Assembly (NCBI RefSeq): GCF_947568905.1
Contig: NC_079168.1
Span: 18,166,001 to 18,230,000 of the forward strand
Direction: 5' to 3'
DNA from: Ostrea edulis
Lineage: Eukaryota
Length of the DNA: 64,000 bases
In this document: positions 1-64,000 of the stretch, piece after piece
How the letters are laid out: every line of letters starts with the position of its first letter
How positions within the stretch are numbered: the stretch's first letter is position 1
Program-made: the position numbers and the translations under genes
The notes under the pieces: model-generated
The model's database searches: none
What the model was told of the DNA's origin: nothing
Seen by the model: the letters and a program-made list of their open reading frames with translations, nothing else

Positions 1-562
1 TTTTTTCGTTCTTTTTTTTTTTTAAATGTTTGAGATTGAAATCTCTTTCATATTTGTGAAATTATTATGAAAAGGAAGAAAACTTGGTCATGAGGTAGCA
101 TTGAGTTGATGAAATATGGATCAAGGTTGGCAATGTGTGAAACTTATTGTTTCAAAATTGAAGTAGTTCGCTAATACATGTACATGTATATGTAAATCAA
201 AATGTAATATTTCTAATCTTGTTTCAATATCAAAATTCAGCAATTGATGCATCTCCAACATCGAAATTCGTCCCAATTTTCAACGTATTTTTGCATTGAA
301 AAACCGCTGTTGGTGTTGATGTTAAAACGTCAAAATCATTGATATTTCAATGAATTATTGACATGTGTATATATGTTTTCCACCATTATTTCACATATTT
401 TCAATATAGAAACAATGTGTCTGCTTGCACTAACTTTCCCCCTTCTTTTCAGTCACTCCTAAAACCTTTATGAACTATACATCAGAATATTTTGTATCCT
501 TTACATCGTTTTTCCCGCATGACACCCCTTTTACGATTCCCTTTCAACTTTTACCATTAGAT

Positions 563-3133
563 CTACGTGCGAAGAAGTGCCATGGACGGTTCCCGAAGTT
601 TTAAACATTGTAAACATTCAGAAAATCGACAGCAAAGGAACTCTTCTTCTTCATCATCATCGTTGCATCCTATAAGAAGGAAAACAACAACAACTTCATC
701 TTTCTCAGCGTCGTAGTAGCAGATTGCCGAGCCGCTGTCGCCTTGCTGAAGTTTGAATTTTTTGTCCCCATCTTCATAACGAATTGTATCGCTTCTTCTA
801 AACTGAGAGCCGCTTGTTCCTGTCCGTGAATCCTCCATTTCAGATTCGGATGAGCTACTGTCAATTTTTTCATATGTTTCTCCATTGTATGCGACAAAAA
901 CCGGACGAAGATTTGAAGTTTTGTATAAATATAATTTTTTGTCATAGAGGTTTTGGTAATTGCCGTTAAATACTCTCAAGTTGGACGTTTTTCCAAAAGG
1001 ATGATACAGCCTTTGGCGCAATTCTACTTCTGAATGAGAAGAAACTTTAATCGCTGTAAAATCATTAAATGCTCCTGTAATATCATCAGATGGTTCTATG
1101 GTATAACGTTTTTTGGATTTTCCTATGAATTGCTTCTCAGTTGTATAAACCCTTTCTTCCGGGGGTGCGACATGTGAGCATGTGAATATATATTTTGCAC
1201 TCTTGGAGTCCTCGCCGAATACACACCCTATTCCCTTTCCCAAATCGCCCCGACTGTTCTTTTTAATGCATATTGTGCATCCAGATTCTAGAGTTTTCAT
1301 AAATATTATACCTTTTACCGATGGAACAATTTTGAGATTTCCTTTGAACTCGGGCCACATTTCTTTCAAAAGCTTGTCTACTTGATCTTTAAAGAATTGG
1401 CTCCTCTGAATGTGTGCTGTGTTTTTCACTTTGATGGTGAATGTTTGAGAAGTCTTTTTTATGGAGCGGATTTCTTCAAATCTGACAAGACATGAAAATC
1501 AAATGAAAGAGATCATGACTAGAAGATGTAAATCTGCTTTCTGTTCATAAGAAAAGCAGATACTTATAAAAGATATCTATAATATCATTTTACCACGGAA
1601 TAGCAGGTACAAATAGTATTCTATTATTATTATTATTTTTATTCTGCATTCATAATATTTTTTCTGTATTGTTATTTGGGAAGAGGGACTGTGGCGTCTT
1701 TTTTCCAAATAACTATCTTAAAATGTGAGTGGGTAATGGGGAATCCTCACCCATGTTAAAAATAAATTTAAGCTTTATAATGAATTTTGAATTTAAATTA
1801 TATTTTGTTTGAAACTAACCTTTCAAGAGCTAGCTGTATTTCGAAAGGGATTTGTTCTGTAAGCATGTTCTCTTGTTGCTTGATAGCGCGTTGAAGTCCA
1901 TCAATTGCTGTTTTGACTTCGTTGGCTTTTCTTGCAGTTTTCTCATTCCAATCCATACAGAAGCTTTCCTCAAAAGAATTCATCATTAGCCCTACAGCCT
2001 TGTCGTCGATGAAGTCCGACAGAACAAACTTCAAAGGCCACAAAGAAGATGGTCGCCTGTTTTTCACGATACGTTTAACATGTTTTCTAATTTTGTATTC
2101 TGGTCCATACAATGGAATTTCATGCTTTGGGAAGGCAAACAAATCGTCCGACACAATGGATGTTATGTGTCCAACCAAAGCTTGGTTTACTTCTTTGGCT
2201 AATGTAGATGCGATTGTTTGAATTACTCTGTCCAAGTTTTGATCATCTGGTAATAATTGTAGGAAACGGAAATTTATCAGCTCTTCATTACTTCTGTAAT
2301 GAGAGAGAATGATTTTCCCATCATCTCCAATACACCAATTTTGAATTCGTTTCCTGCTATTATCAATAGACTTCCGAACAAAGGTTATCGTGGCATTGGC
2401 CTTTCTGACGAATTGCTTCTCAAGTAATCTCGAAAACCGACCAGTGATTCCATTTTTACCCTGAATTAAAACTCTAGCTATTAGCTTCTTGTCTACATCA
2501 TTCATGATAAGCCCGATGTTTTCAGCAAACGTCTTTCGGACAGCATACAGTTCACTTTCTGATGTAGCATCAATATCGATGTCATGTAGACCAAGGATGT
2601 AAACAATGTTTTCCAAGTTCTCTAAACTACATGCACCACTAAGGCTAGTTAGAAGCATGGACGACTGAAATGAAAAACACTAATTTTTGAATCACAGTTT
2701 TGTATTTATGATGATGGTACGTGATTGAAGAGTTACTTACATCGTTACACATTTGAAGAGCAAGTCCATTTGGTTGAATTCTACAAGCCTTGACAACCAC
2801 CACATACATTTGCGGAACATACTGCCCTTTGAAATATGAATCGTTGATGACTTGTTGAAGTCCGTGAGAATTTACACATCCTTCTTTTTCAACTCGCCTT
2901 TTATCCAATAAAGAGTCATAATGCTTTTCATAATCTTTATCAAGACTGAGAAAGATAGCATTAGGAGGTTGTAGAAGCGTCCTGAAAGTTTCATAAACCG
3001 TTTTTCCAAAAGTTGACTTGTGAGATTGTATTATTTCCTCAAAAGGTTGTTGAAGAATTTTCAATCTTGGTAAATATTCCCATGGAAGTAAAACGTTCGA
3101 ATACCAAATATGTATACAGTCCAAGGAATCCAT
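563..3133 (-). CDS. 3-exon gene, 718 aa: ~410 aa helical N-terminal region plus C-terminal trypsin-fold (PA clan, Nal1/alpha-lytic-like) serine protease. Exons 3133-2741, 2664-1820, 1481-563
   Basis: Three long ORFs join in frame at canonical sites: GAT|GTAAGT..tttCAG|TCG (phase 0) and AG|GTTAGT..tgtCAG|A (phase 2). Catalytic motifs FTCSHV (His), NDFTAI (Asp), GDSGS (Ser). Start AAAAATGG at 3133 chosen by alignment with the paralog. Confidence 0.85.
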
Positions 3134-3494
3134 TTTTAAATAGAAAAAGGGGATTTTTACATAAGGAATACCCTTCTTTGTGTAAACGAAGATTTTAAAT
3201 GCATTATGCACACTAACGTCTAGGCAGACACGTGTGACTTGTAACCAGTTGCAGTGAAGTGCTTATCATTGCCATCCGTTACCTACTCTCTACATTGTAT
3301 ACCCAATACCTTGATTTTTGGAGATAATGCAGTTTTACTTAGTACAAATCGGGTTTGTAAACGTGTGTTACCTTGAATACGTCATACCTATCGGTTGGCG
3401 AAAAAAATATGACCCACTTTTTTGTGCACTGAACATTTTCATGGGAGGGCACTTTTTAAAATTGTTGTTTTAACTATTTGTTTGTATGCATGTA

Positions 3495-3630
3495 TGTTGT
3501 TTTAACAGCTACATTTGTTTGTTTTAATGTTGTTTTAACAGCTACATTTGTTTGTTTTAATGTTGTTTTAATAGCTACATTTGTTTGTTTCAAAGGTGTT
3601 TCAACTGTTACGTTTGTGTGTTTTTAACAA
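3495..3630. repeat. 33-bp minisatellite, 3 clean copies plus a degenerate one
   Basis: Unit tgttgttttaacagctacatttgtttgttttaa starts at 3495, 3528 and 3561. Confidence 0.85.
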
Positions 3631-3880
3631 CGACCTACATGTACAAGGTTACCAGTTGCACATTCACGGGCCTTTTTCCGCCCCGGAAGTGCAATTGATA
3701 AGATCAATTCTTGCTTTTTGAGAACTCAATATTTTTAAATCTAGAAAAGTTTAATAGAAAAAGTATGTAAGCCATGCAGACTACGTTCATTGTCACAGCT
3801 TTTGTGTTTTCCCATCAATTAATGTTAATATTGATAATAATGTTCCCATCAAAAAATGTTAATATAGCCCCATTCTCTCT

Positions 3881-5041
3881 TTTTAGGTCACCTGCGAAAA
3901 ATCCGTACTCGTGCATTAACAAATGCATACATAGTGATGTAGAGCAGGAAGGCCTCTACCAAAATTGTAAATTTCATGATCCCCGGGATAGAGGTTCTGA
4001 CCCCAGGGCGGGGCCAAACTTGGTATATATAGTGTGTATGTGTAAAACACTTAAATAACATATTTAGTGCTATTGATTCTAAATTGAAAATAAATGGATG
4101 TTTAGAAAGAATAAATAGTCCTTCCCCAAAATTTTAAATTTGATGATCCCAGGGGTAGGGATTTTGGTATTAGGGTGGGGCCAAAATGGTCAAATATTAA
4201 ATGTGTGAACAATACACATTTTTAACTTCTTCTTGATAAGTGACATTTCAATTCCTTTCAATTTTGGTATGAAACATATTTGGGACAAGGGGGACATACA
4301 TAGTAGATTTCAGGACTCCTGCACACCAGGGGCCTTGGGGGCGAGGCAGAAACTGCCTAAAATGATAAATTTTTAAATATCTTCTATATAAATCATGCAC
4401 ACGTCACCAAAATTGTAAATTTTATGATCCCAGGGGTAGGATTATGATATCAGAGGGGACCAAAATGGTCAGTTATTGAATATGCGAGCAATAGAACATT
4501 ATTAACTTCTTCTTGATAAGTAACATTCGAATTCCTTTCAAATTTGGTATGAAGCATCTTTGGGGCAAGAGGGACGTAAATTGTAAACTTCAGGATTCCT
4601 GCACTCCCGGGGCCTAAGGGACGGGGCAAAAACTGACAAAAATTGAATTTTCAAAAATCTTCTCTGCAATCACACATGTGTAAGAAAAGTTAAATGCATA
4701 CACAGGCACTCGACGTATTAAATAGCTATAATAAAAAAAAAAAATCTCTTCCTGTATGTCTACAGGAAGCCAAGTTTTTAAAATTATAGATATTTAACAC
4801 GTCCAGTGCCTGTGAATGCTTAGTGTTGTAGAGTAAGAGGGCCGCTTCAACACTTGTAAATTTTATGATCCCCGGAGTAGGGGTTCTGAACCCAGGATGG
4901 GGCCAAAACTTAGTATTATATAGTATGAATGTGTAAAACATTTAAATGATATCTTGATACTGAATTGAAACTAGATATCTAGAAGGAATAGGTCGACCTT
5001 TACCAATACTCAGGTGACCGATAAGGCCTGTGCGCCTCTTG
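3881..5041 (+). mobile_element. Non-autonomous Helentron-associated (HINE-like) element with internal ~170-bp satellite-like repeats
   Basis: 5' ttttaggtcacctg and 3' caggtgacc subterminal inverted repeats, a terminal ggcctgtgcgcc hairpin, and a recurring aaattgtaaatttcatgatcccc..ggggccaaa unit. Confidence 0.7.
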
Positions 5042-5779
5042 ATGTATATAGCCTCTCTCTTTTTCCTCTCTCTAAAAATAATAACACAAATCGCACTTTT
5101 CAACCATTTAATCATAGTTGTATAGATCTGAAAGTAAAACTGCAATCATTAGGTAAAATTGCAATAATATCAACCCTTGATTTTATGATAGTGCACTGGT
5201 AGAATAGATCTAGAAAAGGGGTATATGTGGTGCAAAGAGAAAAACACCACATTACATATAATTTCTCTTTAATTTAGAATAAAATAATATCAATTAACTT
5301 GGTGCAGAGATTTGTTTGCTAGCAAGCAGACATACTTATAATTCAATTCACTCAAGCAACAATACAAATAATTGATGGTTCTACATTTCTTCCAAACCGA
5401 GAAAGTGTATTATTCCTATTTTCTTCTTTGTACCAATTTAAAATGCATTTTAATACTTTCAAGAGACTTCGATGCACACATGTTTGTGTTCATGTTGCTG
5501 GCGATGTTAATGATTTTCTCTCTCCAGCATTCCCAGGAACCTTGTCAGATACATGTACTTGAGTCCACTTGTCATATCATTTTGTCCACTTGTCAGTTAA
5601 ACGAAATTTTAAAGTTTAAATAAATTGAAATAAAAATGCTCGATTACTGCCTTCCAATTATCGGCAATTTTTTCTGACAATCCGCCAAGCATGATCTGAC
5701 AATTAACATACTAGTAATTATCAGACAAGTGGGAGGCAGAAATATGACACCATAATACGTCTTTACTCGTTTCAAATTT

Positions 5780-5796
5780 AATATATATAATATATA

Positions 5797-5836
<40 letters not shown>
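5780..5836. repeat. (AT)n microsatellite
   Basis: Direct reading of the sequence. Confidence 0.95.
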
Positions 5837-5840
<4 letters not shown>

Positions 5841-6478
5841 AGGTGAAGATAACGAACAGTGATCAATCTCATAACTCCTATAAGCAATACAAAATAGATA
5901 GTTGGGCAAACACGGACCCCTGGACACACCAGAGGTGGGATCAGGTGCCTAGGAGGAGTAAGCATCCCCTGTTGACCGGTCACACCCGCCGTGAGCCCTC
6001 TATCCTGATCAGGTAAACGGAGTTATCCGCAGTCAAAATCAGTGTGCCAAGAACGGCTTAGCAATCGGTATGAAACACGTCAGACAGCATTTGACCCAAT
6101 GCGAGGTTGTATTGACGAACTAGATCGTTATAACGACCATAGAATTTGCGAAATGCTGACTTCAATCGAGACTGTTGAAATCCCTGTACCATCAACTTGT
6201 TTGTCAGTAGCTTACCTCGATTTAAAAACTGACTATACAAAGAAAAAGCTCTTGCATATCGAATCAGTTGAGATATATAAACACCATATGCAGGTGATAA
6301 TGGAATATTGCTACACAAATATTGGAAGTTGACGATGGAGAAGCTGAAATCATCCCGTTTGTCATACAGTTGAGTTGTCAGTTTGCCGTTAATGTCTACT
6401 TTCAATAAAATATCTAAGTATGAAGCAGAAGTGGACGACTCTTTGGTGTCCTTTATTTCGAGCTCACGGGGATATATC
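5837..6478 (-). mobile_element. 5'-truncated Penelope-like retroelement (RT C-terminus plus 3' terminal repeat)
   Basis: ORF 6058-6480 (IYPRELEIKDT..LYDKRDDFSFSIVN..YGVYISQLIRYARA) matches the fragments at 12.8 kb and 23.5 kb. The same terminal repeat recurs many times in the window. Confidence 0.8.
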
Positions 6479-6491
6479 ATATATATATATT

Positions 6492-8999
6492 CTATAAAGG
6501 AAGTATATTGATATGATAGTCGGCTCTATTCTTTAGACAAACGATTCCTTCATGTAGCCTACAACAAACAAACCCATCGTCATATTCTCCGACGATTAAA
6601 AACACGACACTTATGACGTTTCTTTCTTCGTCGAAACAGCATACGGCGGATCCACTGTCGCCTGGACGAATTTGTCTGGTGATATGTGTTGGTATTACAA
6701 CGTCAATTCTCCGAAATGGAAAACGATTTTCACTGCTTTGAACAGATTCCATTGAATGTTCTTCATCACAGTCCTCGTATTTTAACAACGTTTCACCAAC
6801 GTACTTAAGAAAAATCGGGTCATCTTCACCTCTCCTATGAAAGTAGAGACCGGTACTTTCCTTCTGCAGCACAGAAAAGTCTCCATCGAACAATGTTACC
6901 CCAGGAGTGCCAGTAAAAGATATTGGTGATCTTAAATCTTGCCTTGCCGTTAATGGTGGGTCGATAGGAACCGCAGCGAAGTCTAATAATCCTACAACAC
7001 ACTCATCATCTGTCGTGATGCACAGGTCTTTTACAGAACGTCCTACAACATTCTTTTCGTTATCATACATCGTAAAGCCCGGGGGTGCCACATGAGCGCA
7101 TGTTATAGCAAACTGAACGGCTTCCGCCATGTCGCCGATCACTCCAGCTACTCCGCGTTTGTATTTTCCTTTCAGATGAAAACCTATCGTTCCACCGGAT
7201 TCAAACGTAGCAAAGAATGTTATTTTTTTCGCAAATGGTTCCAAAATAAAATCATTTGCTTCAAATTCTTTCCAATCCCTCAGCAGCTCTTGGATTTCAG
7301 TTTTCAAGGAAGTTTTGTCGCGTGAATATTCTGCTCTTGAAATACCAATGACCAGGGTATCATCTCTTTTCTTTATTGATGAGACATGCTTCAGTCTAAA
7401 AAAAAAAAAAAAGAAGATAATTTGATAAAAGAATTAAAATTTCGTTCAAATGTGCAGCTTCCCATAAAAAATATTCAGGTTTTACAATATCTTTGCTATA
7501 TCTTACCTCCACAAATAAATCTGCAATTCATAAGGAATGTCTTCTCTCAGATATGTCGTTTGATCACGGATGACGTCAGACAGAGTGTCAAGTTCGTGAA
7601 TTAAGTTTTGATACTGATTCTCTGCCTTACACATTTGCTTCCGTATATACTGCACTACTAAAGGTAGGGAAGAAGGATCCAGAATTTCTGAAAGGGTAAT
7701 ACTTTCATTTCGTGACTTTTTGAACCACAATTTATGTGCAATCATGTCAAAAAAGCAACAACGTTCCCCAGTTAATTCAGGTTCACTGATTTCAAATCCA
7801 AAGCTCTGTTCTATCGCATTGCGTACTTCATCTTTCACAGTTGTCGCAATATCCATGCTGATTGTGTTTACCTTTCCATCTCTGTTTTCTGTCACTATTT
7901 TGTGTAGTTTATGGTTCACTTTATCCTCTCTCTCCTGGACAATTCTCATAACCTGCTGAGCACACGAATCGCAATCCCAAACAGTTATCTGATTATGATT
8001 GTTTTGTGCATCTTGTCGGAGACAGCTAGACATTGTGGAAAAAGAATCACGAAACGATTTCTCCAGTAATCTTGAGCATCGTTCTTTGATGCCCTTCTCT
8101 CCTTTGAAAAAGATTCTTGAGGGTAAATGCTTGTCATCGTCGCTAATTGCATTTCTTACAAGACTGGTGATAGTTCGATGGTCATTTTGGCCGTGGTTTT
8201 CTATTGAGGCAGAATCATATACACAGTTCACTATATACACAATTGGGAATGTAGAAATTTCTCTAGTGCCCAGAGAAACTTTCAAATGCTTCAAAAGATT
8301 GAGGCTCTGAAAGTAGATTAAATGTAATTCTGTGAATGGCATACAGTTTTGACATTTTCTGAGTCAGACCAGTTCTAATTCTACAATGTAATCAATCCCT
8401 ATAGTTAAAAAATTCAAGTATCCTAAAACTGATTACTAGGCTGTGTTTTATCTTATAGCGACGAGGAACTGACCCACGACAAGCTTAAATTGTACATCGA
8501 TACCACCTACACACCTTTTAACGGAAAAGTAGTACACATGAATGTAAACATTATCGGTGTGAAGTGCACCGTGATATGATGCATTTAAAATGTCCGTATT
8601 CATGATAAATAATACATATTTAAAAAAAATCATAATTACCTGTGTTGAGAGTTCAATCTTGGCTGCTCTCTTTGCGAAATTTAATGCGACCAAATACATG
8701 TGGGGTACAGCAGAATGATTCATCTCCTCCATGACACACCACAATTTGTCTCCATCAATATCACAGCTCGCGATTCTTTCTGAGAGAGAATCAATGTATT
8801 CTCTGTTGTTCCCGCTGCTACAGAAAAAGAGAACCGGGTTCTCAATAGGTCCCAGAAGGGCATCATATGCCCACTTTGGAAGAAACTCTTGACAAAGATG
8901 TAATTTATCCCTGTAAGTATCCTGCAGTCTCTTCAGCCGCGGATAACACGAACTCAGTATCTCGGTCTTCGAAATGTTGGCTTTGATCTGCGAACTCAT
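6492..8999 (-). CDS. 3-exon paralog of 563-3133, 687 aa: helical N-terminal region plus trypsin-fold serine protease. Exons 8999-8640, 8306-7507, 7395-6492
   Basis: In-frame splicing at CAG|GTAATT..tttCAG|AGC (phase 0) and AG|GTAAGA..tttTAG|A (phase 2), the same phases as the first paralog. Motifs ITCAHV, LDFAAV, GDSGS. Shared motifs YPRLK, VPHMY/VPQMY, IVYI, SRLLEK, IP(Y/F)E(L/I)Q. Confidence 0.85.
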
Positions 9000-9399
9000 G
9001 ATTGTTTCTTGTAAGTTTCCCCCAGAAATTATTCCATCATTCAAACACTTTATGATTGCCGTCCATCGTTGCAGTGTATCCGATATCAAGACAATACCGT
9101 TGCATCAAAATCAAACAGATGTCACGCTTAATTATCTTGTTGAAAACAAATTTATCACACGCATACTACTACTGGATTTTTTTTTTTTACCGGTAATACC
9201 AAGTTTATTTTGTAATATATATCCGGTTTCAGTTTCATATTAGTCATTTTATTATTTAATTGTTTTACGAAGATTAACCACTTCAGATATCTGCCTGATA
9301 AGGAAATAATCAATCTGCATACAGTATCGCGTTTCACAAAGACAGTACAGAGGCGTTTTAAATTGATTTCGATCAATAGTTTACTTTTTTTTCACAATT

Positions 9400-9615
9400 A
9401 TCGTTTACAATAATGAAGCACCAAATTAACAAATAATAGAAGCTTTTTTGAGCGCAACAATTGAATTGAGGAGCTCTATTATCGATTCATATATGGAATT
9501 GAAAGTATTTCTAATCGAATTCGAGATGACTTTTTCAGTTCTGGGCTGATGACACTTGAACATCGTTGGTCTAAGTGCATCACACGAGAGGGCAATTACA
9601 TCGAATGAATTTTCT
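9400..9615 (+). mobile_element. Mariner transposase C-terminal remnant
   Basis: About 9530-9608 translates FFSSGLMTLEHRWSKCITREGNYIE*, matching the mariner C-terminal FF..GI..L..RW.KC....G.Y.E pattern. Confidence 0.7.
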
Positions 9616-10257
9616 AATACTTAGTGAAATCTTTATAAAAGGGAATAGCGAAACAAATATATCCATTTCAAATCATGTGTGGGTTCTTGATGTTGCAGGA
9701 CGTGAAAGAGATACCTCCCCTGAATATTAATGAAAATTGTTGAACGTAACAAATATGGTGCCGTTCAACTTTTCCAGAAATTAATTTTCGTCTTAAATTC
9801 ACAGAAACTACAGGAAATAAAAAGCCTTTCAATACTCCCCCCCCCCCCCCAGATTTGTGGTTAGTACAAAACTATAGTTAAAGGAAGTGAACATGAAAAA
9901 AAAACCAAAAAAAAAAACCACCCACCAAACATGCACGTAGATGCAGAGTCTCTTTAATTCAAAATATATATTTACACAAATTACTAGATTTTATCAAATT
10001 AATAATTGAGATAAACCATGTTTTCCGACATGCATCTGGGATTATTCATGACTAGAGACATTGCTGTTGGTGCTTGTTATTTTATGCAGTAACAATGTCA
10101 GATGATTAAGCTGCATGTCAGTTTTGTACTGTGAGGCTGAGTTAGGGATTGGATGCATTCCTGATCGTACTTATCAATAAACATATTTCTCTTTTGTTAC
10201 AATTTGCTGGCAATATAGCTTTAGATTTTTTCCAGAGGTTGATCATTTACAAATTAC

Positions 10258-10503
10258 CAGTATCCGTATCCCATAAATCGTGATTGTCTCCAAGGGAATT
10301 TTGTAATTCACGGTGAGAGGGAATGCATCTATCAGAACTATTTTGAAATGAAAGAAATAATGGACTGACAGGATTATATAGTTTGTCCTTGTTTATTCTA
10401 TATGCAATGGAGATTCTTATATTTGTATCTTTTAAAATAGATAATGTGTGTTCCAGATTCTGCAGCTCCTTAAGGTTTTCAGGAAAACATTTCAAAGCAT
10501 ATT
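10258..10503 (-). pseudogene. Exon-like relic resembling exon 1 of the protease paralogs
   Basis: Open 82-codon block flanked by atatCAG| and G|GTAATT. LKELQ..NPVSPLFLS..DLW aligns by eye with LKRLQ..NPVLFFCS..KLW. Confidence 0.35.
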
Positions 10504-11095
10504 CTGATATGAAAATGACTCTTCATCTTCTAAATAAATCTGACAAATAATTATATTAAAATCCAATTATCTTCTTCATGTAGCTGGCTATCAGTAGTTA
10601 TAACCTTTGTTTCTACAAAGCTAACTTTTCAAGTTTCAGGTAATTGGCTACTAGCAACGAAGTTTTCTCTGTTGAAGTAGCCAGTTACTAGAAGCTAGTT
10701 TACTTACGGCAACATTAGCACTTTTTCAATGTTGGTATATAAGACTATGCACTGGTCAAACTTGAACCTCCGAAGAGAAGTACACTCCACTGTCGTTGAT
10801 ATCATTCTCTTCTAGGCTTCATTTTGATACATTTCTTCTATATACAGTTTTCTTGTAAACACTGGTAACCTTGAACAAATTCTTCACCGTTTATGATGAC
10901 GTTGTATATTCGGGTGTGGTTTTTTTTTTTTTTTGCGTTTTGCAAAAGTGAATAAACCTGTAATATTTTTTATTTGCGAAATAAATAATAATAATAATAA
11001 AAAAACACAAGGTTTTATTTGATCATCATTTATTGGGGAGCTATCTCTCTTTTTCCGAGCCGATGACCGATTATCAGCATTTAAATTACAGTGAA

Positions 11096-12061
11096 CACAG
11101 GACCTGAAGTATGGATATTACTACCCCCCCCCATTTTTTCATAATTTTTTTTTTGGTGGCAATAATTTCTCTGAAATGTATGAATTCCCAGTCTATCTCA
11201 TCCCTCTTTCGATTCATGTAATCGTTTCACGCTTTTTGTAAGCTTTAAAGATTGGCCTTCTACCGGTATAATAAAATACACAAGGTAAGAAACAAAAATT
11301 TGTAAACAAACAGGGGGTCCCCGTTTCCGGGCACATTTTCCAAGTAATTACAGCGTTACCTAAGGAATTTTGACGAGCGGCAGGTCGGGGAGATGTCATA
11401 CTACAAGTCTCTTCAACTCAAAACCCATCTCATCTCTTTTATTTGACACAATCTTGCGTGCATTGATCGGACAGGGCTTCATCTCTTCCACTGGCAGCCA
11501 AAAAGGAGGTCACAGAGTACGAATTTGTTGTACACGCCGTGTGATTGGTTCGCAAAGGCATTGCTTAGTCTCGGGATCATCCGAAGGGTCTCGGGATTAT
11601 TCGCGGACCAATCACACGACACGTTATAAATTCGTACTCTGTGACCTCCTTTTTGGCTGCCAGTGGAAGAGATGAAGCCCTGTCCGATCAATGCACGCAA
11701 GATTGTGTCAAATAAAAGAGATGAGATGGGTTTTGAGTTGAAGAGACTTGTAGTATGACATCTCCCCGACCTGCTGCTCGTCAAAATTCCTTAGGTAACG
11801 CTGTAATTACTTTGGAAAATGTGCCCGGAAACGGGGACCCCCTGTTTGTTTACAAATTTTTGTTTCTTACCTTGTGTATTTTATTATACCGGTAGAAGGC
11901 CAATCTTTAAAGCTTACAAAAAGCGTGAAACGATTACATGAATCGAAAGAGGGATGAGATAGACTGGGAATTCATACATTTCAGAGAAATTATTGCCACC
12001 AAAAAAAAAATTATGAAAAAAAGGGGGGGGGGTAGTAATATCCATACTTCAGGTGCCTGTG
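11096..12061. mobile_element. 966-bp foldback/MITE-like DNA element, almost entirely one inverted repeat
   Basis: Arms ~11096-11552 and ~11603-12061 are near-perfect reverse complements. Ends CACAGG..CCTGTG. 8-bp target-site duplication acagtgaa/acagtgta. Confidence 0.9.
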
Positions 12062-12099
12062 ACAGTGTACAGAACAACACAAGCATTTTTTAACATAGT

Positions 12100-12569
12100 A
12101 GTATAAACTGATTATACACATAATGCATACTGCATGATTTCTTCGGAAAGAAACACTATGTACACGACGCATTAAGTCGGTTTTTGATTTGATGTGATCG
12201 TGAAGTCTAACAATCCATTTAGCCCCAAGCTCTTTCATTCTAGTAAGGGACAAATCTACATAAATTGCTATTGTCTCAAGCTCTTTCATTCTAGTAAGGG
12301 ACAAATCTACATAAATTGCTATTGTCTCAAGCTCTTTCATTCTAGTAAGGGACAAATCTACATAAATTGCTATTGTTTCTTCCACGGACTTAGATTGTTT
12401 TACAACTTCTGCCGCATAAAATTGTTGAAACTGCGATTTCAAGAAATCTTTTGCGCATTCATTGACAGACAAGTCCGTAGTCTGAAGCTTGTTAGTAAAG
12501 TTTGAGGAATAGTAGTACAGCAGCCTTTTAGACTTCAAACGATTGCAAAAATCTTCAGTAATTCCTCCT
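12100..12569 (-). pseudogene. Helical exon-like ORF with an in-frame 17-aa triplication; possible relic or exon related to exon 2 of the protease paralogs
   Basis: Acceptor ttttcgattgtttCAG at 12570-12572. Open frame GGITEDFCNRLKSKRLLYYY..AKDFLKSQFQQF..(ETIAIYVDLSLTRMKEL)x3. The donor is uncertain. Confidence 0.4.
12226..12376. repeat. 51-bp tandem repeat x3
   Basis: Units start at 12226, 12277 and 12328. Confidence 0.95.
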
Positions 12570-12769
12570 CTGAAACAATCGAAAATAAAAGGACTTTTCT
12601 AACCCAGCAGCAAATTGGATTCCTCTCTTATATTTGCTATGTAAGGAAGGATATTTGTTTCGATAATAATAGAACACGGAAATATTCATATCATGTGATC
12701 AGTCATTAAAAATTACTTTGTTAAACACCATTTTATTCTATGCACATGTAATATGAAGTTGATATAAAA

Positions 12770-13595
12770 AGATGCTGGATCTCCTCATTGACTACATCTA
12801 CGTAGTCTTTGGTGGTCAGATCTATCAACAGTCTGTTGGAATTCCCATGGGCATAAATTGAGCTCCTTTATCAGCCGACCTGTTTTTATATTATTATGAG
12901 GCGGATTTATTCCGAATCTTGTACACGAGAAGAAGAAAAATTTCTTGCTGTGGCCTTCAACTCAACATCGTCGATGCTTAATCTATTAACAATGTACATT
13001 TTCATTCATATGTTGATTTGATATATCCCAGTGAACTCCAAATAAGAGACCCAAAATCTTTCATATCTGCTTCATGTTTGGACATTTTAATAACGGCATG
13101 ACTTCAGCTTCTCCATCGTCAACTTAACATAATTATTTATGTGGCAATATCCCATTATCACCTACATCTGGTGTTTATGTCTCTCAACTGATTCGATACA
13201 CAACATGTTTAGCGCATGACCAGTTCTTAAATCGAGTCAGGCTACTGGCAAATAAATTGATGCTACAGGAATTTCATCAGTCTCGTTTGAAGTCAGCATT
13301 TTGCAAATTCTATGGCCGTTATAATCAACTTATTTGCTATTTGCAAATACCAGCTGTCGTTAGGTCGAATGCCGTCTGACGTGTTTCATACCAATTGTTA
13401 TGTCGTTCTTAACATTCTGGTTTTGAATAAGGATTACTCCGTTTACCCGATGAAGATACGGCGGATGTGACCGGTCAACAGGGATGCTAACTCTTTCTAG
13501 GCACCTGATCCGATCTTTGGTGTGTCTTAATTTTGTATTTTTTTATGGGCTTTATGAGACTGATTACTGTTCGTTGTCTTCACTTTTCATTCACG
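12770..13595 (+). mobile_element. Decayed Penelope-like RT fragment with 3' terminal repeat
   Basis: Translates in pieces to QQSVGIPMG..APLSADLFLY, with frameshifts, and ends in the common terminal repeat. Confidence 0.8.
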
Positions 13596-13934
13596 TAATC
13601 AATCATTGTGCTTTCATTGGCCTAGCGGTTTTCCGACTGAGAATGAAATTTGCCTGGAAACTTTTGTTTTTTGGATGACACTTGTCAGTTTTTCCGCCGT
13701 ATGTGACGTTTCCATATGAAGGGAATCGCGCGCCATTGATCCAGTAGATGTGCCCTTAAAACTACCAGGTTCGGGTTGATAGGTGGTGCACATGGAAGAG
13801 CAGGAAAAGATATTAATGTTTTAGTCAGGTTTTAGTGTAAACAAGCAAACGTCACCTATGCACTCATCGACTGCCTGCTACGCTAGTGATATATTGATTT
13901 TGGTCTTTATGGTTAGGTGAAGGAGTTAGTGACA

Positions 13935-14235
13935 AGTATTCAAACAAGTTGATGTTACAGGGGATTCAACATTCTCTTTTGAAGTCAAAATTTCGCAAAT
14001 TCTATCATGGTAGTTACAATGGTCTAGTTTGCCAATATAACATATTTCTGAGTCAAATGCTGACATGTTTCATACCGATTGTTAGGCCGTTCTTGGCACA
14101 TTGATTTTGACTACAGATGACTCCGTGAACCTGATCAAGATATAGGACTCACAGCTGGTGTGACCAGTCGACAGGGATGCTTATTCCTCATAGACACCTG
14201 ATCCCACCTCTGGTATATGTAGGGGTCCGTGTTTG
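13935..14235 (+). mobile_element. Penelope-like 3' fragment
   Basis: acaaacaagttgatgttacagggg..ggactcacagctggtgtgaccagtcgacagggatgc, same family as 5837-6478. Confidence 0.75.
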
Positions 14236-14861
14236 GCCAAATCCACGCCTGCTAATCGATCGATTGCATAACAAGAGATTATGTATAGAAATCAAAAGAG
14301 ATCGATTTCCGGTTATGCAATCGATACCCAAATTTCACATGCATAGATGGTAAGTTGTCTCGATGCAAGCAGTTGTTGAGATTTTAATTAAAATGTAAGA
14401 ATGTGATTCGATGAATAATTATATTTTCTATTGTTTTACACTCTTATAAAATGCAAGGGTGATCGATTAGCGACGAATTGTGTTCTGAAGCGAGGGTCGG
14501 TAGAGCGAAAACGCTGTCTGAGAATCGTATTTACCGACAGGAATTTGTGTTAATTTCATTTTAAACATAATTGTCAATGCTCATCATTAGTTCGCAATAT
14601 TTGCAACCTTTGCAGCATAATTTGAACGTTGATTTGTGTATTATTTAGCAAATATACGATGAAAATGGCGTCGCTTATGCAAGTGATCCGAAAGTCGTGA
14701 AGGAGAATTTAGGTTATGCATGAGAGTAAGACAAAAAAAGTATATTTCACTTAGATTATCTTTACTAGCCAAAGTATATTTAAAAACAAAAGACAACTTA
14801 CTTTAAAGTGTCATAAATGATGAAAATCCTTTATATACATTGTAGAAATATTGAGTGTAAA

Positions 14862-14932
14862 AAAAGGCCTAAATTTTGCAGCCCTTCACCGGCAGTGGTG
14901 ACGTCTCCATATGAGTGAAATATTCTTAAACA
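14862..14932 (+). mobile_element. 3' fragment of tRNA-derived SINE
   Basis: aggcctaaattttgcagcccttcaccggcagtggtgacgtctccatatgagtgaaa, as in the full SINE copies. Confidence 0.75.
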
Positions 14933-15308
14933 ATATATATATATATATATATATAATGGTGTTCGATGATGGTGGACGTAACGGATTGACTGAGAAAAGT
15001 TATACGATTTTACGGAATATGTGTTCCACTAAAGACTCTGTAAGTAATCTTAGCAATACTATAGATAGTGTTTTGAACGAGGAAGATACAATGCAATGTG
15101 CATATAGTCCACAAAACTCTGAAATAGTCCATGTTCTGACAAACAATCCAGTGAGCGAAAACCAACCTGAACACAATTTGGTTGAAGAGACATTTCCCAA
15201 TACTGTGCTGACAAATTGTACATATGATTTTGAGTCGTTTGACAATGTTCTACAAAACCTTCCAAAGGAAATGTATATAGATGGTTTTCCATCGAAACGA
15301 TTAAGCAA

Positions 15309-15580
15309 GAGTTATTTCCCATTGGCCGCCATATTGTAGGTTAACATGCCCGGATTTCTTCATTATTCAACCAAAATCAGCCTTGTTATTCTGGTCACTG
15401 AGGTGAAGATAAACTGTTTTTCTTATTAATATACATTTGTTAATGCATCTTTTACTTCATAATTGCAATATTGCAAAGATTTCCCCCCATATATTTCTGC
15501 CTTACATGTTTGAAATTGGTTGCCCAAAGAGGAAAATCCACCAGTTTGACCTACAAGATGGCGGCCAAGGGGAATAACTC
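15309..15580. mobile_element. ~270-bp MITE-like insertion in LINE ORF1
   Basis: ~35-bp imperfect TIRs gagttatttcccattggccgccatattgtagg / cctacaagatggcggccaaggggaataactc. Confidence 0.8.
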
Positions 15581-16758
15581 GGGGTCAAAATACGTCATAT
15601 GAAAACCATCTATTGAAAAACTGTTGCAGTTAACGTCCAATAACGAACAGCTTATGATAGAATATAGGACATTTCTTTGTAGCAGGGCTAAAGCCATTGA
15701 AGGGTGTCCTAAGGGAAACCTCATACAGCGTAGAACCACTAAAGCCAACCCAAGCTCAGTAAGATACGCAAAGGACTGTTTTGCTCTTTATATGTTCTGT
15801 AATGGTGACAATTCGCATCTATCAGATGTTTTTGACAAAAAACAAGATATTTCTGAAATATCAAGTCTAGCGCATTTACCATAGATCAACACTAGATAAC
15901 GCAAACACTTGTAGAACGTATGCATGAACTTGAAGTCAGCGCATCAGGCACAGACAAAATTATTAAAAACATGAAAAAAACTATAACAGATCTCAAATCT
16001 AAGAATTCTTCATTAATTGCGGAAGTTGATAAAATGAAAAGTGACATCGAAGTCCATGCCACATCATGTGAAACTTTTCGTAAAACCACTAAGGCACGCC
16101 TGAATTGTGTTGAAGGTCTTGACTTTACTGAGGAACAAGCCAAATCTCAAAAAATCGGCAATGAAATATCTAGATTGTCCAAACTTTGTCAAAGTCTACA
16201 GAAACAATTGTCTGATATAAAGATGTCAAAGTCATATGCTGCTGTCGTTACCCCACCGAGGGCCCCAGATAGTCGATTTCAGATCAGTGAAAGCACTTCG
16301 CGGTCCAGTGATCATTCACAAGGCACGGTACCAGATAACGGTACAACAGAGAATTCCACGCGAAACACACAAGAATGTCCAGATAAATGCAAAGTACAGA
16401 AAGAAGTTACTGATGAAAATCATAATGCGCCAAAACATCAGTCAAATGTAAAATTAAGTGATACTAGTAGTTCCTGTCCAGCACTGACAGACAGTAGCCA
16501 CCCAAAAAACAACATTCCCATCCCTGTGCATATTTCCCGGAAGCCCAACTCGTTTGTAGCAAAAGAATCTGGTCTAAATCAAGCCCATGATCCAAATCAA
16601 AAACGAGACGTATTTCTCGGAATAACGCATCATAGACGGAGGAACGCTCAATTTTACCTCATGGGCATAGACTGTGACGCTACTCGGGATGGCATTATTA
16701 ACTATGTAAGAGACAGTAATATCCATGTGACGTATCTATCCTTATTCCAGTCCAAATA

Positions 16759-17179
16759 ATATGTTGTACGGTGTGACCGTTGAGACGAGCGAAGCCCATT
16801 TAAAACATCTTGCAACGACTTATAGACATTTTATCCGCCTCTTTATTTAACGCGGGAAATATCATGCGGTGGATGTAAACAGTTTCATCGTGACGTCATA
16901 TTAGTAGCAATTTTCTTCTTCTTTCAAACCAAGCATTCACAAAACGTTTGAAGCTATGAGAAATCTAGTCTGGAATTTCAAAACGTTTATGGTACTTTCT
17001 AAACAATCTAATTAATTTAAATACGGGATTGTCAATGAAGTATACCGCAGTGACGGCGACATTTTTCCAGAAGCATTATGGGTGATACTCAACTTTTTTC
17101 AACTGATAAAGAGCAAATCACGTGACTCATATGTGTAATCATTGGAGCGAGCTCGTCGCGACGCGAGCTTCGCTCGCTA
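16759..17179 (+). mobile_element. HINE/Helentron-like non-autonomous element in LINE ORF1
   Basis: SubTIRs cgagcgaagc..gcttcgctcg and a 3' hairpin. Its removal restores ORF1 in frame (FQSKYNQDCLSAKIHV). Confidence 0.7.
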
Positions 17180-17351
17180 TAATCAGGACTGTTTGTCTGC
17201 GAAAATCCACGTTCCCGAAGAAAACCGTGAAACATTATGTGCGCGATCATTCTGGCCTCACGGAGTCAAATGCCGTCCATGGATCAATGCACATGAGAGA
17301 CAACGAAGTCGCCAAAACGATTATAAAGATACTCTTCACAATGAACAATCT

Positions 17352-18184
17352 TAGACAATACATAATGTTGTGTATCACTATAGTACATATATATATATAA
17401 TATGTATACGGTGTGACCGTTGGACCGAGCGAAGCATGTACGTAACTCCGTGTCCCGAGTGGTAATCATAATTCCGTTAAGTACGGTAGATTATGATTCA
17501 TTTAAAAATATATATTTTGAATGAAATTTCCTTGCCCTAAACACCCAGTAACATCTCAATATTAAAGGAGTTTATATGGGGACAACAGTTTTACATGATC
17601 CGCCTATTCATTGAACGCGGGAAATAAAACGCAAGGCGACGTAAACTGTGCATTGTGACGTCACATTTAGCCTCGACTTTTTTCTCTTTTTCAAAGCAAA
17701 TAATTATAAACAACAATAATACATTCCGTATGCAATGAAAAAGGCTGTTAAAACTAAACAAAATTAACCAATAAATTCAAAATGGTAAAAAAGTAACCGT
17801 AATTTTATCGTATACTCTTATTCAAAGAAACTCATGAACTCGTCCATCTATTTAGTCGTATTACGGTTTTATATGTATTTATTTGCTAAAACCTGTTACA
17901 ATGATAATTATACTATTCACTTTGAACAAAATGAGTGTTTAAATTACGAATTGCACGTTAGAGTCTTCTATTATTGGCATTCAAAATAAAACACGAATAA
18001 CTGTTGAAGCAGGTAATGAAAAAATAAATGGCGGCGCCCATATGGATCACGAAAATTTCAGTGAACGTATATAGAGATTATCTCTTTTTCTTTTGCTGAT
18101 TTTGACTTTTTTCTTTTACATACGTGTTACCTTTAGAGCCTTGCTTCGCGGACGGGCCTTCGGCCCGTCCGAGCTTCGCTCGGT
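17352..18184 (+). mobile_element. Second HINE/Helentron-like element of the same family, in the LINE ORF2 start
   Basis: Same tacggtgtgaccgttg..cgagcgaagc head, cggacgggccttcggcccgtccg hairpin and gcttcgctcg end. Its removal gives ORF2 MNNLLLTVLNWNVRG. Confidence 0.7.
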
Positions 18185-21100
18185 ATTACTTACAGTTTTG
18201 AATTGGAATGTCAGAGGAATTATGTCCTCTAGTGTATCTTTGACAAATCTTTTACGTTTATCTGACTGTGATATTGCTGTAATCTCAGAATACAAGTTAC
18301 CCGAATAATGTTCTAAATTCTTTGGTTGTATTGATAAGAATTATATAAGTGCAGCAAAATTTGAAAAATCGGACAAAAATGATGAAATAGGCAAAGGAGG
18401 TGTAGCAATATTATACAAAAATTCCTTAGAATTTTACACATCTTCAGTTTACACTAACTCCAACAGAGTTGTTGGTATCTGTTTAAAAACTCCAAATCAT
18501 GTTCCATTATATGTTTTTGGTGTGTATTTACCGTCTGAAAACAATGTTGATCAATATAGAGAAGTGTTGAATATACTTAACGGATTATTCACTAATTACT
18601 CAAATCATGGTCATGTAATTTTTGCTGGTGACATGAATGGAAGCATACTACAAAAAGATGCTGACAGGACAAATATTTATAAATCAGCTGAACTTACAAA
18701 TTTTGTCAGGAAAAACAACATGTATTGTGATGTTACTAGTAGTAAGAAAAACCAATGTCAAGATGTTTATACATTTGTACCTTGTAAAACCATGTTAGAT
18801 TATATATTTGTTAGTGAATCCCTACAAAATCGTATTTTAGATTATGCAATTATAGAAGAAGGTATAATATCTAGCACCTCAGACCACTTACCTATAATAG
18901 TTAAGATTGAAGTTTTGGAAAACCCACACACATTATTACCAAACACATCTAAATGGCCTGCGTGGCACAGAATATGCACAGATACAAAGATCCAAGTACT
19001 GTAACCAGCTGAAAAAAGACTTAAACCATATACTGCTCGATGAGAACAACATGTCGTCTGTAAATGATATAAATACATATTCAACAGAAATTGTTAACGC
19101 TGTGATAAAAAGTGCCAAACTAACTATTCCCATGTGTTCATATAATCCTCATACCAAACCTTATTGGAATACCTCAGTAAAGAATCTCATAAGAACGAAA
19201 TGGAACTTAGAGTCAAATGGGTAAAAGAAGGAAGACCTCGGGGTATGCAGCACATATCGTATGCTGAGTACAGGTTGTATAAACATGCAAAACGCCATTT
19301 CCGACGATGTCAAGAAAGCGCCTCCCAGGACTTTATTCGAAAAACGTACGAAGATATCGACAACGCTGCAGGAATCGACATTCGATTGTTTTGGAAATAA
19401 ATTCGTCGACAAAAACCACGTCAAACAAAGTTATATCCAGAAATACAGTTTGCCGAAAGAGTAGGAAATACACCTGAAAGTGTCGCTTCAGTTTTTGCTG
19501 AATACTTCTCAACTGTGTACGAGCCCGGACAAAATGAAATGTATGACAATCAATTTTACAACAATACCATTCGACAATACAATCGCATCAAAATACAAGA
19601 AAATCAAAATTCTGCCGATCTTCCAGGTGGATATATTACAGAAAAGGAAGTAGTTGATTCTATAACACTATTAAAATTTAAAAAAAAAGCCCCTGGGCCC
19701 GACAAAATTCAATCGGAACATTTGATTCATGGAAAATGTGTATTATCAAAATATTTATGTGTATTATTCAACAGCATAATAAAACTAGGTAAAATCCCCT
19801 CTGGATGGAAACAAGGTTTTATAGTACCAATTTTCAAGGGTGGAAACAAACAAAAAACTTCTCCTGACAGCTACCGACCCATTTCATTATTGTCTACTAT
19901 ATTCAAAGTTTTTGAAAAAATCATCTACACAAGGATTATGAACGTAACATTCAAAGAGAAATACCCGAGTCCTCAACAACAAGGTTTTCATAAAGGTTTA
20001 AGTACTATCACAGCTGCATTTAACCTTCAAGAAACAATCTTACATCACATTGAAAACGGATCACGTGTATATGCATGTTTTCTAGACAGCCGAATAGCCT
20101 TTGATACAGTATGGAGAAAAGGATTGCTTTGTAAAGTTAACGAAATAGGTATCAAGGGAAAATTATGGACATTGATAGACGACTGCCATATCGATACCAA
20201 AAGTGCTGTAATTGTAAATTACCAACAATCAGACTGGTTCCCGGTTGAACAAGGAATACGGCAAGGCGGTGTCTTATCTGGATTTTATACACAGTTTATA
20301 TCAATGACTTACTTAACGAACTTGGTCACATCAATAAAAACTTCGGAATTCATAATATAGAGTCATCGACCTCTGCGAGATATTGCCTGTTTATCGTCAA
20401 CTCCGCACTCACTCCAGAATATGTTGGATGTAGCATACACTTATTCTTGTAGATGGAGATTCTCTTTCAACGCTAAAAAATCATGTATTATAGTATTCGG
20501 TAAATCTCACAATGTCGTCTCAAATCAATGGTTAGTGGGCGATGAAATCATTCCTGTAAAGAGTGACTACAATCACCTTGGGATCATTCAAAACTCTCAT
20601 TTCAAATCTCTAACCAGGACAAAGGAGGCATGTGACAAAGGCAGACGATCTTATTACTCCATAAAACACTTATCTTTAGAAAATTCCAATCCAGTTACTC
20701 TTGTGAATCTTTATAAAAAGGTAGTCCTACCTTCTACATTATATGGATGTGAAATTTGGAATGATCTTAAAACCCAGGATCTTCAGATGTTGCGTCGACT
20801 TCAACATTTTATCGTTAAAGATATTCAAAGCTTAAATCTATCAACACGGTCCGATATGTGTGAAAGCTTATTAGGTCTCAGACCTATCATATCTGGAATT
20901 GATAAAAGGAAACTGTTGTTTTTAGGAAAACTGTGCAATTTCTCTCACAATGTGCTGGCGAAACAAATACTTCTCTTCAGACTCTTTACATTTTTGTGTA
21001 ACCCATGGGAAACCACGCACGGATTCATTAAAGACATTCTAGTCATTCTGGATAAGTACTCCTTGACGCAATACCTTGCATCTTACTTGGAATCTGGTGC

Positions 21101-22460
21101 CTTCCCAAACAAATATACCTGAAAAAACACACTGTAAAATCCTCTATTTCTCTTTACGAAGATTGTGAATGGAATAAACGAACATATCTTGACTCAGACT
21201 TTACGCGATTTATACAGTTACATGATGGAAAGGGGTTGCCAAGAATTTGGAAAATCATATGGTCGACACAAGAAACCAAAATTATTAAAACCTTAGTTAA
21301 ACTCTGGACAATACCTCCCATGAGAAACATATATACATGCCAACTTTGTAACTCCCAATATAATGATATGTTTAAACACATTGCCTGCAGTTGTCCCAAC
21401 TTTTCCTCAAACAGAGAACAATTTTGGGACGATATTACAAACCTTGATCTGTGTGTCTGTGCAGAATTCTGTGCCCTTGATGAAGAAGATTTATATACAT
21501 ATATGTTAGGTAAAGCCCCAATTTATCCACTGTCAGAACAGAAGGAAAAAAAGTTACTACTTATATGTGGGAATTATTTAATTAAAGTTTTTGCTATATA
21601 CAAAAGGTGCATATGAATTTCAACTAAAAGTTAGTATACAATAAGTTCCTTTTATATCACATTTCCTTTCTTTTTTATTCATTTACATTTAATTATGTAA
21701 TGGTAGTTTTTTCTTCTTCTTTGTTCTCACATTTTCATATTTGTACATATGTTGTATGATTCATCCCTAATATAATATATATATTTGATATACTCTCTGC
21801 AAAGAGGAATAAAATATTGAATGAATGAAAAAATCCCATATTCTAAAAGAGACAGAGAACCTCGGTCATTCAATTGCCGACATAACTTCATCTCTATTAT
21901 GAATTCTGTCAAAGATTATCCCAGACGACGGGCTAAATATGAAAAAGAAGAACTTGATACATTGTCAGAATGGATTAAAAGTATAAGAGGAATATTAAAA
22001 TCCCGCATTAAACATATTTAACAAAAGTACGTTCCAACTATCCTTCTGTGTTTAGTAAACCAAAAGTGAAAAAAGAATTAGATAGGTTACATGAGGAATA
22101 TATTTTGGTTCCAGCTGACAAAGCTTGTAACAACATTGTCTTTGTTTGTAAGGTTCATTATTACAACTGTATTTTAAACGAACTTGGCATTAACTCCACT
22201 TTTGGTAATCGTACTTATACTCCAACTGCCCTTCCAAAAGATGACATTCTTCAAAACCATGCTTCAGTTTTAGGCACATTTGGTATTCCTGTCGGTGGGT
22301 CGAATGAATGAGTTACCGTACCTATACTGGATTCCTAAACTACATAAAAACCCATACAAACAAAGATACATCGCTGGATCCAGTAAGTGCTCTACCAAGC
22401 CCCTATCTTTGCTCCTCACGAAAATATTAACAGCTGTGAAGGAAAAACTTCAAACTTACT

Positions 22461-22710
22461 GAGAGCGTTCGCCCCGCATGCCGAAGGCCGGGGTTCATAT
22501 CCCGGCCGCGATAGACCTAAGTCGTTAAAACAGGTAGTGACAGTTCCATCGCCAAACGCTCGGCATGAGGTGTGAATGTCACGGGTCCTCGGAGATGGCC
22601 TTAAAACGGATGACCCGTGTCATAGTAGGTGTGGCACGCTAAAGAACCCTCACTGCTTAATGATCATAAGCGCCGAACATAGGCCTAAATTTGAAGCCAT
22701 TCACCGGTCT

Positions 22711-22745
<35 letters not shown>

Positions 22746-22780
22746 CGAGAGGTTAAGCAAGATACAATCAATCAATCAAT
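22461..22780 (+). mobile_element. tRNA-derived SINE with (CAAT)n tail
   Basis: tRNA-like head with B-box-like ggttcatatccc, a caatcaatc tail and a 9-bp TSD aaacttact. Confidence 0.85.
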
Positions 22781-22925
22781 AAACTTACTGTGCGACTACA
22801 TATGCCAGAAGTGGTGGTGGATTCTACAAAAATTCTTAAAGAACTTTGAAATCACAAAACTTTTCTCAGATCAAGAACATCAAAACCTATGAATTTTCAA
22901 CACTTTACACAACCATTCCTCACGA

Positions 22926-23187
22926 ATCCGGGTTAGAATAGGTCCTCAGTACCCCTTGCTTGTCATAAGAGGCGACTAAATAGGGCGGTCCTTCGGATAA
23001 GATCGCAAAAACCGAGGTCCCGTGTCACAGCAGGTGTGGCACAATAAAGATCCCTCCCTGCTCAATGGCCATAAGCGTCGAGCATAGGCCTAAATTTTGC
23101 AGCCCTTCACCGGCAGTGGTGACGTCTCCATATGAGTGAAATATTCTCGAGCGGGACGTTAAACAATATTCAATCAATCAATCAATC
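22926..23187 (+). mobile_element. 5'-truncated SINE (related subfamily)
   Basis: atccgggttagaataggtcctcagtacccc.. body and caatcaatc tail. No TSD seen. Confidence 0.8.
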
Positions 23188-24387
23188 ATAGACAGTTGCT
23201 TCTTCAGCAAAAATGGAAAACGGAAATATTTCTATGTAGTGATCAGTCATCCAAACAATTACTTTGTTAAACACAACTCTGATTCCACGCACAAGTATTC
23301 TGAAGTTGAAATAAAAAATATGCTACAGTTCCTCACTGACAATATCTTCGTGATCTTTGGTACATATGTAATCAGGTCTTCCAACAGTCTGTTGGAATTC
23401 CCATGAGCACGAATTGTGCTCCTTTGTTAGCTGACCTGTTTTTATATCCATGCGAAGCAGAATTTATTCAGAAACTTCTACGTGGGATGAAAAAATCTCT
23501 TGCTGTGGCTTTCAATTTGACATTTAGATACATGTATATCAAGGACGTTTTATCTATTAACATATGTCGATTCGATATATCCCTGCGAAAACGAAATAAA
23601 AGACACTACAGAGTCGTCCACTTCTGCTTCATACTTAGATATCTTATTGAAAGTAGATATTAACGGCAAACTAACAACTTTATGACAAAGGGGATGATTT
23701 CAGCTCCTCCATCGTTAACTTCCCATATTTATGTAGCAATATTCCATTATCACCTGCTTATGGTGTTTATATCTCTCAACTGATTCGATAGGCAAGAGCT
23801 TGTTCTACGTATGGTCTGTTTGCAAATCAAAGCAAGTTAATGACAAACAAGTTGATGGTGCAGGGGTTTCAACAGTCTCGTTTAAAGTCAGCATTTTACA
23901 AATTGTATGGTCATTGTAATGATCTAGTTTGCCAATACAACCTATCATTAGGTAAAAATGCTGTATGACTTGTTCCATGCCGATTGTTACTTCATTCCTG
24001 GCACACTAATGTTGACTATGGATTACTCCGTTTACCTGATCAAGATATAGGACTCACAGCGGGTGTGGCCGGTCGATAGGGGATGCTTACTCCTCCTAGG
24101 CACCTGATCCCACCTCTAGTATATCCATGGGTCTGTGTTTGCCCAACTTTCTATTTTGTAACCTTATAGGAGTTATGAGATTGATCACTGTATGTTATCT
24201 TCGCCTTTCATCAGGCAAACAGATATTCTTGATTTTCCTCCCCTTCCTTCGGTACCATGATATGATGCTTTGACCCCAGAATGATGTTTACGATTTTATT
24301 ATCGCCCATGTTAGGTCTACATATTTTTAGGAAATAAAGATCACGTTTTAGTGTATATTGCAGGATTACCTCCGAGGTTGAGAAATT

Positions 24388-24529
24388 TGTTTGAAATATA
24401 AAAGCCGAGGTGTTAGCGGAAGCCGAGGTGTTAGCGGAAGCCGGAGTGTTAACGGAAGCCGAGGTGTGAGCGGAAGCCGGGGTGTTAGCGGAAGCCGAGG
24501 TGTTAGCGGAAGCTTTTATATTTCAAACA
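24388..24529. repeat. 18-bp tandem array (~6 copies) enclosed by a perfect 18-bp inverted repeat
   Basis: Unit aagccgaggtgttagcgg at 24402-24513. Flanks tgtttgaaatataaaagc / gcttttatatttcaaaca. Confidence 0.9.
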
Positions 24530-26644
24530 ACATTTCCAGACAGGACGTTATCCTGCATCGTTCACGAAAACAAGAACTTTATTTCTATTCTACTACGGCC
24601 AGAAATATACAGCAGATCATTCACCTATACAGCTACAAATTAGGTCACTGTGACATCATGACAGTTTCCGAAACGGACTAGGTTTTCATGTTTTTGCTGA
24701 TGAAATAGGTGAAATTATAGGGTATGCCAGATCTATTTTGAAAAATATTTCAAGTATTTAGTTTGATGTTGACGGATTATATCAACCGTTTTAAGTGTTT
24801 TGCTATCCCGGCATTATCTGTTCCAAAACGTAAGTTTGATTTTGTCAATTGCACTCTTCATTTCAATCAAGCCTAGATGGTGCTTTCAATGTAATTCATT
24901 CAATCTAACAAAAACAATGAATTAATCTTATTTCATGGAATCTATCAATAAAAATGTTTTTTCATCAAATCACATCAACAGGGATCCCTCTAAAACCATG
25001 GACTTGAAACAGAACGCGTTAAACAGGAAACGGATGTTAGATCGACCAGTCCAACATTACAGTAAAGAGCGTGAAAGAAACCCAACATTACCATGTTGGA
25101 TCGGTCGGTCCAACATCGGTGTAAAGTTGAAAAGTGTAAACCAAACGGCAGAAGAAAAAGACAACTGATACGCTGAAACATACCGGTGTTTTTTTCAGTG
25201 TTTATGTAAAGAGATATGTAACATGTGACAGTTTAATTGTCTTTTCTTTTGGAACAGTTACTATTGTTCAAACATTTTTTTTTATGATGAACACGAGTGA
25301 ACGTCAGGGTAAGCCTGAGGTTGTAAATATTTTTACATGTTATATTCGTACATACGTCTGATATCCAAAACATTTTGAAAACAATTCTTTCCCAATTATG
25401 ATCAAGTTGCTGCTATTGTTAATTGTTACATCAATATGCCTGAACTTTCCTTACGAAGAAACCTCCAATTCATAATGGCGATGGATTCATTTTTGTCACA
25501 GCATGCCGATCAATCGTCTTTCTTGAGTTCTTCGAATGTTGTTAGTTCTGGAATAGTGCAGTTAATCATACAGAATAACTCTTTGGACTTCCAGATCAAT
25601 GTATCCTCTACAGTTTGTATATAGAAAAGTTACCCATTGTATTTTCATCACAGGTATGGACATTTTTCTTTCAATGTTGTTCTGTTGATGCCTCGGACAT
25701 CAATTTGAAGAACTATCCAAGGGTAGACCACACGAACTACATAACAGTACACCAATGGTATTCTCTTTCTGTTGGGAAATATTTTTATTTCAGCGCTGCC
25801 GTATACACATATCTTTCAATTTGACAAGAATTAATATCTAATTTCTATTGTTGTAATTGTGAAGCACACATTTTCTTTATCAGTTTATGATGAAAAAGTA
25901 CACTTAATAAGTAGTGCATAAAGTTTTATTAACAATCAAAATGTTGTATTTTTGGTAGAATTATCTTGTCTAGATTTACGCATCCATTCATCCGACTTGA
26001 ATACTTTTATCTTCAAAGCAGGTCTGAATGCGTCAAATATCAAGCTTTTTTGAAATTACTAAAACATTCTTTTTTCATGTTTTTGCAAGTAAATATAATC
26101 TTGGCAGGTTCAGTTTTAACTGTTATGTATAGGGGTATGGATCGAAAGAAGGAAAATTGAAATCAAAAGGCTTTGGAACTTGTAAAATAACAGAGTGCGA
26201 GTTATATATATTTCATTTTGAAACAAATTCGCTGGAAAATGTGTAGTTTCTCTTAAAGCTGGAGGTTGTGGGTCACTCTCTTTTGAGTTGGTGATAAAAT
26301 GAAACTATATTCAATAGTTGAAACACACCACATTAATTCATATTTGATATAATCGTAGCTTTTAAGAATTCCACTATATATATTAAATATCATAGTTCTG
26401 TAAAATATTAATCAATGCAGGTAACATTTTGTCTTTAATAGTATTTATTCGTCTACTTAAACGTGATGTTTGAAAATACAATATTTCATAGTCCACACAA
26501 TAACTTATGAAAATAAATGATCACAACATTCATTATTAGTTATTTTTCTCTAAATGGGAAAACGTGATAAAAATCGACACACATGCATTTAAAGTCAATA
26601 TTTGAATTCCGTATTTATCAACTTCTCTTTGCATATTAAAGTCA

Positions 26645-27781
26645 TCATGGCTTTATAAATAGTTCTTTGACAGTCAGTCTGAACTGCTTATTATAGATGA
26701 GATAAATTATTGGATTTGTTGCATTGTTTATACAATATGTCTTCACCAGAACTTCATAAAACGCCCTGCTTGTAGGTGAAAGATCTTCAATATTTACAAC
26801 TGAGCTTTTCAGAAGTATCTGACTAAGAAGATAAGGGAGGTAACTAAAAAGAAACGACAGCGTCACTGCAGAAAGAATGACGGTGGTTTTGGTCAGTTGA
26901 GCTTTCCGATGAAGTTTCGAATGACTGCTCCATTGAATCTCGTTCAGCATCACGTGATCACAGTCTCGAGAAATTGAAAACAGAGATGAAGACCTCCTGA
27001 CTTCGTATATTGTTAGGCTGTCTCGCGTGCAGGTTCCCTGAGAACTAAGTGAATCTCCGCTATCAATTCGAGGTATGTTTGTATTTTGTATCTGAGAACG
27101 TTTCCACTGCCAAATTCGCTTAAAGACTCTTAAGTATAAGAAAAACATAATGCAGAATGAAGTCACGAACACGGTTAAAAGAAATCCGTAAAAAAGGCCT
27201 ACAAACATGGAAAATTGGACATCATCTGCTATTGCGCATGTGCTGCCTACAAGTCCGGGTATGCAATTATTTTTAACTGTGCTTTTACCATAAATGCATG
27301 CTGACGTCCAGGAAATGACAATTGCAGTGGTTATGAGAATCAACACTCTTATTTTTGGATTGGCGTTTGAATACGGTATGGGCGAGCATATTTTTTGGTA
27401 TCTGTCTAAAGCAATGCACATCAACATTAATCCCTCACAAGCGTATGTCAGCATTGAAACACTTCTGAAGACTCGACAGAGTATATCATTGTCGAACAGC
27501 ACCGGGTTTCCTATCACATATATCTCAAAGGGAATGCTGAGACAACAGCAGGCAAGATCAAAAATAGCCAGCCAGAGAATATAAGTGTTGGCTGTTGTTC
27601 GCTTAAATTTCATGCCATATGCATACACTACAAAACCATTTCCGATCACACCAACAAACATTATTAGTCCAGAAAATATCATGGCAGCAATGTTATAAGC
27701 AGCAATGTGATAATTCCACATCCACAATAGCAATTGTCTCTCAAATCCTAGAGTTGCATTGGTTGTATTTTTGCATTCCAT
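26645..27781 (-). CDS. Intronless class A (rhodopsin-like) GPCR, peptide-receptor-like orphan, 378 aa
   Basis: Seven hydrophobic segments. GN in TM1, LAIFD in TM2, C in TM3, IALDRY, FLFSYLP in TM6, NNATNPIIY in TM7. N-terminal N-glycosylation sequons NTT and NAT. Confidence 0.95.
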   Translation of the reverse strand: MECKNTTNATLGFERQLLLWMWNYHIAAYNIAAMIFSGLIMFVGVIGNGFVVYAYGMKFKRTTANTYILWLAIFDLACCCLSIPFEIYVIGNPVLFDNDILCRVFRSVSMLTYACEGLMLMCIALDRYQKICSPIPYSNANPKIRVLILITTAIVISWTSACIYGKSTVKNNCIPGLVGSTCAIADDVQFSMFVGLFYGFLLTVFVTSFCIMFFLYLRVFKRIWQWKRSQIQNTNIPRIDSGDSLSSQGTCTRDSLTIYEVRRSSSLFSISRDCDHVMLNEIQWSSHSKLHRKAQLTKTTVILSAVTLSFLFSYLPYLLSQILLKSSVVNIEDLSPTSRAFYEVLVKTYCINNATNPIIYLIYNKQFRLTVKELFIKP

Positions 27782-29751
27782 CTTCGATGGTAAAATCCAA
27801 AGACCCGTATCACGACTTCTCCTCCTCTTTTATTGCATTCATCAATTTGCAAGAATGACTGGGTTATTTCATGGAAAATATGTCACCTACAAATGAATTG
27901 TTTCAAGAGTTACTTGTCCTATCGGCATAGTTATGTTTCTAGTAGCCAGGTTGGTAGAACAAACAGTTATTATGGTTGTTCCAACCGTCTTTATTAATGC
28001 ATTTTTCAGCATATTGTCACGATAAGAGATCTGAATGATGCGTTTGTAATATCGGAGATAGTGCATATTGAAAACTCGCTTGATAAAAGCTGACGTCAAT
28101 CCATTTGATAATCCAAATGAACATCTGCTATACTTTGGTGCCTTAGACGGCTCAGATTTAATATATGCAATTTCTGATATCAAAAGATTCCTATTATCTA
28201 TGAAGTTGAATATTCCTTGAGTACAAACTGATGTGCTTTTACATTGAGGATTGGGACCGTTTCAATCCCCTAAAGCCGCGTGTGTTGTTTAACTTCCCAT
28301 TCGAGAATTTTTCACTCACTCATTAAAAAAACACGTTACCAGCTTTTAGGTGAAGTGTGTCAAATTTTGACCTATATAAGGCGCTCAAGGTCATGGGAGT
28401 GAGGGTTCTTTATTGGCAAAGGAACAGTCACTATCTATGTTAAACGGGAATCGGACTCGGGACCCCTCTGTTACAAGACTGCTGCGATATTTTCAAAAGC
28501 AACGCCATATCTTGTAAATGCATGTCATGGTACACCTCTATATTTAAGGTACTACAGCATGGGTAGTACATGTAACCCTGGGTTCCAGTTAGATCATTTC
28601 TAAAAGTTTACACGTAAAGTACACAGCTTAAAATTCGCTCATAATTGTTCTCACAGTTTTTGTCTGAGAAAAATTGTTACGCTTTCTAAAAAAAAATGGT
28701 TTTCATGTTCCATTTTATATAAATGTTAAGGCAAGTTTAATTTCAATGCAGATATTTTGCCCACAGTGATACTTTTGAGAAAATAAAACTTCGGCGCAAA
28801 ATAGGTATGTAACCAATACACATTAAGTAAACAATAAGTTGTCTGGATGAATTTAAGATTTAAATTTCATTTTTGAAAATACATAGAGGCATGAGCTGCG
28901 GCGCTTTACGCCAGAACACTTCATGAAGCGCGTTGGCACTTCATGAAAAATATGTCTGTGTGGAGCGTCGCCATCGGGTATTTAAAAAAAAAGAAATATG
29001 TTCATTTCTTTCGAGATTCCCAGTCATTAAAATAGACGTAGTATATTTATCAAACTTCATACGCACATTGTTCACATTTGCATTGAATTCATGAGGAGAT
29101 TGTTTTCATTAGAGTTGGTAAAGATATTGAAAGAAAAAAATCCATTGGAAATGTAAATATGAAATATGCACACATGAAGATGTTAATTTTTTTCAACATC
29201 ATAGATTAAATTTTAAGTCTTGTCAATCCTGGATTAATATCTAAATTCGTCTTGGGATACAGTCCAGCTCTTTTTACCTCTAAAATATAGAAAGATGTTC
29301 TCAATTTAGAGCCCAATTTGTCGACTAACTAATGGATTGAATAACATTATGTGACGTACTATTCAATGTGGTCCTTGTCAGTTTAATAACAATGATAGCG
29401 TATAGGTGAGGGAAATAAACATGTAACATAATATTTTAAATCTTTATTGGTGATAATGTTCGACCAAACACTAGACTTACCAAAAGCCGGATTTTCATCC
29501 AGGACGACATAAAATCGTCTTTCTACTATGAACGCATATAAACACTTCGCAAACAATACCTTGAATTCAAATTGATATTTTTCAAAACTTCGAATCTATT
29601 TAATCCTGACAACACTTGACTTGTGTGTAATGCGAACCCCAATCAATTTCTAGCGGAGATAATAGATTTATTTCTTGTAATATCAACAGATTTGACGTGA
29701 AGACACACCTTGCGAATTGGTTTATTTCCAGAGAATTGCGATTGCAAAAGC

Positions 29752-30558
29752 ATGACATTTTTCGTGTATATAGCAGTTTTGTTTATTTCTATTGAACAAA
29801 CAAAGGTTTGTATTTACGAAAATATTTCGGATGTTTTGCACATGATATATCTATTTCATTTTCATGAAGTTATTTCATTTTTATTTTTAAAGGTATATAT
29901 TATGTATCTGGATTTGTTAGAAAACGAAATAATATTATGTTATACTACATGAACAGTTATGCTTACATGGATATTAGATTTATTTTAATTATATACGTAA
30001 AGGAAACTTTTGAAAGATTCATTTCATCAACCCTGCCCTGTCTTCAAAGATTTTTAAAAAAAATCTTTATTTCAGTCAACGTCATCATGCGAAGCGACAC
30101 AATCAGGGTGCAACTGTACATTTAATGAGGAAGGTGTTTTTGACACTACATCAGAAATCATGGCGGCGTCAATTGGAGCAATGGGTCCACTGCTTCTCAC
30201 AGGCGTTGGCTTCGCAATCTGGAAGTACATCCAAAGTAAAGGCCAAGACATCGCTTTTGAGCGTGCGCCGTCGGATGTTTCTGATGATTATTACGATTCC
30301 AGGCGAGGATCAAAGGGTAGAGTAAGTCCGCAAAGTTCGGGGTCCGATTACAACTACGCCCGTCGTGGATCCACCCCGCTTTCTATCACAGACACAGAAA
30401 ACGAATTTTATCTCGCAGAAACTCCATCCTCAGAAACACCGGAATTGAATCAGGGCGATAAATGGAACCCATCTTCCAGGGCGGCCCCACCATCTAACGC
30501 AGGCAGGGCGTCTATCGCACCAGCCAAGTCGGAAGCTCTTAATGGGTGGATGTTCTGA
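29752..30558 (+). CDS. Small type-I membrane protein 1, 178 aa: signal peptide, ~30 aa 3-Cys ectodomain, TM, Ser/Tyr-rich tail. Exons 29752-29805 and 30076-30558
   Basis: MTFFVYIAVLFISIEQTK|GTTTGT donor (phase 0) joins the tttatttCAG acceptor, giving STSSCEATQSGCNCTF..AASIGAMGPLLLTGVGFAIWKY. An upstream UTR acceptor lies at 29731. Confidence 0.75.
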
Positions 30559-31048
30559 AGGCGGAATTCAACGGAGAATGTTGCTAGGATTTTCATGAAA
30601 GCATAATCAACATCGTAATTATAAATAAGCATTTCTAACAAGCGGTAATTATATTTTAGATCACCATAAAATGTGAAATACGCCATATTTGAAGCGTTCA
30701 AAGGTATTTTGAGACACAACTAGAGTAATTTTTCATTCGCCATGTATTTAATGCAATTTTCTTTATTTTAGAATAAGACATTCTTTGTATTGTTTTTTTG
30801 CTTTTTTTCGCAAAACGTCTCTAAATCATTGATTAATTAGAAAATCACTATATCTATAAATGACAAAAATAGCAATGCAATGATAATAATGTATTAATAG
30901 TAATGTAATTCTTTTTTAAATCAAACTTTAAACGTGTGTAACTTTATAATGTTTGTTGAATTTGTTAAGTTTGAAATAAAGTCATGTGTGAAAGTGATTA
31001 AATTGTTCTACAAATTCATTGTCCATGTTCTTTCACGTATTATATAAT

Positions 31049-31318
31049 GGGTAATCGATCCAGTACATGTTGATGATTCATTCATGTTCGGATGGGTAAT
31101 CGATCCAGTACATGTTAATGATTCATTCATGTCCGGAGGGGTAATCGATCCAGTACATGTTAATGATTCATTCATGTTCGGATGGTTGATCGATCCAGTA
31201 CATGTTAATGATTCATTCATGTCAAGATGGGTAATCGATCCAGTACATGTTAATGATTCATTCATGTTCGGATGGGTAATCGATCCAGAAACGTGTTAAT
31301 GATTCAATCGTGTTCGGC
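31049..31318. repeat. 45-bp minisatellite x6
   Basis: Unit gggtaatcgatccagtacatgttaatgattcattcatgttcggat starts at 31049, 31094, 31139, 31184, 31229 and 31274. Confidence 0.95.
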
Positions 31319-31403
31319 TGATACCAAAGCACGAAAGATCAAGAATTTCAAATGTACAATTCGCAGCTTTCATGAAAGGTTGACAAGAAATTAATGTTTA
31401 CGG

Positions 31404-31411
31404 CATGGGAA

Positions 31412-31466
<55 letters not shown>

Positions 31467-31491
31467 TTAAAGTCGAAAAGAGAGAGAGAGA
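31404..31491. repeat. Interrupted (GA)n microsatellite
   Basis: Direct reading of the sequence. Confidence 0.95.
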
Positions 31492-34400
31492 GTTATAGTA
31501 GTTAAAGTCGAAATCAAAATCTGAAAACTGTAGAAGTAACTTCATATGAATTCAACACGTGGTTTTGGAAACCATGCACGATAAATAGAAATGTATGAAA
31601 ACGACCCCTAACTCATTGGTATGTAGAATATGTGATTTCCAAAGTCTCATTAATAAAACAGACTTCTAGAGTATATATATATTCATTTCTTTATATCAAC
31701 AGTTGTTTAAATACCATCGTGGATGGATAATGAAAATGAAACGTTATGACAAAAATACTAAAGTCCAAATAAAAGCTTTGCAATAGATAGAGGATCCAGG
31801 CATGTTGTAAATTACATTAAAACCAATTTCATTTTCGTTAGAGATATACATAACCTTAAATATGACTTAGATGATATAGATTTGATATAGTCGTAATACT
31901 GCTTTGAGGTGTAAAAAGTTTGTTTTTCAGTAGGATAAGAAAACCAATCATCTCATCGAAGTGTTCAAAGTCAAGAGAATTCTCTATTGAAAAATGTTTT
32001 TTAAGTATTTGACATCGTTATCCGTGTAAAACAATGTAATTAGCTGTTGGTATTTTACATGATTCAATGATTTATTATATCTAAAGAGAATTTAAATCTA
32101 TGTAATGTACTCAAGGATTCCAAAAGAAGAAAAATTCCTATCCACCAAATAACCACATGATTATCGATTCTTAGATTGATAGCAGTGAGTGGTATCAAAG
32201 CTTTAACTAAGCTCGAAAAGTATGCGTGTGATGTGTTGCAGTTCATCCCCTCATGTATTTTTCAAAAATGAAATTCATATTTTAAATGACAGAAGATTTT
32301 CTTCCTTACAACTCATCACTGCTCAGAGTACATCATCGGCGTCGCAATATGATACTGAATCGAAACCAGCTACCCAGAGTTTACATAACGATATCTGATT
32401 CACCATATGTGTTCACAGCTAGAGTGCAGTAAGCTTAGCGGGTTTTTTTCGCGGATCCTATTATTTCACGAAAAGTTTGCGAGCATTAATGACTCTGATA
32501 TTGCATAAAAAAGCTATCTAAAACTTAGGAACATTTTATTTCTTACAAATTATAAACTATGTAATATTGGAGTTATTGGTCCTACAGTGGCGAATTTTGG
32601 CACTCGTTGAGTGTGAAAATTTGCTCAAAAGCTCATTAATTTCTTACACCTAACTTGCACTTATATTCACCAATACTCCTATATTATTTACTTTTCTTTT
32701 AGACTATTATACATTTATTGCATGATAGTGAGAGGGATATGAAGATCTATTCATCCAAGAAAATCATATTCCCTCAAGGAATACGACTTTCTTGGGTGAA
32801 TAAATCTTCACATGCAATTTTTTTTTTATCATACCGAGACAAAGCAAGGCTACATAGATGTATTTGAAATTGCGGGGGAAAATCATGGATACTCTCATTT
32901 ACATGTATATGCAGCTGAGCTCGCCCAGATGGTATCGCCGTCAACATATTAGAATATACAAGCAACGAAATAGAATAATATGATAACAATTTCTTATGTT
33001 CCTCTCTCTCTGAATGTTGATCTCTTACATCTGATCCGTGTATCAACCAAAACAAGAAACATTGGTGCAAGCACCTAATTTATGAACCGAAAAGGTTTTG
33101 GGGGAGTGTAAGAACTAACTAAAAATTATTTGCGAGTGTTAACTAAAGAACTTCTCGGAGAAAGAAACTGAGGTGTTACGAAGAATTTCTTCTTTTAAAA
33201 TCGCGCAAAAATTACAACACGAAGACTTGTGAAATTTAGAGGAGTTTCGATCAAATGCGGAGATGACCAAACTAAGGGAAATGAGTCATTTACTCTGGCG
33301 CTGTCGGTCAATAATGCTGCTAGCCTTAAGGTTTCAAAGCAATACAAGCTGTAACTGACGGTAAATAAATTGAAAAAATTTAAAGAACAAATGGAATAAC
33401 ATACTTGAGATTGGACGTATATAACTTCTTAGAATCAGAGTGAATCTGAAACAATGAATATTTAAGATATTTGTGATTGAATACATAATTATAATCTCGG
33501 TGAATCAAGAGTGGATCTGACACAATAAACCCGTAAAATCAGCAGAAAATGTCGATTCATGAGTTATTGTCTTCCTGACAGTAATTTCTGTTCGTAAACT
33601 CCGATGTGCATTGACCTTGAAGGTCACCAGTTCGGAAAAAGCGGAAAAAGAGGCATTGCACAGGTGTTAGATTTGTAAACTATTCAATATGTCAATCTTA
33701 TTGCAAATTCATTACCAGAATTTCATCTGTGACACATTTGCGTAATTATTACTTTCTTACACTTAGAAAACTTAAATAAATTCATGACACGATATGGATA
33801 TTCTAAAACAAACAAATGTCATGTCACAGTTTTCATCTTTGTATGATCTCGGTCTCATCAATGCTATTACATGTATGTTCGGCGATCATCGTTCCCATGT
33901 CAGAGTATAGGACGAGGTTATGGCGGTTTATACGGAACGCTCATTGTAGGTATGCTCTCCAGCTATATCCCTTGTTTATTTTGCTGATGTTTTCATCAGA
34001 TCTTGATGACTATATTAGTTATACTGATGAGTGTTAATTGGTGCATACTTGGATAGTTGAAAAATACCGTCCGTAACAGCTGGTATTGCTTTAACTTGAT
34101 TCGCAGTAAGTCAACGGCAAGCTATACACGATTAAAGTTTGCTCGATCGATCGATATAAAGCCTCGACTAAAAATAACAGCAGGCTATTCTCAATGCACG
34201 TTTGTCCGATCAATCAATACACTTAGCCCAACCAAAAGTAATTTCTTTGATTTCAATCTTTTCCGTGATGCGGAAAATTTCTGTTCTCGGCAGTTTCCGT
34301 AAAGTCATGTGATAAATATTCTTGTACCTCTAAAGTATGTTTAACGCTTTACATCTGTATCCAAATTTGAAAAATAAAATGTGTTTACTAAGCCTATACC

Positions 34401-35489
34401 ACTGATTTCACAAAAAACTGGAAGTTGGGGTTAAAGTGCAAAAAAGTTTACTTTGCCAAGCCGGTTTTCTTAAATCGTGAAATCATTATCCCCAATACTT
34501 TACAAAGAAATAAGTTCGTTTGGTAACATATTTGGACCCCTGAATTATTAAAAAATGAAATACATGTTGAATCAAACTTCTACATTGCAAAATACTGACG
34601 GAGATACACTTGTCTCAAAAATAAAACGAAACTTTGAAAATGTGTCACATTTCTACTACATTGACATGGTCAAAATACGTACGTAACACAAATTTCCGGA
34701 AAATATCATGAAATTTAACGACTTCTGAAGATATTTGAATAGGTCCGCATAATATCACCACTTTAAAATTTTCACACGCAAAAGATCTATGTGTAAGCAT
34801 TTCACATACAAAAAATTACGATGGTGATACTGTGCGGACCACACTTATTTCTTATTTTAATGTTCATATTTTAGTAGTGTTTTTCTTCTACTTAATAGCT
34901 CACATCAGTAAAATGTGGGCCCGGAGAGATCACGAGGCTGGTATATCTATTTTTCCCATTTCAAATAATAAGGATATATTCTTTGTCAGAAAAGGTCTTT
35001 AAAAATCTATAAGTAAAACTTTTAGATTACTATGATAGAAATTTAATAATTGAACATTGTTCATTAGATCTTGTATCATGACGTCATTGCTAAATATAAA
35101 CTTAGACGTCATTTGATGAATCTCGCGATAGTAAGTGGATCACATACACTGGTAAATCAGTTTTACGTATTATACCATGAATTATGTTTTGTCTGTGGTA
35201 ATAAAAAATAAATAATATATAAAGTTTTGTAAAATAATTAAATAAGATACAACAAACGCCATTCTTTATTAGAACACATCCGCGGTAACAGCCATTTATC
35301 CCGCAGCAACGAATGCGACTTCTCAAATCAATATAGTTTTTATTTAACAAAGCTTGCCGTCTTTAGAAACAACCTTATATAGTAAATTGAAATACATGTA
35401 TCCTTTGCTTAAAGTATTTATATCATTTTTTTAAAAATGATCACATAATCAAACTTTTCTAAAATGTAATGGTAAATCTCATAAAAAAT

Positions 35490-35524
<35 letters not shown>

Positions 35525-35533
35525 AAAACACCC

Positions 35534-35787
35534 GATTGATCGATTGGAAATTGTTTAACGTCCCTCTCGAGAATCTTTCACTCACATGGAGACGTCACCA
35601 TTGCAGGTGAATGGCTGCAAAATCTAGACCTATGTTCGGCGCTTATGACCAATGATCAGGGAGGGATCTTATCGTGTCATACCTGCTGTGACACGGGACC
35701 TTGGTTTTTGCGGTCTCATCCGAAGGTCCGCACCTTACGATAAGCAAGGGGTACTGAAGACCTACTCTAACTCGTATCCCCACGGGA
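35534..35787 (-). mobile_element. tRNA-derived SINE copy
   Basis: Reverse complement of the SINE body seen at 22926-23187. Confidence 0.8.
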
Positions 35788-37843
35788 GAAAAACATTTGA
35801 TAGAAACTACTGTACACAACTTTTTCCAGTATGACATTGAAGTAGATATCGTATTTGTACTAAAAATAGTATTGTTTCTTTTTAACCTTATGAAAATGGT
35901 GAAAAGCAGATATTCCGTGTGTTTAATAAAATGATATTTATTTTTCACACAGGAAGAAACAAAATATAGCAAAGAACGTTTGAATTGTCGAAAATTCGCA
36001 AGAAGAATTATAAGATCATTTCTGTTATTTATTGAATTACAGAAACGTCTTTGATAGTTGCAATGAATAAAATTTATTACATTGCAATTTTTTTTAAAGA
36101 TTGAAAATCTTGTAAAACTGATAAGTCGTATGTAAATTAGATCACCAGCAAATTATCTCCCTTACGTTGAACATAATTTCAATCAATAATTAAGTATTTT
36201 CACATTATGCATTTTCTACCGATCAAAACGGAAAGGAAGTGCATTGTCCGATCCGAAGACTGTAAAATACTTCAACTATATTGGACAGGCTCTTGCGGGC
36301 CCATAATAAGATGATTAAACTGTGCATCAAGAACTTGTTATCCCAACACGCGTGTAATTTTAAGAATTTCTTTTGCGATTTACGACTAATGTTTTAATGT
36401 ATTCATAGAAAATGACTGGGATGTTTTGTGACGTCAGTCTAAACTGTGTAGCTGAGAATACAATTTGTTGCAGGACCTCGTATCGCTCGATGATTCGTGA
36501 TGTGAACGAAAACATAATTGTTTTATCATGATGACATGGACACTCCAATGCAATGCTCTTGATAAAGACATTAAAACAGAAATCAACATGCAGTTCATTA
36601 CTATCGATTGACATCGCAGCGCCAAAATGATTATCAGTCTAATTTACATGATTGTGAAAATGACGTCAGAATGCCTGTCTGATTAATGCATTCAAAGGAA
36701 TATGGTTTTATAACAGTCCAAACATGTTAGGCAAAGGTTCTGAACTGCTGGCAAAGTAATTTTAGAGATTTGTCGGTGACAGTCTTTTTCTGGTAACACA
36801 AGGGAAATTTTGAAAAGCAGACATCACTCATTTAGAAAAAAAAAAATGATGTGGTATGTTCATTTAAAACGAACTTGAACGTTTCTAATGATGAATTTTG
36901 AATGGAATATTGGTGAACTCTCTATGGTTTTTATTCCTCTTTAATCTGACATGCATTCACTTTGCTAAAGCCTGATCAAAAATATCAAACAGTATAAAAT
37001 TCTTTGACATTGTCAAAAGTTAATGACCCGATTTTCTGTTTTGTTTGTCTTTTATTTAAAAGCTCACCCAAAATAGTCTAAAGAACGAAAATTGGCCTTT
37101 TAAAATGAAGATGTCACAAATTGATTTTCTTTACCTGACTGTCTGTCCGGGGGACTTTGTTGTAAGCAGTGATACATACCTCCCGGTTTAGATCTAGGAT
37201 TACGGAATTGATAAAAGGCCCTGCGTCGTTAGCATTGGAGAATTTGTAATATATCTCAATTTATTATTATAACGTGTTTACTTACCAATTGTATTGGCAG
37301 TTGGGGGCTATGAGAAGAAAATTAAAATATTCACCTGCAAAGGAGCTGAATAGTATTAAATCTGACCCTAATGAAGACAGATAGGGAACTTTACTTGAAT
37401 GTTATATAATTTCTGCTGGGAAGAAACAACCCGTATTTTTAAAAGGTTGAATGTGAAACATAATTAATTTCTGAGAGAGAATTTGTTTTGAAGTAGGAAT
37501 CTTTTCAAGATGTAAGATACTCCTATGACGTCACTGGACAACCAATTCGATGAAAATTGATTTTGGATCACTAAATCACCATGTCAATAGTTTAAATCCA
37601 ACAAATCTTCATTTTGAAGATATCAAATCTATGGGAATGTATCCAGTCATTCTTCTACTGGCAAACAATGTCTTGATAAAATCAAAACTAATTGAAAATA
37701 AGTGAACAGATGAACATTTCCTGGAGAGAATTGTACATATCAAAATTGTTTTCAATGTTTCCATTTTGGCTGCATGCCAAGAGATCGAAAATAACTTCTA
37801 ATCTTGTGTTCTAAACCCAACCTAATCCGTAAACAGAAAGAGC

Positions 37844-38268
37844 ATGGCATCACATTTATATCTGATGCTTCTGATAATTCTAAGTGGATATTTTCGTAAT
37901 GTCGATGCAGTAAGTAATTTCTTCTTTTTTTCTTATTTGAGGATAATATTAAGAAAATATATCGTTCAATTTTTTTTACCCAGTTCGGAAAGCTAATATA
38001 CAATAAAGACTATCTAAAACTATTCACATAAAAACCCCACCACGAAATGAATATGATAAAATTTATACTTAAAGGCGTTCGAACATGAGTATTTAGTATT
38101 GTCAATTCTTTTAGAAGTATATTCATGATTTTATTACCAAAAGAATTAACAAAATTTAATCCCCATCAAAAAACAAATTTAAAAGAAAATTGTTATAAGT
38201 TAAAACTGATTAACTATAAAATTTTACTTTTGGGGTGGAATGAATTCGGCTAGTATACACTGTACTAC

Positions 38269-38340
<72 letters not shown>

Positions 38341-38487
38341 ACATAATTTGTTTCCATAATGTAATAATGTAAAACGTTTGAAGATTTTTAAAAAATGAAA
38401 GCGCTTACGTTTTACAACGTGTAGTCATATTTTATTTAGATCTTTACTTATTGATTACCAGGCGACAGAGCCAATTTTTCACATTTG

Positions 38488-38540
<53 letters not shown>

Positions 38541-41500
38541 CAGTTAGGGTTCTTTATCGTGCCAACGCCTGTCGCGATGCGGGACCTCCGTTTTAAAAGT
38601 TATATCCGAAAGACCCGTGATTCTCAAAGGTAGATCGATCCTCATGTGATGTCATTGGTTTTTGCAAAAATCTTTATGAATTAAACTTTGCGCATGATAG
38701 AAATATATCTTTCTGAAAGATTTTTATTCACTGGATAAATAAAAAAGTTGGTAAACTATTAATACTGAAAAGGTTTATAGTTTCCATAGATAATCAATTA
38801 ATGTTGTCAAGGGAAATAAATCTAATATAAAATGGCTATGCACAAAAAGCATAGAACACAGGTTTGGAGAAACTTCATATTTATTCCGTATATATTCTGA
38901 AACCATTTTAATACAGATATACGTGAAAGAAAATTTTATTTAATCCAAATATGTTCTTTGTTTTCTGCAAGAAAAACATTCGTAATTTACTTTTTGATTA
39001 AAATTGAAAAACTGTATCGTAATATTATGAGATTAATCATGTAAAACTGTATTTGACACCATCTCTAAAGAAATAGAATGAAATTAATACAAATTGTACC
39101 TACCTTTAAAGCATATGATTTAGAATTTTACAGAGGTTAGACAGGGTGTCGTATTTGTGAGGGAATTATTCAACGAAAATTGTAAATACTTTTAAAAGTC
39201 CTATGTATTCCTTATGTTGTACTTAATAAAGGAAATTAAATAATTAAGAAATGTATTTTTTATATTCATATCGGTTAATTTAATGAACGGAAGATTCATC
39301 GGGATCTTTATTTACTGCACATTTAAGAGGTCAATTAGTCTTAATATTTACTATAAGCCATCCGAAAATACGCATGCTTCTCCAAGAATTTAAAAGTTAT
39401 CCAAAATTTTAAAAGTTGACGAAAGTGGAATGTTAATTCTTTTCAAAATAAAAAAACCCCCTATAATGGGCTCTGAGAATAAACGTAGTCTCATATATCA
39501 AAAGAAAGATGAAATATGTTTCACATAGTCTTTCTACACAGGATATATCTGCCTTAAGATGGTACTGTAAAATTTACTTTTTTAAAATTTACTGTTGAGT
39601 TAATGAACAAAAAATGCTATATTATGCGATGTGGTACAAGAGGTAAACAATGGTATGCTATGTTTAAATTATTTACTTCTTGCACCACAGTTTCTGGTTT
39701 ATCAAAAGAATGTATTTTTCAGAGTTAGTAGTGCGGTGTTTTAGAAATATATTGATGAAAAGCCTAGTACCCTATGAAGAAAATACTATGGATAGCTTCT
39801 TTGTAAATCCTGTAATGCAAACTAGAACTGTCCAGGATAGGATACATATTCACAATGTTGACATTGAAAGACAAAATTTGATTAGATTGTTCATCTAATA
39901 TGGCATCTCTGGGGTTCAAAAATGTTTACAGTAACAAACAAAATAATCAGAGAAGCTCTGCATTGCTCAACACGCGATTCACCCCAATAAAGAAATGTGA
40001 ATTCCTTAAAAGTCAAATGCAACTGTTCATTTTAATTTCTCCCAACAAACAAAATATCTTTTTATCTAGTTTCATCTGGTTTTGAAGATGATTTTATTAC
40101 TGTTACCGATAGAATCTAAAACAAAATGACTAAGTGCACTGTGCAAAGAGTTAAACACCTATAAAATGAGGAAATGTTGTTCAACGAAGATGTAAATATC
40201 AGGTACAAAGTTTTGTATGGTGAATAAAGAGTATACAAAATTTGCAGGAAAATCCATGCACTAGTTTTTAGAAAATGTCCGGACAAAATCAAGTTCACAC
40301 ACATACAGACAAACGGAAAAACTAACAGAAGGACACGGTGAATCCATTACACTCCTCCTAAACTTAAGCAGTAGTCTCTGTGAGAGAACTTTATACAAAA
40401 TCTAAAACAAATTGAAGTCCAAACAGTTAAAAAAAAAAACAATAACCGTAAAATGAAGACAAATTGTCCAATCATGATGAAGTTAAATGAAGACAAATTG
40501 TCCAATCAAGATGAAGTTAAATGAAGACAAATTGTCCAATCATGATGAAGTTTTTAGGTGGACATCTCTGTGTGGTGAATAAAGAATGTTCACATTTTCA
40601 GGAAAATTATAGTCTTTTAGAAAATGTCTAGACAAAATCATGTTCACAGACAGACAGACAGACGGACGGACGGGCGAACAAACTAACGGACTTGCTGATT
40701 CCAAGATACCCTTAAACTTCATTTGCTGGGGTATTACAACTTTTGGTAATTCTTTCCTGAAATATGTCTGGGATATCATATCATTCATTGACTGAAGATA
40801 TCACACTTGGAAAGGGGTCTAAATTCCCACTCCATGGAATCTGAACATTATGGTATTTTGGAATGGTGATCTCGTTTACTATTGTGAACTTATAGGTTGA
40901 TGGTTATGAGACGATGTTGTGATGACGAGTCGATGACACGGTAATGATTAAATGCAATGATGCCATTACGATCGATCAGTATCGTGCCATTGCTATAGCA
41001 ACTTTAATGCGTACATCGCTTTAACGTCATCGCTTCATCGTGCAAACGTAACATCGTGCTATCGACCTAGAAATCGATAGTAAGAAAGTGAACAACGTGG
41101 CCCTAGCCGGATTACATACGATATGGACACGTTGTTCACAATCGCTATGACCTTGTAGATTGATGAAGCGATGACGATACAGCGACGTTCGTGCGATTAC
41201 AAAGCGATGAAGTTAGATGACGATGACGCGATGTCATTTACGCTATCGCGTCATGTTTTACATCCAGAGACTGTTTGACAATAATGCTTTTCTCTGTTTC
41301 AGTCTTGTGAGGTACCCAAGTGCACCTGCAATATAGGTGGTGAGGATGTCGAGGTGGAACAAAATCTCGCAGGAAACGAAGCTTTGGCGGGAACCGTGGG
41401 AGCATTAAGTTCACTTCTTCTCACCGGAAGTGGTATAGGAATGTACATGCTCTATCAGAAACGTTGCAAAACTCCAAAGATATCGAGGCAGGTTTCTGAT

Positions 41501-41683
41501 TTATCCATCAGTAAACAACCACCATCTGGACGAAACAAACTGTCACCCCCGCCACCGTATCGCCCTGACACCTCTGCCTCCAGGAATATATACCGTGCTG
41601 CAATGCACGATCCAACAAGTCATCGCGTGGGCAACCGCAGCAACACACAGCACAGATATGACCGGATGTCGGACTGGAATTGA
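37844..41683 (+). CDS. Small type-I membrane protein 2 (paralog of 29752-30558), 148 aa, PPPPY motif in tail. Exons 37844-37909 and 41303-41683
   Basis: MASHLYLMLLIILSGYFRNVDA|GTAAGT (phase 0) joins ctgtttCAG|SCEVPKCTCNIGGED..AGTVGALSSLLLTGSGIGMYMLYQKR. Intervening exons cannot be excluded. Confidence 0.75.
38274..38338. repeat. (TA)n microsatellite; another lies at ~38490-38537
   Basis: Direct reading of the sequence. Confidence 0.95.
40110..40735 (+). mobile_element. pearl/HINE-like element with ACAG/ACGG microsatellite and an internal 34-bp x3 repeat (40451-40552)
   Basis: Two related units ending ..cggacaaaatcaagttcacac.. and ..acagacagacagacggacggac..cccttaaacttcatttgctggggtat. Confidence 0.6.
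40896..41262. mobile_element. CGATG-rich, internally palindromic non-autonomous repeat in the intron of membrane protein 2
   Basis: Dense cgatg/catcg motifs in opposing orientations. Family not determined. Confidence 0.45.
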
Positions 41684-41927
41684 ACAAAATATCAAAACTT
41701 TTCATTGATGTCCATGAATAATTTCTAAATTATTGTGAATTTTAAGCTAAAACGTAATACATTAAGTGTTTTTGATTTTTAGGGGAAAAAAAGTTTGGTA
41801 CGGGTGCTAGCGCTACACCTCTGTGAGCGGCTTTTTACAGGAATCTTGTTTTTAATATGCATCATTTGTGTTTTGAACTAGATATTTAGTCATATTATAA
41901 AATGCTTTTGGTGCAGTAAATTGACTA

Positions 41928-43029
41928 GCTGCAATAATGTAGCTCTATCCGATTTTTTTATTCTGACGTTTTCGGGATAGGACTACAATTACATAGGATA
42001 TCCGTAATGGTGCAAAATGATTTTATGAATAACCGATAATAAACTCCGTGTATTAGTCCCAAATGTTGTTTATACCAAAAGGAGTACCAACTTTGTGCTT
42101 GGGCATGTCTAATAAAGTTGTTTTTCATTAAACATCATTTACAGCAAGCAAAATTCTTCGTCTGCTCCGCCATGCTTATTACCGCAAGATCTCGTTGGTG
42201 GATCTACTGAAAAACCTTAACACTGACAATCTGCGCGAAAACGTTGTTATTCGAGCAATTTCGACAAAGAAGGGAAAATCATATGGTTGCAGAAATAATT
42301 TACACTCTGCTATTATGTTTTGATTTTAAATCTAAACATTTCCTGACTTTCTTTACGTAAATAAAATGATCTTCTATGTTTCTTAGTCAATATATAAATT
42401 TACAACCTGCAACTTTAGATTTATGAGGCTCTATTCTACCGTTTTCAACAATTTCGATAACTTCCATTTTCTCGATTCATATTTGTGCGCCATGTTTGAT
42501 GTACTGAAGTTTCAACTTCCGATTGTCAAGTCATTTGCATATGCCATATAAGGTAGTATTTACATCAATGGACAAGTATGGAGGTGAAAGCTATTTCGTC
42601 GGTATTGAAAAGGTTTGAATTTAATATCAAGTTAAAAACCGAACAGCAGAGTGTAAATTCTTTTTGCAACAATATGATTTTCCTTTCTTTGTCGAAGTGG
42701 CTCGAGTAACTACATTTTCGCGCTGATTGTCAATGTTTAGGTTTTTCATTAGATCCACCTACGATATCTCGCGATAACAAGCATGGCGGAGCAGACGAAG
42801 AATTTTGCATGCTGTACATTATATTTAATGAAAAACACGTTTATTAGACATGCCCGAGCACAAAGTTGGTACTCCTTTTGGTGTAAACAACATTTGGGAC
42901 TAATACACAGAGTTTATTATCGGTTATTCATAAAATTATTTTGCACCATTACGGAGATCCTAGGGAATTGTAGCCCTATCCCGAAAACGTCAGAATAAAA
43001 AAAATTGGATAGGGCTACATTATTGCAGC
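41928..43029. mobile_element. ~1.1-kb foldback DNA element with ~330-bp TIRs, TA-flanked
   Basis: ta|gctgcaataatgtagctctatcc..ggatagggctacattattgcagc|ta. Arms ~41928-42255 and ~42700-43029. Confidence 0.85.
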
Positions 43030-43571
43030 TAAACAACCAGGTGCTTTACGTTTTCTATCCTTATGAATATGGCAGTGGGCTTTGAAAAAGGTATGATTTA
43101 TCACATGCATGGTGCCAGAACTTTTAAAATGAGAGAAAACGAGAATGATTGTTCATATCATTTGATTAAATTGTCACATGATCCCATGCGTTGGCAGCTT
43201 GCGTAATGCGCCATCTGGTGAGAGAATGCAAACGCAGTGTGCACAATTGATAATGCTTATAGCTGTGTTTACACATTGTCTTTAAGGATGCTTACCAGCT
43301 GCATTGCAACAACATAAACTGCAAGAAAATACAAATTTAGTAATTAGTCCATGAATGTCTGTGAATAAAATAGATGAAACAAAAATAGAAATTCACCATA
43401 TTTCTTTTTTATGTTCCTTAGTTAATATGACTTGCTGTGTAGCATTTGTTTGTTACTTGATAAAGGCAGTGAACATTTCATCTATTGAAAACATCGATCG
43501 TGAAGAGCAAATAAACATTAATCATATATTCAATTTTATGGTCAAATTTGAACAATTTCTTGTCGGTATGA

Positions 43572-44973
43572 TCAGTTCAATGTATACCACCAATGCCATG
43601 ACATGAAGACTGTACAATTACACAGAGTAGATTGAGGATTAACCTTAACTGTACCGAGTAAGCCAGCACGTATGGACAAGTGTATGTTATCACGGTATAA
43701 GTTAGAGGAACATTGTTGTAGTCCAGGATACTTTAAGTATGGACAGTTACGTGCTTTGATAAAGGAAGTCAAGGGTTTATTAATTCTAACCCGTGCTTTC
43801 TCTGCTGCAATATTTGAGGATATATGCCTGTAATAATTTCGTTAGAGATCCGAGACCATATGAAAGAATGTTTGGTAGAAGAGTTTGCAGACTGAATATA
43901 GTTTTTGGTAGCGTTCGCAGCGACATAGTGCCAATATAACACAGTACAAAATCCGGATGTCAGATCCATTTGGGCAACAAGATGTCCAGTTATGGGTTCT
44001 ACATCCTTCCACAGCATACCACTCTTACCAAACCAAGATACTTTACATTGTGCTGCTGGAGATCTAGGTAAAGGTTTCCAACAATTTTGTCGGCATGAAG
44101 GACAATATAGTGAATTATTAAAGACCCGAAATGACCCAAACAGTAGCATGACCTGGGTACCTGCAGATACGACAATTACTATGTTGGCATTAGCATGGCA
44201 GTTATGATTTAATATAACGATGAATTGGATTAGAATTCTATTTGACTTTAAACTTTTATGTAATCCCAGAGATCCCTTCAAAGTACCAATCAGTATCCTC
44301 ACCCACTCAGTGAACTGAATGAAGCGATGAAGTGAATTCCTATTTTGTGAGGTAGGCATTGAGGTGGCAGAACAAGGTGTGATAGGGATGTGAAAAGTTA
44401 GAGTGTTTGACCAAATATCTCCGCCCACCCGTTCATTTTTTTCTGGTTTATAATGACCTGCATATTTCCTTAGAATTTTTAATGAGGCACCCACAATTTA
44501 ATGCTGGCTTTTATTGCACAAGACACAGTATAGACAAGATATATTCAGTTGTACTTTTACTAATCAATTTGATAATAATTCGTAATAGCAGATCTGGTGC
44601 AATACATTACAGAATGTTCTGTTATTTTGGGGAGAGGATATAAAGTTGCTGGGTTGTTATGATAATTTATTACAGTTTGAAGATGTCTAACAAAATGCAT
44701 TAACTGTAAAGACCGAGGAGATTGAAGTAACACCCATCCACCCAATTCGTCATTCAACTCGACACATACAAACTGGTTCACATTATGTGCAGAATTAAAT
44801 ATGAGGGAGCTGGTTTTAGGGGTAGCCCTACAGCTTTTAACAAGACATAAAAGGAGTACCGCATCCGTAACGACCACTGTGCACGTAAAATATGTAGGCC
44901 TATGCGTTACGTAAATGCGTAGTTTTAAATAAGAGAAACTAAGAAGCACTACATTTGATTTGTTTTCTGTCAT
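43572..44973 (-). pseudogene. Unidentified coding-like relic: three collinear open frames including 241 codons (43769-44494)
   Basis: Long stop-free minus-strand frames in otherwise AT-rich DNA, broken by frameshifts. No family recognised. Confidence 0.4.
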
Positions 44974-45870
44974 ATTTAAACTTTATATAGAGAATAACAC
45001 ATACCCATTTCCATATCACACCCTGTATCAGCCCGAGACACCAATATCAGCCAGAGGGCCGAAGGCCTGAGGGCTGATATTGGTCGAGGGCTGATACAGG
45101 GTGTGGTATGGAAATGGGTATGTTTTATTATGTTTATTACATACTTAGTAATAACATACAAAATATGTCTACTTGAACAAATAAAACGTAATCAACATTG
45201 ACAATTTACGCTCCCTTGAATTGACTTCAGTGTATCAGGTTCATATTCCTACCCATTTGATTTCTTTACATTCATAAAATATATGGCAAGATGTATATTA
45301 TTAACTAATTCCCGACCGGGATTTCCTCTGTTTTTCTCGATTCGTTACTCTTCCTTAGGTAAGTAGTAAATTTCCTTAAATCCGAATCATTTGTCCTACT
45401 TGTGTTTGCATGTTTTAGTTCCTTATCAAAGTCAAAGTACATTTATCCCCAGTATCTTCATGGTCATTCTGTGTGTCGGTCCCTGTGTCAGTAGGCGCTG
45501 GCACAATTTTAAGGATTTAGGTCTGTGGGTTGCACCGATTCTAAATCCATCGTAATACAGTAAGAATTTTCACCAACATCAGCGGTATTTAATCCACACA
45601 TATACTTGAGTTCGATTAATCTGTTTGCCCGCGATTCAAAAGTATTTTCTCTTCCTTCACGTTCGTCCATGTTGTTTATGTTCGTCTGCAAAATATTGAA
45701 GCGGAAAAAACCAGAAGAGTTCCGGATAGAGGGGTTCCGCAAGGTGGTCTGATACGGATCTGCAGGGCTAATACGGATATCAGCCCTGGGGGATGATACG
45801 GCTATTGTAAAGTAGGCTGTATTGCATATGCAAAAAACCTGTATTTATTACTAAGTATGTAATAAATACA
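44950..45870. mobile_element. Hairpin-bearing non-autonomous element (Crypton-like by end structure)
   Basis: Large hairpin 45000-45125 centred on agggccgaaggcc. tattacatacttagtaataa / ttattactaagtatgtaata inverted copies near both ends. Confidence 0.5.
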
Positions 45871-46254
45871 TGTAACCGCAGACCTCTATATCATAATCTT
45901 AAATAATAAATATTGTGACCTATATCTTGATTGGTTAATCTAGATATTGAATTTCAAAATTCGAATTCAAAATCTTGGATTTTTAATGAGCCTTCTGGGC
46001 TCTCGTGAATATTCATTGTTATTCCCTGAGAGGCTACATGTGAAATGGAAGTCAAGAGGTGTGTGTCAAAAATGTAGATTTCGTCACTAATACCACATGC
46101 TCACCATTAACGTTGATAATGGCGAGTAGGACACGTTTCAGACACTCAGAATGGTCCTTTGGGTAATGCGCTGTAATTCTTCCAAAGTTCTCGCGGAGGA
46201 TGAAGCTGGTGGTTGCGTACACGTCTACCTAACGCGTCCCACAAATCTTCAGTC

Positions 46255-46405
46255 GGGTTTAAGTATGGCCGGTGTGACCGGTCGACAGGGGATTCTTACT
46301 CCTCCTAGGCACCTTATTCCACCTATGGTTTGTCCAGGGTCCGTGTTTTTTTGTATTGCTTATAGGAGCTAGGAGATTGAACACTGTTCGTTATCTTCAT
46401 CCTTC
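46255..46405 (+). mobile_element. Penelope-like 3' terminal repeat
   Basis: gccggtgtgaccggtcgacaggggattcttactcctcctaggcacc.. Confidence 0.75.
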
Positions 46406-47515
46406 ATGTTCATAACTTTCTTATCTCAAACGTTGATGCCGTTCGTTTGAAGGAAAATTTGAGTCAATCTTGCAGTGTGCGCGCGCATTGTCCTGTTCAA
46501 AAACTAATCCATTGACTGGTATTTGCTGCTGCATTGATGGTACTACATGTAACGCAGGCTGCATACTTTCATCTGCATATCGTCTGACACACAGTTAAGA
46601 TTCTATTGAAAACGACCGACTGTGAGTGAGGACTTGTCCTAATCGCAGCCAGGACCACGATAATACCTCCTCCGAATAATCTGAATTATACATGACAATT
46701 CTGCATGTCAATGAAAGTGTTGCCAGGTCACAAAACAGATCGATGGATGGAGAAAGACAATAATGTATTTTACATCTAAAAGGTCGATATGAAGAGGGGA
46801 ATGATCAAACTTTCAGTAAGTTCAATTCTTGAATTACCAAATGAACTTAGTCGAAACTATAATATGAAAAAACAGTAGAGATTCTGCGCACTGCCAATGA
46901 CAGTTATGTGAAAACAAGGGATGCTATGAATTTACCCAGGAGACCGAGATATCACAAAATACTCTAAAATACCTAAACATGTGACTATTCAGAGACACGT
47001 AGCTAGTTTCAGTGGTAATCAAACGATTCTAGAGGGTGCCTGATAGTTTCATTTTAAAATGTAATGTGAAATTTCTTCCTAATTTGTAATTCACTTAAAA
47101 AAACAACTATGCCAAAGTAGCCATAACATAGGTTTGGTATACATAACCGGTAGATACATATAAACTGTTCAAAACTTTAAAAAACATGCTGTTTTTAAGC
47201 ACAACGTACTGGAGGTTGTGCGACTTAGTTTATTACATGTATAATTGCATAGAGTTTTCTTTCTATCCAGGAAAGGAAAACCACAATAATGCTGATTGGG
47301 AAAAGGCCAATTTTAGGAGCGAGAAAGAAGAAGAGGAGGAATAAGAATCGAGCAAAACATATAAGTCTCTAAATTACGTTTGAGATACTTAAAAAATAAA
47401 TGACTTGGTACAGAAAAATATCACCAGGTGTGTCATTTCACCTGAATTCATTGCCTCTTCATCTGCTGCATGATTTTTAAATGACGCATCTTTTGAAAAT
47501 TTACTTGCGATATCT

Positions 47516-47759
47516 AGGGGCCTCCGTGGCCGAGTGGTTAGAGCATTGCGCTCAAAATCACACGGCCTCTCACCTCTGTCGGTTCGAATCCCGCTCGCGC
47601 CGGTAAGTGAGAAAGTTTCCCAGTTTACTTTCGGAAGGTCGATGGTCTCTTCCCAGGTACATTGTATCTGGGTTCTCTCTTCCACCAATAAAAACTGGGC
47701 GCCACCATATAACTGAAAAATTGTTGAGTGTGGCAGAAAACATCGAAACAAACAAACAA
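47516..47759 (+). mobile_element. Intact tRNA-derived SINE of a second family, (AAAC)n tail
   Basis: A box tggccgagtggtt, B box ggttcgaatccc, a non-tRNA body and a 13-bp TSD acttgcgatatct. Confidence 0.85.
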
Positions 47760-47802
47760 ACTTGCGATATCTGTTTATCAATAGAGGTACTAGTTAACCC
47801 AT

Positions 47803-50800
47803 ATGATATTGTTGGTTATGTATCTGAACATAATCAACAATATCATATGGGGTAAGTGACTTGTACCATAGTTTACTATTATTCATTATATTTTTTATAG
47901 CTTTCGGAAGCGCGGTCGCCTGTTTACAATAATGATGCCAATTGTTATGTCTTTACATTACACTTTGAACACCATATATTTCTATCATAATGACTTTCTA
48001 TCACCGAAAAATGTATGTTCATTAATTGTTTTTAAAAAGCCGTTTTTAAAGTGCATATAAATGTTTGGACTGTTGGTTTTGATATTTTTATTTTAATACA
48101 TATTTTGACTAAATTGGCTGGAAAAACATTTACATGTATATACAATAGATTTTTTTAAAAAAAATGGTGAAACATAAGGAAAAAAAAAAAAGAATTGTAA
48201 GACGTAAAACCATAAAAGAAACACAAGTCTGATTCACCCTGTTCGCTAAACAAGTTTATCTCTCAAACGCGTTCTTATCACGTGACTGGGTCTTTTATAA
48301 AACTCTTTATAAATGATACCCGTATTTCTACTTACACGTGTTTCTCGACTTTAGGAGAATATGGAAATAGAAAGTCTTTGGGACGAGACCATTGACGATA
48401 TTATCTTGTATCAAGGTTTAAGTGAGATTCAGTGCGAATATCTATAATGTATTTAGAGAACTTAGTCTGAGTCAGTTATCCGTGTTTGATATGGAGGAAC
48501 TTCATACAGTGGACGGTGATGTTGTTTTGTTTTTTCGGGAATGTGGGCGGGGTTTGAAGAAAAGTGTGGGTTATGTTCAGATAACCCACACTTTTAACAA
48601 AAGACTCGAGATCTTCCAATGACCTTCGTTTAATAGTTAAGTGCTATATAATAAGATAAGATAACCCCGTGTCCCCACCTTTGACAGAAAGTCCTGAAAG
48701 TTACACAAAGTCTTCACAATGGATCACATACAGTTTACAAAGTTCATAGTTTTGGTCCTTCATGTCCATTGGCTGAAAGGTATCTTAGTTTGTGTTCCAA
48801 TTCCATTTGTCGTTATTTGTAAGTAGTTTAGCAATATTTTAAAAAAAATATTTGTAACATCTTATCGCAAGTAGCCGATCCTCTGTGTATCAAAATGCTT
48901 GAAGCGGTTGAAAGCCTTGCTACTTGCACATGCGTAGTCAGTCAATTACCGAGAGTTTTGTTGTGCTCTATCGTTTCAGCAACATTTATCAATGTCGGTG
49001 AAATGGGCCAGTCCCAAGTACAATAAAACATGCAAAATGCGAAAATTAAGAAATTCATACGGAAAATTATCAAAATTTCAATGTAAGTGATTAATTGATA
49101 TTAGATTAATCGGCCTGATATCAAAAGATCGTTGCCTCTGATTGACATTCGAAGTGGCGGATTTAAAGGGGCGCAGCAGGCGCTCCCCATGAAAATTTCA
49201 AATTCAAGGTAAATCGTGGTCTCTTGTTTAAAAAAATGTAAACGATAAAAGAAGCATGAATTTCTTCCACTCTCAGAGCAATAAATGGCAAAATGTTATG
49301 ATTTATTGAATTACTTTTATATGGGGAACATTTTTTCCTAAAAACCCTTAAAATTCACGTCATTTGATTAATTTCACCCTATTAAAAATGACAGAAAATA
49401 ATAAGAATGACTACATATTTCAAGCCCTATAAAATCTGTAAAATCCAGGAGTTTCCTGGGCCCTCACCAAGGCATCGCCTTGGACCCACTGGTGGCCTCA
49501 AGGCCCCCAGCCTCATAAACTTGCACCCCCTTACCGCAATTCCTGAATCCGCCCCTCATTCGTACACATGAAAGACCTGAATGAAAATATTTAATATGGC
49601 GATAAAGTTTCGGAGAGAATTCTCGATCGAAATTTGACTTAGATACTATTCTCGAGAAACAGTTAATCATTTCTGACAATATAAAAACAAAACAGTTTCC
49701 TTTTTAACATAATAGAATGGTTTTCATTCTCAGGACAAAAGTAATATATTCTATACGTGTGATATCTCCTATACAAAGAAAAATAAATGAATAATTTATT
49801 CTTTGGAATATCTTGATAAACCGTAGATCTTGTTTTAGTAAAAAGTGGTGATCATATGTTTAACGCATAGGTGCATGTGTCTCTTACAATTAAAAGAGGA
49901 AATTTACATTTGACATAATCTTTCAGACCTCTATAGGCATTAAATTACCCATGATTTTTCATCAGACACGAAAATACTGTAAATCTTCAAACCCCAAAAC
50001 GTGGGTTAGAACTGTGTGGCTTTACTGGACCAAAAAGCTTCTCTTAACAGCCCAGATGCATTCATTAATGTAATAGTTTGTTCTAATCTGTAATCTTAAA
50101 GAATATTTGTAAGTTTTTCAATGATACAAAGGTATGGATTTTTGAGTGCTATATCATTAAACCTTTACACCATGGAATTATAAATCTATGGGTTTATTTT
50201 ATTCATATCATAGGGAAAAGTATCAACGATTGTCTTACGATATAAAATCTATCTACAGGTCGGCAGCTCTCCGGGGGGAAAGTCCTTTTTGACAAGAGAG
50301 CTGCAGATTCGTCATTTCACATGTAAATCATGCAATTTCCGGTATATATATAACATTCTGTAGTGAGGTATATATATATGCATTGTAAAGCACCTTTGAG
50401 CGCACATAGTGTATGAAAAGGGTGCTATATAAATATAGTATTATTATTATTATATATCAAGAAATATGATTCGGTGAAATAGCCAAGTTTTTCACTGATT
50501 AAACATTGGTGAATGTAAATATTCCTTAATGATTTTGTTCTTGAAGGGGGGGGGGGGTGTTATATGGAGGGGATCAAGCGACGGATCTCCCCATTTACAT
50601 CCTCACCATGACAGCTATTCCTTAATAAAATGCTTTATATTTCGGGATAATTCAATTATTTCTCTATTCGTGTTACCTATCCTAGAGAAATTGTCAATTC
50701 ATTTGCCAATGAATATATAAATTTGATACGAAAATTGAAGATAAAGAACAGTGATCAATCCCATGACTCCTATTAGCAATAGAAACTAAATAGTTGGGCA

Positions 50801-53800
50801 AACACGGACCACAGGACACACCAGAGGTGGGATCAGGTACCTAGGAGGAGTAAGCATCCCTTATCGACCGGTCACATATATAATTTCGAAAGATATTTGT
50901 GTACAGATTTAATTGTTCAATATTTACATCACACGTTTCACGATAACCCTCCAGTATGAAAGGTGAAGATAACAAACAGTGATCAATCTCATAACTCCTA
51001 TAAGCAATACAAAATAGATAATTGGGTAAACACGGAAACCTGGACACACCAGAGGTGGGATCAGGTGCCTAGGAGGAGTAAGCATCCCCTGTCGACCGGT
51101 CACAACCGCTGTGAGCCCTATATCTTGATCAGGTAAACGGAGTTATCCGTAGTCAAAATCAGTGTGCCAAGAACGGCCTAACAATCGGTATGAAACACGT
51201 CAGACAGCATCTGACCCAATGATAGGTTATATTGGCAAACTAGATCGTTATAACGACCATAGAATTTGCCGGGTTATGGGAATTTCACAGTAAATTTAAA
51301 AATGGAAGAAAAATTCGGAGAACTTGGATATTTGGAAGAAGTTTACTTACAAATTCGATAGTGAGATAGAAGATTCCTTCTCTGATACTAGTGACGTAGG
51401 CGCGTCTTTAAATAATAAAGTTTTTAAAAAATGATTGAAGAAATGGAGAAAAAACTAAGAGCAGAAAATTCTGAAAATACTATGATTGAGGACCCAAAGC
51501 GATTCAATAATAATAATTAAAAAAAAAAAAGAAAAAAAAAAGAAATAAAATATCTACAGGATAGTCAACGGTTTAGCTCTACAAAACGGGGTACCTGTAA
51601 AGTGCGAAACGAAATCGAAACGAAACGAAATCTACCGAAACAAAACGAAATCTACCTAAACGAAACGAAACGAAAACCACCGAAACGAAACCTACCGAAA
51701 CAGATTGTATAACCGAACTCTTTTAATTATAATAATTAAAAATGGTATCTTAGGCCCCTGTGAAAGTTACCACATATAAAATTCGCCTCCCCTTTGATGT
51801 AGGCTTTCGGCTTGACTGTTACAAAGTTTTAAAAATTGGAAAGGGGGGGGGGGGGTAAGCACAAAGTACATATCCGTAGTTGATTAAATGACATGTACAA
51901 TTAGTTTTGGATCCATAAATTTCAGAACCGAGGGTTACAGTCTCAGAGATCTGGGGAAACACACTATACGAGGTGTGGGATCGCCGACGTTGGATCCGGC
52001 TTTGGGCATAGATACATTGTTTGAAGAAGCTCGTGTCTGAGAAAATTGAAAGCAGGAATACCTCTTAACCTCTTATTTTATCTCTACCTGCTGAGGTGCG
52101 AGTACTTTCAATAATGGAAAAACTCTATACCTTTGGGGTGTTGCTAAGACGGGGAATTGAAAACGGGACGGAAAACGGAATTTTTTTAATGCAATAATAT
52201 TAGGAGGAGGTCGGCATTTTGTAAACTGAAAAGGCTTAAGAACGAGGGAATTTTAAGCAGAAATCACAAAGAGAACGGGAGGACATATTCAGAATCCACC
52301 GTTTGATATACTACATACAAATACACAATATCCACATGTATACATATATTTGTCTTAAGAATAAAAATACTGAAACATGTATTTATGTCCAAAAGCGGAT
52401 CCAACGCCGACGACCCCATCCCTCGTTTAGTGTGTTTCCCCAGACCTCTGACCTGTGAGACTGTAACCTTCCGTTCTGAAATTTATGGATCCGAAGCTAA
52501 TTGCACATGATATTTATGTACTTTGTGCTTACCCCCCGCCCTTTCCAACTTTTAAAACTTTGTATCAGTCAAGCCGAAAGCCTACATCAAAGGGGAGGCG
52601 AATTTTATTTATATGTGTTAACTTTAACAAGGGCCTAAGATACCATTTTTAATTATTATAATTAAAAGAGTTCGATTATACAATCTGTTTCGTTTCGTTT
52701 CGGTAGGTTTCGTTTTGTTTCGGTGGGTTTCGTTTCGTTTCGGTAGATTTCGTTTCGTTTCGCACTTTACAGGTACCCCTACAAAACGGAATACAAAATG
52801 GGGTGTGAAAATAATTCAAGGTAAGCTATGAGCGAAGCTGGGTAGAATTACGCCATATTAGGTAAATAAGTACAGTAGTACGACATAAATGAGTTCGCAA
52901 AATGGCCGACCGTCACGTCAATCGCAATAACACCTGAAATATTCTAAGCGCCTGTTTTGTATCAATAACAGAAAATTCACTTACCAAATGGACTTAATAC
53001 TTCGTAATATGACCTCGGATACGTAACACACTGCGAATTCTCCTTGGAAGAGTGTTATAAAGACTCCGAATATAATGTAAAGGGAGGTCACTCCAAAATA
53101 TCACGGACAACTCTCTCCAGGTCTTTGGCATTTCGGATCTCATTTGTCCGTCTCTGTACCCGAAGTTTTAACACTTTCCAGACATTTTCAATAATGTTAA
53201 TGTCTGGACTCTGTGGAGGCCATGGAAGTGTACTGATATCATTGCCCTGCTTCCACTGATTTGAGCGCAAAGATACGTGGCAAGGAGCATTGTCCTCTTG
53301 AAAGATCCAGCGGCGATTTGTAAAGTTTCGCGCAACAACTGGCCAGAGACATTCATCAAGAACTTCCATATATTTATCACTGTTCATGTTACCATTCACA
53401 GCTTTTAAAGTTCCAACACCATAGTAAGATATACAATCCCAAAACATAACAGAAGCTCAACATTGTGTCTCTCTGTCACTGCGTAGTCCTAAACATTCGC
53501 GGCGTAATCTTTCCTCGGATTTTCTCCAAACATAAATTTTATTATCCCGACCAAGTTCAATTTTAGTCTCATCACTGAAAATGATGGAAGACCAGTGGTT
53601 ATCAACAGTCCAGTGTTATTTTTGCCGACAAAATCTAGTCCTTTTCTCCCGATTCACACGCGATATTGTTATTTTCTTGGAAACAACACACCGTTTATAG
53701 CCATCCTCGAATAATCGTCTACTCACAGTTCTGGTTGATACATTGCATCCTGTCCTCGCATTAAATCTGCTTGTAACATCTTTTAAAGTCTGACGCCGGT

Positions 53801-56800
53801 TGTTTTTTATGCTACGAAATTGGATTCTGTCATCACGCGGTGTCGTTTTTCTCCTGCTTCCACCTCGAGGTAAGTTTTCTATGTTGCCCCTTTCTTTCAC
53901 ACGCTTCAGAAATTTCTGAACTGTTCTGCCGTTTATCCCTGTTATTTCCTCAATTTTATAACTCGACAATCCATCATTTGACATTTGTACAATGATATCT
54001 TTCTGCTCTCTTGTCAATTCCTTGCCGTGCGGTGCCATTTTGCTATGCAGACGATATTTATTTATCAAAGGGAGATAATTCAAAAACTCAATGAAACGAA
54101 AGTAGAAAATAACTACAAAAATACCGGGAACACATTTTTATTCAGGATAACAACGAATGTATCGTGTATCTCATTCTGTAATACGCAGGACGCGTGCGAG
54201 AGTTTACAACGTCGGCCATTTTGCAAACTCATTTATGTCGTGCTACTGTAGTCATCGGAACGAGGGCTCAGTCCGTAGTTATTCAAGGGAATGCACAAAT
54301 TATCAAAAACTTGCAATGAACAAAACTTTGTCTAATATAGTCTCGGCTAATAATAATGACAATCTATCCAATGATAGTGAGAAATTGATTAAGTGTGTCA
54401 GGTACCCACACTTTGAATCTGTCTACGTTCAATTTACAGGCCGTAAACGTTCCTTCAGCCCCAAATGCGAGTCTGATCGACAATTCTGTTTTTAAAAACT
54501 GTTCTTTTAATATACATATGTCCTAAACTGAGTATCTTGCAGTAAATCATTGAAAACTGCAATTGCTGTTGATTTCTGCTGGCGGCCGAAATGCGTGTAA
54601 ATTACTCCGCGGATCCCCAGCCGTTAATACATTCTAATTTCTATTTTGACAGTGTTGCTGATAAATTTCATGGAAAATTCACAGCTTTTAGTTTGTAATT
54701 GAATTATAAGCATTAAATATATAAATTTTGTTCATGGAGAAATTAATATAAAAACCGAATCGCAAACTATTTTATGAAAGCCATCGGCTTTCAAAAAGTT
54801 TGCGATTCGGTTTTTAAATTCATTTCTCCATGGACAAAATGATTTATTCATTCCTATAATAATTTTAGGATATGAAGGGGAAGTTAACTGGAGCAATTGG
54901 AGTGACTTCAGTTCATGTTCTGTGACATGTGGACTGGGAATAATGATCAGAGAAAGGACGTGTTATGGACACGGGGAGCATACCCCCCACCACACACCTT
55001 CCTGTCATGGCCACTCACGCGAACATCAACACTGCAGGAAACCTGATTGCCTAAGTAAGAATCTTTTTTAATTTCCTGGAGTATATATTGTTATATAAAT
55101 ATCAAAACTCTTACATTTTCATCACTGAAACATGGAAGAAAATAAAGTTGTCTCACATCTTTTATTTTCGTATATATAAAGCTTAAGAACAATCTTCATT
55201 TGTTAAGAGAGAGATATACAGCTTGTACAATTCTTTCTTATATACACAAGGCTCGTGTCATGTTTGCGTTTACACACATGTATATACTAGTGAATGTTTC
55301 GTTTAAAGCAGATTTTTTTCTTCAATTTACAAGTTGTCCCGTGGGGATCCGGGTTAGAATAGGTCCTCATTACCCCTTGCTTGTCGTAAAGGGCGATTAA
55401 ATGGGACAGTCCTTCGGATGAGACACAAAAACCGAGGCACAATGAAGATCCCTCCCTGCTCAAAGGCAGTAAGCGCTGAGCATAGGCCTAAATTTTGCAG
55501 CCCTTCACCGGCAATGGTGACATCTCCATATGAGTGAAAAATTCTCAATAGGAACGTTAAACAATACAATACACAACCAACCGTCAATTCTGAATACAAT
55601 TAAACAGTGTCTAGTGTTTTTGTCACATTTCTTTAATTATAAACATATTTTCTATTAGGCAATCTATACATAATCAAAAACATGGCACGAACTTTGTTTA
55701 CATAACAAAGAATTGCGAGTGATGTGTCTCAACTGTACATGTTACTCAACAACTAATATTCAAATTTTCGCTGACCACTAGAAATACCTTAGATAAGCAT
55801 TGTAAACATTAAAAATAAGAAAATAAAAATTGAAAGTCTACAGTTCAAATCTTGTCCATGTCCCTTTAAGATGAAACACTTTATCGTCTGCTTCGTTTCT
55901 CTTTGTAGAGGTCACATGCATCACGTGTTTTTTTTATCTTTACTATTTTTTTTTTAACTTTAAAAACACATCAAGTGCTTTAAATAACATAGCTTCTTTT
56001 TTTAATCTTTTAGATACATAATCATTATTATCTACATTGCGTCTTTTAGGGATGGACAATGGTACAAGTTGTGCACCTTTTTAAAATGTTATATCTTACT
56101 ATCACCAGTATGTTTTGTAATACTTTTCATCAGGATAACATTTATAGGGAAAAACCCCCAACTCATTTCAAGCTGGGACGAGTTTCAAACTACATTCAAT
56201 TGAGATCCCGCCCTGCTCAATGACCATAAACGCCGAGCATAGGCCTAAATTTTGCAGCCCTTCACCGGCAGTTGTGACGTCTCCATATGAGTGAAATATT
56301 CTCGAGAGGGACGTTAAACAATAATCAATCATACTAGTTAAAGTGTCGGATTTGGATATAGATACGAGGTCACGTTATTATTTAAACGTAATAATTTCCA
56401 GTGTTCGTGCATTTTGGAAATGAATTTCATTTTCGGTATATACATGAGGCAATAGGATCACGCGCTCGTCCTTTTTCGTAACCGGTAAGAAGACTCGGTT
56501 CATTTGCGGTTACGGAAATAGCCGAATAGTTACGATTGATACACTGTATGAGGGTGACAGTATGATGTGTATACTTCATAGAGCGCGTTAGTGCTTCTTT
56601 AAAAAAAACATGCCGGTGTGAAGCAATGCTGTTCTTACCCTCGTGTATTTTCAAAAATGAAATGTATTTCTTATATTTACATTCTATTTATTGCTGTGGC
56701 AGAATTCCCTGCAGTTAAAATAGTTGTACTATATTTATCATTCAAGATTCATACGCATAGAGAAATGGCTATCATTTCAGTTGGTAAAGATATCAAAAGC

Positions 56801-59724
56801 AAAAGCATTGGATACATTGTAAAAATTATAAAATATGACGACCACCAAGTCACCCCATTCCACCTCCGGTAAAAAGACAATTCTACCACGGTTATGGCAA
56901 AGATCAAATGAATGTCGCAGTCATTCTCCAATATACCGTCATACGTAATAACTGATCATGGTTATGAGAAAATTGCTACGCATCTCACTTGCATTTCATA
57001 TTATGCTTGTACAACAATAGAATCGATAACTGATAATCCAGTTTTATTATGTTTCATGATAAAATAGTGGTCCCTGAAAAATGTGCAATTTGATATTTGA
57101 ATTTATATTGCAATGTGGTAAGATACATTATATGAATGAGAGTTTTGTCATGGGAGGAAAAATAATTGGTTCATCTAATGCTGACATTGAAAGGGAAAAT
57201 GTTGACAAAACTTAAACAATTATCTTTATTCATAATACACTGTTGATATATATGTTTATTAGGGGCTTCAGTTGTCTCTATGAGCTATGGGTGTTTCTTA
57301 ATGAGGGTCTTGTTTCCTTGGGGGGCAATATGTCTTGGTGGCGAGTTATATTCTGATTCCAACCTACACGATTCCGTAGATTAAGACTCGTGTGTCACAT
57401 AGCGTTAATTCTGATATGTCTATTCTCTGTTCTCCATCTAGCGTCACATCTAATGACGGGAGGTTTACATCGATGATCGGGCGTTTTGTCGATGATCGTG
57501 CGGTTTGTCGATGATCGTGCGTTTTGCAACGGAGTTTGTTGATTTTGCAACTGAGTCTTTTGATTTTTATAAGGTATTCAATATATAACGACCAAAAATT
57601 CATATCTAGTAAAGGGATGGTGGGATTTTTGTAACCATTAGTATCATTTTGAAGGGTTCATCAAATCAAAATAATCCACCAAAGGAATTTTAAAAATTTT
57701 GTTTACTACTTGATTCATTTCACCTAAAATTCAACATTGAGGTCCATGGGAAGAGCATGTTTTATTACAATATTTTTCAAAGAAATCATATTTTCATACA
57801 AATCTCTTGCATGGTAGAAATTTACATAAACTTTCTCTATGAAAATATTGAATGATATTAATCACGCATTTTTAGAGAATAAGATTTTTTATTTGGACAT
57901 ATTTTATTGTCTAGATGTTATAACAAAAATATTGAGCTTAAGTTCGTATATAAGATTTTTGTTATTTTTACAAAGGACAAATAACACTTCAAAAATGTCT
58001 CAAGTGCAAATAGGTCGGCTTCTAATCATAACTCATCTACAATGTACTTCACTTTCATCATTATTTAACAATAAACATTTAATGTTGACACTGAATACCT
58101 TAAGCTAGTCTTTTATGTACTATTCAGTTACTTTTCTGTACTAAATCAGTCCTGTGAGTCGGAGCCATAGATTACATGATATTTTTTTGGATGACGAATT
58201 TGAATCGTTTGGCATGTTTACAATTATTTTCCCATCCAAAATGTTACCATTTGCAAAGTTTTGGACTTTTCCTGTCACATCTATTATTGTGGCTTCACTG
58301 TTGTTTAATGTGTTTTGAAAGGCAACATTATTTTCAGTGAATTGAAACCGAGTGGCTGATACGCATCGTTGTAAAGATGTTAAATTAGAGAGAATGTTGA
58401 AATATTCCTGTGTGATTGATTGACTGTATCATGTTTAACGTCCCTCTCTAGAATTTTTCACTCATATGGAGACGTTACCAAGACCGGTGAAGGGCTTCAA
58501 ATTTAGGACTATGCTCGGCGCTTACGGCCATTGAACAGTGAGGGTCTTCTAGCGTGCCACCCCTACTGTGACACGGGGCATCCCGTTTTTAAGGTCATCT
58601 CCGAGGACCCGTGACATTCACACCTGATGCCGAGCGTTTGGCGATGGAACTGTCACTACCCGTTTTAACGACTTAGGTCTCTCGCGGCCGGGATTCGAAC
58701 CCCGACCTTCTGCATGTGTGTAATTCATTTAAATTGCTGTGGTTATTGATTGATTGGGTATATTTGTGGCCAATTATCTGCATATTTTGGTTGTCAGACA
58801 TGTTATTTTTACTTAATTTTCGAACTAAATCGTTTGAGAGCAAGTTGTGATTTCTTATGCCCCCAAGAATAGCCCTGCTGCAACTGGCTTTCTTTTCATG
58901 ATATACAGTTATTGAGGATTTCGCTCTCTGACATGTTTGTAAACAAACTATTTAAAATTTACGTACATTTGTGACGTCACGCGCGGCGTAGGAAAACAGT
59001 GTAATAAGAATTTATGTAATGGATGATATCCATTGTATAGCCTAGAGGTGTGATAAAAAGGCGTAATAACGGGAATGAAATTAATATTCATTAACATGTA
59101 CCTACTAAGGCCAAAGGCTTAATAAAACGTTTGTACATGTTCTTTATAGTCAATGGAGGGTGGAGTCATTGGGGAAGTTATGGTGATTGTTCCGTGACGT
59201 GTGGTCATGGAACCATGATTAGAACACGGACATGTACACATCCTGCGCCTGCGCACGGTGGAGCTGATTGCGTGGGCTCTCCAACTCAACAATATAGATG
59301 TGTAAAGACCCATTACTGTCCAAGTAAGACTTGTTAGTTACATTTAGGGACAGAAAATAAGAAATATGTTCATGACCACTCTGAAAAGAAATATTCTAAA
59401 ATGCTTACATACATGCAGTAAAGCGAAACTACACTGTAGAGGCGTAAAAATTAGATACATAAAAAAGGGTGTAATGACGGGAATGGATAACGCTTACGTA
59501 CATATACAAGACCAAAGGCTTAATTAAACGTTTGTACATGTTTTTTACAGCCAATGGAGGGTGGAGTCATTGGGGAAGGTTTGGTGATTGTTCCGTGACG
59601 TGTGGTCATGGAACCATGATTAGAACACGGACATGTACACATCCTGCGCCTGCACACGGTGGAGCTGATTGCGTGGGCTCTCCAACTCAACAATATAGAT
59701 GTGTAAAGACCCATTACTGTCCAA
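47803..59724 (+). CDS. Secreted or surface thrombospondin type-1 (TSP1/TSR) repeat protein, 3' end not found. Exons 47803-47851 (signal peptide), 54869-55054, 59150-59323, 59551-59724
   Basis: MILLVMYLNIINNIIWG|GTAAGT (phase 1) followed by three symmetric phase 1-1 exons with WSxW..CSVTCG.G...R.RTC motifs and canonical AG/GT sites. The signal-exon link is inferred from phase. Confidence 0.8.
49153..49557. mobile_element. Non-autonomous DNA transposon remnant (hAT-like ends)
   Basis: Short TIR-like ends agtggcggattt..gaatccgcccct. Confidence 0.5.
50230..50453 (+). mobile_element. 3' tail of a LINE/SINE
   Basis: tgtaaagcacctttgagc..gtgctatataaatatagtattattattatta terminal pattern. Confidence 0.5.
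50735..51268 (-). mobile_element. Two tandem Penelope-like 3' terminal repeats (50735-50875 and 50960-51268)
   Basis: Both are reverse-strand copies of the terminal repeat. Tandem partial repeats are typical of Penelope-like elements. Confidence 0.75.
51588..52779. mobile_element. ~1.2-kb foldback (MULE-like) element with long TIRs and subterminal (CGAAA)n
   Basis: Ends ggggtacctgtaaagtgcgaaacg / cgtttcgcactttacaggtacccc. Arms ~400 bp. TSD of 8-10 bp around tacaaaac. Confidence 0.9.
52873..54248 (-). mobile_element. Full-length Tc1-family (DD34E) transposon; transposase 54038-52994 is inactivated
   Basis: ~38-bp TIRs cagtagtacgacataaatgagttcgcaaaatggccgac with TA TSDs. Motifs FSDETK, FQEDNAPCH, SPDINIIENVW. 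Two in-frame stops (53616, 53457) and one +1 frameshift near 53095. Confidence 0.93.
54720..54860. mobile_element. Hairpin end of a non-autonomous element (Crypton-like)
   Basis: Inverted repeat ttttgttcatggagaaat..aaaaaccgaatcgcaaact / agtttgcgattcggttttt..atttctccatggacaaaa centred on aagccatcggctt. Confidence 0.55.
55337..55582 (+). mobile_element. SINE copy; further copies at 56202-56330 (+) and 38544-38625 (-)
   Basis: Same body as 22926-23187. Confidence 0.8.
58413..58716 (-). mobile_element. tRNA-derived SINE copy
   Basis: Reverse complement of the SINE at 22461-22780, with B box ggttcgaatccc. Confidence 0.85.
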
Positions 59725-59780
59725 GTAAGACTTGTTAGTTACATTTAGGGACAGAAAATAAGAAATATGTTCATGACTAC
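59055..59780 (+). repeat. 401-bp tandem duplication carrying a TSP1 exon
   Basis: Exons 59150-59323 and 59551-59724 are near identical at an offset of 401, and the similarity extends into the introns. Confidence 0.95.
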
Positions 59781-62700
59781 TGTAATAGTACTAAGCCTTC
59801 CATAACTGCAACACCACCAATCCCAGTTCCAAGACGATCAGCAGGGAACAAGACGAAACCCGCTTGGACAAAGGATTTTGTGATGATGAACCAGACAGTG
59901 CCTGAGTGGTTGCAGAGAGCAAAGTTCATGAAGGAGTTGATAGATAAAGGTTCCTTTAATGGATTAGATTCTTCAGTAGAAGGATTTTGTAGTCTGCTGT
60001 CAGTATTAAACTCTTTCTCAAAATCACGTCTATTCAAATGTATGTCTACCTAGCTTCTGAATAATATTCAGATACTCAAAACTGGCGGTAAAACTATAGA
60101 ACCGAGAAAACCAACCAAATGCAACTTGACAATCACTGACCAATAAAAACCCTTCATACAAAATGACCACACTCAGATCCATGACCAAAGCCCCCAAGGT
60201 ATATAAATTGTAAGTGTACCTTTGTGTAGTGATGTAAATAAAGGGGTGGATCTAAGATATAAATATGTATGAATATAAAAACATATATTTGTCAGTAATG
60301 GATTGTCAAAACTTAGTACTATTACAACCTCCCCCCAGTTACAGAATGACGTCCGCGTCATTCACCTGGACAGTTGTAAATATACTAAAAAAAGTACATA
60401 CTTACCAGTAATGCAAATACCTAGTAAACAATTCAAGCAGCATAAAAGTACTTCTAATTTACAAGCTAAAATCAATGTGATGCAGATACAATGTTCACAA
60501 GTGCCATCTGGTATACTGAAGAATCTAATCCATTAAAGGAACCTTTATCTATCAACTCCTTCATGAACTTTGCTCTCTGCAACCACTCAGGCACTGTCTG
60601 GTTCATCATCACAAAATCCTTTGTCCAAGCGGGTTTCGTCTTGTTCCTTGCTGATCGTCTTGGAACTGGGATTGGTGGTGTTGCAGTTACGGAAGGCTGA
60701 ACATCATCATCATCAAGGTCATCTTCATCATCATGATCACCATGATCGACTTCTTCACCATGATTAACTTCATCATAATCACCGTCATGCCGATCCTCAG
60801 TCTCATCATCCTGACGAGGAGCGTCCTCCTCTGGATCAATATCCGGAGCATCTCCTATCGACGACTGGTCGTCACCATCTCGACAGGAGGAACTTTCAAC
60901 GGAGTTCTCATAAATCATTGTAGGGAGACCTACAAAAGAAAACTCACTTTCTGAATCAGAAATAGAAACAGTATCATTAGAACTTATACTTACTTCTGAT
61001 TTTCTGTCTGCCTTTCTTCTCCTCACAGGTTTAGGGGGTGGAGGTGGAACTGTTGGGAATTTGGATCCTATCGGCAACAAAAGATTCCTATGTAGTGTTC
61101 TACATTTGCCTTCGCCATCCTCCCGTTTAACCTTGTAGACAGGAATGTCTTCATTGTCTTGATATAGTATGACATAAGGATTGCCTTCCCACTTATCCGC
61201 AATCTTATGTCTTCCGTCATAGGCCACTATCCTCACCAGTACCCGGTCTCCTACTTTCAAAGTGGATGCACGTGCCTTCAGGTCATAATTACCCCTTTGA
61301 CGTTGCTGGGAGAACTGTGTAGCCTTCTGGGCCTGTTTGTAAGCTTCCTGTAATCGCTCCTTCATCTTGGTTATGTACTTGGTAGTGCACTGGTTCTCAT
61401 CAATAGCATGGTGAATGGCTTCAGGATGGTAGGATTCATTCATAAGACATTCCACCTCATACTTCCAGAGTTCATAGGTAGATTCACTTTTGACATCTCC
61501 TGAGAAAGTAGAAATTCTTGGGTAATAGTGCTGATTTGCAGGTTTCCCATAAAAATTTGAAGGTGGTGGCAGTGGATAACTCGCAGGCATGGCATGGGTT
61601 TGTGGTTCCTTCTTTACTGTAGATCCTGGGGTATTATCCATGGAACTCAAACAATGCAAAAAATCCTCAGGGGTGTCTGCCTTTGGATTTACCTTTAATG
61701 CTTTGAAAGCAGAAACAATGTGGAGTCATGAAATCTTCTTTCAACTCCATCGCATCCTCATTCTGGACGGTTGCCTCCACTTTCTGGTCCATGGGTTCTG
61801 CTTCCTTTTCAGGGATTGACATGGTTGTAAGAGTGTTTAATTAATGTATGATAACAAACTGTTCAACAACACAATATCACTACTGAATATATTTGCAAAT
61901 TTTCTGCAGCAATAAAAAAAAATGCTTTGGGCAAATAATTATTGTCAGGAATTTTATTTGAAATAAGGAGGGTAGTCCACCGAGAACTAAATAAATGTGG
62001 GCAAAATTAAAGCTTTAAACTGAAATATACCACACTAGTTGTTAACTAGGAGGGTAGTTCACTATAATGAACCGTAAATACAAGGGCTAACTAACCAAAA
62101 CGAAACTAGAAATGCACTTCCGGTAATATGATTCGTTTCCAGTAACCGACGAATTGATTATTAAATTAATTCAATGCAACGCAAGTAAGAATGAAAACAA
62201 CAACTGAGCAACACGAGGCAATCAGCTGATATATTTACAAGTCTAAATAAATGTTTAATTTACCTGAAATAACACCTGAAATGAAACAGACTCATTACGG
62301 CTGACATAAGTAAACACATGATTTAATGCTGAAAATAAATAAACCACAAACAACAAAGAAATGTTGAGAAATATATCAAAAATTAATAAAATCACATAAT
62401 AGACACACTAATTTCATCTACATAATGCTAATTCTGTTTCATATGATAATTTTTACTTACTGATTTTCCACAATGAATGCAACTTGCCATGGCAAAAATT
62501 CTTGGTATAATGATAGAAATGGACATAGTTTGGACGTTAGTAAATTAATATACTGTATAGTATTCATTAATTTCAATTCAATTGCTCATCGTTAAAAGAG
62601 AGTATGCTCTGATCAATCGTCCCGACCACTGTTGCCATATACATGTATAAACATCCAAAAAATGTTGATCAAAATGAACATACCTTGGGCGTCGGTAAAT

Positions 62701-64000
62701 TAATATATAGCATTCATCCCCTAATTTCAATTCAATTCAATTACTCATCGTTAACGGAGAGTATGCAATGATCAATCGTTCCGACCACTGTTGCTACATA
62801 CTCAATGGGGCGAAACCACTTAGGACGAATCCACTTGGGGCGTACAGGTAAAGGTGCGAATCCACTAGGTGCGAATATGTAATTGGGACGAAACCACCCG
62901 TCACCTTTACGAACCACGTTTTCTCTAAACTTGTTTCCGGTAGAATAAATTACGACGGATATCGAGCTCGATCGGAAATTACGCAGATTTGAAGAAACCG
63001 ATCCCGATATAATAATGAATGCGAAAGAAAACCGAACACGACCTAAAATAATAAACTGCCTGAAAAATAAACAAATTTATCAATAGGTATTAAAGGGAAA
63101 ATGTATATGTGTATTGTTTATGAACTGTATGCAATATGTTGATATCAAACAACTCAAAACAACGCAACGAATTCACAGAATCACAGCCCAATTATAACAC
63201 TGAGAAGAAGACCAAACCAATCTACCCAAACAACATAGATATCTCTAGTTGACCAGAGTATTGACTATAATATAGAATAGTTTGTCAAGTCTGTTCAATG
63301 TCAACGTCAAAAGGAGAGAGAATTAGTAATTGTAGATTAACTCAAATACTATTGGGTAATATATGAACGAGGGCTAAATGTGCGCTATTATATATCACTT
63401 ACCACCCATGGCTCAAACTCTCTGTCACACCTATACGCTTACATACTATCTAACCCAAATAATAATATGCATACCAAAAATTGACCGCTAAGTAATGACA
63501 GACGGACGTTGATCAACAATATGACTTCCAAGAAAAAAAATATGTACAGTATATAATATATTTACAAATAATGGATTGTCAAAACTTAGTACTATTACAA
63601 CCTCCCCCCAGTTACAGAATGACGTCCGCATCATTCACCTGGACAGTTGTAAATCAATATGATCCTCAGGTTCAGTAAAAGGATGTAAAAACTGACAAAT
63701 AGCATCACTGACGGAAAGTGTCTCTGCATATGGCTGTCCGATCTGGCAAATAGCTTTAATCGAGTCACCAGAAATTTCCTCAGCATATGTTTCATGATCC
63801 AATCGTGATAAACCATCTGCGTCAGCATTGGATTTCCCTGGTCGATACACTATGTTGAAGTTATAGGATGCAAGAGCCGAAATCCATCGGTGACCAGTGG
63901 CATCCAACTTTGCTGTGCTGAGCGCATACGTCAAAGGATTATTGTCTGTGAATACAGTAAAGGGTTTACCCTGTAAATAATCCGAAAACTTTTCAGTTAT
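59781..64000 (-). mobile_element. Rearranged Gypsy/Ty3 LTR retrotransposon array: RNase H fragment (to 63655), PPT+LTR (63599 onward), PNMA-like gag from 61822 fused to the integrase C-terminus, PPT+LTR (60326-59781)
   Basis: RNase H end TDNNPLTYALSTAKLDATGHRWISALASYNFNIVYRPGKSNADADGLSR. Gag PRISTFSGD..YELWKYEVECL. IN C-term LKVGDRVLV..KWEGNPY..HRNLLLP. PPT GGGGGGAGGT precedes TGTAATAG at two sites. Confidence 0.9.
62572..62905. repeat. ~159-bp duplicated unit plus GGGGCGAA(A/T)CCAC short repeats, probably an element nested in the Gypsy leader
   Basis: 62572-62642 resembles 62731-62801. Motif repeats at 62806-62905. Confidence 0.55.

What the first reader, a model, noticed from the sequence alone, without database searches (positions are those of the whole stretch)
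563..8999. Tandem pair of signal-less, non-canonical trypsin-fold proteases fused to a large helical N-terminal module: candidate intracellular sensor-protease system
Seen: both paralogs (718 and 687 aa) keep a complete triad (TC[S/A]HV, DF[T/A]A, GDSGS). They have no signal peptide, no IVGG activation site and none of the disulfide pattern of secreted animal trypsins. The SG(C/G)TI..G(I/V)xG..T(C)xHV and GDSGS layout with a ~60 aa pro-like segment in front resembles Nal1/alpha-lytic-type PA-clan proteases rather than animal S1A enzymes. Known: intracellular PA-clan proteases such as FAM111A and plant NAL1 exist, and proteases fused to oligomerising modules act as effectors in innate-defence systems. 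Inference: an undescribed bivalve cytoplasmic protease family, possibly activated by oligomerisation, with the tandem-array and rapid-divergence pattern typical of immune genes.
Basis: partly seen in the sequence, partly recalled or inferred. Interest (0 to 1): 0.85.

Follow-up and report, generated by a model that had tools for sequence, protein, structure and literature searches.

The report
Oyster intracellular NAL1-like protease gene pair
Two neighbouring oyster genes encode cytoplasmic proteins that join a trypsin-fold cutting enzyme, most like rice NAL1 and bacterial alpha-lytic protease, to a dynamin-like module that has lost its nucleotide-binding motifs; the family is undescribed, known only from a few bivalves, and may be a regulated signalling or defence protease.

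Summary
Two intact three-exon genes lie on the minus strand, 718 aa (563-3133) and 687 aa (6492-8999). They have canonical splice sites and the same intron positions and phases.

- **What is absent.** There is no signal peptide, no transmembrane segment, no Pfam match, and no S1A disulfide or activation motif.
- **Family size.** A profile search of 1.84 billion proteins found about ten true relatives. All the named ones are unnamed pteriomorph bivalve proteins (oyster, pearl oyster, mussel, scallop) with the same three-exon layout.
- **STAND link.** One relative carries the module behind an nSTAND3 NTPase.
- **Against an immune reading.** Copy number is low and dN/dS is 0.23, which is not an immune-type expansion.
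- **Verdict.** This is an undescribed intracellular protease family, probably regulated by its N-terminal module. A defence role is plausible but unproven. The scan noted a related theme elsewhere in this genome (s1-271414).

The parts
563..3133 (-). Gene A, 718 aa, three coding exons (3133-2741, 2664-1820, 1481-563 including the stop)
   Evidence: Open frames, GT-AG junctions (GTAAGT; AG|GTTAGT) and translation; start context AAAATGG with no in-frame upstream ATG
1820..3133 (-). Gene A N-terminal module (residues 1-412): N-terminal helix, alpha/beta domain without a P-loop, helical bundle; contains intron 1 at 2665-2740
   Evidence: Homologous to gene B and P0002 over the full length; fold inferred from the P0002 model; no Walker A or NKxD motif
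1304..1481 (-). Gene A connector of about 59 aa (beta-hairpin, long helix, strand) at the start of exon 3
   Evidence: AF2 model secondary structure; not covered by the protease alignments
566..1303 (-). Gene A PA-clan serine protease domain; His 1172-1174, Asp 1061-1063, Ser 734-736
6492..8999 (-). Gene B, 687 aa, three coding exons (8999-8640, 8306-7507, 7395-6492 including the stop)
   Evidence: 56% identical over the full length to Saccostrea cucullata XP_062612707.1, which is also 687 aa; AATAAA 35 nt after the stop
7507..8999 (-). Gene B N-terminal module (residues 1-386); contains intron 1 at 8307-8639
   Evidence: Aligned with P0002:1-392, whose model gives the alpha/beta plus helical-bundle fold
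7218..7395 (-). Gene B connector of about 59 aa
   Evidence: Alignment with gene A; coordinates
6495..7217 (-). Gene B PA-clan serine protease domain; His 7092-7094, Asp 6981-6983, Ser 6654-6656
   Evidence: Alignment with gene A; coordinates; dN/dS 0.23 against a related oyster contig

Best explanation
Shown: these are two intact paralogous genes of a small, undescribed protein family known so far only from pteriomorph bivalves. Each encodes a soluble protein of about 700 aa with no signal peptide. The protein has three parts. (i) An N-terminal module of about 390-410 aa: a leading helix, an alpha/beta domain and a helical bundle. (ii) A connector of about 60 aa. (iii) A C-terminal PA-clan serine protease domain of about 245 aa with a conserved His/Asp/Ser triad and a GDSG oxyanion motif. 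This domain is structurally closest to plant NAL1 and bacterial alpha-lytic/streptogrisin proteases.

Inferred: the protease is catalytically active and works inside the cell as a regulated, limited-proteolysis enzyme. The N-terminal module looks like a mitofusin/bacterial-dynamin-type G-domain plus stalk that has lost its nucleotide-binding motifs. I propose it acts as the assembly and regulation platform. It would bring protease domains together, by self-association or by recruitment to an upstream receptor, so that the active site becomes competent. This is the logic of the NAL1 hexamer and the FAM111A dimer.

Because one relative has the whole module fused behind an nSTAND3 NTPase, the most likely biological setting is innate-defence or cell-death signalling. 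I give that setting about 40% and other signalling roles about 30%.
For: - Gene models and paralogy.
- Triad conservation: the TCxHV His, the Asp and the G-S-G columns are invariant across six full-length relatives that share only 16-24% identity.
- Cytosolic location: no signal peptide or transmembrane segment, and five independently annotated orthologs start at the same N-terminal motif.
- Selection: dN/dS 0.23 on the protease exon. The three-exon layout is conserved in Saccostrea, Pinctada, Pecten and Mytilus.
- STAND link: P0014 combines nSTAND3 (PF20720, E 1e-26) with this module.
- Oligomer-dependent activity of NAL1 and FAM111A: PMC12012508 (read) and the abstract of PMC10920703 (listed).
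Against: - No enzymatic, expression or oligomerisation data exist.
- The N-modules of the mussel and scallop members are only marginally alignable with the oyster ones (hhalign E 0.009).
- Low copy number, purifying selection and a stable gene structure are unlike the lineage-specific expansions of typical bivalve immune genes.
- The window genes themselves carry no STAND, death-fold or TIR domain.
- The STAND fusion is seen in one unidentified organism only (Logan run SRR27896763).
Confidence: 0.55

Rival explanations
1. Ssy5/SltB-type prodomain control instead of assembly. The large N-terminal module would be an inhibitory prodomain. The protease cuts itself near the exon 2/3 junction (the connector), the two parts stay bound, and a signal removes or degrades the N-module. 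The freed protease then clips one or a few latent regulators such as transcription factors. On this reading the role is homeostatic or developmental signalling rather than defence.
For: The layout and size match. Ssy5 has a 381-aa prodomain plus a Cat domain, with autolytic cleavage and a non-covalently bound inhibitory prodomain (PMC3145550). SltB is a pseudo-enzyme (pseudokinase) domain plus a chymotrypsin-like protease that autoproteolyses between the two domains (PMC4985261). NAL1, the closest fold, is a regulator of transcription factors (PMC12012508). Low copy number, dN/dS 0.23 and a conserved gene structure fit a conserved signalling role. A motif is conserved at the domain junction (S-I/V-K-K).
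Against: No member matches Pfam Peptidase_S64 or any PA-clan model at a significant level. No cleavage site is known. The nSTAND3 fusion and the dynamin-like look of the N-module point towards assembly-type control.
Confidence: 0.25
2. Catalytically dead or non-proteolytic scaffold. On this reading the PA fold is kept as a binding domain.
For: The scallop member has GHSGG in place of GDSG. No activity data exist.
Against: His, Asp, Ser and the flanking glycines are invariant across members sharing under 25% identity. That conservation is hard to explain without catalysis. The Ser itself is kept even in the scallop protein.
Confidence: 0.07
3. A domesticated viral or mobile-element protease, or a recent bacterial transfer, not a host family.
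For: The genes sit among transposon fragments. The best non-plant structural neighbours are bacterial. Viral 3C-like and phage S1 proteases also match the fold.
Against: The exhaustive profile search found no bacterial or viral relative at E<=1e-3 apart from two repeat-driven false positives. The viral matches are generic PA-fold hits. The best is comparable to NAL1 by E-value (3.3e-8) but has lower TM-scores. The introns are conserved across four bivalve orders, and the tree broadly follows host phylogeny.
Confidence: 0.05
4. A mispredicted secreted digestive or clotting-type trypsin whose signal-peptide exon lies upstream.
For: Upstream 5' exons cannot be excluded without RNA data.
Against: Annotated models in Saccostrea, Pinctada, Mytilus (two) and Pecten all begin within about 10-25 residues of the same conserved N-terminal helix motif, and none has a hydrophobic leader. 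There is no IVGG-type activation site. There is no Cys after the His and no Cys four residues before GDSG. Pfam Trypsin does not match.
Confidence: 0.03

Closest known systems
Rice NARROW LEAF 1 (NAL1) serine protease (PDB 8HAU, 8PMG, 7Y77)
   Different: There is no detectable sequence similarity: identity in the structural alignment is 12-14%, and HMM searches of PDB sequences found nothing. NAL1's NTD and small ATP-binding domain are replaced here by a module of about 400 aa, alpha/beta plus helical bundle. H-to-D spacing is 37 here against 57 in NAL1. NAL1 is from plants; this family is from bivalves.
Alpha-lytic protease / streptogrisin group (MEROPS S1E; Lysobacter L5/L1, SGPB)
   Different: The S1E enzymes are secreted bacterial proteins with a large folding pro-region and disulfides. 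The oyster proteins are cytosolic and multi-domain, and show no sequence-level match.
Yeast Ssy5 (Peptidase S64) and Aspergillus SltB signalling proteases
   Same: The overall layout is the same: a large non-catalytic or pseudo-enzyme N-terminal domain of 380-600 aa followed by a chymotrypsin-like domain, in an intracellular signalling protease (PMC3145550, PMC4985261).
   Different: There is no Pfam Peptidase_S64 match. The N-terminal domains are unrelated (prodomain or pseudokinase there, a dynamin-like fold here). Autocleavage was not tested.
Dynamin superfamily, mitofusin/BDLP branch
   Same: The N-module's topology (leading helix, G-domain-like alpha/beta domain, helical bundle) aligns best with mini-MFN1/2, BDLP, LeoA and EHD4.
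STAND/NLR proteins with protease effectors (bacterial trypsin-linked conflict systems; the oyster NLR-ankyrin-protease of scan note s1-271414)
   Same: One relative (P0014) fuses the module to an nSTAND3 NTPase. Trypsin-like effectors in STAND-type conflict systems are documented in bacteria (PMC8195603).
   Different: The two window genes have no NTPase, repeat or death-fold domain. Sequence relatedness to the protease of s1-271414 could not be tested here.
FAM111A/B
   Same: These are intracellular trypsin-fold proteases with dimerisation-dependent activity and an antiviral role.
   Different: They are not among the 50 listed structural neighbours. There is no sequence match, and the N-terminal regions differ.

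Membership tests
PA clan (chymotrypsin-fold) serine peptidases | Two six-stranded beta-barrels | tested here: met
PA clan (chymotrypsin-fold) serine peptidases | His, Asp, Ser in that order, with a GDSG-type oxyanion motif | tested here: met
   TCxHV, D[FI] and G[DEH]SG columns are conserved in all members. The side-chain geometry in the model could not be measured.
MEROPS S1A (animal trypsin/chymotrypsin) | Signal peptide, zymogen activation at an IVGG-type N-terminus, Cys42-Cys58 and Cys191-Cys220 disulfides, Pfam PF00089 | tested here: not met
   No hydrophobic leader. Val follows the His, and there is no Cys at -4 of GDSG. PF00089 gave only E 0.15 in one of 12 members.
S1E alpha-lytic/streptogrisin | Secreted, with a large N-terminal folding pro-region; sequence membership | tested here: not met
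NAL1 family | Sequence homology to NAL1 | tested here: not met
   phmmer and a 12-sequence profile against all PDB sequences, which include NAL1, found nothing
NAL1 family | NTD plus small ATP-binding beta/alpha domain ahead of the protease; hexameric cage | tested here: inconclusive
Ssy5 / Peptidase_S64 | Match to PF08192 | tested here: not met
   No hit at E<=5 in any of the 12 members
Ssy5 / Peptidase_S64 | Autolytic cleavage between the prodomain and the Cat domain | not testable with these tools
   Needs protein expression
Dynamin superfamily GTPases | G-domain fold followed by, and preceded by, helices that form a bundle | tested here: inconclusive
Dynamin superfamily GTPases | G1 P-loop GxxxxGK[ST] and G4 [NT]KxD | tested here: not met
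   Regex search over all N-modules: no Walker A; a single isolated TKFD in one mussel protein
STAND NTPase immune receptors | STAND NTPase domain in the same chain | tested here: not met
   The window genes have no Pfam NTPase. Only the relative P0014 has nSTAND3 (E 1e-26).
FAM111 | Closest structural or sequence neighbour is the FAM111 protease domain | tested here: not met
   Absent from the top 50 of both PDB comparisons and from the sequence searches

The most novel reading that the evidence does not exclude
A bivalve-specific proteolytic signalling arm that does not depend on caspases. A mitofusin/BDLP-derived pseudo-GTPase would act as the sensor or assembly platform for a NAL1/alpha-lytic-type protease. 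Assembly would happen on a pathogen compartment, on an organelle, or on a STAND (nSTAND3/NLR) receptor. It would switch on the protease, which then cleaves host or pathogen proteins to trigger defence or cell death. If so, the NAL1-type intracellular protease would be an ancient effector shared by plants and animals.
Probability: 0.25. Interest if true: 0.8.

Novelty: new variant of a known kind. Interest (0 to 1): 0.6.

Why it matters
Intracellular trypsin-fold proteases are rare and tend to hold key regulatory posts: NAL1 in crop yield, Ssy5 in nutrient sensing, FAM111A in antiviral defence and replication.

This family adds three things:
- It places a NAL1/alpha-lytic-like protease fold in animals.
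- It gives that fold a new partner, a P-loop-less dynamin-like module.
- It links the module to STAND NTPases in at least one organism.

The family is invisible to Pfam and has only about ten representatives among 1.84 billion proteins, so standard annotation misses it. If it is a defence or cell-death effector, oyster immunity research would gain a concrete, testable protease pathway relevant to Bonamia, OsHV-1 and Vibrio disease. If it is not, it is still a clean example of a pseudo-enzyme domain harnessed to control a protease.

Tried and rejected
- **Profile libraries.** Pfam, NCBIfam and PADLOC scans of every exon found nothing significant. The only hints were LmuA at E 0.01 (PADLOC) and, across all family members, Peptidase_S6 at E 0.021 and Trypsin at E 0.15. 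I treat these as noise-level PA-clan echoes.
- **PDB sequence searches.** Single-sequence and profile searches of PDB sequences found nothing.
- **Word-indexed homolog searches.** Searches with the full-length alignment, with the P0014 module and with the N-module alignment returned only family members already known, plus one fragment. The tool's word filter limits what this shows.
- **P0006 and P0010.** These hits from the profile search looked like possible multi-domain relatives. They are repeat-driven false positives: one is a bacterial MBG-repeat/T9SS adhesin, the other an unknown repeat protein. Neither has a His or Ser motif.
- **Viral origin.** The BFVD search gave only generic PA-fold matches.
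- **Tandem arrays in other bivalves.** No second copy lies within 10 kb in Saccostrea, Pinctada, Pecten or Mytilus.
- **Positive selection.** The pairwise dN/dS is 0.23, which indicates purifying selection. Site-level tests need more sequences.
- **Not possible here.** I could not measure triad geometry because model coordinates are not exposed. 
Full report
**1. Is it there?**

The minus strand between 563 and 8999 holds two sets of three long open frames. Reading the DNA at the frame switches shows canonical junctions.
- Gene A: ...AACGAT|GTAAGT...TTTCAG|TCG (phase 0) and ...GAAAG|GTTAGT...TTGTCAG|ATTT (phase 2).
- Gene B: ...ACACAG|GTAATT...TTTCAG|AGC (phase 0) and ...TGGAG|GTAAGA...T(15)AG|ACTG (phase 2).

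Both start codons have A at -3, and neither has an in-frame upstream ATG before the preceding stop. Gene B has AATAAA 35 nt after its stop.

The two proteins are paralogs along their entire length. Identity is 33% in the last exon (E 3e-45), 24% in the middle exon (E 2e-16), weak in the first exon (E 0.004), and 27% overall. No third copy lies in the window.

**2. The C-terminal domain.**

No Pfam, NCBIfam or PADLOC model matches any exon, and no PDB sequence matches. An exhaustive HMMER scan of 1.84 billion representative proteins with a profile of the two last exons gave only 12 hits at E<=1e-3. Two of those are repeat-driven false positives.

The real relatives are 'uncharacterized' proteins of 673-772 aa from four bivalves, plus unnamed fragments from metagenome and SRA assemblies:
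- Saccostrea cucullata (XP_062612707.1)
- Pinctada imbricata (KAK3097360.1)
- Mytilus coruscus (CAC5368914.1, CAC5358876.1)
- Pecten maximus (XP_033757814.1)

In the 12-row alignment the TCxHV His, the D[FI] Asp and the G-x-S-G Ser columns are conserved, although identity is only 19-32% among all but one close fragment. In the six full-length proteins these columns are invariant.

An AlphaFold2 model of gene A's last exon built on that alignment has mean pLDDT 77 and pTM 0.68. Foldseek against the PDB gives 446 hits at E<=1e-3. Rice NAL1 leads, followed by Lysobacter L5/L1, alpha-lytic protease and streptogrisins.

NAL1 and S1E are statistically tied. Because no sequence-level link to either exists, I do not file it as a member of either family.

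S1A hallmarks are absent. There is no leader peptide. Val rather than Cys follows the His, and there is no Cys four residues before GDSG. H-to-D and D-to-S spacings are 37 and 109 in both paralogs. The D-to-S stretch includes an acidic, Ser-rich loop of about 15 residues with low confidence.

The first ~59 residues of the exon form a beta-hairpin, a long helix and a strand that lie outside the protease alignment. Their resemblance to NAL1's small ATP-binding domain ('four beta-strands and a curved helix', PMC12012508) is a lead only.

**3. The N-terminal module.**

I therefore modelled residues 1-392 of the Saccostrea ortholog of gene B, which is 56% identical over the full length. The alignment included the window's own exon translations.

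The model has pLDDT 77 and pTM 0.67. It shows a leading helix (16-31), a six-stranded alpha/beta domain (about 50-180) and a helical bundle (186-387).

- Foldseek finds nothing at E<=1e-3. Its weak list is nevertheless dominated by the dynamin superfamily: bacterial dynamin pair, MFN2, Mgm1, MxA, Drp1, SynDLP and LeoA.

These values fall in the tool's stated grey zone, so I rate the dynamin-like reading at roughly 55%.

No Walker A or NKxD motif exists in any member. If the module derives from a GTPase, it is now a pseudo-GTPase. This partly supports the separate first-stage note s1-311890.

The N-module profile finds nothing outside the family. Oyster N-modules align with that of the Logan protein (hhalign probability 81%, E 1e-5). 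They align only marginally with those of mussel and scallop (E 0.009), although lengths and shared short motifs agree.

**4. Relatives and evolution.**

All four other bivalve loci have the same three coding exons, with the last exon holding the connector plus protease. The gene structure thus predates the split of oysters, pearl oysters, scallops and mussels.

A maximum-likelihood tree of the protease region gives (Pinctada,(gene A,(gene B, Saccostrea, a JGI oyster contig))). Support for the A+B clade is 91/91. The duplication therefore happened in the oyster lineage after the split from pearl oysters and before Ostrea and Saccostrea diverged. A fragment 69% identical to gene A exists in another sample (P0003).

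No second copy lies within 10 kb in the other species. Gene B's protease exon, compared with a related oyster genomic contig, has dS 0.60, dN 0.14 and dN/dS 0.23.

These features speak for functional, constrained genes. They speak against the 'tandem array, rapid divergence' picture.

**5. The STAND link.**

P0014 has 1080 aa and is encoded without introns on a 3.4-kb Logan contig from run SRR27896763. It has an N-terminal nSTAND3 NTPase (PF20720, E 1e-26; Walker A GLPGSGKT), then about 360 residues, then the family's N-module and protease.

Trypsin-like peptidases are established effectors of STAND-type conflict systems in bacteria. Bivalves are known for lineage-specific immune architectures (PMC8195603). 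An earlier follow-up in this same genome, said there to be a flat oyster, reported an NLR-ankyrin protein with a 'NAL1/Ssy5-type' protease (s1-271414). I could not test whether that protease is related in sequence. In Pinctada the upstream neighbour carries a weak TIR hit, which may be coincidence.

**6. Mechanism.**

Shown: intact genes, no detectable secretion signal or membrane segment, a PA fold, a conserved triad, purifying selection, a large non-protease N-module, and one STAND fusion.

Inferred: an active endopeptidase whose activity is gated by the N-module.

I favour gating by assembly, through self-association or recruitment. Three observations support this. NAL1's triad is competent only in the hexamer (PMC12012508). 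FAM111A needs dimerisation (PMC10920703 abstract). Dynamin-like modules and STAND NTPases are both assembly devices.

The main rival is Ssy5/SltB-style control, in which an autocleaved, non-covalently bound N-terminal domain inhibits the protease (PMC3145550, PMC4985261). The 700-aa layout matches that model well. It would fit a conserved, low-copy signalling role better than a defence role.

**7. Novelty.**

I found no paper or family model that describes these proteins. The fold class and the idea of intracellular regulated PA proteases are known. New here are the family itself, its restriction to bivalves, the pairing with a P-loop-less dynamin-like module, and the nSTAND3 fusion. I rate it a new variant of a known kind, of moderate to good interest.

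Noticed in passing
L001:182-3424 (Logan SRR27896763, protein P0014): A 1080-aa intronless ORF joins an nSTAND3 NTPase (PF20720, E 1e-26) to this family's N-module and protease. The source organism is unknown, and the contig may be a transcript.
   Followed up: partly
L004:4071-5585 (Pinctada imbricata, upstream of the family member): The neighbouring single-exon gene of 504 aa has a weak TIR-domain hit. It could be coincidence, given how many TIR genes bivalves carry.
   Followed up: no
window 734-736 and 6654-6656: The catalytic Ser is encoded by AGC (gene A) and AGT (gene B), that is AGY rather than TCN. This may be useful as a lineage marker when the family is compared with other PA-clan groups.
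   Followed up: no
window 6058-6480 (-): A 140-aa ORF lies immediately downstream of gene B's stop and is unrelated to the protease family. By eye it looks like a repeat or mobile-element fragment.
   Followed up: no
window 11370-11784: Two 101-aa ORFs on opposite strands (11370-11675 + and 11479-11784 -) share an identical first ~60 residues. This implies a near-perfect inverted repeat of about 400 bp.
   Followed up: no
window 12011-12538 (-): This ORF contains three tandem copies of a 17-aa unit (ETIAIYVDLSLTRMKEL), so there is a 51-bp tandem repeat inside an open frame.
   Followed up: no
window 18522-21616 (+): A run of ORFs (160, 281, 233 and 126 aa) looks by eye like a non-LTR retrotransposon (endonuclease and reverse-transcriptase parts), broken into several frames.
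   Followed up: no
window 26645-27781 (-): A single-exon 378-aa ORF has seven hydrophobic stretches, a DRY-like motif and an NPxxY-like motif, so it is probably a rhodopsin-type GPCR gene.
   Followed up: no
exon-3 residues 209-223 of gene A (window about 812-856) and the matching loop in gene B: An acidic, Ser-rich, low-confidence loop sits just before a conserved F/Y-R-R-x-D motif inside the second beta-barrel. It could be a regulatory site (phosphorylation or cleavage).
   Followed up: no

Follow-up and report, generated by a model that had tools for sequence, protein, structure and literature searches.

The window, a 64,000-nucleotide stretch of contig NC_079168.1 of the commercially and ecologically important oyster Ostrea edulis, holds two paralogous genes on the minus strand (Table 1), each with three exons and with identical intron phases. 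The protein modelled from gene A is identical to NCBI XP_048732017.2 (718 aa), which is annotated as uncharacterized. A spliced contig from a public run covers both exon junctions of gene B; it skips 333 nt at the exon 1 boundary, and its piece at 7249-7390 joins 7507 with 5 letters between, placing the start of exon 3 at 7395. A close relative of gene B is transcribed and spliced. Codons listed as differing from a 96%-identical relative numbered 16 non-synonymous and 19 synonymous (rough dN/dS, ~0.27), and the genes are under purifying selection. The span 1820-8999, which an earlier note on this sequence had taken as its subject, extends precisely from the last position of gene A exon 2 to the gene B start codon, and every string quoted there was found in its place on the minus strand.

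Table 1. Positions in the window of genes A and B and of their predicted elements, all on the minus strand (a, helix; b, strand)
Feature	Position	Exon	Details
Gene A	563-3133		three exons (ORFs, splice sites)
Gene A exon 1	2741..3133	1	131 aa
Gene A N-terminal helix	3020-3073	1	
Gene A FGKT	2999-3010	1	non-conserved, upstream of b1
Gene A b1	2945-2959	1	AIFLS
Gene A PPNAIFLSLDKDYEKHYDSLL		1	string of the earlier note; includes AIFLS
Gene A P-loop-equivalent loop	2930-2944	1	LDKDY
Gene A b2/b3 hairpin	2750-2809	1	
Gene A exon 2	1820..2664	2	281 codons + 2 nt
Gene A b4	2590-2607	2	IVYILG
Gene A b5-equivalent	2464-2475	2	RVLI
Gene A conserved block	2410-2463	2	QGKNGITGRFSRLLEKQF
Gene A helical bundle end	1822-1851	2	IPFEIQLALE
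Gene A exon 3	563..1481	3	305 aa + stop; linker, putative serine protease
Gene A His motif	1169-1183	3	TCSHV
Gene A Asp motif	1049-1069	3	FNDFTAI
Gene A Ser motif	725-742	3	GDSGSA
Gene B	6492-8999		three exons (ORFs, splice sites, spliced contig)
Gene B exon 1	8640..8999	1	120 aa; ORF, splice donor CAG/GTAATT, spliced contig
Gene B N-terminal helix	8892-8945	1	YPRLKRLQ...; aligned to P0003 model elements
Gene B b1	8820-8834	1	VLFFC; aligned to P0003 model elements
Gene B NPVLFFCSSGNNREYIDSL		1	string of the earlier note; includes VLFFC
Gene B P-loop-equivalent loop	8805-8819	1	SSGNN, without GKS
Gene B b2/b3 hairpin	8649-8699	1	aligned to P0003 model elements
Gene B exon 2	7507..8306	2	266 codons + 2 nt; a2, b4, a3, b5, conserved block, helical bundle
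Gene B b4	8229-8243	2	IVYIV, start of IVYIVNCVYD
Gene B b5	8106-8117	2	RIFF, start of RIFFKG
Gene B most conserved block	8052-8105	2	KGEKGIKERCSRLLEKSF
Gene B helical bundle end	7509-7538	2	IPYELQIYLW
Gene B exon 3	6492..7395	3	300 aa + stop; small beta-hairpin/helix linker, then putative protease
Gene B putative catalytic His	7089-7103	3	TCAHV
Gene B putative catalytic Asp	6969-6989	3	LLDFAAV
Gene B putative catalytic Ser	6645-6662	3	GDSGSA

Proteins and relatives

Each protein (~700 aa) lacks a signal peptide and a membrane segment (no hydrophobic segment by Kyte-Doolittle 19-residue mean, maximum 1.1-1.7) and would be cytosolic in the explanation favored below. Three motifs (TC[ACS]HV, DF.A, and GDSGSA, spaced by 37 and 109 residues) are invariant in the two paralogs and the Saccostrea ortholog of gene B (P0003); going by these motifs, the C-terminal domain is a putative chymotrypsin-type (PA-clan) serine protease.

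The gene family is restricted to oysters. A profile search of 1.84 billion representatives recovered, besides the gene itself, only the Saccostrea ortholog and one fragment as relatives of the N-terminal module; two bacterial K/E-rich surface-repeat proteins (P0004 and P0005) were dismissed as compositional matches because they aligned in 7 to 8 repeated stretches. Word searches with the Saccostrea protein and with the protease region returned only the query itself, those with the gene A protein (P0006) returned nothing, and the oyster genome, searched with profiles, yielded no copies beyond the two genes. Pfam (E up to 10), NCBIfam, and PADLOC gave nothing above noise for any exon or full-length protein. 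PDB sequences, searched with single sequences and profiles, matched neither the module nor the protease, with no dynamin-like protein (DLP) at E up to 10. Neither by sequence nor by profile did the module resemble Dynamin_N, MMR_HSR1, or a PDB chain in these searches. A six-frame scan of the whole genome with PF00350 (Dynamin_N) hit 37 places, none of them in the window, and the family HMM scored at noise level against the oyster's own Dynamin_N loci (best E, 0.16). The earlier note had proposed that the N-terminal ~410 aa are a degenerate dynamin-like pseudo-GTPase; none of the methods used linked them to Dynamin_N by sequence or profile. It had also likened them to a degenerate module preceding the kinase of DSTYK, and a literature search found no paper describing a DLP-like one there. 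Its suggestion of a new domain architecture held up, nothing similar having been found among the 1.8 billion representatives.

Predicted fold of the N-terminal module

Both paralog lineages were modeled with AlphaFold without templates, from an alignment of 5 rows representing 3 to 4 genes. The AF2 model of the Saccostrea ortholog (residues 1-440) had a pLDDT of 71.5 and a pTM of 0.59, and that of paralog A had a pLDDT of 66.9 (pTM across models, 0.57-0.59). The order of elements was the same in both (b1-a1-b2/b3 hairpin-a2-b4-a3-b5, followed by a helical bundle to which the N-terminal helix belongs). The modeled alpha/beta domain (~residues 49-185; ~150 residues) has 5 strands, with the a1 and b5 regions poorly modeled and several segments below a pLDDT of 50.

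Of the nucleotide-binding motifs, GxxxxGK[ST], a conserved DxxG, and [NT]KxD were all absent from the N-terminal ~400 aa of both paralogs and the Saccostrea ortholog. The place where the earlier note would have put a P-loop lacking GKS corresponds to b1-loop-a1 of the models; the loop reads NTRSN, SSGNN (gene B), or LDKDY (gene A), none of which is a G1 P-loop. Neither the G3 DxxG nor the G4 [NT]KxD stands at the ends of b3 or b5. An NKxD motif is expected after b5 (here the RIFF strand), where the sequence is [KQ]G[EK][KN]G. IVYIVNCVYD, put forward earlier as a G4-like string, was rejected as such, as the models assign it to b4 rather than b5 and paralog A, which reads IVYILGLHDID there, does not conserve it. 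The FGKT of paralog A was ruled out as a displaced P-loop, since it is part of a predicted helix ahead of b1 and does not occur in gene B or the Saccostrea ortholog. With all nucleotide-binding motifs gone, the module would be a class-I-type pseudo-GTPase, unable to cycle on GTP.

Foldseek searches of the PDB with the Saccostrea model ranked four C. jejuni DLP chains first (E, 1.8e-3 to 7e-3, the best of them short of 1e-3; probability up to 0.87), and later matches included dynamin, DRP1, MxA/B, IniA, SynDLP, BDLP, Sey1p, IIGP1, and GIMAP7. In VIA-align comparisons, where the observed Z values of 8-10 lie at or just above a tool background of 7-8 that is higher for helical models, residues ~13-370 aligned to BDLP (Z 8.1-8.2, 218-256 residues) and MFN2 (Z 8.2, 265 residues), with further matches to MFN1, EHD4, Mgm1, Fzo1, and OPA1. 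Residues ~13/48-202 aligned to TRAFAC GTPases (YsxC, Z 9.0, 146 residues, 4.3 Å; Arl2, Z 9.1; SelB, 8.5; HflX, 8.2). For paralog A, the top Foldseek matches were SynDLP, BDLP, CmDnm1, and CjDLP, and a second structural comparison placed only DLPs at ranks 1-8; MFN2 reached Z 9.8 (271 residues; model 22-397 onto chain 27-756), followed by CjDLP (8.9), BDLP (8.8), LeoA (8.4; 200 residues, 4.4 Å), and SynDLP (8.0). Nine of its top 50 matches in a viral structure library were giant-virus dynamin-family proteins.

A bundle of the N-terminal and post-domain helices was predicted in both models, and the MFN2, BDLP, and CjDLP alignments span model residues ~13-400 and reach both ends of the target chains (Z 8.1-9.8, near background). 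With TM at ~0.1-0.2 and global rmsd at 5-25 Å, only parts superpose. Generic four-helix bundles scored equally high in a wide search with paralog A, and flavodoxin-like and TIR folds scored ~1 Z below GTPases. An ESM Atlas model of the Saccostrea protein, from an independent predictor, had as its nearest neighbors MnmE/TrmE GTPases, which include a helical domain (TM, 0.39-0.42). A search of the same atlas by features gave no usable match; the atlas also holds a 69-member, mollusc-only cluster of similar shape (TM, 0.46-0.50). A homodimer prediction for the module, run without controls, scored 0.00 and is evidence neither way.

Neither of the outcomes that the earlier note would have counted against its idea occurred: the models contain a P-loop-like alpha/beta core, and no unrelated fold gave the best match. 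The likeness to DLPs was recovered in part, for although the best or longest matches were DLPs in three libraries, none was statistically clean (E 1.8e-3, TM ~0.2, Z 8-10). As to the catalytically dead DLP scaffold, the GTP-binding motifs are absent, the G-like domain is Ras-sized, not that of a large GTPase, and the models are of moderate confidence.

Origin and role of the module

We favor, at a probability of about 0.5, the reading in which the N-terminal module serves as a minimal DLP-like scaffold that no longer binds nucleotide and regulates the C-terminal protease. Residues 1 to ~390, as predicted, would form a minimal dynamin-like module of an N-terminal helix, a Ras-sized GTPase-type alpha/beta domain, and long helices that form a bundle together with the N-terminal one, resembling the "G domain + HB1/neck" core of mitofusin/BDLP. 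This nucleotide-independent scaffold or hinge may hold, position, or oligomerize the serine protease, and an assembly or binding event may control proteolysis.

Mitofusin/BDLP-type DLPs (truncated MFN1/2 constructs, N. punctiforme BDLP, C. jejuni DLP1/2, LeoA, and SynDLP) share with the predicted oyster unit the N-terminal helix, the alpha/beta domain, and the later helices, over 200-271 aligned residues. The dynamin GTPase domain is large (~300 residues). The oyster module, in contrast to these DLPs, has no G1-G4 motifs and no Dynamin_N match, its G-like domain is only half as large, its models show neither a second (stalk) bundle nor a paddle, transmembrane part, or other membrane-binding element, and a protease follows it. 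Homology between the two would rest on a likeness of predicted structures with borderline scores.

The strongest competing reading, which we consider rather unlikely, is a degenerate TRAFAC-type GTPase-like plus helical domain not descended from DLPs (of MnmE/Era/EngB-like or septin/GIMAP-like origin, or convergent), whose DLP matches would reflect nothing more than a G domain adjoining a helical bundle. The best matches for the alpha/beta domain alone were indeed MnmE/TrmE (in which a helical domain surrounds the MMR_HSR1 G domain), nearest to the ESM Atlas model, and small GTPases, which had the top Z values (YsxC/EngB, 8.7-9.0; Arl2, 9.1); the Ras-like size and the lack of a stalk/HB2 or paddle in the models point the same way. 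MnmE/TrmE and EngB/YsxC differ from the oyster module in that they are active GTPases with full motifs, are flanked by other domains, and lack a protease. Against this reading, it was DLPs that gave the longest alignments (218-271 residues), which took in the N-terminal helix as well as the post-domain helices; DLPs also held ranks 1-8 for paralog A and Foldseek ranks 1-4 for the Saccostrea model, and dynamins came first in the viral library as well.

Less probable still is a flavodoxin/Rossmann/TIR-like alpha/beta part, an ordinary three-layer domain without relation to P-loop NTPases, joined to a generic four-helix bundle and resembling GTPases and DLPs by coincidence. Matches to TIR (Z 7.8), FMN-binding flavodoxin-like (Z 6.8-7.0), CheY-like, AbiH, and ParA/CbiA clusters, the four-helix bundles topping the wide list for paralog A, and the loss of every GTPase motif are consistent with such a domain. 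Yet GTPases were more numerous and ranked higher in every list, and a GTPase plus helical domain was common to three libraries and two predictors. It is a hallmark of TRAFAC GTPases that b3 directly follows b2, with no helix between them, and the predicted b2-b3 hairpin is foreign to flavodoxin-like folds. The least probable reading is that too shallow an alignment made the models unreliable, the true fold being different or partly disordered and no structural conclusion possible: the 5-row alignment, the pLDDT of 67-72, the pTM, the segments below 50, and an ESMFold2 chain pLDDT below 50 in at least one run of complex prediction argue for it, whereas two sequences only 22% identical gave the same element order and family of matches, and the alignment-free ESM Atlas model agreed on a GTPase plus helical domain.

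Implications

Dynamin-like proteins are GTP-driven membrane remodelers, and pseudoenzymes among them, such as Mmc1, have been recognized only recently. To our knowledge, no DLP pseudoenzyme fused to a protease is known, and the pairing of a dead GTPase module with a protease would, if the models are right, be an unusual domain combination. Mmc1 is a fungal DRP-like pseudoenzyme that has lost all GTP-binding residues and is proposed to be a self-associating scaffold rather than a motor (bioRxiv 10.1101/2023.10.03.560745). Like the oyster module, it has a predicted DRP/BDLP-like fold without GTP-binding residues; unlike it, Mmc1 has an HHpred match to BDLP/MFN1, is a mitochondrial protein with membrane segments at its C terminus, occurs widely in fungi, and carries no attached enzyme domain (bioRxiv 10.1101/2023.10.03.560745).

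A bolder version of the DLP-like reading, which we hold to be doubtful, is that, in an animal lineage, a dynamin/mitofusin-like core was turned into a nucleotide-independent assembly or hinge module gating a serine protease inside the cell. Such an effector-coupled DLP pseudoenzyme might serve oysters as a rapidly evolving immune or stress sensor and be the visible tip of a larger mollusc family, invisible to sequence searches, such as the 69-member cluster.

If the predicted fold is false, both genes encode lineage-restricted orphan proteases. If it is true, the G-domain/helical-bundle core would be reusable, free of nucleotide, as a scaffold that regulates an enzyme, and two "uncharacterized" genes of Ostrea edulis would gain a testable function.

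Gene structures, products and selection

Genes A and B, three-exon paralogs with a ~400-residue N-terminal module and a C-terminal putative protease, share one architecture, with GT-AG introns at matching positions (intron 1 in phase 0, intron 2 in phase 2). Identity between their products is 24% across exon 1 (E 0.004) and again across exon 2 (E 2e-16), rising to 33% in exon 3 (E 3e-45); judged by these values, the paralogs are old. The conceptual product of gene A (718 aa) is letter for letter XP_048732017.2 (P0006; "uncharacterized protein LOC125648972 [Ostrea edulis]"). No protein record for gene B was found in the collections searched; its predicted product (687 aa) equals in length the Saccostrea cucullata ortholog XP_062612707.1 (P0003), to which it is ~58% identical. 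Full-length sequences used were P0006 for gene A and P0003 for gene B, and gene B itself was analysed exon by exon.

The gene B model represents a real spliced transcript, because a 1,435-nt contig of a ~96%-identical relative (public run) spans both junctions; it maps to 9098-8644, 8310-7507, and 7390-7249, with exactly 333 nt missing at intron 1 and 7507 joined to 7395 at intron 2. Codon differences from this relative in exons 1 and 2 (19 synonymous, 16 non-synonymous; rough dN/dS, ~0.27) indicate that the N-terminal module is under purifying, though not strict, selection. Given these changes and an in-frame 3-nt deletion in the contig at window position 8015, the module appears to evolve fairly fast, yet its reading frame stays open.

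The stretch between the paralogs (3300-6490; e.g., 5644-5983 and 6058-6480) holds many repeats, including a TA-type microsatellite translating as IYIYIY ORFs; a 140-aa ORF at 6058-6480 had no Pfam match. Contig depth at 6400-6490 rose several hundred-fold or more in all runs, so a high-copy repeat adjoins the gene B 3' end. At 11370-11784, two opposite 101-aa ORFs (both strands) share their first ~50 residues (MTSxRSGRCHTTSLFNSKPISS...) and thus mark an inverted duplication of ~400 bp, which is probably a repeat element.

Features of the window, of the P0003 model, and of the oyster genome
Feature	Position	Strand	Basis
Gene A exons	3133-2741, 2664-1820, 1481-563	-	Gene model
Gene B exons	8999-8640, 8306-7507, 7395-6492	-	Gene model
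Non-LTR retrotransposon remnant	18522-21122	+	ORFs match Exo_endo_phos_2 (E 6.6e-9), RVT_1 (E 2.7e-18)
Rhodopsin-family GPCR, intronless 378-aa ORF	26645-27781	-	7tm_1 (E 5.2e-28)
P0003 model, N-terminal part	Residues: helix 16-31; b1 52-56; a1 (poorly modelled) 61-64, 78-89; b2/b3 hairpin 97-112		AlphaFold2
P0003 model, middle	a2, then b4 137-141, a3, b5 177-180		AlphaFold2
P0003 model, C-terminal part	~200 residues of long helices, then small hairpin/helix unit 391-425		AlphaFold2
Dynamin_N exon clusters (L014-L020)	G000 contig C8, 28.79-28.98 Mb and 53.19-53.36 Mb; C7, 65.19-65.24 Mb		Dynamin_N search

Sequence searches

No exon or full-length protein matched Pfam, NCBIfam, or PADLOC (E up to 10), and PDB sequences gave no match by phmmer or family profile. 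The exon 2 profile, searched against 1.84 billion representative proteins, recovered, besides the gene itself, only the Saccostrea ortholog and a fragment of 243 aa; its matches to two repeat proteins from bacteria were rejected as compositional. Word searches and own-genome profile searches added no members; within the reach of sequence comparison, O. edulis has two copies and the family appears restricted to oysters. When all six frames of the complete oyster genome were searched with Pfam Dynamin_N (E up to 1e-3), 37 places matched, none of them in the window, and the family HMM matched none of the oyster Dynamin_N loci. Clusters of Dynamin_N-matching exons, none near the window, suggest tandem expansions of large-GTPase genes.

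Predicted structure and structural matches of the N-terminal module

P0003:1-440 was modelled using AlphaFold2 without templates from a 5-row family alignment (pLDDT, 71.5; pTM, 0.59), and paralog A (P0006:1-465, 22% identical to P0003) gave a second model (pLDDT, 66.9; pTM, 0.57) with unchanged element order. TRAFAC-class GTPases are ordered b1-a1-b2-b3-a2-b4-a3-b5-a4, with two consecutive strands as a hairpin; in flavodoxin-like folds, strand and helix alternate throughout. Judged by the succession of elements along the chain, the order predicted in both models is that of TRAFAC-class GTPases. The modelled domain is Ras-sized (~140 residues, five strands) and thus smaller than that of a large GTPase, and neither a second stalk bundle nor a membrane-binding element was seen in the models. 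A beta-hairpin-and-helix unit (P0003 residues 391-440; in gene B, window positions 7249-7390) links the helical bundle to the protease. It resembles the C-terminal, cytosolic domain of zinc transporters of the ZnT/YiiP type (Z ~6-7, ~60 residues, 2.2-3.0 Å), but small alpha/beta units of this kind are common and the match probably means no more than that.

The best four Foldseek/PDB matches of the P0003 model were Campylobacter jejuni dynamin-like pair chains (E 1.8e-3 to 7e-3), with dynamin, DRP1, MxA/B, IniA, SynDLP, BDLP, Sey1p, IIGP1, and GIMAP7 further down. VIA-align (48,161 representative chains) matched residues ~13/48-202 to small GTPases (Arl2, Z 9.1; YsxC, Z 9.0, 146 aligned, 4.3 Å; also SelB, HflX, LRRK1 ROC, FeoB, and EngA), and residues ~12-370 to dynamin-like proteins (DLPs; BDLP, Z 8.1, 256 aligned; LeoA, Z 8.0; EHD4); a second look added MFN2 (Z 8.2, 265 aligned), MFN1, Mgm1, Fzo1, Drp1 GTPase-BSE, and OPA1. 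For paralog A, Foldseek placed SynDLP, BDLP, CmDnm1, and CjDLP on top (E 0.03-0.07), and in the second look ranks 1-8 were all dynamin-superfamily, including MFN2 (Z 9.8, 271 aligned, model 22-397 to chain 27-756), CjDLP (Z 8.9), BDLP (8.8), LeoA (8.4, 200 aligned, 4.4 Å), SynDLP MGD (8.0), and dynamin-1 (7.7). Giant-virus dynamin-family proteins made up 9 of the 50 top matches in a library of predicted viral proteins.

No single number is strong. Model confidence is moderate and the underlying alignment very shallow (5 rows); no Foldseek E-value fell below 1e-3, and VIA-align Z-scores of 8-10 are at or barely over the tool-reported background (7-8). TM-scores were ~0.1-0.2 and whole-chain rmsd was large, as expected when a hinge separates two parts. 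Generic four-helix bundles were intermixed with DLPs at the same Z in the wide search with paralog A, with far shorter alignments; flavodoxin-like and TIR folds trailed by ~1 Z only. The weight is carried by convergence: a GTPase-type domain plus a helical bundle that takes in the N-terminal helix is returned for two sequences only 22% identical, by two predictors and by two aligners, and from three libraries, with DLPs, notably the mitofusin/BDLP GTPase-domain and first-helical-bundle core, as the longest and usually top matches. From the models, we put the probability that the module is a GTPase-like domain plus bundle at about 0.7, and regard a specifically DLP-like module as an even bet.

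The strings quoted in the earlier note were all found in place, and the GKS that it reported missing is indeed absent: all three proteins lack GxxxxGK[ST], a conserved DxxG, and [NT]KxD over their N-terminal ~400 residues. Its P-loop site agrees with the models, falling at the b1-loop-a1 position (NTRSN / SSGNN / LDKDY); IVYIVNCVYD, read there as G4, is instead predicted as b4, not the b5 strand preceding NKxD, and is not conserved in paralog A. Strand b5 is RIFF/RVLI; after it comes [KQ]G[EK][KN]G...R.SR[IL]LEK.F, the stretch conserved best in the whole module. This block is a plausible hinge because, in the models, it lies where the first long helix joins the G-like domain. An FGKT found in paralog A alone, in 'HKSTFGKTVYETF' (window 2999-3010, minus strand), resembling half a Walker A, was rejected as a P-loop; it lies before b1 in a predicted helix, is missing from gene B and Saccostrea, and is probably a chance occurrence.

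Putative protease, possible function and precedents

TC.HV, DF.A, and GDSGSA are invariant in the C-terminal domain, with order and spacing as in chymotrypsin-fold serine proteases; on these motifs, it is a putative member of that fold. The protein is probably cytosolic, because it has no signal peptide or hydrophobic segment. Having no P-loop, the module would not switch on GTP; its likeliest role would be that of a nucleotide-independent scaffold or hinge, through which the C-terminal domain could be controlled by positioning or oligomerisation.

A literature search found no paper supporting a DLP-like module in DSTYK, the precedent offered earlier. Fungal Mmc1 is a genuine precedent for a DRP-like pseudoenzyme: it lacks the residues that bind GTP and is proposed to serve as a scaffold by associating with itself (bioRxiv 10.1101/2023.10.03.560745). 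The oyster module, with its predicted fold, would resemble it as a DRP-like pseudoenzyme without GTP-binding residues.

The nearest match to the ESM Atlas alignment-free P0003 model was a mollusc-only cluster of hypothetical proteins (representative, 650 aa; 69 members; no Pfam family; TM 0.50), followed by MnmE/TrmE GTPases with a helical domain (TM 0.39-0.42); the AlphaFold2 P0003 model matched this cluster too (TM 0.46; 264-285 residues aligned across both models). The cluster may be a wider family of the same architecture, invisible to sequence searches. The sequence observation of the earlier note holds, and its reading as a dead DLP joined to a protease is partly supported, on predicted structures so far: these proteins would be a minimal DLP-like pseudo-GTPase fused to a protease, limited to oysters within the reach of sequence comparison.

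What the first reader, a model, noticed from the sequence alone, without database searches (positions are those of the whole stretch)
29752..41683. Two-member family of miniature 3-cysteine type-I membrane proteins resembling signalling adaptors
Seen: both have a phase-0 signal-peptide exon and one terminal exon encoding SCE-x(3-5)-CxC, an ectodomain of only ~30 aa, a conserved TM A..GA...LLLTG.G with small-xxx-small motifs, a basic stop-transfer, a disordered tail and a Trp 2-3 residues from the C-terminus (GWMF*, DWN*). The ORF track misses the signal exons. Known: very short disulfide-linked ectodomains with signalling tails define adaptors such as DAP12, CD3zeta, TRIM and SIT. These two lack the TM acidic residue of DAP12/CD3zeta and the 6-8 Cys pattern of Shisa-like proteins. 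Inference: an undescribed family of covalent-dimer membrane adaptors or regulators (the odd Cys number fits an interchain bond).
Basis: partly seen in the sequence, partly recalled or inferred. Interest (0 to 1): 0.7.

Follow-up and report, generated by a model that had tools for sequence, protein, structure and literature searches.

The report
Mollusc-wide mini membrane-protein gene pair
Two neighbouring flat-oyster genes encode tiny single-pass membrane proteins (three outer cysteines, a glycine-rich membrane helix, a floppy inner tail with short docking motifs). They belong to an unnamed family kept as a linked pair across bivalves and also present in snails, and no function has been tested.

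Summary
Gene A (29752-29805 + 30076-30558) and gene B (37844-37909 + 41303-41683) have canonical GT..AG introns. Each encodes a hydrophobic leader, C-x(3-5)-C-x-C, an acidic linker, a Gly/Ala-rich membrane helix, a basic stop-transfer and a disordered tail ending near a Trp.

They are real genes: dN/dS is 0.08-0.16 against other oysters, the exon structure is the same in scallop and zebra mussel, and spliced transcripts of relatives join leader directly to body. I got no splice-junction read for this oyster.

"Two members" is true only of this genome. A profile search found 37 further clusters, all small; every one that carries a name is molluscan and "uncharacterized". A-type and B-type clades both span bivalves, and the genes are linked on one strand in oysters, scallop and Dreissena.

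No Pfam, PDB or Atlas relative was found, and the family fails the Shisa-like and DAP12/CD3-zeta definitions (no ITAM in 52 members, no charge in the helix core).

Conserved tail motifs (PPxY, kept in B; RRGSxP, kept in A; a C-terminal Trp) suggest a membrane-helix- or disulfide-mediated oligomeric scaffold that recruits WW-domain or phospho-dependent partners. That mechanism is inferred only.

The scan has not reported this family on other DNA. A different small-membrane-protein family with PPxY tails was noted 10 Mb away.

The parts
29752..29805 (+). Gene A exon 1: start codon and an 18-residue hydrophobic leader (probable signal peptide), phase 0.
   Evidence: Translation. GT donor at 29806. 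The best 9-residue window has mean Kyte-Doolittle hydropathy 3.0. Homologous leader exons occur in a Crassostrea-type transcript (L005 72-119) and in Saccostrea (L006 12224-12271).
29806..30075 (+). Gene A intron (270 nt), GT..AG with a polypyrimidine tract.
   Evidence: The spliced orthologue transcript L005 joins leader directly to body.
30076..30558 (+). Gene A exon 2: the whole mature protein (160 residues plus stop): ectodomain, membrane helix, tail.
   Evidence: Orthologues are 67-87% identical. dN/dS is 0.11-0.16.
30088..30117 (+). A: invariant three-cysteine motif C-x6-C-x-C, containing an N-C-T sequon.
   Evidence: The Cys columns are invariant in 28 of 28 members.
30154..30222 (+). 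A: boundary Glu plus a Gly/Ala-rich transmembrane helix (small-xxx-small ladder).
   Evidence: AlphaFold helix at residues 25-57, pLDDT up to 93. These are the lowest-entropy columns of the family.
30361..30378 (+). A: RRGSTP, a conserved basophilic-kinase / 14-3-3 mode-1-like site (the function is inferred).
   Evidence: It is conserved from gastropods to oysters in alignment A2.
30544..30555 (+). A: C-terminal GWMF (family motif L/I-N-x-W-M/L).
37844..37909 (+). Gene B exon 1: start codon and a 22-residue leader ending V-D-A (fits the -3/-1 rule), phase 0.
   Evidence: The homologous exon in Saccostrea is L006 17566-17631. The NCBI orthologue models P0008 and P0009 join it directly to the S/T-C-E body.
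37910..41302 (+). Gene B intron (3393 nt), GTAAGT..CAG. It holds AT microsatellites, a 34-bp tandem repeat and a high-copy repeat.
41303..41683 (+). Gene B exon 2: the whole mature protein (126 residues plus stop).
   Evidence: Orthologues are 76-83% identical. dN/dS is 0.08. An RNA-seq contig covers 41485-41751.
41306..41329 (+). B: three-cysteine motif C-x4-C-x-C.
41378..41455 (+). B: boundary Glu plus a Gly/Ala-rich transmembrane helix, followed by KRCK (juxtamembrane Cys, a candidate palmitoylation site).
   Evidence: AlphaFold helix at residues 25-55..
41549..41560 (+). B: PPPY (PPxY, a WW-domain ligand motif).
   Evidence: PPxY is present at the homologous tail position in about half of the family representatives.
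41585..41596 (+). B: NIYR, the core of the conserved N-I/V-Y-R-A/S-G tail motif.
41657..41680 (+). B: YDRM (Yxx-hydrophobic) and C-terminal SDWN.

Best explanation
A and B are two linked paralogues of a conserved, unnamed molluscan family of very small type-I single-pass membrane proteins.

Shown:
- Each gene has a leader exon and one body exon.
- The mature protein has about 25 extracellular residues: three invariant cysteines (C-x3-8-C-x-C) and an acidic linker.
- It has a strongly conserved membrane helix (E-x-L-A-G-A-V-G-A-L-S-x-L-L-x-x-G-x-G-x-G-I-W), a basic stop-transfer, and an 80-115-residue tail that is predicted disordered but is under purifying selection.
- The A/B duplication predates the bivalve radiation, and the two genes have stayed next to each other on one strand.

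Inferred mechanism:
- The protein assembles through its glycine-zipper-like helix. It is probably locked by an interchain disulfide from the odd cysteine, as a homo-oligomer or an A-B hetero-oligomer.
- It then acts as a membrane scaffold. Its cytosolic tail presents short linear motifs: PPxY for WW-domain proteins such as NEDD4-type ubiquitin ligases (kept in oyster B, lost in oyster A), RRGSxP for a basophilic kinase or 14-3-3 (kept in A), N-I/V-Y-R, and a C-terminal Trp motif.
- This would control sorting or turnover of itself or of a partner membrane protein.
- The gastropod members carry the A and B motifs together, so the bivalve pair looks like a partition of one ancestral tail.
For: Gene reality:
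- Canonical splice sites.
- dN/dS of 0.08-0.16, including the tail.
- The same two-exon structure in scallop and Dreissena.
- Complete spliced transcripts in relatives, with in-frame stops upstream of the ATG.
- N-terminal hydrophobic cores in all 20 full-length members examined.

Family:
- 39 representative clusters at E<=1e-3 in 1.84 billion proteins, all 65-204 residues except one low-complexity hit.
- Named members come from Ostreidae, Pectinidae, Pinctada, Mytilus, Dreissena, Mactra, Mercenaria, unionids, Solemya, Haliotis and Babylonia.
- Two clades in the tree, with the bivalve B-type clade supported at 99/95.

Linkage:
- Saccostrea: A then B, 4 kb apart.
- Ylistrum: A then B, 3 kb apart.
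- Dreissena: B then A, about 10 kb apart, same strand.

Helix and tail:
- The helix columns have the lowest entropy in the family (G34, A35, G43 and G45 are near-invariant) and form a small-xxx-small ladder.
- AlphaFold gives only the helix; the tail has pLDDT around 50.
- The motifs are conserved across the family.

The general kind, short single-pass proteins whose PY motifs drive trafficking and degradation of partners, is documented for Shisa-like, CYYR1, Comm and PRRG4 proteins (PMC5578492).
Against: - No experiment or expression data bears on function.
- No junction-spanning RNA was obtained from this species.
- PPxY is absent from oyster A and from several B-type members (Mytilus, Solemya), so it cannot be the family's universal function.
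- The 14-3-3 and kinase reading of RRGSxP, and any role for the C-terminal Trp, rest on motif knowledge only.
- A disulfide-linked oligomer is not testable here. A monomer with one internal disulfide and a free or lipid- or metal-bound Cys would fit the sequence equally well.
- The very high conservation of the helix fits binding to a partner membrane protein (an auxiliary-subunit role) at least as well as self-association.
Confidence: 0.45

Rival explanations
1. Auxiliary (regulatory) subunit of a multi-pass membrane protein, working like FXYD on the Na,K-ATPase, KCNE on K+ channels, or RAMP/MRAP on GPCRs. The conserved helix would dock onto the partner, and the tail would tune it through phosphorylation.
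For: The membrane helix is by far the most conserved segment from gastropods to oysters, which is typical of single-pass subunits that pack against a partner. RRxS sites in the tail resemble the regulatory sites of phospholemman (own knowledge). An intronless rhodopsin-type GPCR lies 2 kb upstream in both Ostrea and Saccostrea.
Against: No Pfam match to FXYD, KCNE or RAMP in any of 34 members. The GPCR neighbour is not within 10 kb in the scallop or Dreissena loci, so it is probably only oyster microsynteny. Three invariant ectodomain cysteines and PPxY are not features of those subunits.
Confidence: 0.25
2. A divergent branch of the Shisa-like (STMC6) superfamily of Cys-rich, PY-tailed transmembrane adaptors (Shisa, CYYR1, WBP1, VOPP1, TMEM92).
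For: Same overall plan: a leader, a short Cys-bearing ectodomain, one membrane helix, and a proline-containing tail with PPxY (definition in PMC5578492).
Against: The defining six-Cys C*C*CC*CC pattern is absent: there are three Cys, invariant. The helix is Gly/Ala-rich rather than carrying the aromatic motif. No member hits a Shisa, CYYR1 or WBP1 Pfam model at E<=1.
Confidence: 0.08
3. One reading: an immunoreceptor-type covalent-dimer signalling adaptor, analogous to DAP12, CD3-zeta, TRIM or SIT, used by haemocyte receptors.
For: A very short ectodomain with an odd number of invariant cysteines, a conserved helix, several conserved tail tyrosines, and a conserved Glu at the outer helix boundary in 41 of 46 members.
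Against: No ITAM in 52 members. The four ITIM-like strings fall in leaders or the helix, or occur in a single member. No charged residue in the helix core in 49 of 49 members. No expression or synteny link to immune receptors.
Confidence: 0.05
4. A homo-oligomeric small channel (viroporin- or M2-like). Glycine-zipper helices would line a pore, and ectodomain disulfides would staple the oligomer.
For: A small-xxx-small / glycine-zipper pattern runs along the whole helix, with conserved Ser/Thr. The language-model neighbours include influenza M2 and stannin, but only at scores of 0.78-0.79, which is chance level.
Against: The Atlas scores are below any useful threshold. The long, motif-rich, selectively constrained tail is not explained by a pore function.
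Confidence: 0.05
5. Not genes, or mis-modelled: chance ORFs, or terminal exons of larger genes with big ectodomains.
For: No junction-spanning RNA from this species was obtained. One NCBI model in Saccostrea (P0003) uses a different first exon.
Against: Strong purifying selection. Conservation across Mollusca. Complete short transcripts in relatives with upstream in-frame stops. A conserved leader exon.
Confidence: 0.02

Closest known systems
Shisa-like / STMC6 adaptors (Shisa, CYYR1, WBP1, VOPP1, TMEM92)
   Same: Small type-I single-pass proteins with a short Cys-bearing ectodomain and a disordered tail. The tail carries PPxY motifs that recruit WW-domain (NEDD4-type) proteins to control trafficking of partners (PMC5578492).
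   Different: Three invariant Cys (C-x3-8-C-x-C) instead of the six-Cys C*C*CC*CC pattern. A Gly/Ala-rich helix instead of an aromatic one. One PPxY at most, and none in oyster A. No Pfam hit.
Commissureless / PRRG4
   Same: Short single-pass proteins that sort a partner receptor through PY motifs in the tail (PMC5578492).
   Different: Comm has no ectodomain cysteines and no leader, and PRRG proteins have a Gla domain. No sequence similarity was detected.
DAP12 / DAP10 / CD3-zeta / FcR-gamma
   Same: A tiny ectodomain with cysteine(s) that form interchain disulfides, and a helix that drives assembly (own knowledge).
   Different: No ITAM or YxxM motif and no intramembrane Asp. The conserved acidic residue sits at the helix boundary.
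FXYD / KCNE / RAMP single-pass auxiliary subunits
   Same: Small single-pass proteins whose most conserved part is the helix. Basic juxtamembrane region with phosphorylatable tails (own knowledge).
   Different: No FXYD motif and no Pfam match. PPxY and the Cys motif are foreign to them.
Syndecan / neurexin-type cytoplasmic tails
   Same: The language-model search lists them among the weak neighbours, at 0.77-0.83. They have a GxxxG-type dimerising helix and a conserved extreme C-terminus.
   Different: No large ectodomain, no glycosaminoglycan attachment sites (serine-glycine), no EFYA/EYYV PDZ-binding C-terminus, and no hit to Pfam PF01034.

Membership tests
DAP12/CD3-zeta-type ITAM adaptors | ITAM (YxxL/I-x6-12-YxxL/I) in the cytoplasmic tail | tested here: not met
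   A regular-expression scan found 0 of 52 family members with an ITAM.
DAP12/CD3-zeta-type ITAM adaptors | Acidic residue inside the membrane helix that pairs with a basic residue of the receptor | tested here: not met
   0 of 49 helix cores contain D, E, K, R or H. A Glu two residues before the core is conserved in 41 of 46 members, but it lies at the boundary.
DAP12/CD3-zeta-type ITAM adaptors | Interchain disulfide in a very short ectodomain | not testable with these tools
   Three invariant Cys in an ectodomain of about 25 residues. The bonding pattern is unknown.
Shisa-like (STMC6) | Six ectodomain cysteines in the pattern C*C*CC*CC | tested here: not met
   Only C-x3-8-C-x-C is present, in 28 of 28 members. 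The pattern definition is from PMC5578492.
Shisa-like (STMC6) | Aromatic motif in the membrane helix | tested here: not met
   The helix consensus is Gly/Ala/Ser/Leu-rich, with a single aromatic residue at its cytosolic end.
Shisa-like (STMC6) | PY (PPxY) motifs in the tail | tested here: inconclusive
   One PPxY in oyster B and in about half of the representatives. None in oyster A, scallop A, Mytilus or Solemya.
Shisa-like (STMC6) | Sequence match to the Shisa, CYYR1 or WBP1 profiles | tested here: not met
   hmmscan of 34 members against Pfam-A at E<=1 gave none of these families.
FXYD / KCNE / RAMP auxiliary subunits | Family signature detectable by the Pfam models | tested here: not met
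   No such hit at E<=1 for any of 34 members.
The unnamed molluscan family described here (working definition) | Leader, then C-x3-8-C-x-C, then an acidic linker, then E-x-L-A-G/A-x-V/A-G-A-L/M-S/G-x-L-x-x-x-G-x-G helix, then a basic stop-transfer | tested here: met
   Both window genes match the A2 profile at E about 1e-38 and carry all signature columns.
The unnamed molluscan family described here (working definition) | Leader exon plus a single body exon, phase 0 | tested here: met
   Seen in the window, Saccostrea, and scallop and Dreissena. The gastropod Babylonia splits the tail into a third exon.

The most novel reading that the evidence does not exclude
A and B are obligate partners. 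On this reading the pair has stayed adjacent and co-oriented since before the bivalve radiation because the two chains form a disulfide-linked, glycine-zipper heterodimer. One tail (B) would recruit a NEDD4-type ligase through PPxY, and the other (A) would be a phospho-switch (RRGSxP/14-3-3). Together they would make a mollusc-specific two-chain trafficking switch for an unknown receptor or transporter.
Probability: 0.12. Interest if true: 0.6.

Novelty: new variant of a known kind. Interest (0 to 1): 0.4.

Why it matters
Molluscan genomes hold many "uncharacterized LOC" genes. This one turns out to be a sharply defined, strongly constrained family found in bivalves and gastropods, two lineages that by my own knowledge separated in the Cambrian. 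It has an unusually conserved membrane helix and a motif-bearing tail, and its two paralogues have remained neighbours.

If the tails recruit WW-domain ligases or 14-3-3, the family would be a lineage-specific addition to the small set of single-pass adaptors that control surface levels of receptors and transporters. It would also give a handle on membrane-protein trafficking in commercially important bivalves.

For annotation, the finding shows that short leader exons are easily missed or mis-modelled. The Saccostrea model of gene A is an example.

Tried and rejected
- Pfam scans of the two proteins and of all 34 aligned members gave only noise at E>=0.075.
- A profile search of PDB sequences gave 0 hits at E<=10.
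- The ESM Atlas feature search had a best score of 0.87 for B and 0.82 for A. All hits were generic single-pass or EGF-type neighbours below the 0.9 lead threshold.
- AlphaFold on family alignments showed only the helix, plus a weak hairpin in B. Mean pLDDT was 59 and 62, so no fold search was run.
- RNA evidence:
  - The run search found four tiny RNA-seq libraries and several DNA runs.
  - Laying four of the runs on 37400-42400 gave one RNA contig inside B exon 2 and 3'UTR, and no joint across the intron.
  - The other three runs are DNA.
- A literature search for six orthologue LOC identifiers found 0 papers.
- A search for further paralogues in the window and the genome found none.
- I considered that the neighbouring GPCR might be a functional partner. 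It is conserved next to gene A only within oysters, so I treated it as microsynteny.
- I considered an EGF-remnant origin for the C-x-C hairpin. The evidence is too weak.
- SignalP and DeepTMHMM were not available. Hydropathy and the -3/-1 rule were used instead.
- The joined exon1+exon2 sequences were deliberately not built or searched.

Full report
**What is in the sequence**

The window is AT-rich eukaryotic DNA with no N. Earlier notes of the scan name the genome as the flat oyster. That agrees with the closest relatives found here, which are all Ostreidae.

- Gene A starts at 29752 with an ATG and 18 codons of a hydrophobic leader, and ends on a GT donor. After a 270-nt intron with a polypyrimidine tract and AG, an open frame of 160 codons runs from 30076 to the stop at 30556-30558.
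- Gene B starts at 37844 with a 22-codon leader ending V-D-A, followed by GTAAGT. After a 3393-nt intron, a 126-codon frame runs from 41303 to the stop at 41681-41683. Both introns are phase 0.
- The two body exons encode the same plan:
  - S-C-E, then three or five residues, then C-x-C.
  - An acidic stretch.
  - A Glu followed by a Gly/Ala-rich hydrophobic helix.
  - A basic stop-transfer (WKYIQSK in A, YQKRCK in B).
  - A polar tail of 114 residues in A and 81 in B, with 68-69% disorder-type residues.
  - A Trp three residues (A) or two residues (B) from the end.

Each exon was searched by reference, and no step used the spliced protein.

**More than chance, and really genes**

- The two body exons align at E=6e-9, with 31% identity over 68 residues.
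- Against a second Ostrea-like species, a Crassostrea-type transcript and Saccostrea echinata, the body exons have dN/dS of 0.08-0.16. The value stays at 0.07-0.21 in the tail alone.
- Leader exons homologous to those of the window lie upstream of the body exons in Saccostrea. The leader-plus-body structure recurs in the scallop Ylistrum and in Dreissena.
- A Logan transcript contig of a Crassostrea-type orthologue (L005) reads straight from leader into the Cys motif and stops after NGWMF.
- Four independent transcript contigs of a clam B-type member (L009-L012) have in-frame stops upstream of the ATG and encode just 151 residues. In those species no large ectodomain exon exists.
- NCBI models in C. 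virginica and S. echinata agree for B, and for A in C. virginica. The S. echinata model of A uses another first exon and skips the conserved leader exon.

For this oyster itself I obtained only one RNA-seq contig, covering 41485-41751 in B exon 2 and 3'UTR. It shows no junction. The other three runs laid are DNA. The junctions in this species therefore remain inferred.

**The family**

- The genome has only these two copies, by single-sequence and by profile search.
- A profile of the oyster proteins, searched against 1.84 billion representatives, found 39 clusters at E<=1e-3. Fifteen were at E<=1e-10. All were 65-204 residues long except one low-complexity hit.
- Every named member is "uncharacterized" or "hypothetical" and molluscan:
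  - oysters, pearl oyster, scallops (Ylistrum, Pecten, Argopecten) and Mytilus;
  - Dreissena, Mactra and Mercenaria;
  - unionids (Sinanodonta, Potamilus) and the protobranch Solemya;
  - the gastropods Haliotis and Babylonia.
- The unnamed members come from Logan, ENA and JGI assemblies of unknown organisms. I could not run a second, iterated search, so relatives outside Mollusca are not excluded.
- In the 34-sequence alignment the three cysteines are invariant. The helix columns have the lowest entropy, with consensus E-x-L-A-G-A-V-G-A-L-S-(P/S)-L-L-V-(T/G)-G-x-G-(F/L)-G-I-(W/Y). Small residues form i/i+4 ladders along the whole helix.
- Further conserved tail elements are R-x-x-S-x-x-S-D/E-D/E-S just inside the membrane, PPxY, RRGS-x-P-L-S, N-I/V-Y-R-A/S-G, and a C-terminal Trp as L/I-N-x-W-M/L or S-D-W-x.
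- Gastropod members carry the A-type and B-type motifs in one tail. In oysters, A keeps RRGSTP and LNGWMF but has lost PPxY. B keeps PPPPY, NIYR and SDWN.

**History and linkage**

- A maximum-likelihood tree separates a B-type clade from an A-type group.
  - The bivalve B-type clade has support 99/95. It holds Solemya, Potamilus, Dreissena, Mytilus, Pinctada, scallop and oyster B, with Haliotis as sister at 91/89.
  - The A-type group holds Sinanodonta, Dreissena, Mactra, scallops, oyster A and a caenogastropod clade.
- The root is only a midpoint and the deep forks are weak. I therefore conclude that the duplication predates the bivalve radiation, and I leave its relation to the gastropod split open.
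- The two genes lie on the same strand in each case:
  - 7.3 kb apart here, from A's stop to B's start;
  - about 4 kb apart in Saccostrea;
  - about 3 kb apart in Ylistrum, in the same A-then-B order;
  - about 10 kb apart in Dreissena, in the order B-then-A.
- Pinctada has both types on the same chromosome-sized record.

**Comparison with known families**

- Pfam finds nothing for any of the 34 members. The best E-value is 0.075, spread over unrelated families.
- The PDB profile search finds nothing.
- The Atlas feature search stays below 0.9 and returns only generic single-pass neighbours.
- AlphaFold, with the family alignments, predicts only the helix (A residues 25-57, pLDDT up to 93; B residues 25-55). 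B also has a low-confidence hairpin after C-x-C. The tails sit at pLDDT around 50-60.
- Shisa-like proteins are defined by six cysteines in C*C*CC*CC, an aromatic helix motif and PY motifs (PMC5578492). Only the PY criterion is met, and only in part.
Neither is present: 0 ITAMs in 52 members and 0 charged residues in 49 helix cores. A boundary Glu is conserved in 41 of 46 members.

**Mechanism**

- Shown: a cleavable-looking leader, a minimal Cys-bearing ectodomain, one very conserved small-residue helix, and a disordered but constrained tail with conserved short motifs.
- Inferred:
  - The helix mediates tight helix-helix packing.
  - The odd cysteine could staple an oligomer.
  - The tail recruits cytosolic partners. 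PPxY is the classical WW-domain ligand. RRGSxP fits basophilic kinases and the 14-3-3 mode-1 pattern. Both statements come from my own knowledge of these motifs.
- I therefore favour a trafficking or signalling scaffold of the general Shisa/Comm kind, at confidence about 0.45 for the whole statement. Most of the doubt lies in the mechanism rather than in the gene models.
- The main rival is an auxiliary subunit of a channel, transporter or receptor (0.25). The extreme helix conservation suits that reading equally well.

**Verdict**

It is not supported as a DAP12-like immune adaptor. It belongs to a known general kind, small single-pass motif-bearing adaptors, but to no known family.

Noticed in passing
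window 26645-27781 (-): An intronless 378-residue rhodopsin-family GPCR ORF (Pfam 7tm_1, E=5e-28) lies 2 kb upstream of gene A in divergent orientation. The same GPCR (78% identity) sits upstream of gene A in Saccostrea echinata (L006 7689-8816, minus strand). It is not within 10 kb of the pair in the scallop or Dreissena loci.
   Followed up: partly
L006 10001-13435 (Saccostrea echinata): The NCBI model of the gene A orthologue (P0003) begins with a non-hydrophobic first exon. It skips the conserved leader exon that is present at L006 12224-12271. This is either a mis-model or a leader-less isoform.
   Followed up: partly
window 31047-31317: A 45-bp tandem repeat of 6 copies (91% matches) lies just downstream of gene A and creates mirror ORFs on both strands. 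An (AG)24 microsatellite follows at 31416-31463.
   Followed up: no
window 38400-38900 and 41900-42400: Very high-copy repeats, shown by summed contig depth up to about 1e5 in DNA runs. One lies inside the gene B intron and one just 3' of gene B. They are probably transposable elements.
   Followed up: no
window 18522-20360 (+) and 53616-54083 (-): Fragments of a non-LTR retroelement (endonuclease and reverse-transcriptase domains) and the DNA-binding part of a Tc1-type transposase.
   Followed up: no
window 41324-41353 (B residues 8-17): AlphaFold predicts a weak beta-hairpin right after C-x-C, and the language-model neighbours of B lean towards EGF-type proteins (0.81-0.83). The ectodomain might be a remnant of half an EGF module. 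This is a lead only.
   Followed up: no
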